Positions 1-64,000 of a stretch of DNA of 64,000 nucleotides are shown here, piece after piece (the stretch's first letter is position 1; each line of letters opens with the position of its first letter). The notes under the pieces were generated by a model. The model saw only the letters and a list, made by a program, of their open reading frames with translations, did not search any database and had not been told where the DNA came from. Location of the stretch: contig CM097882.1 of the NCBI GenBank assembly GCA_044892505.1, positions 399,528,001 to 399,592,000 of the forward strand. The letters run 5' to 3'. Source of the DNA: Schmidtea nova. Taxonomy: Eukaryota. A program made the translations under genes and the position numbers.

Positions 1-242
1 CTTCGAGGGTATGACTATTGTAAAGACCTTTGAAAGACCTTTCGAATGATACCCTTGTTTGAAGGTTTGACCTTTGGAAATTCAAATTTGAAATTTAAAT
101 TTGAAATGAGACATCGATTACGTCATAAAATTCAAATTTGAAATTAGTCATCGATGGCGTCATTGGGGGCGGGCGGGGGGTTGAGTCATGTTCTTTGTTA
201 TGAGTCATCGATGAGTCATAGTGTCTTTGTTCCCGGCACCTC

Positions 243-572
243 ATGTCTGCCTACTGCAGACAATTAGAAGGGCAACGAAAGTTATCGGACTATAAGGTTG
301 TTAATGGGTCGACCATTCATTTGGTCCTGCGTTTAAGTGGAGTTGGTATTGAAGATGATGATGAGTCCAAAAATGTCTGTACATTAGACCCGAAAAAAGA
401 TATTTTAGTTAAAGAACTGGTTTCATCGAAAATTGCCTTACAAATAAATATCGACAAACTAGAGGGAACTGTTGAAGTAATTTCAAAGGAGTCATTTGTT
501 ACAAAGAATAGATTAATCAATGCTCTCGGCGATAAACAACATCAGAGCGTAGTGAAATCTGAAACAGAATAA
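243..572 (+). pseudogene. ORF containing the C-terminal half of a ubiquitin-like domain
   Basis: QLEGQRKLSDYKVVNGSTIHLVLRLSG aligns with ubiquitin [28 protein letters not shown]. The N-terminal half is absent and the di-Gly is not intact. Confidence 0.55.
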
Positions 573-1771
573 CAATAAAGAATGAACAATATAAATCAAA
601 ATTACTCACGCGGAACAAAAATTGAAATGAGTCACTCAAGACTGACAGCGAGTAGGTGAATCGCTCGGATTAACCTTAAAAATATAAAATAAAATTGAAA
701 ATAAATTTAACGCACTAATAATCATAAAACTTTACGGATTTACAACACAATAGAAAAGCATTAAAAAAATAAACATACGAGATATGCACACGCATACTGT
801 ATGCTGATTGCTTAATGTAAAATGAAAACTACTATATAAGCAGTAGTCAAACTCAGTGAAATAAATATAAAGGATATAAAAAAACATCATCGCATCTCAT
901 CTTGTCTGAGAGTTGTCCGTTTACCAAGTGTACTTGTGAATCGAAACGTAACATTTTGTGGAAATAATGGTAAATTTTGATCACTTGTGTTGTTTCTATA
1001 AACCCTCATGTTTTTTCTCAGTTTGGTAAGATTACGTCCGGATAGTCTTCAAGACTAGACGGGCGACAATGGGCTTCTCGGATGCAGCGCCTCTGAGTGC
1101 TGACCGATGCGGCGAGAAGCACGAAATTTTTGGGGGAGGGAAGGCACATCGGTCATCGCAAGGGTATATACATGGGTATACCAGGAAAATCACCAACTCG
1201 AATGAGTATTACAGTTGATTCAGTCAAAGCCCTAAATATTAACACAATATATACCAGGGAAGGAGAACTAATGAGTATCTACACGCACAGGATCACCCAC
1301 ATGTAAAAAATAAATGAGCCATTCAAAGGCACACGTAACACGAAATAGTGATAATACCGAACCATTCAGACACTCACGCGTAGAGTTGAGGCAAAGGGGA
1401 ATACCTTCGATAAGAGTATGAATGAGGAATGCATGAGGTGCAAATTTTTTCAGTGTATGTTGGCAAAGGCATGAGATGACAGGAATATTTCCGAACGATG
1501 GATGAGAAAGTATGGGTGTTGAGATATGTCGAATGATGATCTGAGATGAGAGAGAATACTAAACGACTATTCAGATATAAATACAGAAAATGTTCAAACA
1601 AGTAGAGCATCACACAATGAGTAAAACGGTAAGGTTGAGTGCGTAGATAGCGACCTACGCGAAATGCAACCAGAGATTGCAATCAGACGATTGGCTTAAG
1701 TACGTGGCAGTAGATAGCCGAATATATTAGCCAGCAAGTTGAACTAAACAGATTTTGTTTTCTTAGGTGCT

Positions 1772-2350
1772 ATGTGATCTAAACCGATGAGACCCGTCAA
1801 GTGCGAAAAGGGCGTAATAGAGATGGACATTCCTGATGCCGTACGCGCCGAGATATGTCGACACGCTCGCCAGTGGAGGCGTGAATTTCAGCAGGTTACT
1901 CCATTTGAAGCGAGAACTTACTACGTGGTCCAGGTCCGATGGGAAGGGGATTCCAAATGGCCAAGACAGATGAGGGTTTCGAGAGTTCAGCATTTCGAGT
2001 GGTTCATATAATTTCGGATAGCAAGGGCCTACCGCATTGGATTCTAATGCTAACTCCAACTGAGCCGATGGAACTGAAGCGCCTTGAATATACCCTGCTC
2101 GGACAAGGAAGTCCATAGGTTACACCAACTTAACCGGAGTATTCCTAGATGCCTGGAAGACTAAGTCGATATGGGCTAGCCAGATTCAATGGAAGGAAGT
2201 ATTCCTCTATCAGGATACTTTATGCTGGCGACCGAACCTAATATTCTATCAGGATAACGGAACATTACGAGGCGATAGTGAATTTAGTCAAGAATAGACT
2301 CAAGAATTGTCCGAAAAGTTGTGGGGAACTAACAAGAGTTTAGTACGATG
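1772..2350 (+). pseudogene. Disrupted homolog of LTR gene A
   Basis: EICRHARQWRREFQQVTPF...VRWEGDSKWP matches QIHQKMWAWRRELETACPF...VWYRGCASWP of 19033-19509. Contains stops and frameshifts; ATG follows a ttttcttag acceptor. Confidence 0.65.
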
Positions 2351-2609
2351 AAAAGACGATGTTATCAATTAATAATAAATGAATTGTTTAATTGAAATGG
2401 TTTGCGTTATGAATCAAAGAGTGTGCTTGTGGAATTATTGTCGAAAACGAGCATGTGGAAAATCATAAAAGTTAAATTGAAAGTACAAGGGGATGGCGAC
2501 GTAGTAACTACCGTACCGATTTGTTGAGAATAGCAAAGGGGTCGCTTTAACAGATCAAAGGAATATTGATACCTGTCTCATTTTTCTGTATTAGGTAATC
2601 CAACGCTGA

Positions 2610-3143
2610 ATGGAAAAATCAGACAAGTCATCTGACGAATACTTACTACGAATGCGAAACCGATTGCTAGAGCGTAAACTTCATAGGCAAACGATTGAAT
2701 TTGATGAGAAGCGTCGAACATGGTTTAACCCTTCCCAAGTAAAAGACATTCTAAAGACAAAATATTGAGCTAACCGAGCGGTGGAAGTCATGGCTCGCGA
2801 ATTGGCTGCGACGAAACTCGAATTAAACCAATGTCTTCGATCGGCCACCCAGGAGTTCTTAGAAATTCGCCTGAGGAATCTAGTAAGGGTTGATACATTT
2901 GAACGATGGTTACCTCGTCGCGCGATCACAGTTGAAACGCAGACAGATATGGGAGCAAATGACCAAGGAAATTAGCGGTCGAATGTTGAAACAACCAGGG
3001 GAAAGCCGAATAATCGAATCAAAAGGCGTAATAGACTAGGCGCAAAAAGAAGGAAAGAAAGGCGAGCCTATGCAGAACGACTTGGAATCGAAGTGGATGT
3101 TTACACTGAGATTTTATTGGATGTTAATATTAGGGCAATCTAA
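2610..3143 (+). pseudogene. Disrupted homolog of LTR gene B
   Basis: WFNPSQVK, ELAATKLELNQCL, ERW and RLGAKRRKERRAYAERL match WFSPEQMK, ALAATKLEL, QRW and RMGSRQRRRRREFAKRL of 19846-20430. Confidence 0.7.
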
Positions 3144-3498
3144 CCAACATAAAAATATTCACCCCGCTGATACCCATGATGTGTCCCTAATTACTCATCA
3201 TGTTGGTGATGCATCTAGCGTTGTAGAATGATGAGGCAGGTGAGCAACCTTGCGGCTACTATTCCCTCATTTATCTACGGGTCCACCACTGTTGATAGAA
3301 AGCCTGTGTGGTTTTATTCCGGTCCGAATTTATTAATACGATTTAAGTTACGTCTAGGGTTGATTTGTTATCGTTCTTTTCCCGGCCTCCCAAAAATGAA
3401 TTGCATATAGTATTAGTTATTCAAGCATTCCCTAATTTCATCATACATTGATCATCAAAATCACAAAACAAGACAAATATTTAGTGAAATACATTTAT

Positions 3499-4091
3499 TT
3501 AATTCAAAAGGACATAGGTCTTGATGACGTCGATTTGCTGCTTCTCTGTCAATCCACTTAGAAAATCGACCTCGATTCCGAGTCTCTCGGCATATGCCCT
3601 CTTTCAGGGCGTCTTTTCACGCATAAGCGATTTCTCCGTTTTGTGCGTGATGAACCTTCCGGTTTAGGTATTGCCACTGGTTTTTCCATAGTAGGAGTAA
3701 AGTTTCACTCTGTTTGAATTTTGCTATTTGTGCACGCTGACGTCACCCAGCGATTAAAGGTACTGGCGCGTATTAAGGGCCGTAATGGTTGCTCCACAAA
3801 TTCACAGGTGGATGCTCGTAAATAATTGTTCAGCTCCAGCCAGACTGCGGCGGTCTCTCTGGCTTATTTATATCGATTATCTATATCTATTTATTATTAT
3901 AATCGATTTATATCGATTATTTATCTATATCGATGCTGTTGAATATCTTTGACCCGTTCGGGGTGGAACCAGGTTGTTTTCAACAAGTTTATTTCGAATT
4001 CCTGACTCAACAAATGGCTCTCCAGTACTTTTACTCTTTTGCGCAATAGACTCTTTTCGTTGATATTGAGGTCATCCGTATTTCTGTCCAT
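3499..4091 (-). pseudogene. Disrupted homolog of LTR gene B
   Basis: MDRN...LLKTTWFHPERVK...AYAERLGIEVDFLSGLTE, with frameshifts and an AT-rich insert. ATG directly follows ttttag. Confidence 0.65.
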
Positions 4092-4337
4092 CTAAAATCA
4101 GAGGGTTAGTTAACTGTCCATCGCTGTCAATCACGGTCAACCATCCATTCCCACATACACTCGGTTCGACCTCAATTACATTTAATTATTCTGATATTAT
4201 TATTTTCACATCTTTCCCAGTCATTCAAACACTCATACAACATTCATCATACAATATTAAAACTCGTGGAATCAAGAACTCATTTATTTACTTTTCGCTG
4301 ACACAAGCGTACCACACATGTTTTCATATATAATCCA

Positions 4338-4908
4338 TCAGAACTCGATCCATTCCTGGTCGCACTCTCGATCTGCTTTCGGAGTACCGTCTGCTTTGAA
4401 GTATTCCGAGCAAGGTGTCCAATACAATTTCTCGTTATGGATAAAGATCTCCAATAACCGTGTTTCGAGTGCCCATTGATCCTGATCCATGTTTCGGTTT
4501 CCTGGCGAGTTTGTATAAGGGCGTAGTTCTCCGGTGCGAATACATCTGGGGCGTTCCAAAAGGATATAACCCATTTGTCGTAATACTTGTCTCGGGATAG
4601 CCATGAATGTTAGTACCCAACGGGGTATGGCATTCCCGTCTTCAACTTGTATCAAACCATTTCAGTGTGGCCGAGACTCTATCTGAGTTTGGTAGAGGCC
4701 AGGATGGGTCGCCCTCCCATCTTATTTGGAAGTGGTATATGGTAGTATCCGACATGGTAGCAAGATTCAGGTGGCGTCTCATCCATGCCTTCATATGGCG
4801 TTCAGTGGTCGCCTGGATTTGTCTCGAAACTTCTGATGTTGCTCTTTGTTAAGCTATGTTCGGCCTCTTTGATTGGCAGTGATAGATTCGTGGTATTTTA
4901 CGTGGCAT
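4338..4908 (-). pseudogene. Disrupted homolog of LTR gene A
   Basis: RHMKAWMRR...IRWEGDPSWP and GNAIPRWVLTFMAIPRQVLRQMGY resemble gene A. ATG follows tttcacag+aaa. Confidence 0.6.
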
Positions 4909-6213
4909 TTTCTGTGAAATGAGTTATTAGAAAAACGATAACATTTGCACAGCCATTATTCTTTCAGCCGTCGACATCATTCCACAATCATCCGTACAAT
5001 TAGGTATTCATGCATAATCAGACACTTATATATTCAAATTTTACCTGTCTAAATATTCACTAATACACATTCTAGCTATTTGATTCAACCATTATATTTA
5101 AATCACTGGTGAAATCAGCCTACTAAAGTTTAATGGTCATTCTGATTTGGCCAACACGTGACTCTACATTGTTGAATCGATGCCGGGTATCATCATGCTA
5201 GTTATCTAATTTGTGATCAATCTAGTTTACTTTAACATGGGATGTTTATTCTCAACGTCTACACTCTATCGCCCAATTACACTGGTGGGTCGGGGTCGTA
5301 AAAATGGCATCTTTCCATTATGGGTACCTCGCTCTCTCCCACTACGATTCCTAGTGAATCTTTACCCCGGTATGTGTATCTCAACACACTGATTCAAACA
5401 TTCTACTACCTGCGTGGTTTTATACAATGGCACTTTAGGTTGGTTTTTCCCTGACGGTGATTTCATCAGACATAATGTTATTTGGAGCTGTCCTTCATGT
5501 GCACCCTTCCTCATTAGTTAAGTTAGACTATTTACCGCATCAGCCCTCACTCGAAGGTGTTGCACTGAGAGGCCCAAATTCCCGTCAGATCCGACGACCT
5601 TCGGAACACCTTATTCATTTTAATAGAAACATGAGGGTTTAAATCAAAACAAAACTGAATTACCACATACCTTTTATTGGTGATAGGTTTCACAGATAGA
5701 ATGATTTTCCAAATAGTTGTTTCAGATACAAATGACACTTTGGTAAAATGACTGACTGGTGAAATGACTTCCTTTGGTAACAAATGACATCATTATACTG
5801 AATTTGACTGTCGTATATATACTTATTTTTGTTGACGGCCAGCCAATCAGAATTCAGTGTGCATGTGAACTGTAAGCATTTTATTTTTAATGCTTATCTT
5901 TACGTGCTTAATCCGGTGAGTTTTATGTTTACTCATCCGTAAATCTTTTATTTTATTCAATTTATTTTAGATTTCGTGTTCTACTCGCTGTCAGATTGAG
6001 TGGCTTGCTCTATTGTGCGATTTTTCTTTGCGTTCTGCGTGAGTAAGTTTTTGATTCTAATTCATTGTTAATTTATTTTCAGGCTTCGCTGCATACTAAT
6101 GATTCATGATGAATTGCTGATGTTTGGTTAGTTATTTTATTATTTTTTCTTATTAATTTTCTGTATTTATTTTATTCCTATTTTAGATTATTTGCGATTC
6201 GCCGGGCCCAACA

Positions 6214-6410
6214 CTATGATTGACCGAATATCTCCTGGGTTCAAGGGCTACCGATAGAAGGTCTAATGCCTATTTTGTCCCTTCTTCAGCAATCTATCTA
6301 TAAACATTCGATAATATTTTAATCGGACTTTCGAAATAAAAAATTTCATCATTATAAATTTATTATTGCATCAAAATAACCCATTTTCGAACATTAAAAC
6401 ATCAAGAATT
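6214..6410 (+). repeat. Dispersed ~200-bp repeat (inverted copy at ~46870-47066)
   Basis: ctatgattgaccgaatatctcctgggt..aagggctaccgatagaaggt occurs in reverse complement ending at 47066. Confidence 0.75.
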
Positions 6411-6717
6411 CAGGCAGGGATCCATTGAACATATACATTAGATAGGATAAAGTTATACTATAGAAGTTACGAGTTGATAAATAAGAGAACATTTGGAAGT
6501 TAGAGTAATAATGTGCGTAAGTTCTTCTATCGGCAAAAGTAACTCGTGAGAGAGAATACAATGTGGAGTAATTTTGGCAACAAAATTAACCTGCTCACTA
6601 AATTCTCGCGCGACTGTGAACATTACCAACATAGATTGCTATAAAGTAATTATAGGTACAGGAGATGATGTAGTTTTTAAATTTTCATGATGGTGTATGG
6701 TTTACCGCATTCTCTAG

Positions 6718-7218
6718 TGTAGTGCCTCCGTTATAATTATATGTTATTATATTATTTAATTAAATATCAATATTTATATATTAAAATCTATTATTAAAAA
6801 AAATGCGATTTGTTTAAATCACACAAAAATGGCACTTTTCACCTTATTTAAAAAACTACATGCAAGAAGCAATTTAAGAAAAATGGAAGCTGCACCAATT
6901 AAAACCCAATGCAAACCACAAAGTTACCCATTGAATGTAGTAATGAAAAAGAACGCAAATCGCACAAAAGAATTCAGTGAGCACAAGAGGCGAATGAGAC
7001 AATCAATCACCCCAGTGATTGCTACAAGCACAAAGATCGATATTTCTACCATTGATATACCAGAGCGCATTAAAGACAGCTATTTCATGAAGGAAAAGAA
7101 GACTAAATCAACTGTGAAATCTGATGATATATTGGCAGCTAAGAAAGAACAATTTGTTTTATTAAATATATTTTTAGCTGCTATATTTGTTTTATTAAAT
7201 ATATTTGCAGCTGCTAAA
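6718..7218 (+). repeat. 5' LTR of the nested element
   Basis: TGTAGTGCC...GCTGCTAAA, a direct repeat of 10158-10658 with about 3 substitutions. Confidence 0.93.
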
Positions 7219-9381
7219 AATGGTGTCAGAAACCCTGATATAATATATGAGGCAAATAGAATAGTTTTTATTACTAGTGGACTTTCTCAAAACTCAGCAG
7301 CATCAACATCAGCCGGGTTTACATTTGGACAATTACCGAGCGCAAAAATCGATTCACTTGCACCATTCAATCAAAATAGGATTTCAACGGAAACATCGAA
7401 TACTTTATCAACTGAATCAACACCGATTATGTTTTTGGTAAAAAAGAAATCAGATGCAATTTTTTCTTCAATATCAACACCATCGTCATCGATGTCGTTA
7501 AAGTTCATACAAATATCTTCTATAAAGTTGCATATTGTCGTACCGAGCTCAATTTCGTCAAATTCAACGGTATTTGGTCAAATATCTAAAAGTGACTCAA
7601 AACAAGTAGCTGCAAACGTCATTCCGAAATTCGCAAACACCAGCATCACTTTTGAACAATTGAGACGAGATGATTCGGGTTCTTATAAATGCGCTGTCAA
7701 AGGAACTACTGAGACCGGGTCAACAATGGAATTGGAAGCCTCGACATTTCAACCAGCCTCAGAAACTACATTCTGTCAATCAGTAGAAACAGGAAAGCGT
7801 GAAAGTGTCAATTACAACAGGCAATCAGTTGAATACTCAGTCAACATCGTCTCATTACCTGAACAATATGTCATTGGTCAAAGATTTACCATGCAATGTA
7901 AAGTTTATCCTCAATTCAAAACTGCTAGTTATTCTTGTCCGTTGCGTACACTCGACCTCGGCTCCTATTCCTGTGTGATTCACAGTTCCACTAACGGAGC
8001 GGCGTTGCAGCTGGAAGCGTCTATTTCTCAAAACAATTGCAACAGCTATTTGGGATTATCGGGCGAGCGGTATTTTATATGTATTATTTATAATATTAAA
8101 TTACATAATATATTATATTTATTTATATTATTTTTATTCATACTAAATTTTAAAGTTATTTTTATTATCTTTCTCAAAATTCACAAATACTTTGTCCAGT
8201 TTTTTGACACATTCAATACAAGTCACGCTCACAACCCCACTCAATCCACCATGTATAACAACGATTCTTTCGCCACTCCCCCAACATATGTCCTAACGCG
8301 TTTCAACCACAAAACACGCCAAATCCCCATTTTCACGGATTTGCGCACTGATATCGCCACCTCTCATCTGCTTAATAGGAATGAATTTTACATGACGTAC
8401 AACGGTTTCCCAGTTTCATCACTCACCGACATTCCACCTAATGCTATAATAGAAATTCATTGCCGCGTTTTAGGAGGCGTCCGAACCACTACAGAACCGT
8501 CTTATTCATCCACGTCACGCCAAATTTTGTTCTTTTTGGATCCCGACGGCACACCCTCGTCGTGGTTCCGCATTTTCGAATCGCGCACGTCTTCCTTTCC
8601 GAAATCACGCGCCGATTACCTACTTGACAGCCTACCATCTGAGCTGATAGCCGAGCTTGCACCGAAAATAGCCGACGCGCTTTACACAGACAACCCGTAC
8701 GATGGTCTCAAATCCCTGATAGTGTCAAAATACACCTCATCTCAAACCCAAGCTCTCACAAAGCTTTTGGCACCACAAAATTACTCAGGACAACAGCCAA
8801 GCCTATTCCTAGAACAGATTGCCCGCTCCAACGACATCACCATTCCAGATCTGTCCAAAAACACTCAACTCTTAAAACACCAATTCCTCTCCGCACTTCC
8901 ATATAATCTACAAACCTCCCTCGCATTGGTAGACTCTGAAGACCCGTACCATCTTGCTAAAATAGCTGATCGCATTTATGCACTCCAACCCCATAAACCG
9001 CGCGCTGATAATTACACACCACCACCGCCACTCTCCATTGTCAACACAACACATTCACCCGAAAACCACTACACCTGCAACGTCACAAAGTATTCCAACT
9101 ATACGCCTCCATTACAGCAAGCACAACGCCCCAATCATCCACCTGTTACACGCACACAGAACGTACAACCCAGTAGCAGCGCACCACTAATTTGTTTTTT
9201 CCACAGCCGATTCAAAAAACATGCACAGAAATGTTGCATTGGTTGCGCTTCCGAATTCCACAATCCTCATGACCTAGTCATTCCAATCTGTATCCACCAC
9301 CACCTATTCAAGAACGAAGCCAAATCGTGCATAGACGGATGTACTTGGCACACGAGCAGTTACCACCATGCAAAAAACTAA
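6829..9381 (+). CDS. gag: Chimeric ORF: LTR-encoded N-terminus, captured Ig-like fragments, hydrophobic segment, ubiquitin-like domain and Gag (native Gag start probably ATG 8251)
   Basis: 850 aa open. Contains DSGSYKC and DLGSYSC Ig-like motifs, IHCRVLGG, a DPDGTPSSWFRIFE capsid-like start and two CxxH...C...C motifs. Ends at slippery AAAAAAC-TAA. Confidence 0.8.
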   Translation: MALFTLFKKLHARSNLRKMEAAPIKTQCKPQSYPLNVVMKKNANRTKEFSEHKRRMRQSITPVIATSTKIDISTIDIPERIKDSYFMKEKKTKSTVKSDDILAAKKEQFVLLNIFLAAIFVLLNIFAAAKNGVRNPDIIYEANRIVFITSGLSQNSAASTSAGFTFGQLPSAKIDSLAPFNQNRISTETSNTLSTESTPIMFLVKKKSDAIFSSISTPSSSMSLKFIQISSIKLHIVVPSSISSNSTVFGQISKSDSKQVAANVIPKFANTSITFEQLRRDDSGSYKCAVKGTTETGSTMELEASTFQPASETTFCQSVETGKRESVNYNRQSVEYSVNIVSLPEQYVIGQRFTMQCKVYPQFKTASYSCPLRTLDLGSYSCVIHSSTNGAALQLEASISQNNCNSYLGLSGERYFICIIYNIKLHNILYLFILFLFILNFKVIFIIFLKIHKYFVQFFDTFNTSHAHNPTQSTMYNNDSFATPPTYVLTRFNHKTRQIPIFTDLRTDIATSHLLNRNEFYMTYNGFPVSSLTDIPPNAIIEIHCRVLGGVRTTTEPSYSSTSRQILFFLDPDGTPSSWFRIFESRTSSFPKSRADYLLDSLPSELIAELAPKIADALYTDNPYDGLKSLIVSKYTSSQTQALTKLLAPQNYSGQQPSLFLEQIARSNDITIPDLSKNTQLLKHQFLSALPYNLQTSLALVDSEDPYHLAKIADRIYALQPHKPRADNYTPPPPLSIVNTTHSPENHYTCNVTKYSNYTPPLQQAQRPNHPPVTRTQNVQPSSSAPLICFFHSRFKKHAQKCCIGCASEFHNPHDLVIPICIHHHLFKNEAKSCIDGCTWHTSSYHHAKN
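7221..7231 (+). promoter_or_regulatory. Primer binding site, tRNA-Leu type
   Basis: TGGTGTCAGAA, 2 nt after the LTR end; complementary to the 3' end of a tRNA-Leu. Confidence 0.75.
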
Positions 9382-10199
9382 CTGAGTCGTCGGATATTCC
9401 TGGACGCTCCGATGACTTCCTGCCAGTGAACACCTCTTCTCTCAGCAAACCACGTCCAACGTACACAATATCAACTCCACCAGCAAGCACCATCTCAGAA
9501 ACAACCGCTACCCTCTCCACAGTATTATTTCCTCACACGACACCACCACCAATAGCAATACAAGCACCAACACCAGAACAAGAACCAATCAGCACACCTT
9601 GCACAACACTAGCAACAACGACAACAACATTACCCGACACACCACACAGAGCACCACCTGCATCACTACCAGCAGCAACATTCACAATTCCATCAGATAC
9701 ACCACTAACAATACCAGAAGCACCATTCACCTTTTCCGACGACGAAACCCGCACAGACTACACACATATTCTAGCACAGCCTCCACAAACCACATCTCCG
9801 TCTCCATTGTCACCAAATACCACCACCGCCACCATAAATAAAGCAACACTAACTACACCACTTTTAAACAGAATCCCTGGAAATTTCACCATTAACGCCC
9901 AACCGTTCGAAGAATACGGTCAACCCAAACAACGCACAATAACATTTCTCGCAGATACAGACTCATCATATTCAATCCTACCCACAACCTTCACCGCAGA
10001 CACACCCTGCTCATCCTCTGCCATAGCCGCGAACGGTACACATGTAAAGCTATCTGGTGCAAAAACAATCGAGTTTCGCCTCCCAGGTTTTTTTACTCCG
10101 ATCCTTGAATCCGTTCTTACCTTTCCCATACGCTCCGCGTACTTCGGCGGGGGCTATTGTAGTGCCTCCGTTATAATTATATGTTATTATATTATTTAA
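9327..10199 (+). pseudogene. pol: Truncated pol: Thr/Pro-rich linker and defective aspartic protease
   Basis: FLADTDSSYSILP...AANGT corresponds to VIDTGSSYSILP...AANGT in the relative. Homology stops at about 10095. Confidence 0.85.
9372..9381 (+). promoter_or_regulatory. Putative -1 ribosomal frameshift site A_AAA_AAC at the gag stop
   Basis: The heptamer directly precedes TAA and the downstream protease ORF is in the -1 frame. The same site is conserved in the relative at 57845-57854 (minus strand). Confidence 0.8.
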
Positions 10200-10658
10200 T
10201 TAAATATCAATATTTATATATTAAAATCTATTATTAAAAAAAATGCGATTTGTTTAAATCACATAAAAATGGCACTTTTCACCTTATTTAAAAAACTACA
10301 TGCAAGAAGCAATTTAAGAAAAATGGAAGCTGCACCAATTAAAACCCAATGCAAACCACAAAGTTACCCATTGAATGTAGTAATGAAAAAGAACGCAAAT
10401 CGCACAAAAGAATTCAGTGAGCACAAGAGGCGAATGAGACAATCAATCACCCCAGTGATTGCTACAAGCACAAAGATCGATATTTCTACCATTGATATAC
10501 CAGAGCGCATTAAAGACAGCTATTTCATGAAGGAAAAGAAGGCTAAATCAACTGTGAATTCTGATGATATATTGGCAGCTAAGAAAGAACAATTTGTTTT
10601 ATTAAATATATTTTTAGCTGCTATATTTGTTTTATTAAATATATTTGCAGCTGCTAAA
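10158..10658 (+). repeat. 3' LTR of the nested element
   Basis: Direct repeat of 6718-7218, preceded by ggcggggg and followed by TSD TCTAG. Confidence 0.93.
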
Positions 10659-10703
10659 TCTAGTAACAACAATTTTAAAAAGCCCATATACCAACATGAA
10701 ATT

Positions 10704-10721
10704 TGGGGGCTCAGTCTGGAT
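10704..10721 (+). promoter_or_regulatory. Degenerate tRNA-Pro primer binding site of the interrupted Burro-like element
   Basis: TGGGGGCTCAGTCTGGAT, 7 nt after ...ccaaca; differs at 2 positions from the PBS at 20992. Confidence 0.75.
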
Positions 10722-12335
10722 TAAATAGTTAATGGTGGAAAATTTCGCCTAAAGGAAATGAGTATTTAGCGTTAGTTGTTAATTTGTAATATAGTAGTAT
10801 AATATAACTAATTGTAATTTTAAATTGTAAGTATTGATTAATTTTTTTTTTAATTTTGGAAAGTGGAAATATGTGCAATAATTAAGTGATTAACATCAAA
10901 GGCGAAAAATGTGTAAAACATGAAAATTAAAAGTATGTGTTAGATTGCAATGAATAACATGAAAAGAAAATTATGTAATACGACAATGAATAATATCAAA
11001 GATAAAAATGCGTAGTATTGTAATGGCTAACATCAAAAGTGAAAATAGGCTTTGTATAACAACAAACTACTCCAAAAATGGAAAACGCACAAAGCTAAAT
11101 TAAAAACTTATAAGACTAGTTATTAAGGCGATGAACAAATTTGTACACAAGTACAGAATATATAAAGAAAGAATTAGAAAATACAGATAGTGAGAATAAA
11201 TCAAGATCAAAGAGGAATCGCGAACGATAGATATAACAAAAGCGAAGTTTCCACAAATACAAAATAAACGGATGTCGAGAAAGACATTTGAAAGAAACTA
11301 CAAAGAAAAAAGTATAGAACATAAAAAAGAATAAGAACATTGTAAAAAGAATATCAAACTTTGATATCAAAACTATTAAAAGCAGACGACATGTATACCT
11401 TAAAACGAATTTCGACGAGAGCGAAAGCAAGATTAGCAAATTAATTTGGTGAAAAACAAACGAAAAGAAAACATATTGTGAGATGAACAAAATCAAAAGC
11501 GAAATAAGGTACAAAGATAAACAAACTGAACAATTAAACAACCACGATAACACAATCAAGTCAATAGAAACATATAAAGAAAACACTGGACAAAGATGAA
11601 ACAAAATAAAGAGGACATAATGACTAGAAGATTGACGATAGTAAACTACGCCAATAACAGAACAAATAGTGGTTGGTAGCGAAGTTTTTCAAAGTTAATA
11701 AAATAAAAAGGAGAAAGATAACCTAATAATTTGAGCAGGACAAATAATTTTCAAATTTTATTGTTTTGTTTAGCAAAAATGAATTTTTGAGCTACCACAC
11801 GGCAGTACATATATAATAATTGTGGAAACTACCTATTAGTGTGATAACGGAAAGGGAACTGGGCCAGTCGCAAAAATTGGAAAGTTCTTGTGTAATTGAT
11901 CATTACACTTTGCAGGAATGTTCCAGTGTGATTAATTTCTTATTCAGAGAAAAGAATTAACGGAAACACGCTAAAAATATATAAAATAAACAGTATGGAT
12001 AGGTAATATAAAACATAAACCGTGAAAAAGTATAATATCAAGGAATAAGATAAGTAAAACGAGGAAAGATCCAATTTGCATCTTTTATATCACGCTTCTC
12101 ATCAGTCATGGTCTCGGCACCTGGAGCTGTGCCTGAATCCATAGATTTAAAAGAATAATTTGTATGTTGTGGCCTATGATGTGTTTGTGACGAAAAAGTT
12201 CATTTTAATCATTATCATTAGAGGAAAATATTATTTATAGATTTGTAATATTTTATTTAAATAATTTTTATTTTTTTCAAAATTTCTCTGGAAAATCAAG
12301 AAAAAATTTATTAAAATAAAATTTATCGATTAAAA

Positions 12336-13593
12336 TCATATCTTTGTCCTAAATATTCCCTTTGTAATTTTCTTTTCTTCCCTCCTGGCGCGTTTCGCTT
12401 CTTTTATTGATTGTTTTCTATTACGCCTCTCATCAGTCGTTTCTTCCCGTGGTCTTGGCACGTGGAACAGTGACACGTTAGTCATTGTTAATTCCACTAG
12501 GTTATCTTCACTAGCCTCGGCGGATTCATCAACTGAATCCATAGATTCAAAAACGCGCTTCGTTGGCTTAGGAATTTCAATCAATTTCGGTTGATATTTG
12601 CTCTGCTCATCATTCATATTCATGACGTTTGATGTCCTTTTTGGCTTCCTATAAGCCCATTCATTTACAGCCCTGTCTATTTCCGCTGGATCATATTCAC
12701 TTTCCATTCTATCTAAATTTCGATAAAAATCGTCCTTTGGATTGATCGGTTCTAACCGTTTACTGAAAATGGCTTATTATTTTTGATTTATATTTAAATA
12801 AAATTCATTTACTTTTCACGAGCAAGGTCTCGTTCAAATGCATTGATAAATGATTTAGACATCATACTACACTTTGTGGAATCTCCAGCCGCTGAGACAG
12901 CATCTTCATTGGGAATTTTAAATTTATTCTGGAATGTACCGTAAAAATCCATATTTTTTGAAATGTCATTTGTAGCCATCCGAACATTATTGAGATCTAA
13001 ATGGCTATTAGTAGCATCATCATTTTCATCGTCATTAATAGGACCATTTCCAAAAAACTGACTCAATATTCCTTTATCGCCTTTTAATGTTGGTTTTACT
13101 GAGACAGAATTAGGTAATTTAAAAATATTTTCTTCATTTATTTGATTATCTGCTATTTCCTCCATGTCAGCTAATTTAATAAAATCTTCCTCTAATTCAG
13201 ATAATTCTGCGTCACTGTCAAGTCCATTTAAAATGTCTTCGTCTAATTCATTTTTTACTATTTCTTCTACTTTTACTAAACGTTTATTTTCAATATTATC
13301 AAATTTTGTTTCTAATTCGTTTATAAAATTTGTTGGTTGAGGAGGCAACAGGCCTGCCTTGCATTCATTTTCTTTGAAAAAATCACTACGGTTCATTAAA
13401 TGCTGCATGTAATCATAACCGTCATTAAAATAGATTCCATAATTTATGTGTTCTAGTTCATTTATATTTTTTGATTCAATTGAGTCCTTTTCCATTAAAT
13501 CATAACTAGAAGAAAAGGGTACATGAACGGGTTGATTTCTTGGCTAATTAAAAATAATGACTATATAAAATAAATTTAAAAAACAATTACCAT
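12336..13593 (-). CDS. LTV1: Protein LTV1 homolog (40S ribosome biogenesis); predicted exons 13593-13591, 13543-12813, 12762-12336, about 386 aa
   Basis: Motifs YGIYFNDGYDYMQHL and RPREETTDERRNRKQSIKEAKRARREEKK. GT-AG introns of 47 and 50 nt join the ORFs in frame; the ATG-only first exon is less certain. Confidence 0.88.
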
Positions 13594-13737
13594 GTCAAAT
13601 GAAAAATTATTAAGAAAAATTATTAAGTTTATTAAGAATATTTAAACAAGTTTTGTTTCTTTTTAATTTTTACAATTAACATCTTTAAATTAGGTCACCT
13701 TTGATCTTTTATTAAAACTTTGTTAAATTTTATAATA

Positions 13738-14550
13738 TTGTTGGGGAAAAACTAACCTCAGCAGTAAAATAGCACTTAGAGATTGCGTACGAAGTAAACT
13801 TTAAATATGAACAGAAAACACCAAACCAAAATTACCCATAGAAACATATTACAATTTAATTAAAATACATTTAAAAATTAAAATTGACAAAACAAATCAA
13901 GTAAACATGCGAAAAAACAAAATAAAAACAGTATTTACAAAAATTCACTATAAATTAGGAAATGTTATAAGATGGGGGCGTACCAAAAATTTTAAAACTA
14001 AAACACTACAAAATAGGGTGAAATAAATTTTTGGGCAAGAACTAGAGTTTGCTTTGTTGAAGCGGTAATACAACATGTAGATAGCACACAAGAAGTGAAT
14101 TTAAAATCTATCATGACGAACACCAATTAAATAAAAAATAACAGAACACATCGAAAAATAAATAAAACACATTAAAAATAAAAAGGAACAAAAGCGCATC
14201 AAGTACACGCATTTAAAACACAAATATGACATAAAAATAGCAATTAGAAAATAAAATTAGAAATTAGAAAATTTGCATATTTATAGAAGGAAATTTTGAT
14301 TTTTACCTAAAAAACTCAGAAAATATAAATGAAATTGTTTTGGATAAAAATTTAGTAAATTAAATTAAATTAGAAAAAATTTTAATTCAATAAATTTTAG
14401 ATTAAAAATAAATTATTTAAAGTTTTAAAAAATTTTAAGAAAAATAATAATTTAATTTTGCTTAAAATTATTAAATTTAATTTTGGAAAAATCGAAAGTT
14501 TCTTCTAGAACAATTTGTTTAAATGCAATAACGAAAACAACAGACAAATC

Positions 14551-14626
<76 letters not shown>

Positions 14627-14900
14627 GGTAAAAACTAAATATTGTTTAAATGAAGCGGTAACACACAAAGTAGAGAGAGCGCAAGATTATAATTTAAAGT
14701 CTTTCAACCAAAACATCAAGTAAAACTAGTGATTAAAAGAAGCTCGTATAAAAACTAGGATGGACAAAAAACACATTGAAAATGTACGTGGAGAACGCAT
14801 TAATGATGTTGGGCAAAAACTACAATTGTTTTATTAAAGCGATAACCTCATAGGTAGAGAGCGCGCAAGATTCAATTTTAACCCAAGCATCCATTAAAAA
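13738..14900 (+). repeat. Degenerate local repeat with units starting tgttggg(n)aaaaacta
   Basis: Similar units near 13738, 14030, 14622 and 14807, several followed by aagcg(g/a)taa...tagagagcgcaaga. Confidence 0.5.
14554..14621. repeat. (TA)n microsatellite
   Basis: Uninterrupted AT dinucleotide run. Confidence 0.95.
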
Positions 14901-15129
14901 TCCAAGCGATTAAGTGGAAAACACTAAAAGGTGAAGTGGAATCAAAATACATCAACCAGTAGAGAACGCGCTAGCTGTGAGTCCGAAAGCCCTTACACTG
15001 AAACCTCGAGAAAAATCAAATGCCATCAAAAGAAGAACGTTTGAAAGTTAGAATAGGCGGAAAACCCATTGAAAATACCCATAAAAAACGGAATTGTGTT
15101 ATAAAACCTTCAGTGCAGGAAAAATTAAC

Positions 15130-17640
15130 AAAATTTTAGCCGAAAATTGTGATTTTATCAAAATATTTCACATTAACTACAAAAAGAACTAATATTGATC
15201 GAAATATCGTAAATTAAATCAAATCGAACAAATTTCGATTCAAAAATAAAAATTTTGAATTAAAATAAATTATTTGTGTTTTATAAAAAATTATTACACA
15301 AAAATATGGATTTAATTTTCGGAAAAACATTAGAATTAATTTAGAAAAATTAAAAGGAAAATTCTAGAACAATTTGTTTTATTACACTAGTGAAGGTGAC
15401 GCAAATCGATGGTATATATACCGCCATCAAAATGGCAATAAGCAGAATTTGAAAAAAAAAGTTAACAGAATTTTTACTTTTGTATTATTCAAACCGAAAT
15501 TTCCCGGAAGAATTTATTGGTAAGTACCATTTTCTTGTTCGGTGCGGGGTCATCGAACGTCATGCCTTTTCGATTACCCCGTACCCAGTAATATTTTATT
15601 TTGATAATTGTGTATTATGTTATTGTCATTATTGTCATATTATTTTATGAATATTATTATTTTTTATTACTATTATTTATTTTCTTTTATTGTCACAAAT
15701 CCCCGTTTTGAAATCACAATGATATCTATTATAAAAAAGATTAAAAAAATAAAAAAAAGTTTTTTTTTGCTTCCGTACCCCCTGAAGCCTGTTTCTGGCC
15801 TTGTGCCGATCAGGTGGAAGTAGCCTGAGCAGATCGCTGGTTCGATACGTAAATCGATCAGCCCATATTTCCGAGTCCAGGTGAATAGCCTAAACATCCA
15901 TGATCACTTCATCCTAACTGGGGAACAGTGGCTTGGCCAAAGGCAAGTTGTTATATTAATGATATTTGATTTATAATAAATGTAGTTTATCTGAATTTAT
16001 AATTTCTAACATATTCGTCATTTAAAAATTAATACTACATGTAAACGTAAAGACGATTTTCTCCAGTAATGTCTTTTCCATTATGAAAAATAATTTGTGC
16101 AAGAACATTTTACTCGTGGTTCGCCTTCACTCTCGCAACAATTGTCATCTTATCCGAAAACGCAAGTGAAATGGAGGCTAATATTGAAAAGAGAATCGTA
16201 TGAAATAATGCTCAAAGATGATATAATAATCACGAAATGAAATGAATTTAGGACAAGTATTGATTGATCTGAATTAAACCTCATTCATTATATAAATAAT
16301 TTTTCTCCAGTGAACCTTGTTTTCGGGGGCCTGAAGTTCCTAAGTGAAGTGTCCCGAAAAATTCGCGCGCACTTTGGTTGGGAAATTCATGCTCGAACGA
16401 AACCGAAATTCACTTTACTCGATGTCGAAAAAATTATTCGTTGAAGAATTGATAACTTATTTTATTTTTATTTTTATTCAGTATATAAAACTTTTAGGTT
16501 GAACGCTTATTTGGATTTCTAAATTTATGGATAAAAATTTATTATTATGTGGATTTCGTGTTGATCAAAAATAAAAATTTACTTTTTATTATACTGCAAA
16601 AATTTTATAATGAAAAATTGTAAACCAAGTTTTTCCTAATATTGTTATTATGTAAAAGATTTTATCATTTTATAAAATTCCAGAGAATTTGTAAATTAAA
16701 TATTATATCGAAACCCATAAAAATTTTAAATCGAAAATATTATTATTATATTGAAAATTTTATCATTTTATAAAATTCAAAAATTTCGAAATTTCATAGA
16801 AAAAATTTTACTATTAATATATGTATTCTTAAAATATAAAAATTTGAATTTAAAAATGAATATTATAAAAATTAGAATTTTTATTATTGTATAGCTTTCA
16901 TAAAATTATAAATTTAAAATTTGTAAAAAGTATTATAAAAATTATTATTATTATTTTAATTCTAAAAATATTTTATATAATTTATATATAGTATAATATA
17001 ACTACCCCACGATATCTCAAAATCATAACGCATCCCTAATTGCAAAAAATTACATCCATTTCATTCAATAACATCTTCCATACTAATACACAAGCAACAT
17101 ACATATAAAATACAATATACACACATACACAGTAGCATTTATTAGCATTCAACAGTTATATACACACAAGCAAACGATACCGAAAATTCTACACAGTTAT
17201 GTTAGTTAGCATCATACATCCAGTCAAACCTACAAGCATTCATATAATCACATCCATTCACTGAACCATTTTTTACCTAACATACAATCACAAATAGTCA
17301 TGACAATAGAAGATATATCCTTAATAGTATACATACACACAAACTTGAAAATCAACAATCTACCTCCTATACCGAAATGTCACTACAAAATACGGCATAC
17401 TATAGTCAAATGTTTTACAAAAATTATCATCCATATATATTCAAATTTAAACTAGTAGTTTTCCCCTCATCAACTTCCTACGGAAAAATTCCCCGTCAAT
17501 CAATATTCCTAAGAGCTATACCAGATCCATTTTCAAGCATACCGGGATGTTTCGAATTAACAATACAAGCACGCATTTCTCCAGTCAGTTTTACCATTCG
17601 ACGCACCATTAAATAAAAGTTTTACAATTCTACTATCATA
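15130..17640 (+). repeat. Dispersed ~2.5-kb non-coding repeat (second copy ~47270-49900), unclassified
   Basis: Collinear shared blocks: ttctagaacaatttgtttt, tatataccgc.atcaaaat, ggaagtagcctg, cacttcatcc.aactggg.aacagtggcttggccaa, atacatacacacaaacttgaaa. Confidence 0.7.
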
Positions 17641-18051
17641 AAAAGAAGTTGAAAATACTAAAACAATGTTGGGCCAGCCAAATATAGGGAAAAGTGAAAT
17701 AAAAGTAGAATAATTAAAACAAAAAGAGAAAAATAAGGTAAAAAAGGGGAATATTAATTTGTTAAAAGAAAAGAGTAATATAGTTAAAATATAGATAAAT
17801 TAAGAACAAACTATAAATAAAAATAAATGAATTTCTAGATATTAACGGGCCCAGGAGACATCTAAAAACAAATAAAATACAAATAATAATAATTAAAACC
17901 AAATAAAAGTACTTGTTATTGAATAATTGTTTTTGAAACCCAGACCTCCGAGGAAGAATACAATCTAAAAAATAAAAATTAATTAGAATCAAAAATAATA
18001 ATCAAACCCACCATGAAACTGGCCGAACCTGATTGGTCGGTCTAGACACGA

Positions 18052-18075
18052 CTGATCAGTATAAATACTGATCAG
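18052..18075 (+). promoter_or_regulatory. Candidate LTR TATA box inside an 11-bp inverted repeat
   Basis: CTGATCAGTAT-AA-ATACTGATCAG contains TATAAAT; an Inr-like TCAGA lies about 30 nt downstream of the TATA. Confidence 0.55.
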
Positions 18076-19032
18076 ATTTTTCATAAAATCAGACTAAAAT
18101 TTAGACTTTGTAAAAACTTAGACGTGTTCAGACAAAAAATTCACATTAGATTGTACATTGCTCCGACTGAGATCACTACTAAGTTGATATTAACCAGGCT
18201 GATTTTCAATAGACGATCACCGTTTAGACCGATTTTAATCGAACAAATTTTCGGGATTCAATTTAGGTATTTTTGATATATTTACGTTTATTATTGATAT
18301 TGTTGTATTCATATGTCATCACATTAAAATATATTGATTATTTATCTCATTATGATTTATGTTTATATTTAAAATATATAATGATCATATTAATCTTGCG
18401 CCGTTGGGAGCTTTAGGTTCCCAAGGTGTCCGTCCGTGGCGTGGTGCTCGAGGGCTCCACACACGGTAAAGTAATGAATAACAAAATATAACTTTATTAG
18501 TAGTTGACGGGATTTGCACATGGGACACCCAACAAATCCGGGGAATTATTTTCCGATCATTTTAGCTACAGAGGAGGCGATTTTCGGATAAAGTCTAACG
18601 ATGTAGGATAGGAAAGAATTTTTCGACTGTGAGGAGGCACAATTTTTCACCCTCACCACAGCACAGAGTGCTAAATAAACATCTAATAAACCTTTGAAAA
18701 TTAGGTCGACCGCATTTGATACGAAAGGGGCGTTTTCCGAGTAAGCTAGGAGATACATGATGTGAAAGAGTTTCCGTTTTAAGATACCAATGTTTCGATA
18801 TCCACGCAGACAAATCACCATTTTTCGACTATATTATCGGACAAGAACGGATAAATCTAAGCAGACACGAGAGTAAGGTACACCGTAACGAGCAACAGTT
18901 TTTTCTTGATTTCAGTTAAGGTCTAAGGTGAAGGCAAATAATAAAGGCATCACGATGAGAGATAACATCTACTATAATTAATCATTGATTTAAATTGTTA
19001 ACTATTATAAAATTCAGCATCGTTCTAGTATC

Positions 19033-19509
19033 ATGACTAAACACAGATTCACCATCAAAAAGCGACGAGAACGAGCCCGAATTAGCCCATTAAAGCCGGC
19101 TCCATTTGAGATTTTGCAACAAATCCATCAAAAAATGTGGGCATGGCGCCGAGAGCTTGAAACCGCATGTCCATTTACAGTATGGGACCATCCACGGCAT
19201 CACGTATGGTACCGGGGATGCGCTAGTTGGCCAATCATTCCAGACGAGGAATTCGAATCATGGCACGCCGCCTGGTTCGTTCTGGTGTTAGATAAACGGG
19301 GATTCCCAAACTGTGTGATTTATTGGGGGTTCATCCCAGCCTCTACATTCAAGGAATTGGGGTTCACTTTCCATACAGCCATACGACCCCTTCGGGAAGC
19401 CGAGAGGATCCGTGTTCAGCAGGCCTCGTCCAACTCCACTGGAATCAGCTCTCATCTACAAATCAGATCGATATTTTCGTACCGAGGGAAAATGACCGAA
19501 GATGGATAG
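19033..19509 (+). CDS. LTR-encoded gene A, unknown Trp-rich 158-aa protein
   Basis: Intact ORF with an upstream acceptor and downstream AATAAA. Diverged homologs occur in two other LTR families in this window. Confidence 0.75.
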   Translation: MTKHRFTIKKRRERARISPLKPAPFEILQQIHQKMWAWRRELETACPFTVWDHPRHHVWYRGCASWPIIPDEEFESWHAAWFVLVLDKRGFPNCVIYWGFIPASTFKELGFTFHTAIRPLREAERIRVQQASSNSTGISSHLQIRSIFSYRGKMTEDG

Positions 19510-19845
19510 TTGAATCAATGGCCACCTGTTTTAAATTAAATAAATGTTTTAGAGAAATCTGAAGTGTTTCATTTTGTTAATAGCGCTATAATGTAGATGA
19601 GAAATTTATTAACCTCTAGTGTTGTAGATGTTACAGTCAGTAGGACATTCTTTCACTAATGTAAAACAGTTGAATAAAATTTTTGAGCCTCCAATCTTTA
19701 AATAGAAAAATAATTTTTGTGTAAAGATTTAATACTTGAACACAGTAGTATGCATTTTTTCTCCTAAATCGTAAATAGTCACTTAAATAAAATGACCTTG
19801 TTGATAGGTCCTCCAGCGAATTTATCATTATAATATTCAGACATC

Positions 19846-20430
19846 ATGCCGACTTCAGAAAACTCTAAGAGAATCGTGGGACAAATCCAAGAGAGGCAGT
19901 TAAGGGACCAGCAGCGGCAGATCAAGCGACTCACGGTCGCCAATGATGAATTGAGAGCGAAGTGGTTCTCACCCGAACAAATGAAGGGCCAATCGCAAAA
20001 ACTTGAGCGGCTGCAGGAAGCACTGGCCGCAACTAAATTGGAACTAGACGCCGTCCAGAGAGAACTGCGAAATTGCCTAAATGCAGTAACAAGAAGTTAT
20101 ATCGACTCCGAATTACGAGCGCTAATCCGGCCGATCACGGCTCAACGCTGGACGCAAAGTACTTATCAAGATGTCGCATGCGGGACGGAAGATGGTATCA
20201 GCATGGCCCCCACTCTCGTAACGGCCGATTTGCCTACTTTTCACAGTGATCCATCGAGAACAATGGCGTCAGCACCCGTCCTAAATCCACAGCTTCGAAA
20301 ACACCGAATGGGATCGCGACAGCGTCGGCGTCGCCGAGAATTTGCGAAGCGCCTGGATGAGCAAATCCACCACTTAAACTCCTTAACCGAAGCAGAGTTG
20401 ATTCAGGAGATTAGTCTGGAGTTCGCGTAG
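19846..20430 (+). CDS. LTR-encoded gene B, 194-aa coiled-coil protein with an Arg-rich motif
   Basis: Intact in both LTRs, with ttcag before the ATG and AATAAA at 20472. Homologs at 2610 and 4091. Confidence 0.8.
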   Translation: MPTSENSKRIVGQIQERQLRDQQRQIKRLTVANDELRAKWFSPEQMKGQSQKLERLQEALAATKLELDAVQRELRNCLNAVTRSYIDSELRALIRPITAQRWTQSTYQDVACGTEDGISMAPTLVTADLPTFHSDPSRTMASAPVLNPQLRKHRMGSRQRRRRREFAKRLDEQIHHLNSLTEAELIQEISLEFA

Positions 20431-20991
20431 GAAAACATCAATGTCAAATAACAACCTGTTTTTATTATTTTAATAAAAGTGTTTTTGTGTAAATTTTGTC
20501 TCTCATCGTGTGATTTCACTAAATAAAATAAGACAACACAAGTAATTCGTAGAAATAAAAAATCGCGTCGTAAAACCTACCCCGGCCGTTACTTAGCAGC
20601 GAGAGTTTTCGTAGGCTCGTAGAACAGCGAAGGAGAGTGTCATTGGGAAAAGCGTGTGATGGATCCTAAGGATATGTAGTATAAGATTCAGTGGGTGAAC
20701 ATCCATAGAATGTAAATGCGTAAGACCTTCTATCGGCAGCAAGGACCCGAGGGAAGATAAATGGGGAGTAGTTTTGGCAACAAAGCTCACCTGCCCATCA
20801 TTTTTCCACCACCGTATGCAGTACCAACTTGACTAGTAGGGAATAGTCAAGGGCATACGCGTGTAGTAGTCATGTTATGTATGGTTATGGGCGTGGAATC
20901 CCTGGTATACGTACTCATCAATAGTCGTTCAATTAATGATTAACTATTTATTTGAATTACTTAAAACCCACCCATAATCCCAACATAAATT

Positions 20992-21009
20992 TGGGGGCTC
21001 AGCCGGGAT
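20992..21009 (+). promoter_or_regulatory. Primer binding site, tRNA-Pro
   Basis: TGGGGGCTCAGCCGGGAT matches the MLV tRNA-Pro PBS TGGGGGCTCGTCCGGGAT at 16/18 positions; 6 nt downstream of the LTR. Confidence 0.9.
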
Positions 21010-21313
21010 AAACTTTGTTTTTGTGCGGAAAATGTGAACCCAATGACAACAGAGAAATTTAAAATCAGAATGTGGGGAGTAGAAATAGTAACCGAAAGAG
21101 TAATCGAGATAAAAGCGAGTTGCGTGTAAATAGATAGTTACCAACAGAGAATTTAAACAAATTAGTAGATAAATTGAACAATTGCATTCATAAATAACAG
21201 GTCGGGACGACAATTTACCGAAACACGGGGGGAGGCTATAAACTGTCGGAAACGAAACACAGTACTACTTTTCGAATAATATTAACACAGTGTTTAAATA
21301 AATTATCTAGGAA

Positions 21314-21775
21314 ATGGAGGAAAAACTGAAAGAAATCGAGGAATTTTTCAACACCGAGAACGAAACATTTGAGACAGTCTGCGAAAAAATAACCCGAATA
21401 AGATTATCCGAATATGAGGAACCAACGACACAAAAGGAGGAAACAACTGAGTTAATAAAAATCATAGAGAAAGTAAATAAACTCGATATAAATACGCGAT
21501 ATAAATGGTATAAAGCACAATTAGAGGATGCCGAGTTAAATATCAGATGCCGACATATGGAACAGCAGTTAAGTCTAACATATAACCGATGGATGTCGCA
21601 AGGGGTTGAGGCAGCAAAACAATATAAACAATGTTACATATGCGAAGACAGTGAAATCCAAATAATGTTTTTACCATGTGGACATTTTCGATTTTGTAAA
21701 AACTGTGCGAATAAGTGTGATGAGTGCCCCATGTGCAATTTCTCTGTAGCTGATAAAGTTGTAGTTTATTTATAA
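21314..21775 (+). CDS. IAP-type C3HC4 RING finger protein without BIR domains (putative E3 ligase)
   Basis: C-terminal CYICEDSEIQIMFLPCGHFRFCKNCANKCDECPMC...VVVYL. TATAAA at about 21237 and AATAAA at the stop. Confidence 0.88.
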   Translation: MEEKLKEIEEFFNTENETFETVCEKITRIRLSEYEEPTTQKEETTELIKIIEKVNKLDINTRYKWYKAQLEDAELNIRCRHMEQQLSLTYNRWMSQGVEAAKQYKQCYICEDSEIQIMFLPCGHFRFCKNCANKCDECPMCNFSVADKVVVYL

Positions 21776-22243
21776 TAAATATTTAGAGTGTTAATATATT
21801 GTATCGAATGACAAAGTCAAGGGAGCAATCAACAATGTTAATTAATTTTTGAGCTACTGTCAAGTAGTCCGTTAAGCACCCATTGGGAGGTACCAGTTGA
21901 TCAACCCACTCGGGGTATATAGAAAGGGGCCAATCGCAAATGTTGGAAAGCTTTTGTGATGTGATTGATCACCACATCCCGCATTAGTAGACCAACGCGA
22001 TCTTTTTGTATATTTTGGTTGGGGAGAGAAATAGGGAAAACCCTGATGAGGTAAGATGCACGCAGAGAAAATAATAAAAATTGAAGTAGAACTGATCAGC
22101 GAAAGAATTAGTAATAAAACAAAGAATCGAGGAATTATAGAGAAAAATAAGAGGTGCATAATCAGCTCGCATGAAATTGAGAGAACTCAGCTGAGAAATT
22201 GTAGTCGCTAGCGAAGTTAAGAATTACGATTAACCGGTTAAGG

Positions 22244-22494
22244 AAGGGTTATTAGAATTTGTCCCTTGAAACAAAGGGTTATCAGCGGTTTGTCCCTTGA
22301 AACAAAGGGTTATTAGAATTTGTCCCTTGAAACAAAGGGTTATCAGCGGTTTGTCCCTTGAAACAAAGGGTTATTAGAATTTGTCCCTTGAAACAAAGGG
22401 TTATCAGCGGTTTGTCCCTTGAAACAAAGGGTTATTAGAATTTGTCCCTTGAAACAAAGGGTTATCAGCGGTTTGTCCCTTGAAACAAAGGGTT
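22244..22494 (+). repeat. Perfect tandem array: 4 x 61-bp dimer of alternating 30- and 31-bp units
   Basis: aagggttattagaatttgtcccttgaaaca alternates with aagggttatcagcggtttgtcccttgaaaca. Confidence 0.95.
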
Positions 22495-22690
22495 GAGGCC
22501 AAAGAGCCATATTGAATGACCTAGCTAGGCGTTATTGAGAGATATGATTTAAGGCCAATAGAGCCATTTGAGATAATTGAGATATGAATTTAAGGCCAAT
22601 AGAGCCATTTGAGATAGTTGAGATATGAATTTGAGGCCATAAGAGCCATTTGAGATAATTGATATTAATTAGAGGCCAAAGGAGCCAATA
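22495..22690 (+). repeat. Degenerate tandem array of ~41-bp units
   Basis: About five copies of aggcca.w.agagccat(ttgagata). Confidence 0.85.
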
Positions 22691-22706
22691 GGGATATCCG
22701 GATATA

Positions 22707-22978
22707 TAGCAATGGAGGGAATATAGGCCCAGGGTTGCAATTAGTTAAAATTAAAGGAAGATAGTAACGGAGGGAATATAAGCCCAGGGTTACAATTGTT
22801 GAGTAGCAACGGAGGGAATATAGGCCCAGGGTTGCAATTATTAAAAATTAAAGGAAGATAGTAACGGAGGGAATGTAGGCCCAGGGTTACAATCGTTCGA
22901 GTAGCAACGGAGGGAATATAGGCCCAGGGTTGCAAGTGATAAGAAATAACAACAGAGGGAATATAGGCCCAGAGTTGT
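22707..22978 (+). repeat. Six-copy array with alternating long and short spacers
   Basis: Core ggagggaatataggcccagggtt(g/a)caa. Confidence 0.88.
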
Positions 22979-23436
22979 GATCGTCGACGATAAGGAGAAT
23001 AGTGCGCACCGATAATAGAGAAATGCGAGTAAAGCTGATTATGCGACCTAAAATAATGCATGCAAGTAGAATCGAGAAATAGGAGCTGACCGGAAAGATC
23101 GACAGAATTAACAATGAGAGGCTAACAGAGAGAAAGATAAAGAGATGATAAAATAATAATCGAGTCAAATGACTTAGGGAATTAGAGCGTTCGAACGACA
23201 AATAAATTGGGAGACCGCGGGAAAAATAATTGATGTATTTTATTAATCGATAGATAATTGTTATGACTAAATAGATAATTGTGACCAGTATATAGATAAT
23301 TTAAATAGACTTCAATAAAGGGGAATCTGGGAATGGGGAAAAATAATAGAAACCCAGTAATTAGAAGTCCCGTAAAAAGGGAATAAAAGCGCAACGATAA
23401 CAATAGAGTATCGTTGAAGTGACATTTGTATTTTAG

Positions 23437-23868
23437 ATAAACCAATCAAATCAACCCAATCAACCAAGGAAGAAAGGAATTGGAATACGATAAGACAGGA
23501 AAATTGAGTATATAAAAGTAATTCCGTTGAGAACAGGAACAAAGAGTGTCGTAATAAAACCAACAGAGAAGAAAGTCGACAATAAAAGTAACAAAAAGGA
23601 TCAGACCAGTACTACAACAAACTCAACAAAACAGAAGAAAGCCGGCAAAGATAGTAACAAAAACCCAAAGGGAAGTAAAGCAAGGCAGATAATAATACAA
23701 AAGTCGATCATCGAAAACGATAAATTATCAGTAACAAGCAACAGTTCCAGCAACAAAGAAAATCAAGCAGAACCCGAGAGAAACCCAATAAGTGAAATAG
23801 AAGTCGACAAAACCAACAACGATTATATCGAAGAAATAGAAGACGAAGTAGAACAAGAAACAGAATAA
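23437..23868 (+). pseudogene. Probable N-terminal basic/acidic extension of the polyprotein, detached by a stop (23491) and a frameshift (~23852-23865)
   Basis: Same codon and amino-acid style as the main ORF. The main frame is open from 23852 and continues the acidic tract (EQETE / NNDSKASDNES). No ATG; starts right after ttgtattttag. Confidence 0.55.
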
Positions 23869-23998
23869 CGATAGTAAAGCATCGGACAACGAATCAGCAA
23901 AGGAAACTGAGATCGACATAAATTCAAGTGACGAACATAATAGTGAACTAGAAACAAGAGGAAACGAAAGTAAAATAACTACAGACAGCGGAATTGAA

Positions 23999-26900
23999 AT
24001 GAGCGAACCCAGAGAAGAGATAAAAGACAAATTTTCCGGAGAACCGTTAAATGGAGATGCGAGTAAATTGGAAACTTTCTTAAAAGAATTTGGCATATTC
24101 GTGGAAGTATGCAAATGGAAACCAGAAACAACTGTAAGCAAAATTCAGCTATATTTAAAAGATAGCGCATTAGATCTATATTTGGAAGCAAAAAATGGAA
24201 TTAATCCACCTACAAGTTGGTCAGCGATAAAGGACTTTTTCCAACAAACCTTCGGAATAAATAAAGTATTGAATGAGGCATTCACGGAATTCTCAATGAG
24301 GAAACAAAAGATAAATGAATCGAATGCGGTATATGCAAGCGAATTGAAAAAGTTAGCAAAGTTGATTTTCAATCAAGACAGTCCAATAAATGAGGAGTTA
24401 ATGGCAGCTATCTTTGTGGGAGGATTAAGAAGACCCGACATAAGAGCGCAAGTTGGATGTCAAGGGTGTAAAACTATTGACCAAGCATTAGATACAGCTA
24501 ATAGATTTGAACTACACATGATAGGAAACGACGGTAGAATCTATTTAGCTATGGATACAGCACAAAACGAACAAGAAGTGAACCTGAATAACCACATTCC
24601 AAATTCACAACAATTAAACCGACCACCACCGCAACGAAGGAATGAAGGGAATAAAGTATCAAATTACGGAAATCAAAGCAATTACAACCCCCAAGGACCA
24701 ACGAAACAATGCAAAACATGTGGGAAATTGGGACATTGGCAACAAGAATGTTATCAGAACTTGAATTGTGGAAAATGTGGAGTAAAAGGGCATTCAGAGA
24801 GCAGATGTTATACAATAACCTTTTTTAATTGTGGACGACCTGGACACCTATCAAGAAATTGCGGACAAAGAAGCAATCAACGAGGAAACTGGCAGAATAC
24901 GAGAAACCGACAAAACTATGGAAACCAACCAACTGGTGGAAACCGACAGAATTATGGAAATCAGCCAAATAATGGAAATCGACCGGAATACGGAAACCAG
25001 CAAAATAATAATAATAATAACCAAAATAAAAATACCACTAAAGAGATACATTTAATGCAAGAGGTTCAAAGATTGACGGAGCTGATAAACAATACAACCA
25101 GAGGAAATCCGCAAACAGGTCAACAACAAATCAACATGATGAGAAAAATAGAAAGCGAAAACGAACGATTGAATCGAGAAAGCCAAGCACGACATGCTCA
25201 GGAATGGGCAAGAATACAAAGAGAAGATGAACAAAAGCAGCAAGAAAGAGAACGACAACCTCTAAGAATCAATATGATGAGAGCAACCAACCAAACAAAT
25301 ACCCACGAGAAAGAGACTGTGCCAGAAATAAATCCAACAAACCTGAATCCAACCAATAACGAAAGTCGAAAAGAAATAGTACCAGGAAGCGAAGAAGCAG
25401 AAACAGAGAAGGAAGTAGAAAAAGAAGGGAACCAGGAAGAGAAAAGGAAACTCGGGAAAAGAGGAATGATGGTAATTTTGCCAAACAAGCACGTGTTTCG
25501 ATTCCAATATAACATAAAAGAAGAAGTAGGAATATTGTTCAACAAAGTGAATGAAATGGCTCCAGGAGTAACGAAACTGCCCAGAGAAGCATTCCTACAA
25601 ATAGAAGGTGCACCAGAAGTAAAATTGAAACTAACGGATACATGGGAAAACATGGGAGTAGTAGAGACAAAAAGAAATGTGATGGTAATCAAGGAAATAG
25701 AACCAGAAGGAATTCCATCGCCAGTGCGTCACGAAAAACGAATCAGTCGAATATTTAAAGGGAAAATGATACTAAGACGGTTGGGAGAAATAGACGAGTT
25801 AGAACGAAAAATGAGAAAGGTCGAGGTAGTAGACGACAAGAGTGAATCAACACAAAAAGCTATTAAAAGTGAAACAAGACCAACGGAAAATACACCAAGT
25901 GAAATCAACCAAATAAAACACATTAACATGTTGAGAGGCCAGGCAAAGAATTTTTCAGACGACGAAGAGGATAGTGACGTCAGTAGTCTAGCAGGGGACA
26001 TGCTAAACGAACCGGAAATTGAAGACAAAAAGATAGAAGTAGTAAAGACACCAGAAACTATTCAAGTAAAAGAAGACGAGATCCAGAAATTACTAGATAA
26101 TGCGCTAGAAGTAATATATAACGAGGAATTCATTGACAAGAAACACTATCGAAAATTCATGAGAGCGATATTACAAATGAACTATAAAGAGTGGTTACCA
26201 GGCCGAGAAGAAGAAACACTAAGCCAATACGTAGGAAAATTATTAAAAGAACCACTCCATGAATATATAATACTAATACAGATAAAAACATGTTTGCCAA
26301 GGATTTGGATCAAAACTCCACTCACGGAGGATATTTATCAATGGGTAGAAGACAGATTAGGGAGTTCGTATAAGAACAAATTCCTCTATTCACAGAATGG
26401 ACTAGTGAAGAAAAGGACGCATTTGATAGAAACAGGCATATGGCCAGGAGAGGTGACAACATTATCGATATGCGATGATAAGAGAGAAGAGAACCTACAA
26501 GAAGTAGCAAAGGAAGCAAATACGTGTTTCGAGAAGAAGATTAAACCACGGTTAGAATATGAGAAAGGACGAATCTTACGAGGAAATCTAAATTCCATGA
26601 TAGAACAAATCATCCCACAAATCAAAAAACATAGAAAGGAGTTAATGAGAAGCGAATACGAAAAGTTGAAACGATGTATCGAGTGCATACGTGACACAAG
26701 TCACACGAGATGGTCACAGATCTCATACGGAAAAGTAATTGCCAAAATGGGAAAAGCAATGTTTAGACAAGGAAAAATAACAGATCTAAAAATTTCAGTG
26801 GAATTGCCTAATGAGGATACCAAAGAGATTGAAGTAGTAGCCGATTGTACCATAAAAGAATTAGTAAATGTCATCAACGAGACACTATTACAAAGAGAAC

Positions 26901-29731
26901 CAGAAGAAGAATGGGAAGATGACATAATCATGAAATATAACGAACATGTATTATGGGATCACGATGAAAGACGACTATATAAAATTGGTATATGGGATAA
27001 TCACCAAACCATCCACGTTATCAGAATGGACGATACACCAAGAGAAACTGCTAAAGATGAGAAAAGAGAACGGGAACGACAAAAAGAAGTTGTGCACAAA
27101 TCACAACAAATAGTAGACATCTATCGAAATTGGCGGATTTGGCCAGAATGGGAAAATGTATTAGAAGAACTTAATCTCAACAGACGATTACGAACACCCG
27201 TAGAAAAACAATGGAACGAGCGAGGAAAATGTTGGGAACTAAAAGCCGGCGAATACGAAGAGGAATACGAAATAGGCATAGAAGACGATCACAAACCGGA
27301 AACGGGAAGGGTTTGTATGGTAACAAGAAAAGTCATGCCAGCAGACTTAGACGGACCAGAAACGGCAACCATGTGGTTGGAAAGAGAGAAACAAAAAACG
27401 GAAGAATTTGTCGAAATATTAAAAACCAATGCGCACGGCAAGAGAAAATTAGTAAAAGGTCTCGCAGATTTTTTCATAGTTAACGGAGAAGACATAACAT
27501 GCTTGCGTAAAGTAGCAAAAGCAATCGGCGAATACAAAAGAGTTAACGAGTGGTGTCCAGAACAATTGAATCACGTAATTAAAAAATGGAGAAACCAAGA
27601 ATTCTCGCAGGAATCGCCACAGAAAGTACACCTAAGAATAGTATATCCGAACCAAGAAAAGGAAGAGTTTTGGGTAGGGATAGCGGAGAAAGTCCGAGAC
27701 ATTAAAAAGAAATTGAGATATGAACCACCATTCCATTTACAACACCAAGGACGATCATTAGATAACAGCTTGGAAATTGGAATAACGCCAGCGCAATTAG
27801 ATATCGCAAATACATTGACAGTGGCAGCAATAGCAGGCCAACCATTGAAATTGAAAGAGGAAAAGAAACCAAAAGGAAGTATGAGTACGCCGAGCCCAAT
27901 AAAATCGGTAATGACTCCAGGAACAAGCTCAGAACAAGCTAGAACAACACCAAGAGAGACAAGAGAAAGAACGCCACCAGAACCATACGATGTAGACGAA
28001 ATTTTAACAGATAGCGATGATATGTTAGAAGAACTAATAGAGCTAACAAAAGAAAAAGATGATAATATTTTCGAAAGAATTCAAGAATTACCAACAGCAA
28101 TACCGGTAACCAACACCGAAGATGAAGTCGAACAAGAAATAATCATAGAAGAAGTAAATGAAATAGCAGAAGAGGAAGCAAGGAGGGCAAATGTAGAAAA
28201 TGTACAATTCACACAAGAAATGGAAAGATGGTTAGAAGAAAGAGCCAATGAACCAAGAGACGTCACAGAAGAAACTGGACGAGAAACAAGATTAGTAGAA
28301 ATGGGCACGACAATGGATAAACGACCTAGAGGTAGACCCAAGATGGATCCAGCAAATGTAGTTGTAAAATCAAGAGAGGAAAAAAGACGGGATCAATGGG
28401 AGTTGTGTCTAAAGAAACTAAATAAAATAGCCGAAACGAAAGAAAAAGAAACAACACAAACATACCAAGGCGAAGAATGGATATCAAAGATGTTAATGGA
28501 AATACTAGCAATAATCGATCCGGAATTAAAGAAATGGTGGAGAATAAACGAAATAAGCGAAAGGGCGAAATCACTGCATAGCGCCATCGCACCAATCCTA
28601 CCAGAACTAATAAAAGAGAAGACAAGGTCAAACCACCTAGATTGGCAAGGAACCACGATGTTGATAAAGAAGTTAACGGAAGGAGCAGAGACGGATAACA
28701 AATATTTAATAGCTATGGCATACACAATTTACAATCTGTTGACACTGAGTAGAGGTCGACTGAAACCCACAGCACTCGAAAGACATATAAAGAATACAGC
28801 CAAAATTATAGAGAAAGAAATAGAACCGTACATCATCAGTAAAGGAGGATGGGAAACATTCACAAAAACGAACCAAAAGAAAAACCAAGCCAAAAATATG
28901 AAAAAGAAATTCGAAGAGATATTGGGAGAATTGGAAAAGGAAAAGTCGGGAACAGGAAACGGAAAATCGACACTAAACCTGAGTTCAATCATTATGATGA
29001 TGCTAATATGGATGATTAGTACTGACGGCGCAACAGCATTTGAAGTATTCGATTGTGACCAAATGGCATTGGGTGAGAAATATTCACTACGAGGGACAGA
29101 ACAATGTAAGGACGCAACCCCAACGGAATTAAAAACATTAAAAAAGAGACAATTATACCACGTATATCAGGAAGCTGAACTGATAAGAACAATGGTCAGG
29201 GAATGCAAAGTTTATAAAACCAGATTTGCTTTTTATTGTGGGCACCGCCATTATTCAGCAATCGTGATGCCAGGAACGGAAAGAGAATCGGTAATGCTGC
29301 AAGGAGAAGACTGTGAAAAATTATTCAAACATGGAGAAGTAGAGACTAGAGATAGAGTAAAGATAAAAGGAAAAACGGGAGTGATATTGCAACAAACATA
29401 TTATGTAGCAGGAGCTATTACGGGAGGAGAAGGGTATTGCCAAGGAGCAACATATCCAATATTCGGAGTAGCAGCAACCAACCTAGTAGTAATAGATACT
29501 TATACAGTGGAATTAAAAACGTACGAGGCATTCTTCGATCCAACAACGGGAGAAATGAAAACCCTACCAATGTGCAAAATCGAGTCAAACACTTGTCAGA
29601 CTGGTATGTCAACCCTAACATACCAGATACGAGGAAAGGAATGTCAACTACAACTACTAAAGGAAGCAGAATTCGATGAGATACAAGGGAAAATCTTCCA
29701 AGAGGAAGAAGAAGACGAGGCAGCAAGATGA
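23999..29731 (+). CDS. gag: Polyprotein part 1: Gag (capsid, 3 zinc knuckles), ubiquitin-like domains, AT-hook, Bcl-2-like domain, signal peptide, N-half of glycoprotein
   Basis: CKTCGKLGHWQQEC, CGKCGVKGHSESRC and FFNCGRPGHLSRNC knuckles; KRPRGRPK; YIISKGGWETF; IIMMMLIWMISTDGATA-FEVFDC. Ends at one TGA with the frame open onward. Confidence 0.92.
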   Translation: MSEPREEIKDKFSGEPLNGDASKLETFLKEFGIFVEVCKWKPETTVSKIQLYLKDSALDLYLEAKNGINPPTSWSAIKDFFQQTFGINKVLNEAFTEFSMRKQKINESNAVYASELKKLAKLIFNQDSPINEELMAAIFVGGLRRPDIRAQVGCQGCKTIDQALDTANRFELHMIGNDGRIYLAMDTAQNEQEVNLNNHIPNSQQLNRPPPQRRNEGNKVSNYGNQSNYNPQGPTKQCKTCGKLGHWQQECYQNLNCGKCGVKGHSESRCYTITFFNCGRPGHLSRNCGQRSNQRGNWQNTRNRQNYGNQPTGGNRQNYGNQPNNGNRPEYGNQQNNNNNNQNKNTTKEIHLMQEVQRLTELINNTTRGNPQTGQQQINMMRKIESENERLNRESQARHAQEWARIQREDEQKQQERERQPLRINMMRATNQTNTHEKETVPEINPTNLNPTNNESRKEIVPGSEEAETEKEVEKEGNQEEKRKLGKRGMMVILPNKHVFRFQYNIKEEVGILFNKVNEMAPGVTKLPREAFLQIEGAPEVKLKLTDTWENMGVVETKRNVMVIKEIEPEGIPSPVRHEKRISRIFKGKMILRRLGEIDELERKMRKVEVVDDKSESTQKAIKSETRPTENTPSEINQIKHINMLRGQAKNFSDDEEDSDVSSLAGDMLNEPEIEDKKIEVVKTPETIQVKEDEIQKLLDNALEVIYNEEFIDKKHYRKFMRAILQMNYKEWLPGREEETLSQYVGKLLKEPLHEYIILIQIKTCLPRIWIKTPLTEDIYQWVEDRLGSSYKNKFLYSQNGLVKKRTHLIETGIWPGEVTTLSICDDKREENLQEVAKEANTCFEKKIKPRLEYEKGRILRGNLNSMIEQIIPQIKKHRKELMRSEYEKLKRCIECIRDTSHTRWSQISYGKVIAKMGKAMFRQGKITDLKISVELPNEDTKEIEVVADCTIKELVNVINETLLQREPEEEWEDDIIMKYNEHVLWDHDERRLYKIGIWDNHQTIHVIRMDDTPRETAKDEKRERERQKEVVHKSQQIVDIYRNWRIWPEWENVLEELNLNRRLRTPVEKQWNERGKCWELKAGEYEEEYEIGIEDDHKPETGRVCMVTRKVMPADLDGPETATMWLEREKQKTEEFVEILKTNAHGKRKLVKGLADFFIVNGEDITCLRKVAKAIGEYKRVNEWCPEQLNHVIKKWRNQEFSQESPQKVHLRIVYPNQEKEEFWVGIAEKVRDIKKKLRYEPPFHLQHQGRSLDNSLEIGITPAQLDIANTLTVAAIAGQPLKLKEEKKPKGSMSTPSPIKSVMTPGTSSEQARTTPRETRERTPPEPYDVDEILTDSDDMLEELIELTKEKDDNIFERIQELPTAIPVTNTEDEVEQEIIIEEVNEIAEEEARRANVENVQFTQEMERWLEERANEPRDVTEETGRETRLVEMGTTMDKRPRGRPKMDPANVVVKSREEKRRDQWELCLKKLNKIAETKEKETTQTYQGEEWISKMLMEILAIIDPELKKWWRINEISERAKSLHSAIAPILPELIKEKTRSNHLDWQGTTMLIKKLTEGAETDNKYLIAMAYTIYNLLTLSRGRLKPTALERHIKNTAKIIEKEIEPYIISKGGWETFTKTNQKKNQAKNMKKKFEEILGELEKEKSGTGNGKSTLNLSSIIMMMLIWMISTDGATAFEVFDCDQMALGEKYSLRGTEQCKDATPTELKTLKKRQLYHVYQEAELIRTMVRECKVYKTRFAFYCGHRHYSAIVMPGTERESVMLQGEDCEKLFKHGEVETRDRVKIKGKTGVILQQTYYVAGAITGGEGYCQGATYPIFGVAATNLVVIDTYTVELKTYEAFFDPTTGEMKTLPMCKIESNTCQTGMSTLTYQIRGKECQLQLLKEAEFDEIQGKIFQEEEEDEAAR

Positions 29732-30890
29732 AAAATACTTCAAGACACAGTACGGGGAGAGAAAAAGATTGAAACCCGAACACAAGAAAAACAAATTAAA
29801 ATGAGAAATACACCAACGGTACTAATTACCTCAGATGCAGATATCGGAATGAGGTTTGTAAAAGGAAAAACAGCCTTGAAATGCGGAGTAGCCATGTTGG
29901 AAACCAACTACCCCGGCATTTTCGTATCGAAACAAGAAGTACCTAGTGCGAAACGCAAAGTGAACAAGAACGATGTTAAATTACACCTGTACATGAACAA
30001 TAAAATGGATTTTCTATTCCATAGAGGACAAGCGTCACTACAAAAAGTGTATTACGACTTAATTAACAACGATTGCATATTAAATAGGGAAATATTAAAG
30101 ACAAAACTAGCGGTAGCAATCACAAACCCGGACAGTGCAATGCCATTATTACCATTGAGAGAAGGTCATTTTGGAAGGGTAGTCGGAGAGGTCATGTACG
30201 TATACATATGTAAAAAGACGAACGCAAAGGTGGCAACAATGACAAAACTACAACCAGGTCAGTGTACTAACGAACTAGAAATTGAATATAAAGGGAAAGT
30301 AAGATATGTGCAACCAGTGACAAGAATCATAAATCCAGTAAGCTTCGAACCAAACCCTTTCAATTGCAGCAACGCATATGGACCACTATACCAAAAACCA
30401 GACGGAAATTGGGTTATGTTTCCGTCAAGAACAGAGGTACCAGCACCAAGGGAATTTGAATTGATGCAACTATCAAAAGGACGAAAATTTAAAGACGTAG
30501 ATGTAAGTAATATGGGATTCTATAGCGCAAAAGACTTAGAGGCAGCGAGACAAAACATACTATTTCCAGCAAGAAGGGAAGCGGTGCTATCCAGTATTGT
30601 AACAATAACAGGAGGAACAAATTACCAAGGTGGACCAAATTACGAATTATTATTGTCACCAGCCCACTTTAAGAAGGCAACGGAAAACATGATGAAAGCG
30701 ATGTGGGGAAGATTTTTAATATTTGGACAAATGATGGCAGGAATACTTGGTGTTATACTAATTATACAAATAATACGGGTAATAATAACGCAAATGTTAG
30801 CCTGTTTTGACATCTATAAACGAGAAAAGAAAGTAAATTGGAAATTGGTGGTAGGGTTCTTACCATTTTTGGCTAAAACAATGGTATTAC
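29039..30890 (+). other. env: Envelope glycoprotein domain, chuvirus-G-like (putative class III fusogen), interrupted by TGA at 29729-29731
   Basis: Signal peptide then F.DC start; Cys-rich ectodomain; YYDLINNDCILNREIL...GEVMYVYIC...CTNELEI...QPVTRII...C...W pattern; TM segment FLIFGQMMAGILGVILIIQIIRVII. Confidence 0.8.
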
Positions 30891-33800
30891 ACGGTCATTC
30901 AAAAGATATTCACCGAATAAAAAGACTCCTAAAAATACTAGCAAGAATGAAAGGGACAGACGAAGAAGTAGGACGGAAATTCAAAAAGATAATGAATAAC
31001 GAACAAGCGAGACAACAACTAAAGAAGGAAAGACAAGGACTATGGGAAAGAATGAAAGGGTACAGAACCCAAGACGATTCCAGTGACGACGATGATGATG
31101 ACAACGAAGGAGGTCAAGTATATAAAAATCAAGCACCACAGTACGTCGAAAAGAATCCAGCTGAAATGTGGAAGTGTTACGCACCCCCACCAACCATGTA
31201 CCAAGAACCAACACCAGGGATGAGACAAAATACAATGCAAATGATGCCGATGACAAACATATATCCTATGATACCGGAAGACTATAGAACGAGACGGTGC
31301 AGAAGCGTAGATCCGCAAGGAGACTCACATACAATTGCAGTAATGTCATCAAACACCGGTCCAGTATTAACCACCACAATCGAGATTAACGGAAGGGAAA
31401 TTGAAGCGATGATTGATACAGGAGCAAATATCTCAGCAATAGATATAAAATGGATACCACAAGAACAAAGACGGGATATTGAGAGAACCAACGTTCACGT
31501 AATAGCATGCAGTAAAGAAGTAGTAGAAGTTGCCGGACGATGGTGGGTGAAGATAAAACATCAAAACACAGAAATCGAAACGTACGTAGCAGTAATACCA
31601 GCACTGAACGTACCATGCATTATAGGCACGGATCTGATGCCAGCATTATTTAAAGAAATAGTTATTGACCTCGGAACAATGAGACTAAAGGATAGGACAG
31701 GACAGATATGCGCAATAGAAGCAAAAGTAACAAGTTCGAAACAAATAATCGTACCAGCACGGAGAGAGAAAATATGTTTCGTAAAAATAGATCCTACAAT
31801 AGAAGGTGACATGATCTTTGAACCCAGTAAAAGATTTGAAAAGAGAAAGTCGTTGCCAATGGCAAGGGGATTAGTGAGTGCGAATGACAACGGAGAAATC
31901 CCGATAAATGTAATAAATTTCGATGAAGAAGATAAAATAATTTATGAAAATGAAAGATTAGGTAAGCTAACTCCAATGATAGATATCAAAATACCAATAA
32001 GAGAAGGAGAAAAAGATGAAGAACCCACCTGGAACATTGATAGCCAACTATTAAATGAGGATCAAAAGAAACAGCTAGAAAGATTACTGATAGAATATAA
32101 AGACATATTCGCAGCATCCGATTTAGATCTAGGGACATGCGACGTCACACTACATACGATTCCACTAACAGACGAAACGCCGATTGCGCTAAGACCGTAC
32201 AAGTTAGCTGAAGCGCAAAAATCAGTAGCAGAAGCGGAAGTACAGAAAATGTTAGATGCGGAAGTAATTGAACCAAGCTGCTCACCATGGCAATTCCCAG
32301 TTGTAATGGTGAAAAAGAAAGACGGAACACAACGATTTTGTATTGATTATCAGAGATTAAATGCGGTAACAAAACGGGATACATACCCATTACCAGACAT
32401 CAACGAGATGTTATTGACATTACAAGGAGCGGCATATTTTACATCATTGGATTTGAAAAGCGGATACTGGCAAATTAAAATGAAGGAGGAAGACAAAGAG
32501 AAAACTGCTTTCACTATCAGAAGAGACTTGTACCAGTTTAGGAAAATGCCATTCGGACTAACCAATGCGCCAGCATCATTTCAAAGATGTATGAATTTCG
32601 TTACCCACGGCATAAAACAATGCATGGTTTACATTGATGACCTACTAATCTACTCAAGCACATTTGAACAACACATCCAAGATATCAGAGATGTATTTGT
32701 GAGATTGAGACAATGGAAACTCAAGCTCAAACCATCGAAATGCGATTGGGCAAAAGAGAAAGTGACATTCTTAGGACATATTGTGTCCGCAAAAGGAAAG
32801 GAACCAGATCCCAGAAACATTGATAAAGTAAAAGAATGTCCAGTACCAAAGACGATAACGCAGATCCAAGAATTTCTCGGATTATGCGGTTACTATAGAA
32901 AATTCATAAAGGATTACGCAGGAATTGCAAAACCAATCCAAGAACTAGTAATGAAAGACGTATCATTCATATGGGGAAGCGAACAACAAACAGCTTTCGA
33001 AACATTGAGAGATAAGCTAATAACTGCACCAATATTGGTTCACCCGGATTTCAAAAAGCCATTTTTACTCGCAACCGACGCAAGTGGATATGCAGCAGGA
33101 GCAGTGTTAGGACAATATGATGACGAAGGTAAAGAACGAGTAATCGGATATTATAGCAGAACATTCAAGAAACACGAGAAGAATTATTCAGTAACGGAAA
33201 GAGAAGCATTGGCAATAATATTAGCAATAAAACACTTTAAATATCTATTATGGGGACACGTTATATGCATAACCACGGATCATCAACCACTTGTATGGCT
33301 AGGACAACATAAGGAAACATCCAGCAGATTAATGAGATGGGCGATGCAACTACAAGAATATTCACCAGATATAAAATTCAAATCAGGGAAAGCGAATGCC
33401 AACGCAGATTGCATGTCAAGATTGACGTTTCCAGAACTAACAGATCCAGAAGTACAAAGAATATGCATAGTGATAGCAGAGGATTTGGATTTCAGTGAGT
33501 TAAAGAAAGATCAGCAAGAGGATAAAGAACTAAGACCCATCATAGAATTCCTAAGCTCACGAAATATGGATGTATTCAAAGACAATGCGGAGTTAAAAGA
33601 ACACATGAGGAAATACCAACATCGATACACAATAGAAAAAGGATGGTTGTTAATACAAGATGGAGAGAAACGATTAATGTGTCTGCCGAGCAATAGACGA
33701 AAAGAGATAATAACTCAATACCACGACGGAAAATTGGGAGGACACATGTCCGACAAGAAAACATTAGACCGCATGAGACAAAATTATTATTGGCCAACAA

Positions 33801-36800
33801 TGGACGAGGACGTAAAGGAATGGATAAAGAACTGTTTAACTTGTGCCACAAGAAAGGATAGTGGGAAGAAATGGAAAAATCCCTTAAAACCCATGCCGAT
33901 ACCAGCAGAACCAATGACTACCATTGCGATGGATGTAATAGGACCATTGCCAGAAAGTTTAAACGGGAATCAATATATATTGGTAATAACGGATTATTTG
34001 ACTAAATTCCCTGAGGCATTTGCGATGCCGGATCAAAAAGCAAAGACCGTAGCAAGAATTTTAGTAGAGGAAATATGTTGTCGATACGGAACCCCGAAAC
34101 AAATACTGACAGATCAAGGGACAAATTTTATGAGCGAAATATTAGATGAAGTAACAAACTACTTCAGAATAGCCAAATTACGAACGTCACCATATCATCC
34201 GCAAACCAATGGACAAACGGAAAAATTTAACGGCACATTGATTCGAATGTTATCCAATTATGTAAGCAAAAACCAAACAGATTGGGACGAATACGTAAAG
34301 CTATGTCTAATGGCATACCGAATGTCGATACACGCAGCAACAAAATTGAGTCCATTTCAATTAATGTATGGAAGGGAATGCAATATGCCAATAGATCTAG
34401 AATATCAACCACCTTTGTCTCAATATATGGAGGAAGATGATTACGTCACCAAATTCAAAGAACGAATGCAAGAGATATGGAAGACAGCAGAACTAAACAT
34501 AAAGTTTTATCAAGAAAGTTACAAGGACCTACACGATCAAAAGAAAAACGTTAAAACAAATGATCTTAAACCCGGAGATTGGGTAATGATAGAAACCCCA
34601 GAAATAATACCAGGAACCGTTAAAAAACTACAAAGACCAGGAAAAGGCCCTTACGAAGTTATATACAAAAAGGAAAACAATGTGAAGGTAAAACTTGTTA
34701 ATCGACCATTGATACGACCAATATACGTTAATACATGCAGATGTAAGAAAGTACCAAAAACAATAACCACAGCGCCAGAAGAACGAATAATAACAAGATC
34801 CCAGACAGCCAGAATAAATATGCTCAGAGCAAGCAATCAAAGCACCGAAGCTGAAAACAATCAACAGAAAAAAAGAAACAAGGAAATTGTACTAAAAGCC
34901 AGAGAAATATTGGGAAAATGGCATGTCAGAGACGATATATTAAGGGATATTCAGTCGATAATTAGTGATTACGCAAGGGGACTACCAACAAAACCAGTCA
35001 TTTCAGAACTACTGGAAAAAATTCCAGAAATACTTTCACTAGAAGACATAGGAGGACAACCAGCATTACATAACGCCATAAAATGGGGAGAAGTAGAGAG
35101 AGTAAAAGAATTTCTAAAAATCGCAAAGGAAACAAACCAACACCTTGGTTTTGGGAATAGCGAACAAGAAACACCATTAATGGTAGCAGCCATCTACACA
35201 TCGGATAAAGCAATAGTAGACCTTTTGATAAATGCCAATTTCAACTGGACGGAACGCGATAGAGAAAACAAAACAGTCTTGAATCACGCAATATGGAGCT
35301 CAAATCAGATAATGCTCAAACAAATAATCGAGAAGGCCACTTGGGAAATCGACGAACTGATCAAAGGTGATATAATCAAGGAGGCAATAAAAATCGGTAA
35401 CTGCAAAACAATACGCAAGCTAATAAAATGGAAAAGATCCGAAAATGATACATGGGTGTTAAATATAAACGAGGTATACAGTGAAGGACAAAACGCGTTA
35501 TTACGATTTCTATTAAAATTCGTTTGTGACCAGAAAACACTGTTAACGCTATTAGACAGAGGAAATATCATAATTTCCGAAAACAAAGACGAATGTAAAT
35601 TCGAAAGTGAAAAAGAAGCATTATTCAGGAAAATTAGGGAATGGTGTGCAAAATCGCTAACCAAGACGATAACTTACAAAGATATATCCAATTTTCAAGA
35701 TAAATACAAAACGGTGGAGGAAGAGTATGACAAACTAATAGACATATTAAACCACCCCGAAAAATGCAAACAATTCCTATGTCGAAAGGAAAGAGAAAGC
35801 AAAAGGAAATTTACACCACTTTTCAGCGCAGAGGTACCATATCAAGAAAGGTTGGATGCGATACAGGACAAAGCAAAAGAACTATTACCAGAATTCGAAA
35901 ATTCTAAACATACACTGGAGATACTCGGAGCAATTGTGGAAAAGGTACACTCATACGCGGAAGGAACTTACAATGAAAACGATATGACGATCATAAAAAG
36001 AGAAATGCCAGTGACTTTCTTATTAACAAAGAATGGAGTATTGCCAATACATAGAGCCTTACGAGCAGGAAAAGATAGGAGGGTAGTCGAAATTGCACGG
36101 TTAATGCAAGATTGCGGAAGTGACATGAACATGAAAGATAAAAAGGGAGATACTCTCATGATATTCGCAGCAAGAGCGAACACAAAAACCCGAGTGTTAC
36201 AGGAACTGTACGAAGCAGGTGCAGGACTCATGGGAAGAACGGACAAAGACAGCTCAATACTAGACGTAGCATTGTTAACGCACAATTGGGAGGTGATAAA
36301 TTTTATAAAAACAATCACAAATCAGGAGGAAATAGAATACCTTACAAGGACAGTTAAAAAAGCTAGCGTACATTCCATGATGCATAACGCTGAACTAACC
36401 GAAGCAATACTCAATTGGATGAACCCAAACACCAATGAACCAGCATTCAGGATCAACGAGTTCATGGAACAAGGCCAAAATTTATATATAAAGTGTGCAT
36501 TAATAATAAACAAATGGCCAAAGATAATAGACATCTTCATGAGAAGAAAAGATTTACGATTCACAAACAACCCAAAGGAAACAGAACGTACGGACAAATG
36601 GAAAGAACTAATGAAAACGTACCTTAATAATTGGATAAAAGCCAAGAAAGAGATTCTAGATTGTAAATTAACCGATAAGGAAATACCTAAGCAGGCAGTA
36701 ACACAAGAATATGAAGCAAGTATACTCACAACCATAACGTATGAAAAAATGATAGAAGCAATTAATGTCGAGGACGACATTTTCAACGACCAAAGGGGAG

Positions 36801-37198
36801 GCGACAATACAGGAAGCGACGACGATAGTACTCGAGAAAATCCAGAGGATCATGAGTTATCAGATAAAGAGGACAGTGAAGAGAAAGGAAGGGACACAGA
36901 GAAAAATGATAAGAAAAATGAATTTGGGAAACAAAGAAACAACAACTATAAAAATAAAAACGAAGCAAAAAGAACAGGCTACAAACAAACAATAAACCCA
37001 TTCTTTAAACCAGAACTATTATTACTAACGGTAATCATGACCTTAATTAGTCCAACTCAAGGAATGATATGTGAAGAAAGAGCGACAATACAAATTAGAA
37101 ACGCAAAAGGAATCGAACGAGTATGTTGGTCGAAAAAGGACAAAATCTCGGGACAAAATAGTCCAATGGATTGCAGGATCTCAGAATACGAACAATAA
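29801..37198 (+). CDS. pol: Polyprotein part 2: C-half of glycoprotein with TM, protease, RT, RNase H, integrase, two ankyrin modules, second signal peptide
   Basis: IDTGA (31415), YIDD (32630), TDASG...EALA...TDH, H..GGH...CLTC, MDVIGP/TDQG/TEKFN and GPY motifs; ankyrin motifs QPALHNA and ETPLMVAA. Same frame as parts 1 and 3. Confidence 0.96.
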   Translation: MRNTPTVLITSDADIGMRFVKGKTALKCGVAMLETNYPGIFVSKQEVPSAKRKVNKNDVKLHLYMNNKMDFLFHRGQASLQKVYYDLINNDCILNREILKTKLAVAITNPDSAMPLLPLREGHFGRVVGEVMYVYICKKTNAKVATMTKLQPGQCTNELEIEYKGKVRYVQPVTRIINPVSFEPNPFNCSNAYGPLYQKPDGNWVMFPSRTEVPAPREFELMQLSKGRKFKDVDVSNMGFYSAKDLEAARQNILFPARREAVLSSIVTITGGTNYQGGPNYELLLSPAHFKKATENMMKAMWGRFLIFGQMMAGILGVILIIQIIRVIITQMLACFDIYKREKKVNWKLVVGFLPFLAKTMVLHGHSKDIHRIKRLLKILARMKGTDEEVGRKFKKIMNNEQARQQLKKERQGLWERMKGYRTQDDSSDDDDDDNEGGQVYKNQAPQYVEKNPAEMWKCYAPPPTMYQEPTPGMRQNTMQMMPMTNIYPMIPEDYRTRRCRSVDPQGDSHTIAVMSSNTGPVLTTTIEINGREIEAMIDTGANISAIDIKWIPQEQRRDIERTNVHVIACSKEVVEVAGRWWVKIKHQNTEIETYVAVIPALNVPCIIGTDLMPALFKEIVIDLGTMRLKDRTGQICAIEAKVTSSKQIIVPARREKICFVKIDPTIEGDMIFEPSKRFEKRKSLPMARGLVSANDNGEIPINVINFDEEDKIIYENERLGKLTPMIDIKIPIREGEKDEEPTWNIDSQLLNEDQKKQLERLLIEYKDIFAASDLDLGTCDVTLHTIPLTDETPIALRPYKLAEAQKSVAEAEVQKMLDAEVIEPSCSPWQFPVVMVKKKDGTQRFCIDYQRLNAVTKRDTYPLPDINEMLLTLQGAAYFTSLDLKSGYWQIKMKEEDKEKTAFTIRRDLYQFRKMPFGLTNAPASFQRCMNFVTHGIKQCMVYIDDLLIYSSTFEQHIQDIRDVFVRLRQWKLKLKPSKCDWAKEKVTFLGHIVSAKGKEPDPRNIDKVKECPVPKTITQIQEFLGLCGYYRKFIKDYAGIAKPIQELVMKDVSFIWGSEQQTAFETLRDKLITAPILVHPDFKKPFLLATDASGYAAGAVLGQYDDEGKERVIGYYSRTFKKHEKNYSVTEREALAIILAIKHFKYLLWGHVICITTDHQPLVWLGQHKETSSRLMRWAMQLQEYSPDIKFKSGKANANADCMSRLTFPELTDPEVQRICIVIAEDLDFSELKKDQQEDKELRPIIEFLSSRNMDVFKDNAELKEHMRKYQHRYTIEKGWLLIQDGEKRLMCLPSNRRKEIITQYHDGKLGGHMSDKKTLDRMRQNYYWPTMDEDVKEWIKNCLTCATRKDSGKKWKNPLKPMPIPAEPMTTIAMDVIGPLPESLNGNQYILVITDYLTKFPEAFAMPDQKAKTVARILVEEICCRYGTPKQILTDQGTNFMSEILDEVTNYFRIAKLRTSPYHPQTNGQTEKFNGTLIRMLSNYVSKNQTDWDEYVKLCLMAYRMSIHAATKLSPFQLMYGRECNMPIDLEYQPPLSQYMEEDDYVTKFKERMQEIWKTAELNIKFYQESYKDLHDQKKNVKTNDLKPGDWVMIETPEIIPGTVKKLQRPGKGPYEVIYKKENNVKVKLVNRPLIRPIYVNTCRCKKVPKTITTAPEERIITRSQTARINMLRASNQSTEAENNQQKKRNKEIVLKAREILGKWHVRDDILRDIQSIISDYARGLPTKPVISELLEKIPEILSLEDIGGQPALHNAIKWGEVERVKEFLKIAKETNQHLGFGNSEQETPLMVAAIYTSDKAIVDLLINANFNWTERDRENKTVLNHAIWSSNQIMLKQIIEKATWEIDELIKGDIIKEAIKIGNCKTIRKLIKWKRSENDTWVLNINEVYSEGQNALLRFLLKFVCDQKTLLTLLDRGNIIISENKDECKFESEKEALFRKIREWCAKSLTKTITYKDISNFQDKYKTVEEEYDKLIDILNHPEKCKQFLCRKERESKRKFTPLFSAEVPYQERLDAIQDKAKELLPEFENSKHTLEILGAIVEKVHSYAEGTYNENDMTIIKREMPVTFLLTKNGVLPIHRALRAGKDRRVVEIARLMQDCGSDMNMKDKKGDTLMIFAARANTKTRVLQELYEAGAGLMGRTDKDSSILDVALLTHNWEVINFIKTITNQEEIEYLTRTVKKASVHSMMHNAELTEAILNWMNPNTNEPAFRINEFMEQGQNLYIKCALIINKWPKIIDIFMRRKDLRFTNNPKETERTDKWKELMKTYLNNWIKAKKEILDCKLTDKEIPKQAVTQEYEASILTTITYEKMIEAINVEDDIFNDQRGGDNTGSDDDSTRENPEDHELSDKEDSEEKGRDTEKNDKKNEFGKQRNNNYKNKNEAKRTGYKQTINPFFKPELLLLTVIMTLISPTQGMICEERATIQIRNAKGIERVCWSKKDKISGQNSPMDCRISEYEQ

Positions 37199-37240
37199 AT
37201 CATAGAGATCGATGACTTAAAGCTAGATACTTGGTACAGA

Positions 37241-38959
37241 ATGTGCACCGTTCGGAAACCAAAGGATCCGAGGGCACATAAGACAATTGCATGTGCAAAT
37301 TACCTAACACCCAAAGTAACCATAACAGTACAGCAGTCATCCAAAGGAGACTACGTCGTAGGAAAGTGCGGAAGAACAGAGACACAAGGAACAAAAAACA
37401 AGAAACCCCAGACAATAGACAGACGAACAACGCCAACTATACGAATTACCATAGACAAGCCCGAAGTAAGAGTAACCACAAACGAAACCGAAAGAGTGAC
37501 CTACCAAACAGAACTACTATGTTTAGCACTCATATTAACAATGTTAAAACGGTTAGAAGAAGGGATAGACATTGAGACAATGGCAGTAACAGAGATGAAC
37601 GACACCCAAAATACCAACCCAAAGTGTTGGGCCAGAAACAACGAAGAAATTGGCATAAGCGAAATAAAGAGGAGTCAGAAAAGGAAAACAAATAAAGTAA
37701 CCAAGATATCAAGAGTAAAAGCAGACAGGAGGTATGAATTATGTTTACTAGAAAAGGAAAGACACAAGAAAGGAACGACAATTTGTAAAACATTTCAAAC
37801 CGGGGAAGCAATAAAGTTCATAAGAAGAAGAAGAAGAAATATACGCACCAAACGGAGAACAACTATAATGTTAGAGTTAACCGGAATAGAACCGGACGTC
37901 AAAGGCGTATGCTGGAAGAAGCAGGAAAAGAAAACAAACCAGAATACACCGCCGCAATGTCGAACAAACAAAGGAACAACCACACTACAGATAGAAGGAT
38001 TAGAAAGTAATCAAACGTACGAAATATGCCTGATTAGGAAAAGCGACAAAATAACAGTAAATGAACTGGAATGCAAAATATATAAAACACCCACCAGAAC
38101 AAGAGTTGGAAAGACAACGCGAAAAAGCAGAAGAAGACAACGGAACAAAGGAAAAGCGAGGTATACCACTACCTTTAAACCTAATGGACAACAGAAAAAC
38201 CAAGAAATACAAATAAAAACCGAAAAGAATACTACAACAACTCTTATACTATGGAGAATAGACAATAAAACGTTAGAAATATGTTGGGCAGTAGTTCAGG
38301 AACAAAAAGAAAGACAGCCACGATACTGCGAAAACGTAAAAGGAAAAGAAGAAATGAGTATCAAAAATCTGAAATTTAATAGAGAATACGAGATATGTGC
38401 GGTAGAAAAGACGGACATATTGGGAAATCAGCAGGAAAGATGCGAAACGTACTACACACCGGTAAACTCAACGTCCAAAGGGAAAGTGAGAAAGCTCGAA
38501 TTTAAAGAATTAAGTCAGACAACGGAACAAATGGACGCAGAACAAGTAGTAATAGACCCTTACGCAAGATGGACGCCGGAAGAAGTAATTAAAGAAGTTA
38601 AAAGAAAACAACAAGAACGAGAACAATTACTAAATAAACTAAAGGGACAGTACGGACCAATGATTAACCACAGTGAAAGTACAAAGATAAACACAAACAA
38701 ACAAGTTAGAGAACTAATTGGTCTAGGAATACTAGCAGCAACTATTCCAGTAATAACAGTGTTATTAATAATATGGATATACGATGTACTCAACAAGAAA
38801 CCAATAACACATTGGCCAGATATAAAAATTATGAACTACAGAATAGAATTACCGGAAGAAGTACAGAAAGAATTTCAAAGGAGGACGAAAGGTAAAGAAT
38901 TTTGGAGACAAATAGAAGATGAAGAGCGGTACGAAGGAAAGACAGTGATGGTGATATAG
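37241..38959 (+). CDS. Polyprotein part 3: Cys-containing fibronectin-type-III-like repeats with C-terminal TM helix
   Basis: Repeated CW...C...I..L....YE(I/L)C units (IEGLESNQTYEIC, IKNLKFNREYEIC, ISRVKADRRYELC) and TM LIGLGILAATIPVITVLLIIWIY. In frame with part 2 across one TAA. Confidence 0.78.
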   Translation: MCTVRKPKDPRAHKTIACANYLTPKVTITVQQSSKGDYVVGKCGRTETQGTKNKKPQTIDRRTTPTIRITIDKPEVRVTTNETERVTYQTELLCLALILTMLKRLEEGIDIETMAVTEMNDTQNTNPKCWARNNEEIGISEIKRSQKRKTNKVTKISRVKADRRYELCLLEKERHKKGTTICKTFQTGEAIKFIRRRRRNIRTKRRTTIMLELTGIEPDVKGVCWKKQEKKTNQNTPPQCRTNKGTTTLQIEGLESNQTYEICLIRKSDKITVNELECKIYKTPTRTRVGKTTRKSRRRQRNKGKARYTTTFKPNGQQKNQEIQIKTEKNTTTTLILWRIDNKTLEICWAVVQEQKERQPRYCENVKGKEEMSIKNLKFNREYEICAVEKTDILGNQQERCETYYTPVNSTSKGKVRKLEFKELSQTTEQMDAEQVVIDPYARWTPEEVIKEVKRKQQEREQLLNKLKGQYGPMINHSESTKINTNKQVRELIGLGILAATIPVITVLLIIWIYDVLNKKPITHWPDIKIMNYRIELPEEVQKEFQRRTKGKEFWRQIEDEERYEGKTVMVI

Positions 38960-39084
38960 GAGGCGGGATATGACTGTAAATAATAGTGTAAATAACAATG
39001 CATTACCGTAATAGTATGGGTATCGATATTATAAAAATATAAAAAGAGAAATCGAGAAAACGATTAATGTATATAATTTAGAAA

Positions 39085-39441
39085 ATGAACGAACAGGAAG
39101 AAATAGCAGAAACTACTATGGCTATGCGATGGAAAGCCCAGTGTGACATGTTAATACGAACAATCAACTCACTACAAAATCAGTTAATTGAGAAACAGAA
39201 TTTGTTATCCGAAAGTTATAATAATAGTTTTGAACAACTCCACAGAATCGAGGAGCAACAGAGATTGATAACGCAACTTACCAGAGAGAATCAAGTGATG
39301 AGCGACATAAATCAGAGGCAAGCAATAGAGATAGACCGTTTAACAATGGGAGAGACAGAAGAAGCAGAGGATGGATGGACAAATTGGGCAATAAACAGAT
39401 CAGAAAATGACCCAGAACCAGATTCAACAAACGAGCCGTAG
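39085..39441 (+). CDS. Accessory coiled-coil protein, 118 aa
   Basis: Heptad-rich Q/E/L sequence, tttag before the ATG, AATAAA after the stop. Confidence 0.7.
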   Translation: MNEQEEIAETTMAMRWKAQCDMLIRTINSLQNQLIEKQNLLSESYNNSFEQLHRIEEQQRLITQLTRENQVMSDINQRQAIEIDRLTMGETEEAEDGWTNWAINRSENDPEPDSTNEP

Positions 39442-39532
39442 ATAAATAAAGCGAAAAATTGTAAATATGTAAAAACAAAAACAAGAAAAATCAAAAAATA
39501 GATAACAAATCAAGTGTTTATATCATTGTAGA

Positions 39533-40915
39533 ATGAATACAGAAGGAAAAGCCGAAGAGCGGATAATCGAAATTTTGAGAGCCGAGAACAGGAAATGGAG
39601 TCAGAGACTCACTTGTGTAAATTGTAAAAACATAATATTGAAACCAAGACAAACCCTATGCGGATGCAGAGTATGTACCAAATGCATACACGAGTTAAGT
39701 ATGAAAAGACCACCAGAATGTCCAGAATGCAAAGAAGGACAAATAAAATTCGAAGAAACCGGACCAGATAGAGCAACTCAGAGAGAAATCATGAACACGA
39801 AAACCGAATGTATAAATCAACCATGTATATGGCAAGGACAAATACGCGATCTCGAGAACCATCTGGAGAACTGCGAGGAGAAGAGAATTGAATGTAACAA
39901 ATGCCAACAAAAAATAACTATAAAGAATAAAGAGCAGCACAAAGATGAATGTAAAGAAGATGAAAGTCTATGCGAATATTGTGGAACTCGAGAAACGAGG
40001 AGAAAGATCGAAGAAGAACACCTGAATGTAAAAGAGGAGAAAGTATGTAGACAATATAAAGGAATATGTTCAAACGAATGCGAGATAACGGTAGAAGTAA
40101 AATTACAAGAACATTGGAAAGTGTGCACGGAGAAACCAAGGGAATGTCCTTATAACAAACAGGGATGTATGGAGAAAAGAACGCAACAAACCATGAAACA
40201 ACATCTGGAGGAAGCATTACTAAAGCATGTGGAAATGACAAACGAAGCAACAAAAGAAACCGAACAAACGATCAAAAAATTAGAAAGAGAAATAGAGTCA
40301 CACAAGATAATGGTAAACCTACTGTTGGAAACCAGAGAGCAATTCGAACTAACACGAGAAAAGATGGAGAAAAAGATAAAAGCTATCGAAGAATTGGCTA
40401 AAGGAATGAAAATCCAGTACAACAAACTCACACAGGATACCGAGGAAAAGCTACCAATAGCACCATATGTGTGGAAAGTGACAGATTTTAGAGACAAATT
40501 AACAGAGGCCCGAAACATGACGAAAACAGCAGTAATAAGCCCACCATTTTATTTATGGAGAAACGGAGCTAAAGTGAGATTGAAGCTATACCCAAATGGA
40601 GACGGAAGAGGACGGGGAACACATGTGTCAATATTTTTCTCGCTAGGTAAAGGAGAATACGACGACCTAGTAGAATGGCCCTTGAAAGTAGGAGTCATTA
40701 TAAGAATCAGAAGTGTAACAAAACCAGTGGAAAAATTCTTTGAGACGGAGAAACATGCGAGCACGAGCGAGAAACCAACCACAGAATGTGGATTAGCAGC
40801 GGGAGAACCGATGTTTATAACGAAAGAAAGCCTATGGGAACGATTATATGCAGACACCTTATACATAGAAATGGAAAGGAATGAGAAAGCAGATAGAAAA
40901 GGATGGTTGACGTAA
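39533..40915 (+). CDS. TRAF: TRAF-family protein (RING, TRAF zinc fingers, coiled coil, MATH)
   Basis: CVNCKNII..PRQTLCGCRVCTKC...CPEC RING; CPYNKQGC...MKQHL finger; MATH signature WKVTDF...SPPFY...LYPNGDGRGRGTHVSIFF...GEYDDLVEWP. Confidence 0.95.
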   Translation: MNTEGKAEERIIEILRAENRKWSQRLTCVNCKNIILKPRQTLCGCRVCTKCIHELSMKRPPECPECKEGQIKFEETGPDRATQREIMNTKTECINQPCIWQGQIRDLENHLENCEEKRIECNKCQQKITIKNKEQHKDECKEDESLCEYCGTRETRRKIEEEHLNVKEEKVCRQYKGICSNECEITVEVKLQEHWKVCTEKPRECPYNKQGCMEKRTQQTMKQHLEEALLKHVEMTNEATKETEQTIKKLEREIESHKIMVNLLLETREQFELTREKMEKKIKAIEELAKGMKIQYNKLTQDTEEKLPIAPYVWKVTDFRDKLTEARNMTKTAVISPPFYLWRNGAKVRLKLYPNGDGRGRGTHVSIFFSLGKGEYDDLVEWPLKVGVIIRIRSVTKPVEKFFETEKHASTSEKPTTECGLAAGEPMFITKESLWERLYADTLYIEMERNEKADRKGWLT

Positions 40916-41033
40916 CAAGAGAAGTGATCATGTAAATAATATGTACAGTTAAATACCCAAAAATTATTATATAAACAAAAATAACTGATATATAAACCGA
41001 TTAAAAAAATTTTTTTTTTCTGAAATTATAGCA

Positions 41034-42095
41034 ATGGGAAATATCGAAGTATGCTTACAGGAAATTACGATGCATCAAGCAGAAGCGATTTGCGATCATC
41101 TAGAACAGATTGAAATATGGGTCAATGCATATTATGGAAAGCAAGAGGAGATAGAGAGACAAGCCGAATTATTAAAAGAAGCGGAAAGATCAAGTCAAAG
41201 AAGTCGAGAAAAAATAGAAGAAGTATACAAAATGCTACAACAACAAAAGGAATATTACCAGGGAATGATGAAAGAGCGACGAGAGGAAAGAGACAGACAG
41301 CAGATGGAAGCTGAACACAAGATGTATTCGATTACAGAACAAGCAAGATACTGGAAGAAAGAAGCGAAAGAATCTTACGAAAAAGCTAGAGAAATAATAG
41401 AAAGGACAGCTTATAGTGATGACTGGAAATTATATAAAGAAATCGACGAATTAAAAGACGAGTTAGAACAGAAAATCCACCAAGAAGTGTTGAATAAGAG
41501 ATGGAATACAAAGAGACAGCAATTTATCCGGGAACAAGCAAAGAAAATTAAAGGACTCACCTATCAAGTTCAAAGAATGGGAGAAGAACTAGCTAATCAA
41601 GAACAACTGAAAATTATGCTCACCGGAATATGGAATCAGAAAGAAGAAGAGATGAAGAGAGATATAAATGGTTATCAAGGAGTGATTACCCAGAAGAAAA
41701 TAGAGCTAAAAAGAACCAGAGAAAGGTTAAAGGAAGAGAAACAAAGTTATGAGGAAAATTTAACGAATTTGATGAAAGAAAACGAAGAATTGAAACAGAA
41801 ACGAGTAACAGTATCAGTAATACCCAAAGAAGCAAGTATAACGGCAGCCGTAACAAAAATGATGAAAGAAGACGAACAAAAGACAAAAGCAATCGAATTA
41901 GAGAAGCAAATAGAAACATTAACAGAACAAGCAAATTACCTAGAATATTTGCTGGACGAGGAGATCCAGATATCTCACATGTATCGAGATGAAGTCGAAA
42001 TGTGGAGGAGCAGGGTTGTTTGGATACCACTCCCCACGAACCAGGTAGAGCCTCAGGACGAAGGTTTCTACGAACCAAACGAGACGATTGTGTAA
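41034..42095 (+). CDS. Accessory long coiled-coil protein, 353 aa
   Basis: Intact E/K/Q-rich helical ORF, ttatag before the ATG, AATAAA overlapping the stop. Confidence 0.8.
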   Translation: MGNIEVCLQEITMHQAEAICDHLEQIEIWVNAYYGKQEEIERQAELLKEAERSSQRSREKIEEVYKMLQQQKEYYQGMMKERREERDRQQMEAEHKMYSITEQARYWKKEAKESYEKAREIIERTAYSDDWKLYKEIDELKDELEQKIHQEVLNKRWNTKRQQFIREQAKKIKGLTYQVQRMGEELANQEQLKIMLTGIWNQKEEEMKRDINGYQGVITQKKIELKRTRERLKEEKQSYEENLTNLMKENEELKQKRVTVSVIPKEASITAAVTKMMKEDEQKTKAIELEKQIETLTEQANYLEYLLDEEIQISHMYRDEVEMWRSRVVWIPLPTNQVEPQDEGFYEPNETIV

Positions 42096-42177
42096 ATAAA
42101 GCGGAAAATATATTTTTGTAAATAATTGTATGAAATGTAGTGTCAAATTGTATTGACCTATCTGTAAAGAAAACAGT

Positions 42178-42681
42178 ATGAAAAAGCTCAGAATACCGAT
42201 ATTCATATACCTAATAACAATCACCCTACAAAGAGAAGATCTTCAACTCACAGAGAAGGAGCTACGAGCCCTACCCGAGAAAACCTATCAAGAGCTAGAT
42301 AAACTAATCAGCGAAGCAACACAAGAAATCACCCAACTTCAACAGATAACATTAGACAACCCAAATGACGAAAAATTTCAACAGACCCTATATGAACATC
42401 GAATCAAATTGAAAACAATCAGAAAAACCCTAAAAGAAGGTCGAGAACCCATAAAAAGCTTAGCCCAAGCAGAGATAGAATATCAAGAAAAATGGATCAT
42501 CGCAATTATAATAATCCTTGCACTCAGCGTGACCATTATCGCGATCACAATCCTCATAACATCATACCGAGTGAAGATCCTAAAACAAAAACAAGTCATC
42601 CTGAATCGAACAACAATACAAGACATCAGAACCCAAAAGCGAATGAGAAAACACCTAAACCGAATCCAAAGCCACTACTAA
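42178..42681 (+). CDS. Accessory small type-I membrane protein, 167 aa
   Basis: Signal-like MKKLRIPIFIYLITITL, helical ectodomain, TM WIIAIIIILALSVTIIAITILI, basic tail. Confidence 0.75.
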   Translation: MKKLRIPIFIYLITITLQREDLQLTEKELRALPEKTYQELDKLISEATQEITQLQQITLDNPNDEKFQQTLYEHRIKLKTIRKTLKEGREPIKSLAQAEIEYQEKWIIAIIIILALSVTIIAITILITSYRVKILKQKQVILNRTTIQDIRTQKRMRKHLNRIQSHY

Positions 42682-44322
42682 CTACGAACACTCAGCGGAG
42701 GAACCCCAATCCAATCCAATACCAATCATGAAATCAAAGAGCTTGTGTAAAACTGATAAATTACATTCACTTTATGTATGATCCACGTACAATTAACAAT
42801 AATATGACTTTGTGCTTAAGTATAAAAACTTATCACCTTATGTGATTCTTTGTGTATATGTAAATTGACATTTATCTGTTTAATTTTTATGTATGATGAT
42901 ATAGGTGTAAATGTATAATTAATTGCGGGACGCAATTTTAGGGGTCCCCGAGTGATGTTGGGCCAGCCAAATAGAGGGAAAGTGAAATAAAAGTAGAATA
43001 ATTAAAACAAAAAGAGAAAAATAAGGTAAAAAAGGGGAATATTAATTTGTTAAAAGAAAAGAGTAATATAGTTAAAATATAGATAAATTAAGAACAAACT
43101 ATAAATAAAAATAAATGAATTTCTAGATATTAACGGGCCCAGGAGACATCTAAAAACAAATAAAATACAAATAATAATAATTAAAACCAAATAAAAGTAC
43201 TTGTTATTGAATAATTGTTTTTGAAACCCAGACCTCCGAGGAAGAATACAATCTAAAAAATAAAAATTAATTAGAATCAAAAATAATAATCAAACCCACC
43301 ATGAAACTGGCCGAACCTGATTGGTCGGTCTAGACACGACTGATCAGTATAAATACTGATCAGATTTTTCATAAAATCAGACTAAAATTTAGACTTTGTA
43401 AAAACTTAGACTTGTGTTCAGACAAAAAATTCACATTAGATTGTACATTGCTCCGACTGAGATCACTACTAAGTTGATATTAACCAGGCTGATTTTCAAT
43501 AGACGATCACCGTTTAGACCGATTTTAATCGAACAAATTTTCGGGATTCAATTTAGGTATTTTTGATATATTTACGTTTATTATTGATATTGTTGTATTC
43601 ATATGTCATCACATTAAAATATATTGATTATTTATCTCATTATGATTTATGTTTATATTTAAAATATATAATGATCATATTAATCTTGCGCCGTTGGGAG
43701 CTTTAGGTTCCCAAGGTGTCCGTCCGTGGCGTGGTGCTCGAGGGCTCCACACACGGTAAAGTAATGAATAACAAAATATGACTTTATTAGTAGTTGACGG
43801 GATTTGCACATGGGACACCCAACAAATCCGGGGAATTATTTTCCGATCATTTTAGCTACAGAGGAGGCGATTTTCGGATAAAGTCTAACGATGTAGGATA
43901 GGAAAGAATTTTTCGACTGTGAGGAGGCACAATTTTTCACCCTCACCACAGCACAGAGTGCTAAATAAACATCTAATAAACCTTAGAAAATTAGGTCGAC
44001 CGCATTTGATACGAAAGGGGCGTTTTCCGAGTAAGCTAGGAGATACATGATGTGAAAGAGTTTCCGTTTTAAGATACCAATGTTTCGATATCCACGCAGA
44101 CAAATCACCATTTTTCGACTATATTATCGGACAAGAACGGATAAATCTAAGCAGACACGAGAGTAAGGTACACCGTAACGAGCAACAGTTTTTTCTTGAT
44201 TTCAGTTAAGGTCTAAGGTGAAGGCAAATAATAAAGGCATCACGATGAGAGATAACATCTACTATAATTAATCATTGATTTAAATTGTTAACTATTATAA
44301 AATTCAGCGTCGTTCTAGTATC

Positions 44323-44769
44323 ATGACTAAACACAGATTCACCATCAAAAAGCGACGAGAACGAGCCCGAATTAGCCCATTAAAGCCGGCTCCATTTGAG
44401 ATTTTGCAACAAATCCATCAAAAAATGTGGGCATGGCGCTGAGAGCTTGAAACCGCATGTCCATTTACAGTATGGGACCATCCACGGCATCACGTATGGT
44501 ACCGGGGATGCGCTAGTTGGCCAATCATTCCAGACGAGGAATTCGAATCATGGCACGCCGCCTGGTTCGTTCTGATGTTAGATAAACGGGGATTCCCGAA
44601 CTGTGTGATTTATTGGGGGTTCATCCCAGCCTCTACATTCAAGGAATTGGGGTTCACTTTCCATACAGCCATACGACAGCAGGCCTCGTCCAACTCCACT
44701 GGAATCAGCTCTCATCTACAAATCAGATCGATATTTTCGTACCGAGGGAAAATGACCGAAGATGGATAG
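44323..44769 (+). pseudogene. LTR gene A, 3' LTR copy, inactivated
   Basis: CGA>TGA at 44440 and a 30-bp in-frame deletion relative to the 5' copy. Confidence 0.85.
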
Positions 44770-45105
44770 TTGAATCAATGGCCACCTGTTTTAAATTAAA
44801 TAAATGTTTTAGAGAAATCTGAAGTGTTTCATTTTGTTAATAGCGCTATAATGTAGATGAGAAATTTATTAACCTCTAGTGTTGTAGATGTTACAGTCAG
44901 TAGGACATTCTTTCACTAATGTAAAACAGTTGAATAAAATTTTTGAGCCTCCAATCTTTAAATAGAAAAATAATTTTTGTGTAAAGATTTAATACTTGAA
45001 CACAGTAGTATGCATTTTTGCTCCTAAATCGTAAATAGTCACTTAAATAAAATGACCTTGTTGATAGGTCCTCCAGCGAATTTATCATTATAATATTCAG
45101 ACATC

Positions 45106-45690
45106 ATGCCGACTTCAGAAAACTCTAAGAGAATCGTGGGACAAATCCAAGAGAGGCAGTTAAGGGACCAGCAGCGGCAGATCAAGCGACTCACGGTCGC
45201 CAATGATGAATTGAGAGCGAAGTGGTTCTCACCCGAACAAATGAAGGGCCAATCGCAAAAACTTGAGCGGCTGCAGGAAGCACTGGCCGCAACTAAATTG
45301 GAACTAGACGCCGTCCAGAGAGAACTGCGAAATTGCCTAAATGCAGTAACAAGAAGTTATATCGACTCCGAATTACGAGCGCTAATCCGGCCGATCACGG
45401 CTCAACGCTGGACGCAAAGTACTTATCAAGATGTCGCATGCGGGACGGAAGATGGTATCAGCATGGCCCCCACTCTCGTAACGGCCGATTTGCCTACTTT
45501 TCACAGTGATCCATCGAGAACAATGGCGTCAGCACCCGTCCTAAATCCACAGCTTCGAAAACACCGAATGGGATCGCGACAGCGTCGGCGTCGCCGAGAA
45601 TTTGCGAAGCGCCTGGATGAGCAAATCCACCACTTAAACTCCTTAACCGAAGCAGAGTTGATTCAGGAGATTAGTATGGAGTTCGCGTAG
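45106..45690 (+). CDS. LTR gene B, 3' LTR copy
   Basis: Identical protein to 19846-20430 except L>M near the C-terminus. Confidence 0.8.
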   Translation: MPTSENSKRIVGQIQERQLRDQQRQIKRLTVANDELRAKWFSPEQMKGQSQKLERLQEALAATKLELDAVQRELRNCLNAVTRSYIDSELRALIRPITAQRWTQSTYQDVACGTEDGISMAPTLVTADLPTFHSDPSRTMASAPVLNPQLRKHRMGSRQRRRRREFAKRLDEQIHHLNSLTEAELIQEISMEFA

Positions 45691-46344
45691 GAAAACATCA
45701 ATGTCAAATAACAACCTGTTTTTATTATTTTAATAAAAGTGTTTTTGTGTAAATTTTGTCTCTCATCGTGTGATTTCACTAAATAAAATAAGACAACACA
45801 AGTAATTCGTAGAAATAAAAAATCGCGTCGTAAAACCTACCCCGACCGTTACTTAGCAGCGAGAGTTTTCGTAGGCTCGTAGAACAGCGAAGGAGAGTGT
45901 CATTTGGAAAAGCGTGTGATGGATCCTAAGGATATGTAGTATAAGATTCAGTGGGCGAACATCCATAGAATGTAAATGCGTAAGACCTTCTATCGGCAGC
46001 AAGGACCCGAGGGAAGATAAATGGGGAGTAGTTTTGGCAACAAAGCTCACCTGCCCATCATTTTTCCACCACCGTATGCAGTACCAACTTGACTAGTAGG
46101 GAATAGTCAAGGGCATACGCGTGTAGTAGTCATGTTATGTATGGTTATGGGCGTGGAATCCCTGGTATACGTACTCATCAATAGTCGTTCAATTAATGAT
46201 TAACTATTTATTTGAATTACTTAAAACCCACCCATAATCCCAACAACAAAAAGAAAAACATTTTTATTTTTAAATCATTAAAAAAGGATAAATTAATCAT
46301 TTAAAAGTTTACTAAATCATAATTGACGATTCTTCATCAAAGCG

Positions 46345-46597
46345 TCAAGAATTTCGTTGCGGTTGTGGTAGCGAGAATTTTCTTGTAACCCTTGCTATTC
46401 CAAATTTCGATTCATTTTCTTCAAAACTTCTAAATTTAAAATAAATCAGATTAATGATAATTCTTAAATAATTATAAATACTAACTTTGCGATAGAATTG
46501 TCATTTGTGCTTCGTATGGGAAGAAATTCTGGTTTCTTTTGAATTATTCTCGGGGAGAGAGTCTGTGTCTGTTTCCACATCCCCCGACGATGCCAGC
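46345..46597 (-). CDS. Probable last two coding exons of an unidentified host gene (46597-46486, 46429-46345)
   Basis: A 56-nt GT-AG intron joins WHRRGMWKQ...NSIAK to SFEENESKFGIARVTRKFSLPQPQRNS-stop in frame, with minus-strand AATAAA at about 46263-46268. Further exon-like segments lie near 50170-50490. Confidence 0.4.
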
Positions 46598-46869
46598 CTG
46601 TTGGTTATCTAAACGTTAAATCGTGTTTTAATAGTATAATTCATATTATCTAAGTTACTCCTGATGATTTTTTGGAATTTTGTTTTTCCTTGAAGATGAA
46701 TATTAGTGATTTTAAACAAGGGAAAGTTATTGCGGTTTAATTTATAAATAAAATTTTCGTGTATACGAATGAAAATTAAGGTCTTAGAATTTAAATATAA
46801 ATTGAAAATTTATTGTAAAGAATTTTTATTTTATTATTTATCATTAGTTTCGATATTCGAAAATTTAAG

Positions 46870-47066
46870 GGTACATTAGTGTTTTGATGCTCAGAATGAT
46901 GTATTTGTATACAATAATAAATTTTTAGTTATGTAGAATGTTTATGTTGAATTTCCGATAAAATTTTGTTGAATACTTAAAGCTAAATCATGTAGGAAGG
47001 GACAAAATGGGCAATAAACCTTCTATCGGTAGCCCTTGGACCCAGGAGATATTCGGTCAATCATAG
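46870..47066 (-). repeat. Dispersed ~200-bp repeat, inverted copy of 6214-6410
   Basis: Reverse-complement match seen directly. Confidence 0.75.
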
Positions 47067-47269
47067 TTTCGTATTGATGACGCTCACTGATTGCGAATAC
47101 TCACCCACTTGTTATAGGACCAACGTTACATAGTGACGGGTAACAAGATGGTTATTTCAATGTTTTATGTGTTGAGTTGTTGATGCGAGCCATAGCAACG
47201 TCAAGGTCATATTGACGATCAACAACCCATCAATGACAAAAAAATATCAGTTGTGGAAATTAGCATGTT

Positions 47270-49900
47270 TGCAGAAGGAAAATTGCGATTTTATCTTGAG
47301 AATTCATAGAAATATAAAAGAAAACAATTCTGATCAAATTATGACAAATTAAGTCAAATCAGAATAAACTTTAATTCAAAAAAAAATTTTGAATTAAAAA
47401 TAAATTATTTAAAGTTTTATGAAAATTTTATGTAAAATTATTAATTTGATTTTGCGGAAAATTGTTGAAATTAATTTCGAGAAAATTAGAAACTCCTTCT
47501 AGAACAATTTGTTTTAATACCTCAATGAAAATAATATGCAGAAAATTGTATATATACCGCTATCAAAATTTCAGAAAGGAGAATTTGAGGAAACCTTCCT
47601 TTTAGTTTAATTTATTTTTGGAGAATTTGCAAAAATTTTGTTTTCAGTTTATTAGAATCTACGAAAAATTTATTCGAGAATTGGTAGAAAATTTCCAAAG
47701 AAGATTTGGAGATAAATTCAGAAAGTTTATCAAGAAGAATTTCACTGAAAAGGGACGCTGCAAATTAGTTTCAGCGTCCGGAAGCCGCATTACCTCGTGA
47801 GGATTTTTAATTTTATTATTATTATTATTTGTACTTTATCTGTATGGAAGGTTCCAAAAGTCATGCCCTTTGAACACCCATGCCTGATAACGTTCTTATC
47901 TAGTATGTTTTTATGTTTAAAATTTTCTCTATAAAGTTTAGGTATAACATTCTTTATTGTCTAAAATGGTAACTTTATATGAAAATATCAAATTTTATAT
48001 GAAAATTTTTTAATTTTTTTTATTATTGTTTTATTCTATTTAAACGCTGTCATAATTTACCATTACGAATGAAAGTTTTCATTATTTTAAATATCATATT
48101 TATTAAATAATACTTTTTTTCGACTCCCAGACAATCTGACATCAGTCCGGTCTCGTGCTGTACTGATGGAAGTAGCCTGGGGGGATCGTTGTTCGATTCG
48201 TAATTGACCAGCCCATTTTCCGCCTTAAGGTGACGCCTATACATCCATGTTCACTTCATCCCAACTGGGAAACAGTGGCTTGGCCAAGGGCAAGGATGTT
48301 TATATTAATGATTCGAACTATAATATGGTAACATATCTGAATTATATCACATAGCAAAAGTTATAACTCAATAAAATGTGTCGATACTTCATACAATATT
48401 AACTTTGATCCAATACAACTTATTAGTATGAAAACATTTAGCTCGTTATTCACCTTCGTCTTCGCAACAACTTTGCATCTCGTCAGAACTTACAAGCCAA
48501 ATGGATATTATGAAAATCGTAAAATCAAATGCTCATTGATCAATATAATCATTTAGATCAGGACCGAAGATGTGAATAATTATTGATTTATTAAAATCGA
48601 AACTCATAAAATTCGAAATTATAAAATTACAAAAAATTGTTCAAAATAACAGCTCAATAATTGATAGAAATGTTTCAAGAATATAAATAAAAATTTATTT
48701 CATCTATTTGAACTTCATTACATCGAAAATTTTTTATAAAAATTTATAGAGAATTTTATTATTTTTATAAAATATATGAAAATTTATTTAGGATTTTATT
48801 ATTTTGACGGTGAAAATCTTATCGAAAAATTTATATTATGATGCATTTGATTTATTTTAGAATTTAAATTTTAGTGTGTAAAAATTTATTTAGAATTTTA
48901 TTATTTCATTTAACGTAAAAAATTTATTTATAAATTATTATTATTTTTTAACTTGCGAAAAAATTAGAATCTGAATGTTTCTAAACTTGTATAGGAAAAT
49001 TAGAAGTAAACATTTTATCATAAAATAAATTCACAAAGTAGATTTAATTATTCATAAAACTGTATAAATATAAAAATTAAAATAAAATTTAATTATTCAT
49101 AAAATCTTATAAATATGTAAATTAAATTATTATTTCCTAGAATTATAAAAATCATTTTATATATTTAACCATCATTTTATAATTTACCCCTCTAAAAATA
49201 ATCCATTAAAACCTTCCTTGCAAACTACTTCATCCATGCCATTCAATAACATCATCCATATCTAATAGCACATACAAAAATTTATTATTCCATAATACAT
49301 ACACCACATCATTTCATTCAACAACATCCTCTAGCATCACACGCCCAGGAAACCCACACAAGATAGTCAGTTAACAACATCTGTCTGCATCATACATCCA
49401 AAATCTGTCCAAACATTCACATCGATATTTGAATTACCTATTTCATCCAAAAAATCTATTCAACATACAATCACATAAAATAATAACAATAGAGTATTCG
49501 TCTCAAACTTACAATAGAATATACATACACACAAACTTGAAATCACTATATACCATTCTTATACATAAACTCATTTGATTAGGACAGTCAAGCGTCCGCA
49601 TCACACACAATAATTTATACATCTATACAAGTCACTCCATCTCATCCCCCAATACCTCATATAGCACACACTGTAACCAGACATTTCACTTCAAACATCA
49701 TCCAAAGACTCTCATACATAAAGAAATTCGTCCATCAATGTCCTACCCTCAACCCTGCCCTTATCAGCTTGAGAAGTATACCCCACGAAACCCAGTTAAG
49801 ACAAACACGTATTAATATGTTTCTCAGTCATTCATTGAACTATAAGTTCCTGGTCGCAGTCACTTATTACAATAAAATTGTGATACCGATCGAAATAACT
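47270..49900 (+). repeat. Second copy of the ~2.5-kb dispersed repeat
   Basis: Collinear, diverged match to 15130-17640. Confidence 0.7.
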
Positions 49901-50584
49901 GTAACAAATAATTTGGTTTAACACCCCGATAAAATGGCATTAACACATAGAATTACTAGAAGTAAGTCTCCAGAATTATATTCCTTTTCGCGAAAACTTA
50001 TACTTGAAATGATAACGAAATTTTACTTAGAAAGAAAAAACTCGGATAAATGAAACATTTTTTTTAATTATTGTAAATTTAAAATTAAATTAATGAAATA
50101 TAATTATGATAACATCAAAAAGACTTAATACAAATTTTTTTTGCACAATAACTAAAGAATAATCCCTTACAGTGCTAGAAATCAGTGTCATATAATTCCA
50201 AAATGGAGAACTTCCATCAGAAGAGTTGAGATTTTTGTTGTAATCTAAAACAGAAACCTGAATAACTTTTTTTTAATTTAGATCTGCCTACTAGTCAGGT
50301 TGGTTGAATCGTCCCTCCGAGAGTTTTCCGACAAGATAAATCGATAATCGTGACAATGAATTTAGATTAATATTGAAAAAGGAAAAACCCAAATTAACTT
50401 ACCAATAGATTGATAAAATTGAGGGGAATCTGGCCTTCACAAATTAACTCATTTTGGATCGATAATTGTACTGTAAAGTTGAATTTCCTATAGAATAAAT
50501 TGACTAATCGTGGCCCTTTAAATTTTACATGATTAGTAGTAGGATGTGAGCCCGCCAGATATAGACCCCCCTAGAAATTTTTTT

Positions 50585-50867
50585 ATGTAGGTCAATTTAA
50601 GGACACTTTAAGGACACTTTAAAGTAAAAAAAGTAGGCCAATGACGATTTAAGGTCATTTTAAGGCGAATTTTAGGTCAAATGTATGATTTAAGGACACT
50701 TTGAAAACAAACAAATAGGCCAAGGTCGTTTTAAGGACACCATAAGGTCAAAAAAAGTAGGTCGATTTCAGGTCACGGTGAAGACAAATTAAGTAGGTCA
50801 TATATTTTTAAGGTGAATTTAAGGTTAAAATAAGTAGGTCAAATATAAATTGCAAAATTTTTCTATG
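50585..50867 (+). repeat. Degenerate short-period repeat (taaggacactt / taggtcaa); reverse-complement-like tract at ~53450-53540
   Basis: Recurrent aggtca, aggaca and aggcca units about every 11-12 nt, running into an assembly gap. Confidence 0.6.
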
Positions 50868-51758
50868 NNNNNNNNNNNNNNNNNNNNNNNNNNNNNNNNN
50901 NNNNNNNNNNNNNNNNNNNNNNNNNNNNNNNNNNNNNNNNNNNNNNNNNNNNNNNNNNNNNNNNNNNNNNNNNNNNNNNNNNNNNNNNNNNNNNNNNNNN
51001 NNNNNNNNNNNNNNNNNNNNNNNNNNNNNNNNNNNNNNNNNNNNNNNNNNNNNNNNNNNNNNNNNNNNNNNNNNNNNNNNNNNNNNNNNNNNNNNNNNNN
51101 NNNNNNNNNNNNNNNNNNNNNNNNNNNNNNNNNNNNNNNNNNNNNNNNNNNNNNNNNNNNNNNNNNNNNNNNNNNNNNNNNNNNNNNNNNNNNNNNNNNN
51201 NNNNNNNNNNNNNNNNNNNNNNNNNNNNNNNNNNNNNNNNNNNNNNNNNNNNNNNNNNNNNNNNNNNNNNNNNNNNNNNNNNNNNNNNNNNNNNNNNNNN
51301 NNNNNNNNNNNNNNNNNNNNNNNNNNNNNNNNNNNNNNNNNNNNNNNNNNNNNNNNNNNNNNNNNNNNNNNNNNNNNNNNNNNNNNNNNNNNNNNNNNNN
51401 NNNNNNNNNNNNNNNNNNNNNNNNNNNNNNNNNNNNNNNNNNNNNNNNNNNNNNNNNNNNNNNNNNNNNNNNNNNNNNNNNNNNNNNNNNNNNNNNNNNN
51501 NNNNNNNNNNNNNNNNNNNNNNNNNNNNNNNNNNNNNNNNNNNNNNNNNNNNNNNNNNNNNNNNNNNNNNNNNNNNNNNNNNNNNNNNNNNNNNNNNNNN
51601 NNNNNNNNNNNNNNNNNNNNNNNNNNNNNNNNNNNNNNNNNNNNNNNNNNNNNNNNNNNNNNNNNNNNNNNNNNNNNNNNNNNNNNNNNNNNNNNNNNNN
51701 NNNNNNNNNNNNNNNNNNNNNNNNNNNNNNNNNNNNNNNNNNNNNNNNNNNNNNNNNN
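50868..51758. other. Assembly gap (N run)
   Basis: 891 N bases. Confidence 1.
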
Positions 51759-51803
51759 ACCTTTGATCTTTTTTTATTATTATTATCAATAATTCTCATA
51801 ATG

Positions 51804-53211
51804 ACTATAGATCAAAATTTTTTTTTTATAAACAATAACACAATATTTCGGCACAGCCTTTATCAAGTGTGTATTTCTATCGTTATATTTACTTAATCCT
51901 AAATAGTAGCCTTAATTAATTTTTTAATATTTTATAATGATTTTATTGGATGAAAAAATTTATTTTATTTTAATTTTTTTGTGCGAATTGAATGTTGATG
52001 GACGGTTTGTATTTTTTTATGAAAAAAGTCTCGGAAGCTAATCTTTGTAATGAATTTTTGAATCCCTCTTGTAGGATCTGGCATTTTGTTTCTTCTATAG
52101 ATGGAGTTGTTTTATGTACTTTTTCCCAGTGTTCGTAATAATTACTGGTTTTGATTTTAGTATGTTCATTAAGTCGGGTGCGAAAAGTTCTATGTGTTTC
52201 TCCTATGTAAGTAGCGTCACATTTTTGACAAGAAAGTTTATATACTATATTTTTGGTAAAGCAAAAGCATCGGGTTGTGGAACGACAAAGACATTTATGT
52301 TTGGAGATGTTGGAAATTGGTGGCTTTCGGAGTTGTGATTTTAACGGTGCGGAGGTTATGAACGTTGGACGGATGTGGATAGGCAAATCTGTTTGATTAA
52401 AAATGTTGGTGATTTTGTTGGCTGTAGTGTCATTTAGGAAAGGTAATCTTAGATATGTTGTGTGTTTGTTATTGTTATTGTGTTTCTGGCGTTTTCTATT
52501 GTTGCGTTTATTGTGGTATGGTACGCCAGAAACACAATAACAATAACAAACACACAACATATCTAAGATTACCTTTCCTAAATGACACTACAGCCAACAA
52601 AATCACCAACATTTTTAATCAAACAGATTTGCCTATATACATCCGTCCAACGTTCATAACCTCCGCACCGTTAAAATCACAACTCCGAAAGCCACCAATT
52701 TCCAACATCTCCAAACATAAATGTCTTTGTCGTTCCACAACCCGATGCTTTTGCTTTACCAAAAATATAGTATATAAACTTTCTTGTCAAAAATGTGACG
52801 CTACTTACATAGGAGAAACACATAGAACTTTTCGCACCCGACTTAATGAACATACTAAAATCAAAACCAGTAATTATTACGAACACTGGGAAAAAGTACA
52901 TAAAACAACTCCATCTATAGAAGAAACAAAATGCCAGATCCTACAAGAGGGATTCAAAAATTCATTACAAAGATTAGCTTCCGAGACTTTTTTCATAAAA
53001 AAATACAAACCGTCCATCAACATTCAATTCGCACAAAAAAATTAAAATAAAATAAATTTTTTCATCCAATAAAATCATTATAAAATATTAAAAAATTAAT
53101 TAAGGCTACTATTTAGGATTAAGTAAATATAACGATAGAAATACACACTTGATAAAGGCTGTGCCGAAATATTGTGTTATTGTTTATAAAAAAAAAATTT
53201 TGATCTATAGT
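51804..53211. mobile_element. Penelope-like retroelement 3' fragment (GIY-YIG endonuclease) as a head-to-head inverted duplication
   Basis: KNIVYKLSCQKCDATYIGETHRTFRTRLNEH...ETFFIKKYKPSIN on both strands. Arms 51804-52492 and 52523-53211 flank a 30-nt spacer. Confidence 0.9.
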
Positions 53212-53343
53212 NNNNNNNNNNNNNNNNNNNNNNNNNNNNNNNNNNNNNNNNNNNNNNNNNNNNNNNNNNNNNNNNNNNNNNNNNNNNNNNNNNNNNNNNN
53301 NNNNNNNNNNNNNNNNNNNNNNNNNNNNNNNNNNNNNNNNNNN
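53212..53343. other. Assembly gap (N run)
   Basis: 132 N bases. Confidence 1.
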
Positions 53344-55090
53344 AAATTTTAGTATTCTAAATGATTTATTCAAAAAAGACGGAGAAATTGAGCGTGTATT
53401 AAAGTTTTGTGAAATTTTCAAAGTTTTCATATATTTTTAAGTTTTTGAAGATTTTGACCTTAAAAGGTTGGACTTTGACCCTAAGATGACCTTGGACTTA
53501 AGATGACCTTGACATTTGTCCTTAAAATGACCTTTAAAATCAAAAAATAAAATATAATGATTCATCGTGCGTGTAAAAGAATTATGGGGGTGTGTATAAA
53601 AATAATTTATGGGTGTGTGAAAAAAGTACCTCTGTGGGGTCACTCGATTTTTATTATCTATGACTCATCGATTACATAATTTCGTTTTTTCTGGAGTGCA
53701 AATATCTGTCTACTAGTTAAAAACTATTAAACTAAGTAATCTTGAGTTTAAGAGTACCTACTGAAGGATACCAACCGATGATTTTCACAAATTAACTGTA
53801 CTTATCATTAGTATGCTGAAGGTTACTGAGAAACGAATATTTACTAATTTCCAATTTAGTTTAATGTCAAGAGATATACCTTCATCAGTAAAGTGACTAA
53901 AATTGGCAAAGCACCTTCTGTCGGTTGCCCTTAAACCCACTCTCGACATTTGGTTAATTACAGTTTCGATTCATTTGACGCTCAATTTTTGCGTATGTCA
54001 TCTCATTTTTTCCAGTATCAACATTACACTGTAGAAAGAAACAAAATGGCTAAATAACGTTTTATGTGTTGAGTTGTCGATGTTTGAGCCATAGTAACAG
54101 TCAAGATAATAAAGACTAATTGCAGAATTTAATTACACATTAGGGAAAGATATTTACATATTTTCTGGGAGAATATTTCGATTTTGTAAAATAAAATTTA
54201 GAAAATAATTATGTATTTTATAAATCGAAGAATTTTTGTGAAAAGGGTAGAAATTTACAGCATACAGTTAGGTTTAATAAAACCAGAATCAATGCCTAAG
54301 TTTTGACATTTAGAGTGAAAACGACATTTCAAGTGGAATTTGTTATCAGTCGAAGATCACTATAAAAGCTGTTTGTTTCCAGTGAAATTTTTAGTTCATC
54401 GAAGCTAGTAGGAGATTAGAAGAAATCATATTAACAGTTCAGCGAAACAAATTAATGAGTAACTTATTCAGTAAGTAATAGTTCAGAAATAATAATTTCA
54501 AAATTATAACGTATACAAAGTAATTGACCACTTTAGTATACCTGGGTAGCCCCCACATTAAAAACTTCTTTACCTTCTGTATTTATTTTAAATTTACGGT
54601 GTCCTGTCATTAGAAGGCATCATGTTGCATGATGACAAGTGAAGAAATTGTTCAATTGATCACATTCTTGTATTTCTGTAATAAATTGTACATTAAAAAA
54701 TTGTAAAAAGAGAGACTGTTTTGATTTCATAATATCGTTAGATATTTAACGCAACCAAATAATCATATATTTTTTTTAAAAGTAATTTAGTAATTTGGAG
54801 TCAGATAAATAAATAAATAAATCGATAAATAAATACTAATTAAATAAATAATCTCTCAAAAAATTACTTGTGTTATCTTCAATCTATTTCCCGTTGAACA
54901 TAACAATAATTTAATTTTCAATAAAATTGTCAAATTTAATTTTTGGAAAAATCGAAAGATTTGACCTAGAAATTCTGTTTAAATGCATCAAAGAAAATTA
55001 CCAGCAAGAGTTGATACGGGAGAACCAGGTTGAGGCTAGATAGTTTGCGACAGTGGGTGCTGTGATATTGGGTATAGGGACTGCTTCAAA

Positions 55091-57358
55091 CTAACGTGTC
55101 TTGCAATCTATCATGGTAAAGATGAAGGAAAAACCGTCGTCTGCTGGGAGGGGTCCTACTAGGTCAATGTGCGGAATGTCGAAGCGGGAGCCGGTAGAAA
55201 AAAGGGTGAGCGGTGGTTTGACGTGCTTATTAACTTTATGTTTTTGGCAGCCTTGGCACTCATTTACCCATTGTTTGACATCTTTGAATAAGGCGTACCA
55301 AGTTACTTTCTGGCGGAGTAGTGCGTAAGTGGATTTAATACCGGGGTGATGAAGATTATGGACAGCGAGAAACGCTTCTTTGCGGAGTGATTCGTATAGT
55401 ATGGGACGCAGAGTGTTGTTAAAGGATGTGTCGTAATGTACGCCGTCGATGAGTTTATGGGAGTCTTTGAACCTGGAAATGTCGTTCTCAGAGGGTGGTG
55501 TGGAAGCTAGGGTGTCTAGTGAGAAGATGGGGAAGAAGGATATTGAGTTTAAGATTGCGCGTGAAAAACAGAATGCAATTACATTGTCACCTCCTGCGAT
55601 GTGTTTGATCTCGAAATCAAAAGATGATAGAAAAGCGAGCTGACGGAATACCCTATTTGAAAGATCTTTCATGGTGAGGCAGTGTATGAAAGGTTTGTGG
55701 TCGGTGAATATTGTGAAATGTCTACCCTCTAAGAAGTGCCGGAAATGTTTAACAGACAGCACGATGGCTAGTAGTTCTCTGTCAAAGGCGCTGTACCTTG
55801 TTTCTGCTAGTGAGAATTTCCGGGGAAAATTTTCGACGGGGCGAGGAACGTCGTCTTTAATTTGGTGGAGAACCGCCTTGGCTGCTATGTCTGAGGCGTC
55901 GGTGGTTAGAGTGAATGGCAGGTCGTTATGTGGGTAAAACAGTGTTGAGATATTAGTCAAAGCGTTTTTTACGTCTGTGAAGGCCTGGTCTGTTTTGTCG
56001 GACCATTTGATAATAGCCTTTTTGGGGCCCTGAATGAGTGCTGATAGTGGTACGGTAATGTAGGACGAGTTTGGGATAAATCTGTGACAGAATTTTACAG
56101 TTCCGAGAAAGCTGCGAAGTTCCGTGACCGTGGACGGCTTTGGAAATGCACGGATAACATTTAGTCTTTCTGGGAATGGTTCACATCCGTCTGCGGATAG
56201 TATGTGGCCTGGGAAGCGAACGCGCGACTTGAAAAACTAGCACTTATCAGGGCTGATTTGGAGGTTCTTTTTGTCGAGGACGTCAAATACCTGCATTAGA
56301 TCTTTTGAGTTCGAAGATTCGTAGGGGGAAGCGACAATGATGTCGTCTAGATAGGCGAATGTATGTTTAAGGTGTCGGATGGTAATATCCATGAAGCGTT
56401 GTAGTGTCTGAGCGGCGTTTCTGAGGCAAAATGGCATGAAAAGGTATTCGAAGTTGCCAAAAGGGTTAGTGACTGCTGTTTTTGGAATATCATATGGATT
56501 GACCGGGAACTGGTGGAATGCTTTTGCGAGGTCAATTGTGGAAAAAACTGTGTTCCTGGAAAAACGTGAAAACAGATCCTTGATGAGAGGCATTGGGTAA
56601 GCCTCGTGTATTGTGACGCTGTTCAATGCGCGAAAATCGCCACAAGGACGAAAGGAACCGTCTTTCTTTGTTACCAAGTGAATAGGAGAAACCCATGGGG
56701 AGGAGGTGTGTTGGATGATGCCTTTGTCTTCTAGCTCGGAAAATTAGAGTCCTACGGCCTGTCGTTTATTAATAGCTAGAGGTCGGGAACGAGGGTTTTG
56801 TGGTGTGCACAGGACGGTATTGATGAAATGAACGGACTCTTTGCTGGGAACGTGTGTGGTAGACTTGGTCAGAAGGTTCGGGAAATGTGTGACAATGACT
56901 GACTCTACATTGTCTGCTGTTAAAGATATTGTTGTTTGTTGTGGAACTATCGTGGAAACTGGCAGAGGGAGCTGATATATTCTTCTGTTTTTACAGTCGA
57001 TGTTCACTTCTTCGGTCGTTAAGAAATCGAGGCCTAGTATAGGAAATGTGGTATCAGCGATGTAGAAGGAGTGTGAGAAAAGTTTGGAAAAACCTGGAAG
57101 GCAAAACTGAATAGTTTTTGTACTCGAGAGTAGTATGTGCGTACCATTCGCTGCTACGACGGAGGATGAACAGGGTGTGTCTGTGGAGAAGGTGGTAGGT
57201 AATATTGAATATGAGGAGCCTGTGTCTATAACAAGTGTTATGGTGCGTCGATCGGGTTGGCCGTATTCTTCTGACAATTCTGCGTTGATTGTGAAGTTTC
57301 CGGCAATTCTAGGTAAGATTAATGTAAGGACTGCCTTGTTTGTGGTAACGAGGGGCAT
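55091..57358 (-). pseudogene. pol: pol (PR, RT, RNase H, N-terminal integrase), fragmented
   Basis: ORF pieces 56744-57358, 56237-56677 and 55091-55960 carry canonical Gypsy motifs in order. Confidence 0.92.
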
Positions 57359-59117
57359 TGTTAGGGGTGGTGCATGAAATGTGGTGGCTGTGGTGGCTGT
57401 GGTGTCTGTGGTGGCTGTGGTAGAACGTGCGTGTTGTCTGCGCTGGCTTCGTCGTATGAAGAAATAGGCGGTGCTTGTGGTATTGTTACTAGTGTTGTTG
57501 ATGGTACTGTGAATGATATTGTTGGCGATGATGTGGGTATGCTGTGTGTAGTGTCTTTGTTGGTGTTGGTGTTAGTATTGTGCGAGGTTTGCTTGGTGGT
57601 GTTTGTGCTGGTGCGGGTGTTGATGCTAGTGCTGTGCGAGGTGATGTGGGTGGTGAGGTGGTTTGTGCTGTACTGAGTATTGGTTTAGAGCTAGGTACTT
57701 GTAATGTAGACAAATCGACGTTAATTTCGGAAATGGTGTTTGTTGGCGCAGTTGATCGTATGTGCATTGGACGTGGTTGGCTGTGAGAAAAAGAATTCAC
57801 TGGCTGTAAGTCATCGGGGCGTTCAGGAATGTCCGATGACTGGGTTAGTTTTTTGAAGGATGGACGTCACGTGTGCGCCAGGTGCATCCTTCGAGGCACG
57901 ATCTGGCTTCATTCTTGTAGAGGTGATGGTGAATACACACTGGGATTATTGGATTCTGATGTGTACGGAATTTGGACGTGCAACCGATGAAGCCTTTCTG
58001 TGCATGTTGTCTAAATCTATTGTGGTAAAAGCAAATTAGTTGTGCGCCCATATTGGGTTGTATGTTTTGTGTGCGTGTCGTTGGTTGGTGGTTGGGATGT
58101 TGTACATGTGACGGCAATGTGTGATTGGAATATATTTCGACGTTGCGAGCGTAAGGGTTATCAGGTGTATGTGTTGCGTTCACAGTGGGAGATGGTGGTG
58201 GTGATGGGTAAATATCGGCGCGAGGTTTATGTGGTTGAAGTGCGTGAATGCGATTGGCTATTTTAGCAAGATGGTATGGGTCTTCCGAGTCTACTAATGC
58301 GAAAGAGGTCGTTATCGTGTGTTGGATCTAGGTAACAATTATGGGTGATGTTTGTAGTTAAAGGGCGAAAGAGAGGCGGGATAGAGAATTCGGGAAGGGT
58401 ATATTTAAATAATATAATATTTATCAAACAATATTTATTAAATAATATATACATAAAATTATGGTAAATATGAATAAAATTTTATTTACAGAAATATAAT
58501 AAATGATACTTATTGTCATATCATTTGGATTGGTGAAACTATTGTAATTCGGTTGAGATATTTGATGTTGTTGTTGGAATGAGTGCATAACTTTGGTAGT
58601 TGTCAGAGAGGCTGATAGCAATGAGCACGGAGTAGCGACAGAGAATATCGACATTGCTACGGTAAGTTGTCAACTAATTGTGTATTGTTGGTTCTGATTA
58701 TCCAATGAAATGAGAGTAAATTGTGGTTGAATAGAATGATGTTGAGGAAAGAACACTCCGAGATTGTGAATAATGCTGCTGTAAACGACTTGTTGCGGCT
58801 GTGGATGAATTTGATTGATCAAGTAATATTCACTTTCTGATGCTGGAGAGCCGACAGTTCTGATACTATCTTTAGTAGCACTGAAATAAATGACTGTAAA
58901 CAATAAAATTTTATTTAACCAAAAATGTCGGAGCATTGAGTCTTGATTAGTTTCCTTCTTCTTAATAATTAAATCTGTCGTCTTCTCATTTGAATATGCT
59001 TGGTGCTTCTTTGTTAACTGAACTCTCATCTTTTGATTTTGCATAACCTTGCTTGCCATTTTTTAGTGAATATTAAAACAACGATAAAACCAAATGTAGA
59101 TAAGATATATTTAATTT

Positions 59118-59121
<4 letters not shown>

Positions 59122-59181
<60 letters not shown>
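59122..59181. repeat. (TA)n microsatellite inside the LTR
   Basis: AT dinucleotide run. Confidence 0.95.
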
Positions 59182-59184
<3 letters not shown>

Positions 59185-59804
59185 AATGTAAATTAAATAT
59201 ATATGATGAAGGCACTACATTTAATATTTTTCGAAAATCTGAAAATAAAACTGGAATTTTCAATGAAAAATTGAATTTCATACACCAAACTTTATCATAT
59301 GAACCCTAATTTAGCGTTGAAAATGGAAAAATCTAAAGAAAAGAACCCTAAAATTGATTTTAACGAAAGGTTATTTACGCAGTTAGCGATAAAAAACCCT
59401 ACATTTTGTTAAAATTTGAGTCTCCAGAAATGCATACTTACGAATGACAATTAGATGCGATGAAAGTGCAAAACATTTCTTTTGTTTGTGGTTATTTTCG
59501 CTGAATAAACAAGTGCGTTGTGTTGAATAAAATGAACTAACTTATCTTTCATAAAACTTTAGAACCTGAATGATTGAAATTTTTGTCAATTTATTTTTAA
59601 GATACCAAAGATTCTACCATACTCGTCTCAAACTCAACCGCAAAATTGCTAATCAAAAAATGGGAACATATTTTCCGAAAATTTTGCAAAAAAATTGACT
59701 TTCGTTAAAGTTATAATCTCTTCATACTGCATAATAATAATTTGTTAAATTAAAATATATATTTTTATAACAGTGCCAACTTGATAATATTAAAACAAAG
59801 TTAA

Positions 59805-60790
59805 TTATTGAACATTACTCTCCTCATTTTCATTTTCTTTGCATCTCTTCAGCCATTCAACTCTTCTTGATTTGATTGAGTTTGGAAATTGTAATTCAAC
59901 TTGTCTTGGTGATAAGAATTTTAAAATTTTGTAAGGTCCTTCATATTGGATTCCCTCCTTCTTTCGTCTATGTGGTTTCAAGCGAACTAATACTTTCTCT
60001 CCCACCTTGAATACTCGAGTACCCGCGTGTTCTAAATCTCTTTTTTGCATTGTTGTAGCTGTTTTCTCTAGATTAGTTTTTGTTTTATGAACAATTTCTT
60101 TTTTACTTTTTTGTATATGTCCTAATCTAGAATATAAATTAATCTTCCGGCCATATACAATTTCAAAAGGTGAGAAATTTGTTGAGTTTTGTATTGTAGC
60201 ATTCAAACTAAATTCAATCTTCGGTAACAATCTGCACCAACTATTCTCTGTTCTAATCTCTATTAATGATGTTACCAACATGTCCCGAACTGTTCTTATG
60301 ATTCGTTCTGCTAAAACATTTGATTGATGTTGATAAATCTTTTCGTTGTAAATTTTTTGACTATAATATAAAATTTAAAATATATATTTTATTTTAAAAA
60401 TTAATATTAATTCGTTTGAATAATCGATTTATTTTTGAATGTAAGATTGGGTAGCACCTGATGAAGAGAATTAAGTTCTCGAAATATATTGTGCAAAATA
60501 TATATTTGGATTGGCGTTTGTTTTAAATGATGTTGATATGTTGAACTAAATTCTTGTTTTATACCAAATTTTTCCATCCAATCACGAAACATTGATCCTT
60601 CAAAAATTCTTCCTCTATCTGTAAGAATGTTCTCTGGTCTACCAAAACGATATATCCAATTATTTAAAATGACATTCAAAATTGTTGATTCATCCTGCAT
60701 ACTTGTTGCTGATAAGCTGACCAATTTACTAAAACGAACTATTATCACTATCATATACGTGGTGCGCCCAATAAGTCGTGAGACTAATAT
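59805..60790 (-). pseudogene. Gypsy integrase core and C-terminal fragment of an unrelated family, interrupted at ~60330-60530
   Basis: WIYRFGRPENILTDRGRIFE, FSPFEIVYGR and YEGPYKIL (GPY/F motif). Confidence 0.85.
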
Positions 60791-60899
60791 AGAAATAATA
60801 ATAGTAAAAAAAATTGATACAGACATATCTAAACTTCAACATATATAGGTAAAGAAAATGTATTTTGTTTTAATAATCCATTATTGCTTAAGTATATTT

Positions 60900-63463
60900 T
60901 TGCGAACATTCGAAAAAGGCCTCCTACCAAGCTCCGAAATGAATTCATATTTTAAGAAGGAAGATCCAATAATATCCGAAATTAACATTATCAGAAAAGA
61001 AAAAATTTGCAGACTAATCCTGAATAGAATTAAAGTACAATATATTTATGATGAACTCCTAGAAACGGCAGATAGTGCTCCAGGCATGGATCTTATTCCT
61101 ATACGCCAATGGAAATCGTGGATGAATGAAAATGCACCAGTTGAGATTTTCAACTACATTCTCAACCAAAAAAGGATTCCGGAACAATGGAAGACCTTCG
61201 AGACAAAACTTATTATCAAGCCAGGGAAAGAAACTCAGAGCCAAATAGCATCAAATTGGGGTCCCATCGCCATTATGCCAACCCTATACCGACTATTTAT
61301 GAAAATTATCAATCGTAGAATGCTGAAGTGGATCTCCAAAGGGAACTTACTTAACAACTGGCAAAAAGCCGTAAATATGAAGAATGGATGTGATGAACAC
61401 AATTACAGACTACGTTATGCTAAAGAATAAGTACATCTAGTCTTCCTAGACCTAGCTGATGCCTTCGGAAGTATCCTCTATGAAGTCATATGGTACACCC
61501 TGTCTAAGCTGGGTGCTCCAAAAGAAATAATCTCCTTAATCAAAGAAAGCTACTCAAACTGCCACACCATCTACAAAAGTGGCGACCAGAGATCAGAAAA
61601 AATAAAACTGGTGAAAGGTGTCAAACAGGGCTGCCCGCTCTCGATGACACTTTTCAGCCTATGCATTGAATTCCTTCTAGAATCGGTCATCTCGCTCAAC
61701 AAAGGAACATCAATGGCTGGAGTTGATTTGAATATCCTCGCCTATGCCGATGATTTGGTTATAATATCCAAGTCCAACGAAAATGCCCAAAGCATGAGAG
61801 ATGAACTCTGTTCCCAAGCGGCCAAAGCCCATCTAATCTTTAAACCGGAAAATGCGATTATTATAATAACCCTCAGAATAATAAAGAAATATTAATTTAT
61901 AACAAACCGATTAAAAAGATAAATCCTGAAAATATCTATACCTAGTTGGGGGTCCAAGTAGGTGACTCTAAGAAACGGAACCTAGAAAAACTATTCACCT
62001 TAGTAGAGAAAAAATCTGAAAATTTTATCAAGTCTAAACTTAGATGCCAACAGAGAGTGGAAGCCTATCTGATCTTTGACCACTCCAAGTTTATATTCCC
62101 ACTGCAGGCAGAGGATGTGGCTAAAGCTAATATTGATGCATTTGACCAGAAAATCAAAACCATGATAAAAAAGAATATTATAGACCTTCCAAACTCCTCT
62201 CCCTTCATGGACTCAATTATCTATGCTCCCAAGGAAAAAGGTGGCATAGGCATAACAAAAATAAGAGATGAACAAATGATACAATGTATAACAAGATTTA
62301 TTAAGTTATACAATAGTAATCATAAGGCAATAAATAGAATCCTTGTGGAAGAACTGATTGATATAGCAGCTGTCAGATCCGAAATTCCTATCTCATCAAT
62401 CTCCGAAGCATGTAAGTGGCTTGATGGCTCCATCCCTTACGTCAAGAAGAATAACACTAAAACCTCCTGGCTAATGAGAGTCAAAAATGCCATTGACAAC
62501 CTAAGACAAAATCACAATATTAATATAAAATTTACCTTTAGAGGAATAATTCTCGGTACAGAAACAGAATGCTCGGCAAAGGATAAATCTACGCTTACCT
62601 ATGATGTCCAAGAACTTTCCAAAAACCTTCACTGGATGTTGAAAGAACAATACCTTATCACCTGGAAAGCTGCTACATGCCAAGGTTATATTCTCAGGCT
62701 CCCAGTCTCAGATTATATGGAAAAATCCTTTCCGAAAATACTCCCCGATAATGAATGGCGATTTCTTGTTAAAGCATGGTCTAATATGCTCGATCTCAAC
62801 TTCAAGCAATCGAAGCAAGGTGGGAGAATTGGATCGATAAGCTGCAGAAGATGCCAATATATCAAAGAATGCTCTCCTCATGTCATCAACCATTGCAACT
62901 TAGGAAATGCAATTAGAACCGCAAAGCATACTGAAGTCCAAAAACTGCTTGGAAAACTACTAAAATCCAAAGAGTTGGCCTTCGAGCTTGAATCCAGACC
63001 TCCTGAATCCACCCAAAATCTTCGACCAGACATCATCATTCGTCAAAAAGATAAAATAACAATCTTGGATATCAAGTGCCCCTTAGATGATTCCAGCTCT
63101 GTGGAACAGGCTCGTAACAAGAACTGCGATAAATACCGACTTCTAGCTACCGAAATCCAAACAGTTACATGCATCAAGACCACAGTCCAAACGTTCTTGA
63201 TTTGTTCCCTTGGTACGTGGGACAAAAGAAATAACGATGTCCTCAAAATTCTCGGTTTCAAATTCTCTGATTACAAGAACTACAAAAATGATATGATCAA
63301 GAAGGTGATAACGGATCCCGAATGACCTACGACCTTCATCGAGGGTTCAATGTTTAATACCTAGTGTACTCTAGCTCCAATTGATGTCCCATTATCTTCG
63401 AAGTTTCGAGATAATTGCTATACTTGTCCTTAGTGGCAATTAGAATTGTTGTATTAATAAATT
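60900..63463 (+). mobile_element. 5'-truncated, frameshifted non-LTR retrotransposon with restriction-like endonuclease (R2 group, NeSL/Utopia-like)
   Basis: SAPGMD, WGPIAI, FLDLADAFGS, GVKQGCPLS and AYADDL RT motifs; CRRC...HVINHC knuckle; KH..V, RPDI, LDIK and KY endonuclease motifs; short 3' UTR with AATAAA. Confidence 0.9.
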
Positions 63464-63464
63464 T

Positions 63465-64000
63465 TAGTCATTCAATACCGTAGCGTTATTCGCTTTCTCT
63501 TTCTGAAAGGAAAAAATAGAGAAGAGGTTCTTTCTGAACTGAAAGCTGTTTACCAACAAGAGTGCCCATCCACAGCAATAATTTATCGTATGTTCAATTA
63601 CTTTCAGAGTGGTAGAACCTCTTGGTGGACGAAGAAAGATCTGGAAGACCCTCAGAAATTGATGAAAAATATCGCAAAAGCTGCAGACAATCGTGCAAAA
63701 CGAGAGAAAAATAACGACGAGAGAGCTCACAACCCGTCTAAATGTGACCAAAGGCACTGTGCATACTCTCCTCACTGAAAGTGGTATTCGAAAACTATGT
63801 TCCTGTTTTGTGCCACGCTTCTTAACGGTGGAAATGCGATAACGACGCTTGGAATGCTGCTTGGAGAATCTGCAGATCAGGACCAATGTTGGAGACCGTT
63901 TCATTGATAATATCCTCACTGTGGACGAGACACCGTTGTCCCTTTATGTCCCCGAATCTAAAAGAGAGTCTCAAGAATGAAAACTGCCAGGAGAAAGCAG
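63465..64000 (+). pseudogene. Mariner transposase fragment, running off the window
   Basis: FQSGRTSLVDEERSGRP HTH region, RKLCSCFVPRFLT (WVPxxL-like) and ILTVDET...YVPESKRES, with stops and frameshifts. Confidence 0.88.

Follow-up and report, generated by a model that had tools for sequence, protein, structure and literature searches.

The LTRs of a giant retroelement of Schmidtea nova hold two protein-coding genes, A and B, in the 64-kb window (the whole stretch of 64,000 nucleotides that was analysed). Gene A (19033-19509, + strand) encodes a basic, Trp-rich alpha+beta protein of 158 residues that belongs to no known family, and gene B (19846-20430, + strand) encodes a protein of 194 residues with an N-terminal coiled coil, a variable linker and a C-terminal arginine-rich helix. 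Both genes lie within the LTR in the order A-B, are coding and under selection, and are carried by solo LTRs; an RNA structure with covarying pairs accompanies them. That A and B are real protein-coding genes can hardly be doubted. Our preferred reading, to which we give a probability of roughly 0.4 for the whole chain, is that the promoter of the LTR expresses both genes and that B is a Rev/Rex-like regulator of the fate of the genomic RNA.

The gene pair and its host element

Self-comparison of the window delimited an LTR-bounded element of 28.6 kb (17667-46245). Its 5' LTR (17667-20985, +; 3319 bp, TG...CA) and 3' LTR (42956-46245, +) are 98.6% identical, and a 4-bp target duplication flanks the element. 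A primer-binding site that we take to be tRNA-Pro-like lies at 20992-21009 (+). The internal region (20986-42955, +) contains a RING ORF, a gag-env-PR-RT-RH-IN-ankyrin polyprotein in two frames, a TRAF/MATH ORF and four further ORFs. Pfam domains of the polyprotein follow the order zf-CCHC, Monjiviricetes_fusion, RVP, RVT_1, RT_RNaseH and rve, and ankyrin, MATH/TRAF and RING domains make up the cargo. With its LTR-bounded length in the range of ~25-30 kb, gag and a mononegavirus-like env followed by PR-RT-RH-IN, and this cargo, the element is, as judged by published description and domain content, a Burro-like, env-bearing Gypsy retroelement. Burro/GYPSM1 elements are giant Gypsy-like LTR retrotransposons of dugesiid planarians, and the accessible part of their description (PMC6431247) shares with the present element a length of ~30 kb, the placing of env after gag and before protease, a cargo of ankyrin, MATH/TRAF and RING domains, and accessory ORFs. 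For the BIR and BCL2-like domains of Burro, the ten ORFs scanned at E 0.1 gave no Pfam match. Unlike Burro as described in that part, the element has its TRAF domain in a separate downstream ORF; furthermore, the same text names no LTR-internal gene, whereas the present LTR holds two.

Several features of the internal region may be recorded here. The RING-only ORF (21314-21775, +; 153 residues), without a BIR match, directly follows the primer-binding site, a position at which one might look for an IAP-like gene. Five accessory ORFs lie 3' of pol at 37241-42681, spaced 82-125 nt apart in an operon-like manner; one encodes a complete TRAF protein, no Pfam family exceeds the cut-off for three of them, and several have homologs in a divergent element.

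The preliminary description placed both genes in each LTR of the element. This holds for the 5' LTR, and the B frame is open in both LTRs (45106-45690 in the 3' copy), but the A frame of the 3' LTR (44323-44766) is disrupted, with an early stop codon and the loss of 30 nt. Two decayed LTRs of other families also hold A followed by B, each on its own strand and in the same order, as had been noticed. The first (590-3149, +) keeps remnants of A at 1805-2294 and of B at 2610-3110, and is truncated: the 5' terminus of the LTR is gone, as is the last part of B. The second, of a third family (3145-6212, -), keeps its 5' terminus at 6212, A at 4884-4350, B at 4091-3502 and the RNA element at 3344-3145, and has lost its 3' terminus. 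The little DNA similarity claimed for the three families was confirmed: the coding DNA of the decayed copies is 0.55-0.65 identical to that of the intact copy, at or near the 0.57-0.59 of shuffles. Their recognition as protein stands by profile, but a plain tblastn of A against the decayed copies reached only E 0.71. Because the window's proteins had sat in the first profiles, the homology test was repeated without the window's family; profiles from divergent copies only then found the window's A at E=1.9e-11 and B at E=1.1e-23 (Z=1000), with 39.5 and 79.8 bits against 6.4 and 11.2 for the best of 1000 shuffles.

Other repeats share the window. At 6490-6740 (+) lies the 3' end of a fourth LTR, in a more advanced state of decay, which still shows traces of this RNA element and is broken into by another LTR element beginning near 6714. 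The latter is a separate small LTR element (6714-10658) with 505-bp repeats that are 99% identical and an ORF joining Ig-like-looking and gag-like segments; sequence related to it lies inverted at 57088-58309. At 51804-53211, beside N stretches, there is a 689-bp perfect inverted repeat of an ORF that is presumably GIY-YIG-like and Penelope-like.

Presence in solo LTRs and selection

A search of the same genome with B gave 9146 first-look candidates, of which 150 (88-100% identical) were scored, and searches with two divergent A proteins gave ~3200 each, again with 150 scored each; these figures are not copy numbers. A lies upstream of B on one strand, at a distance of 81-519 nt, in 163 of 180 loci (some places being counted twice), while seven loci hold A only and ten hold B only. 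Clustering of the intact copies examined at 70% DNA identity yielded 24 clusters for A (n=66) and 12 for B (n=49). The gene pair is common to at least a dozen divergent LTR families, so that the three families first reported stand as a minimum and understate its range.

When 20 divergent loci were widened, the 5' terminus was found in 13, the 3' terminus in 17 and both in 12. Eight of these 12 two-ended LTRs, 3.0-3.5 kb in length, are flanked by a perfect 4-bp duplication and are solo LTRs, as are six of seven in the window's family. The proposal that the pair would be spread by solo LTRs is thereby supported, since these solo LTRs carry A and B. In two of the 12 two-ended divergent LTRs, the junction on the upstream side is that found at the window's 3' LTR; one of the two has pol, TRAF and a further two accessory homologs upstream, and the other has one accessory homolog there, which indicates that the divergent LTRs belong to Burro-like relatives. 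At a further locus (L181:4062-6827), Maverick/Polinton-like ORFs, labelled by eye as ATPase-like and integrase-like, are inserted just 3' of an A remnant.

Pairwise comparison in the window's family gave a median dN/dS of 0.11 for A (252 pairs) and 0.17 for B (347 pairs); the medians among divergent copies were 0.26 for A (128 unsaturated of 903 pairs) and 0.15 for B (23 of 231). Saturated pairs were dropped, identical sequences were merged, and six frameshift-affected or duplicate ORFs were left out together with the window's 3' LTR locus. Because B had served as the query for the young loci and A for most of the divergent ones, the values for young A and for much of divergent B are the less biased. 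These medians (0.11-0.26) are far from the value near 1 that would speak against function, and they uphold the earlier view of A and B as long-selected functional genes. Over 46 young copies, broken ones included, pN/pS was 0.12-0.21 in all four bins of non-coding (spacer) distance. In eight full LTRs, codon positions 1-2 differ by 0.03-0.04, position 3 by 0.15 and the flanking non-coding DNA by 0.12-0.16; of the distinct indels, 33 fall within the 723-nt intron and 10 within the spacer, against one in A and none in B. The notion that the ORFs are chance or captured non-functional sequence might appeal to the fact that no outside homolog was found, yet it is refuted by a dN/dS well below 1 and by the avoidance of indels, while the enrichment of acceptors and AATAAA signals given below also counts against it; its probability is practically negligible.

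The constraint seems to act on the replicating element. Six presumed pairs of sister LTRs (same strand, 25-47 kb apart, spacer within 0.4%, with the interior checked for the window's pair) carry five synonymous and 13 non-synonymous differences, a ratio of ~0.75 from small counts with stops left out. Since sister LTRs drift near-neutrally, selection would act during replication of the element, and inserted copies and solo LTRs would decay near-neutrally. It could instead be argued that solo LTRs retain A and B through a benefit to the host or through selfish toxin-antidote action after insertion, in view of the open frames in many solo LTRs and of a Burro1 gene reported, in the accessible part of one study, to aid regeneration (PMC13465017). 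The near-neutral sister LTRs, the loss of A in 9 of 46 young copies and the stops in most divergent matches make this highly improbable. Three close pairs of divergent A copies that had been considered as sister LTRs were rejected as local duplications.

Predicted expression signals and a pseudoknot RNA

The 5' LTR carries a predicted core promoter (18030-18067, +), consisting of an inverted CCAAT box (18030-18036) and a TATA box (18060-18067), ~970 nt upstream of gene A. The same arrangement, an inverted CCAAT box with a TATA or TATA-like hexamer 28-30 nt later, occurs in 13 of 14 LTRs at 365-585 bp into the LTR. A predicted major splice donor (18267-18272, +) ends a short non-coding leader exon, and 13 of 14 LTRs have a donor AG/GTA in a comparable position, 108-207 nt downstream of the TATA box. 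Contigs from four sequencing runs of unrecorded kind showed no joint between leader and acceptor among those displayed, a result that carries no weight either way. For gene A, an acceptor AG lies at 19027-19028 and an AATAAA at 19539-19544; for gene B, they lie at 19839-19840 and 20472-20477 (all +). The preliminary description credited the genes with their own acceptors and poly(A) signals, and at the level of motifs this is correct for both genes of the 5' LTR, where AG precedes the ATG by 4-5 nt and AATAAA follows the stop by 30-42 nt. Of the copies of A, 28 of 43 have a YAG no more than 10 nt from the ATG, as have 19 of 22 copies of B, compared with 315 of 1277 control ATGs; the stop is followed by AATAAA at a distance of up to 70 nt in 29 of 43 copies of A and 18 of 22 copies of B, compared with 39 of 338 control windows. 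In the internal ORFs at 21314, 39085, 39533 and 41034, an AG likewise precedes the ATG by 1-3 nt. Another conserved block of non-coding sequence occurs in the intron between the donor and A, ~230-330 nt after the TATA box (L187, L190, L193 and others), with shared 9-mers in 7-10 of 14 LTRs.

The conserved motifs suggest that transcription starts ~420 bp into the LTR, and it is probable that A and B are driven by the LTR's own promoter. With the predicted promoter and donor upstream of both genes, A and B would lie in R/U5 and not in U3, and R and U5 together would measure ~2.9 kb from this predicted start site. In 10 of 13 divergent LTRs, an AATAAA abuts the donor directly on its 5' side; should this signal mark the end of the genomic RNA, R would be short in these LTRs, with A and B both falling in U5. 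The signal is absent in the window's family, which counts against the model. A position in R/U5 would make every LTR, whether 5', 3' or solo, a self-contained expression unit.

Known LTR-encoded proteins differ from this arrangement. MMTV sag and HIV nef are single genes in U3, upstream of the start site. The analogy drawn with them earlier is apt in that the proteins are coded within the LTR, but it is imperfect as to position, since the predicted promoter precedes both genes here, each of which has an acceptor and a poly(A) signal of its own; moreover, no Pfam match to the sag or nef families was found in 49 members of A or 28 of B. We know of no gene in the U5 of foamy virus. According to the accessible part of one account (PMC3694450), a donor controls the LTR poly(A) site of that virus, and donor and poly(A) signal are present in both LTRs; the donor there is upstream of the poly(A) signal, whereas the AATAAA here lies directly 5' of the donor. 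Of MMTV sag, the accessible part of another source states that it is singly spliced (PMC12789967).

A different route to the two messages would be spliced-leader trans-splicing, by which A and B would be resolved from a polycistronic RNA rather than by cis-splicing, a scheme compatible with any function of the proteins. Acceptors 0-5 nt before most ATGs and the close spacing of the internal ORFs, which also have poly(A)-like signals, would suit it, and flatworms have spliced-leader trans-splicing, operons and acceptors shared between cis- and trans-splicing (PMC12582326, accessible part). The conserved cis donor upstream in 13 of 14 LTRs speaks against it, and we regard it as a live but unlikely alternative.

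Between the poly(A) signal of B and the end of the LTR lies a structured RNA with a pseudoknot (20715-20905, +), with further copies at 45975-46165 (+) and 3145-3344 (-). The DNA of this ~200-nt segment is 81% identical among divergent families, compared with 46-53% for the coding DNA. In a model of ten helices including the pseudoknot, 94.8% of cells are paired over 64 sequences, and two-sided changes occur in 38 of 52 pairs; several pairs are split evenly (GC 31/AU 29; UA 29/CG 24). None of 500 shuffles reached the score of the model, and slid controls were 32-53% paired; the model was partly derived from the alignment on which it was scored, and the relatedness of the sequences inflates such shuffle tests. 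The RNA of the window's family, 58% identical, keeps two hairpins in full (7/7 and 6/6 pairs), 5/7 pairs of the pseudoknot and 2/5 of the last helix. Rfam 15 gave no match at E<=1 for 17600-24000 of the window and seven loci. By its position, the element would be confined to RNA that has escaped both splicing from the leader and cleavage behind A or B. It is a candidate packaging, export or read-through element, although it could simply be a Gag packaging or dimerisation signal, as expected beside a primer-binding site.

The proteins and a possible role in the fate of the genomic RNA

Protein B is predicted to comprise helices at residues 5-111, a disordered stretch at 109-149 and a basic helix at 148-179. 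The helical region of ~110 residues has a conserved WF-x-P kink. The most conserved part is the arginine-rich basic helix with the next helical segment (20293-20391, +; ~residues 150-182): the mean column identity at residues 149-175 is 0.91 across 22 divergent copies, as against 0.43 in the linker. The structure model of B (pTM 0.33) matched generic coiled coils only (best Z 6.7, rmsd 2.8 over 64). Alignment searches for B at near and longer lengths found no homolog, and the ESM Atlas gave only unnamed matches under 0.9.

The basic helix resembles two kinds of known protein. It carries the arginine-rich motif typical of Rev, Rex, Rem and Rec, and Pfam REV matches it in two of 28 members, with 18 and 16.5 bits, below the cut-off of 22. 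In seven of the 28, Pfam bZIP_1 matches the same helix (best E 1.3e-4; 22.5 bits, below the cut-off of 27.6). On the latter grounds, B might bind DNA in the manner of a bZIP protein and transactivate the LTR promoter, assisted by A as a cofactor; as in bZIP factors, viral ones included, the basic helix has the Asn-x7-Arg motif in divergent families (Asn in the 20 divergent copies listed), and the promoter is conserved. Yet all 27 copies from the window's family have His in place of this Asn, the basic region is followed by only about two heptads and then a turn instead of a zipper of four or more heptads, all Pfam matches are below cut-off, and a search of solved structures with the B profile found no bZIP chain. 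A role of this kind is accordingly unlikely.

Our preferred reading of B as a regulator of RNA fate is suggested by the layout of the LTR. One short leader would be spliced to either A or B from the LTR promoter, and A, B and the internal accessory ORFs would each have an acceptor just 5' of the ATG and a poly(A) signal 3' of the stop. Full-length RNA would have to skip the leader donor and many poly(A) sites, and a long RNA that ignores them needs cis elements or a trans factor. The pseudoknot RNA, located behind the poly(A) signal of B and within the intron of all downstream messages, would be kept by full-length RNA alone. B would then be an oligomeric RNA-binding regulator, Rev/Rex-like in logic and not in ancestry, through which unspliced genomic RNA survives and is used. 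The weakest step is that the near-invariant arginine-rich helix of B may bind the pseudoknot RNA, or another intron-retained site, and so favour read-through, export or packaging. The Rev/Rex-like logic is suggested by a basic-helix, oligomer-type protein that would be made early from the same LTR, beside an RNA structure unique to unspliced RNA. Given coding status and LTR-driven expression, we regard such a role of B as about an even chance.

The comparison with Rev, Rex, Rem and Rec has two sides. A small basic protein, an arginine-rich helix, a helical oligomer-type region, a multiply spliced element and a structured LTR RNA are held in common, and the response elements of the Rex/RexRE and Rec/RcRE systems lie in LTRs according to the accessible parts of two sources (PMC12789967, PMC11379458). 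In contrast to those proteins, B is coded in the LTR, has no significant homology to them, and its RNA binding is putative. A reverse-class export pattern occurs in 21 of 22 divergent copies of B and in 0 of 27 copies of the window's family; B thus appears to lack a conserved leucine-rich export signal, which counts against the Rev-like role.

Protein A is basic and soluble, with a conserved Trp/Pro/Gly core; neither A nor B has a 19-residue stretch above hydropathy 1.6. A model of A from a divergent copy of 189 residues (pLDDT 79, pTM 0.72) shows a helix and short strands; Foldseek matched it to nothing at E<=0.001, whether in PDB or in viral sets, and the best VIA Z was 3.2 (rmsd 5.2 over 68 residues). 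The window's A lacks ~30 C-terminal residues and acidic residues that are conserved elsewhere. As A is constrained despite the loss of these residues, a binding role appears favoured over catalysis, and A may be a non-enzymatic, soluble, basic adaptor in the same cycle as B. A chromodomain or an enzyme was considered for A and dropped, given the lack of a fold match and the missing acidic residues in the window's family. In a search of 1.84 billion representatives, the A profile gave two matches, both of which were repetitive low-complexity proteins and were rejected. Neither alignment at near lengths nor phage records revealed a homolog of A, and the ESM Atlas held no usable match. For both proteins, the sequences of solved structures gave nothing under E 0.07, and profiles gave no match to the element's internal ORFs. 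The failure of the preliminary description to recognise either family was thus repeated here, as no outside homolog was found and structure prediction gave A no fold match; this absence of homologs is weak, because the searched libraries may hold few flatworm repeats.

The pace of divergence bears on a further explanation, in which A and B, in the same cassette, would face the host and counter its defences (piRNA/chromatin silencing or cell death), with the LTR location providing early, high-dose expression. Between families, A and B are 23% identical over 78 residues and 29% over 177 residues, whereas RT and TRAF of the same element are 92% and 51% identical; A and B thus diverge much faster than RT or TRAF, yet they are constrained within families. 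In the comparison of loci L207 and L158, RT was 92% identical to that of the window's element and the LTR genes were under 30%. Fast divergence fits a host-facing role at least as well as the Rev-like role, and exchange of LTRs between lineages would also explain it. In the accessible parts of the respective sources, Burro elements are PIWI targets (PMC8532177) and carry apoptosis and ubiquitin regulators (PMC6431247), in line with the RING, TRAF and ankyrin cargo here. On the other hand, A and B resemble no known suppressor in sequence and fold searches, and the basic helix of B hardly varies between divergent families, which is not what one expects of a rapidly evolving interface with the host. 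Counter-defence is, on balance, somewhat unlikely.

A more far-reaching version of our preferred reading is that a clade of giant animal retroelements has shifted its regulatory genes into an R/U5 region of 2.9 kb and so made each LTR an autonomous unit of two genes, that B is an independently evolved Rev-like protein which binds a new pseudoknot RNA in the same LTR and switches from spliced accessory messages to genomic RNA, and that A and B are provided in trans by numerous solo LTRs. Taken in all its parts, this is rather doubtful.

Burro elements were known already; the promoter-downstream LTR gene pair and the pseudoknot RNA are apparently new. The accessible parts of four papers on Burro (PMC6431247, PMC13465017, PMC8532177, PMC11410931) contain no account of LTR-internal genes that we could find, and other Burro descriptions, supplements or Repbase notes may show them; gene pairs encoded in R/U5 were likewise not described in the accessible parts of the literature searched. 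It is customary to regard LTRs as control regions that code for nothing and solo LTRs as devoid of proteins, but those described here would be complete expression cassettes for two unrecognised protein families and occur in many copies in one genome. This changes how such repeats are to be annotated, A being a new protein domain without a structural match and the pseudoknot a new structured RNA. The predicted R and U5 imply an unusually long strong-stop DNA of ~2.9 kb, and the preferred reading offers a testable answer to how a 25-kb RNA may pass a strong donor and many poly(A) sites. As Burro elements have already been linked to stem-cell survival, the genes borne by their LTRs would be direct targets for RNAi.

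Follow-up and report, generated by a model that had tools for sequence, protein, structure and literature searches.

The giant gypsy-like Burro (GYPSM1) LTR elements of planarians (Jurka 2007; Grohme et al. 2018) are described as carrying an env gene in frame between gag and pol, a BCL2 domain before env, ankyrin repeats and a BIR domain (PMC6431247). The same account places a MATH_TRAF_C domain either inside the 4,873-aa Burro1 polyprotein or, in D. tigrina, in an upstream accessory ORF, reporting TRAF-type cargo in Burro elements of two planarian species, and calls ubiquitin-like and dUTPase-like segments by use of HHpred (PMC6431247). A further accessory gene, the Burro1 IAP (B-IAP), is reported to combine a RING with a BIR domain and to protect stem cells from apoptosis (Lee et al. 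2026, via PMC13465017). TRAF-type cargo in Burro is thus known, since PMC6431247 describes MATH_TRAF_C there, and both the TRAF/MATH cargo and the IAP accessory gene are already published in these sources; the TRAF presented here is a fuller version of that cargo. TRAF proteins form trimers through a coiled coil, bind tails via the MATH domain and ubiquitinate through the RING (PMC6262405). In planarians, TRAF-2A/B are required for cell survival and regeneration (PMC8807557, PMC7586133), TRAFs have been tied to immune responses (PMC8807557), and Traf-6 mRNA is described as a piRNA target (PMC11663942). The MATH repertoire of Schmidtea is expanded, with reported counts of 121 domains (PMC6109357) and 282 contigs, many of them partial (PMC7586133).

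The locus considered here lies in a 64,000-nucleotide stretch of Schmidtea nova DNA (the window, in whose own coordinates all positions are given). A TRAF ORF (39533..40915, +) is enclosed by 3.3-kb LTRs at 17667..20985 and 42956..46245 (+), identified by direct-repeat comparison, which begin with TG, end with CA, are 99.6% alike and are bounded on both sides by a 4-bp target-site duplication, ACAA (17663..17666 and 46246..46249, +), delimiting an element of 28,579 bp (28.6 kb). Six nucleotides past the 5′ LTR is a primer-binding-site-like sequence (20992..21009, +), which we take to resemble a tRNA-Pro PBS. Downstream follow a 153-aa accessory ORF (21314..21775, +) with a helical N-terminal part and a C-terminal IAP-type RING (zf-C3HC4_3, E 7.6e-12, Pfam; XIAP RING, E 4e-11, PDB) and without a BIR domain, a candidate splice donor of consensus-like form in the leader, GAG/GTAAGA (22049..22057, +), and leader tandem repeat arrays (22183..22994, +).

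The long frame of the element, about 5,000 codons, falls into three segments. Segment 1 (23852..29731, +), whose start is uncertain and which has an apparent frame break near 23.86 kb, comprises gag with CCHC knuckles, a BCL2-like helical domain at about 28400-28900 with a BH2-like motif at 28829, and the first part of env, within which it closes at an in-frame TGA. Segment 2 (29732..37198, +) continues in the same frame with the remainder of env, PR, RT, RNase H, integrase and, after the integrase, ankyrin repeats (Ank_2, E 1.6e-13, Pfam), and ends at an in-frame TAA; segment 3 (37199..38959, +), again in the same frame, contains three FN3-like motifs, for which the best Pfam match was fn3_5 at an E of just 0.075, and a hydrophobic C-terminal segment. 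The env match (Monjiviricetes_fusion) lies between gag and pol and extends without a change of frame from segment 1 into segment 2, split in this copy by the stop. Sequence searches with the BCL2-like segment, an atlas search included, returned no match; its low-confidence model (pLDDT 49.6) retrieved only BCL-2-family chains among the 38 matches listed, the best at E 0.1. Ubiquitin-like and dUTPase-like domains had no Pfam match in the polyprotein segments or sub-segments tried. Four accessory ORFs lie 3′ of the long frame, with TRAF second among them: a 118-aa ORF of no credible family (39085..39441, +), the TRAF, a coiled-coil-like 353-aa ORF of no family (41034..42095, +), for which an atlas search was uninformative, and a 167-aa ORF with hydrophobic segments and no family (42178..42681, +).

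Several other features of the window merit description in their own right. At 37100-38959 the end of the polyprotein combines FN3-like repeats with a signal-like hydrophobic stretch and a segment of transmembrane-like character; it resembles a type I membrane protein that would be released by cleavage, and is absent from the Burro domain list in the available portion of PMC6431247. Both LTRs contain ORFs (19033-19509, about 159 aa, and 19846-20430, about 195 aa, with copies in the 3′ LTR) that have no family match and lack both the A-rich codon style of the element and the acceptor-before-ATG signature described below. About 4 kb from the giant element lies an LTV1-like host gene (12336-13543, -), the AT-rich introns of which are very short. 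A second, small LTR-like element (6714-10658) is bounded by 505-bp direct repeats (6714-7218 and 10154-10658) that are 99.2% alike, and carries a ribosomal protein L6e-like fragment in frame with an 873-codon ORF that also encodes an Ig/V-set-like segment together with a gag-like (DUF7041) region; a decayed gypsy pol at 55091-58327 (-) has about 77% DNA identity to this element. At 50850-53400, about 1 kb of N adjoins a 689-bp perfect inverted repeat (51804-53211) of a GIY-YIG/Penelope-like ORF, a label given by eye, and the repeat may stem from mis-assembly around the gap. A broken non-LTR retroelement occupies 60849-63325 (+).

The TRAF ORF runs from ATG to TAA, encodes 460 aa and has zero internal stops. 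Pfam searches placed MATH_2 at residues 312-447 (E 1.4e-20), with TRAF-mep_MATH also matched, and zf-TRAF at residues 170-224 with a score under the curated cut-off. For residues 22-151 the matches were to RING/zinc-finger structures from TRAF6, TRAF5 and TRAF2 (E 2e-11 to 1e-9), and the C-terminal MATH domain matched TRAF5/3/2 structures in the PDB (E about 1e-21). An AlphaFold model built from an 11-row alignment (mean pLDDT 82.7) predicts a single unbroken helix at residues 229-302 (74 residues, pLDDT 85-94) followed by a beta-sandwich at 312-450, and every one of the Foldseek matches listed for this model is a TRAF structure. The RING ligands are C28, C31, C43, C45, C48, C51, C63 and C66; five putative zinc fingers, with Cys and His residues grouped by hand, occupy residues about 93-232; and 15 zinc-ligand Cys/His are invariant in 11 aligned sequences of 27-35% identity. 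The receptor-binding region of the MATH domain has diverged, with HASTSEKP...LAAGEP in the element protein versus NSSSFKKP...IASGCP in TRAF3, and the pLDDT of the model is only 70-74 at residues 401-430. As judged from sequence and predicted structure, the domain set of a TRAF-family (TRAF2/3/5-like) protein is complete, with RING and zinc fingers, coiled coil and MATH, and the ORF, Pfam, structure matches and model thus agree with the initial annotation, which had described an intact 460-aa TRAF with these domains.

Where did this gene come from? The initial annotation regarded it as a captured signalling adaptor, and phylogeny with host TRAFs bears this out by placing it among triclad TRAFs. 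An exhaustive protein search with the TRAF gave 5132 matches at E<=0.001, and the 150 best of these were taken; a word-index search yielded only 13 distant matches. Among the top single-stretch matches within these best 150 of 5132 were Dugesia japonica TRAF2-like A and Dendrocoelum lacteum TRAF-2, -4 and -5. Trees were built by FastTree from 120 rows and by IQ-TREE under a mixture model from 32 hand-picked rows with midpoint rooting, two proteins (P0038 and P0051) being trimmed before their non-homologous tails for the latter. In the 32-row tree, the element TRAF and three collected proteins (P0025, P0038 and P0051) formed one group (support 100/98), nested in a 19-row group (100/100) with the named Dugesia and Dendrocoelum TRAFs; FastTree recovered the same grouping of four. 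P0025 is full length (469 aa) and 36% identical to the element TRAF, and P0038 and P0051 are about 40% identical over the N-terminal part only. The share of residues with A-rich codons in these three proteins (0.53-0.59) is the highest among 119 TRAF matches (mean 0.38, sd 0.04), the element TRAF standing at 0.55, and for this reason they too are probably cargo of related elements. The tails of P0038 and P0051 showed no match to the downstream ORFs of the element. For the MATH region alone the composition index (0.41, 0.43 vs 0.31-0.45 for host TRAFs) gave no separation. The common A-rich composition could itself draw the four proteins together in the tree. Moreover, an AU test kept the topology in which host-type TRAFs form a single clade excluding the element TRAFs (p 0.199, for a group named post hoc), so that element TRAFs nested in the host-type group and element TRAFs sister to it are indistinguishable. 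The TRAF tree by itself would make the host a triclad; a search with the LTV1-like host gene among proteins of at least 428 aa, which could have confirmed this host group, gave no match. Capture from a triclad TRAF is nonetheless a conclusion in which we place high confidence.

The same collection of proteins clarifies an unusual feature of the RING domain, in which CGCRVC of the element TRAF stands opposite CGHRFC of TRAF5/6, replacing His with Cys. A RING pattern was found in 111 of the 173 collected proteins, with His at the position concerned in 81 and Cys in 30, eight of the latter being a differently spaced CC variant. The Cys-type RINGs include those of Dendrocoelum TRAF-2, -4 and -5 and of two echinoderm TRAF3-like proteins (Asterias and Anneissia). 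Because host Dendrocoelum and echinoderm TRAFs carry the same Cys, the residue is inherited, and its origin as an element innovation is rejected. The substitution that the initial annotation pointed out is thus real, but it is not a special feature of the element.

The silent sites of the gene are informative as to its time in the element. At fourfold-degenerate positions the TRAF has A/C/G/T counts of 80/19/28/9, statistically matching the 1028/201/275/154 of the element polyprotein (chi2 p=0.43), and differs from the exons of the flanking host gene LTV1 (48/16/15/36, p=6e-6; a single host gene with 115 sites) and likewise from the window's other TEs (p=4e-12). The flanks of the TRAF contain no poly(A) run, the longest A run being 7 nt, and no convincing target duplication, the longest shared word being an A-rich 9-mer; an independent insertion of the TRAF, of which a poly(A) tract or a credible duplication would be the mark, was consequently rejected. 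The earlier suggestion that an element-like codon style reflects long residence accords with the match to the polyprotein rather than to LTV1, and the insertion hallmarks that would count against it are not convincing in these flanks. The TRAF has very probably been a long-term resident as cargo of an element lineage, as opposed to a one-off insertion.

The particular copy in the window is a different matter. The two LTRs differ by just 12 substitutions in about 3288 positions and by three indels (1, 2 and 30 nt), from which the insertion is judged to be young. At this level of divergence the probability that the TRAF would carry no nonsense change is 0.85, and its intactness in so young a copy is therefore no evidence of current selection. 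The polyprotein is interrupted by two in-frame stops and by what looks like a frame break near its start, and neutral drift predicts about 1.6 stops; these lesions are consistent with neutral decay, and this copy, which is probably non-autonomous, may be dead. The nonsense estimate alone was used, because the LTR indel rate over-predicts coding indels (6.9 predicted for the polyprotein, where about 1 is apparent).

How a gene located downstream of so long a frame might be expressed is suggested by its surroundings. The TAG of a TTGTAG splice-acceptor-like site (39529..39531, +) lies 1 nt before the TRAF ATG, and each of the five internal accessory ORFs shows a YAG 1-3 nt upstream of its first ATG: TAG at 3 nt for the 153-aa and 118-aa ORFs, a T-tract with TAG at 2 nt for the 353-aa ORF, and CAG at 1 nt for the 167-aa ORF. 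As background, YAG occurs 0-3 nt before 53 of 479 other ATGs of the internal region (11%), and the two LTR ORF starts tested had no acceptor. At the other end of the gene, TGTAAATA (40931..40938, +) begins 16 nt past the TRAF stop, and it recurs 16 and 28 nt past the stop of polyprotein segment 3, 19 nt past that of the 118-aa ORF, and at -4 and +22 of the 353-aa stop. We take this octamer to be Pumilio-element-like, or else UGUA joined to a poly(A)-signal-like sequence; a Pumilio element and a component of a 3′-end signal are both conceivable identities. It occurs near four of the six window stops examined, an arrangement reached by 0/2000 shuffles, with a motif count of 7 when a join artefact is left out. 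TGTANATA is not enriched across the window (21 observed vs 14.8 expected); only its position after stops is.

Both patterns were spotted in the window first and then tested on six metagenome loci that encode long related polyproteins (L001-L005 and L007, from the best 80 fetched). In these related elements an acceptor precedes 7 of 11 accessory ORFs, against 187 of 1652 background ATGs (p 5e-5), and TGTAAATA follows 6 of 16 stops, which 0/2000 shuffles reach. The stop-to-start spacers of the 3′ cassette (125, 91, 118 and 82 nt) are mutually similar, and ORFs on one strand with gaps near 100 nt and an acceptor ahead of every downstream one fit the gene layout of flatworm SL operons; in Macrostomum, SL trans-spliced operons are reported to have an intergenic spacing peak of ~100 bp (PMC8629364). 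With acceptors before the ATGs and TGTAAATA after the stops, the simplest reading is that the accessory genes are each spliced into an mRNA of their own, and the arrangement points to spliced, separately processed cargo mRNAs that are possibly operon-like. Release of the TRAF from a long LTR-driven transcript by splicing onto the ATG-adjacent acceptor is, on these sequence signals, likely. The consensus donor at 22049 fits retrovirus-like cis-splicing, but the sequence does not discriminate between cis-splicing out of a donor in the LTR or leader and spliced-leader trans-splicing of an operon-like 3′ cassette.

More distant relatives place the TRAF in a narrower context. The metagenome scan, which covered 44 of 64 parts and of which the best 80 loci were kept, reached relatives with about 44% best-segment identity at the closest, in loci that may be incomplete; in these best 80 loci the TRAF, three other TRAF queries, the RING ORF and the 3′ ORFs had zero matches at E<=1e-3. 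The MATH domain is likewise absent from all 15 related polyproteins scanned, and neither the polyprotein alignment nor the TRAF found a match among the viral contigs scanned. Four of the loci (L001, L003, L004 and L005) carry an RNase_T-family (DEDD) exonuclease as a 3′ accessory ORF. As relatives carry other 3′ cargo and no TRAF, the TRAF appears to belong to one sub-lineage and not to the env-before-pol group at large. As a side observation, the exonuclease ORFs (L001:10617-12107, L003:12169-13473, L004:8592-9923 and L005:9043-10374) each start 0-2 nt past an AG acceptor. Among public proteins, at least 18 (within P0199-P0234) share the RT-integrase region at 47-52% identity. A fusion glycoprotein precedes pol in 11 of 15 scanned relatives, several of which have extra protease-like or ankyrin domains, and this env-before-pol group is therefore broad in public assemblies.

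It is rather probable, all evidence considered, that the locus represents a host-derived TRAF in the 3′ cassette of a Burro element, expressed from its own spliced mRNA as a survival-tilting adaptor and ubiquitin ligase. The TRAF gene would have been captured long ago from a flatworm host into the 3′ cassette of a giant gypsy element, and its own spliced mRNA would give rise to TRAF protein. By analogy with characterized TRAFs, the chances seem evenly balanced that this protein would form trimers via the coiled coil, either with itself or together with host TRAFs, engage the tails of receptors or adaptors with its MATH domain and act as a ubiquitin ligase by means of its RING, alongside the BCL2-like domain and the IAP-type RING and in the same direction as these, toward host cell survival, and not as one half of a BIR1-docked pair. 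A pro-survival role is favoured because the BCL2-like and IAP-type RING cargo of the element points likewise. The diverged MATH groove makes a decoy function the main rival: the element TRAF would join host trimers and, by virtue of an altered groove or RING, dampen innate or antiviral signalling. Such a role would suit an element that is virus-like in possessing env, groove residues that differ from those of TRAF3/5, and the link of planarian TRAFs with immune responses (PMC8807557), but every RING and zinc-finger ligand is retained, an all-Cys RING is normal in the host group, and Dendrocoelum TRAF-2 has a comparable LAAGQP segment; we regard it as unlikely.

The initial annotation further envisaged that the TRAF might pair with the IAP-type RING protein as TRAF2 pairs with cIAP. 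Both genes are on one element, both have acceptor-adjacent starts, and the Burro1 IAP accessory protein has been reported with BIR as well as RING (PMC13465017). Yet cIAP docks on the TRAF2 coiled coil through BIR1, which it needs for this contact (PMC6262405); no BIR was found in the RING ORF here by Pfam or PDB searches, nor did a six-frame regex scan of 17667-46245 detect a BIR zinc motif. Because BIR1 is required and none was found in the element, the proposed pairing is weak, and we hold a ligase of this kind to be highly unlikely. The remaining alternative is that a host TRAF retrocopy entered the element, or this copy of it, and rides along without function, as could be argued from the youth of the copy, whose frame should have stayed open even if unselected (P 0.85), and from the lack of a TRAF in distant relatives (best 80 loci and 15 polyproteins). 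That the silent sites are fully in the element style while the zinc ligands are kept speaks against a mere passenger, as do spacers that share the acceptor and 3′ motif with those of neighbouring element ORFs and bear no insertion scars, and the TRAF-type cargo known from Burro elements of two planarian species (PMC6431247); this alternative is very improbable. In wider terms, Burro elements are coming to light as an instance of mutualism between host and transposon based on the capture of apoptosis genes, and a complete TRAF in the 3′ cassette extends their known IAP and BCL2-like cargo by a module for receptor signalling.

It is plausible that element copies contribute to planarian MATH/TRAF counts, and an annotation question follows, namely what share of the 121-282 Schmidtea MATH transcripts or contigs is element cargo, which a screen for codon skew could address. 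It is also tempting to combine these threads in a joint reading, in which the 3′ cargo of Burro is a built-in operon whose ligase-competent TRAF rewires stem-cell signalling and feeds both the TRAF expansion and piRNA targeting. Taken whole this is doubtful. If it were true, one LTR transcript would be resolved into separate mRNAs via 3′-end processing and spliced-leader trans-splicing, the full-length TRAF would rewire survival and immune signalling in stem cells, and element copies would be responsible for a genuine part of the planarian TRAF expansion, besides contributing to an explanation of why TRAF mRNA is a piRNA target. The pattern of acceptor and TGTAAATA also offers a testable answer to the question of how a retroelement with a single promoter expresses four downstream genes.

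With respect to novelty, the accessible portions of the literature, including PMC8532177 and PMC11410931, describe no full-length Burro TRAF downstream of pol, no cassette of acceptor and motif, and no link of Burro to the TRAF expansion, matters that Grohme 2018 or Lee 2026 may cover. What is new here, and the most useful new lead, is the cassette with an acceptor before the ATG and TGTAAATA after the stop, recurring in distant relatives. The element itself is likely a Burro, on a comparison with named Burro by description only; since its closest RT-integrase relatives are unnamed proteins at 47-52% identity, membership rests on architecture. The two are alike in giant size, long LTRs, leader tandem repeats, a ~5,000-aa polyprotein with gag-CCHC, a putative BCL2-like domain, ankyrins and an in-frame mononegavirus-type env before gypsy-order PR-RT-RH-IN, and in TRAF-type and IAP-type cargo. 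At 28,579 bp the present element is slightly smaller than the >30 kb given for Burro (PMC6431247). The MATH_TRAF_C of Burro1 resides in the polyprotein, and that of the D. tigrina element in an ORF upstream, whereas here a whole TRAF, with RING, zinc fingers, coiled coil and MATH, forms a separate ORF downstream of pol. As with B-IAP, an accessory apoptosis-regulating gene on Burro1, an IAP-type RING ORF is present, but B-IAP is reported to have RING and BIR and the 153-aa ORF has the RING only (PMC13465017).

Host TRAFs (Dendrocoelum TRAF-2, -4 and -5 and Dugesia japonica TRAF2-like A) resemble the element TRAF in domain order, in length (about 450-490 aa), in tree group and, where full length, in an all-Cys RING; they are only 27-31% identical to it, and the element copy differs in being strongly A-rich and in lying inside an LTR element. 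A parallel outside flatworms is provided by ORF111L of the fish iridovirus ISKNV, a TRAF that is reported to be pro-apoptotic through TRADD and caspase 8 (PMC3352826). There, too, a TRAF homologue is carried on a mobile or viral genome, but the carrier is a large vertebrate DNA virus and the capture an independent one.
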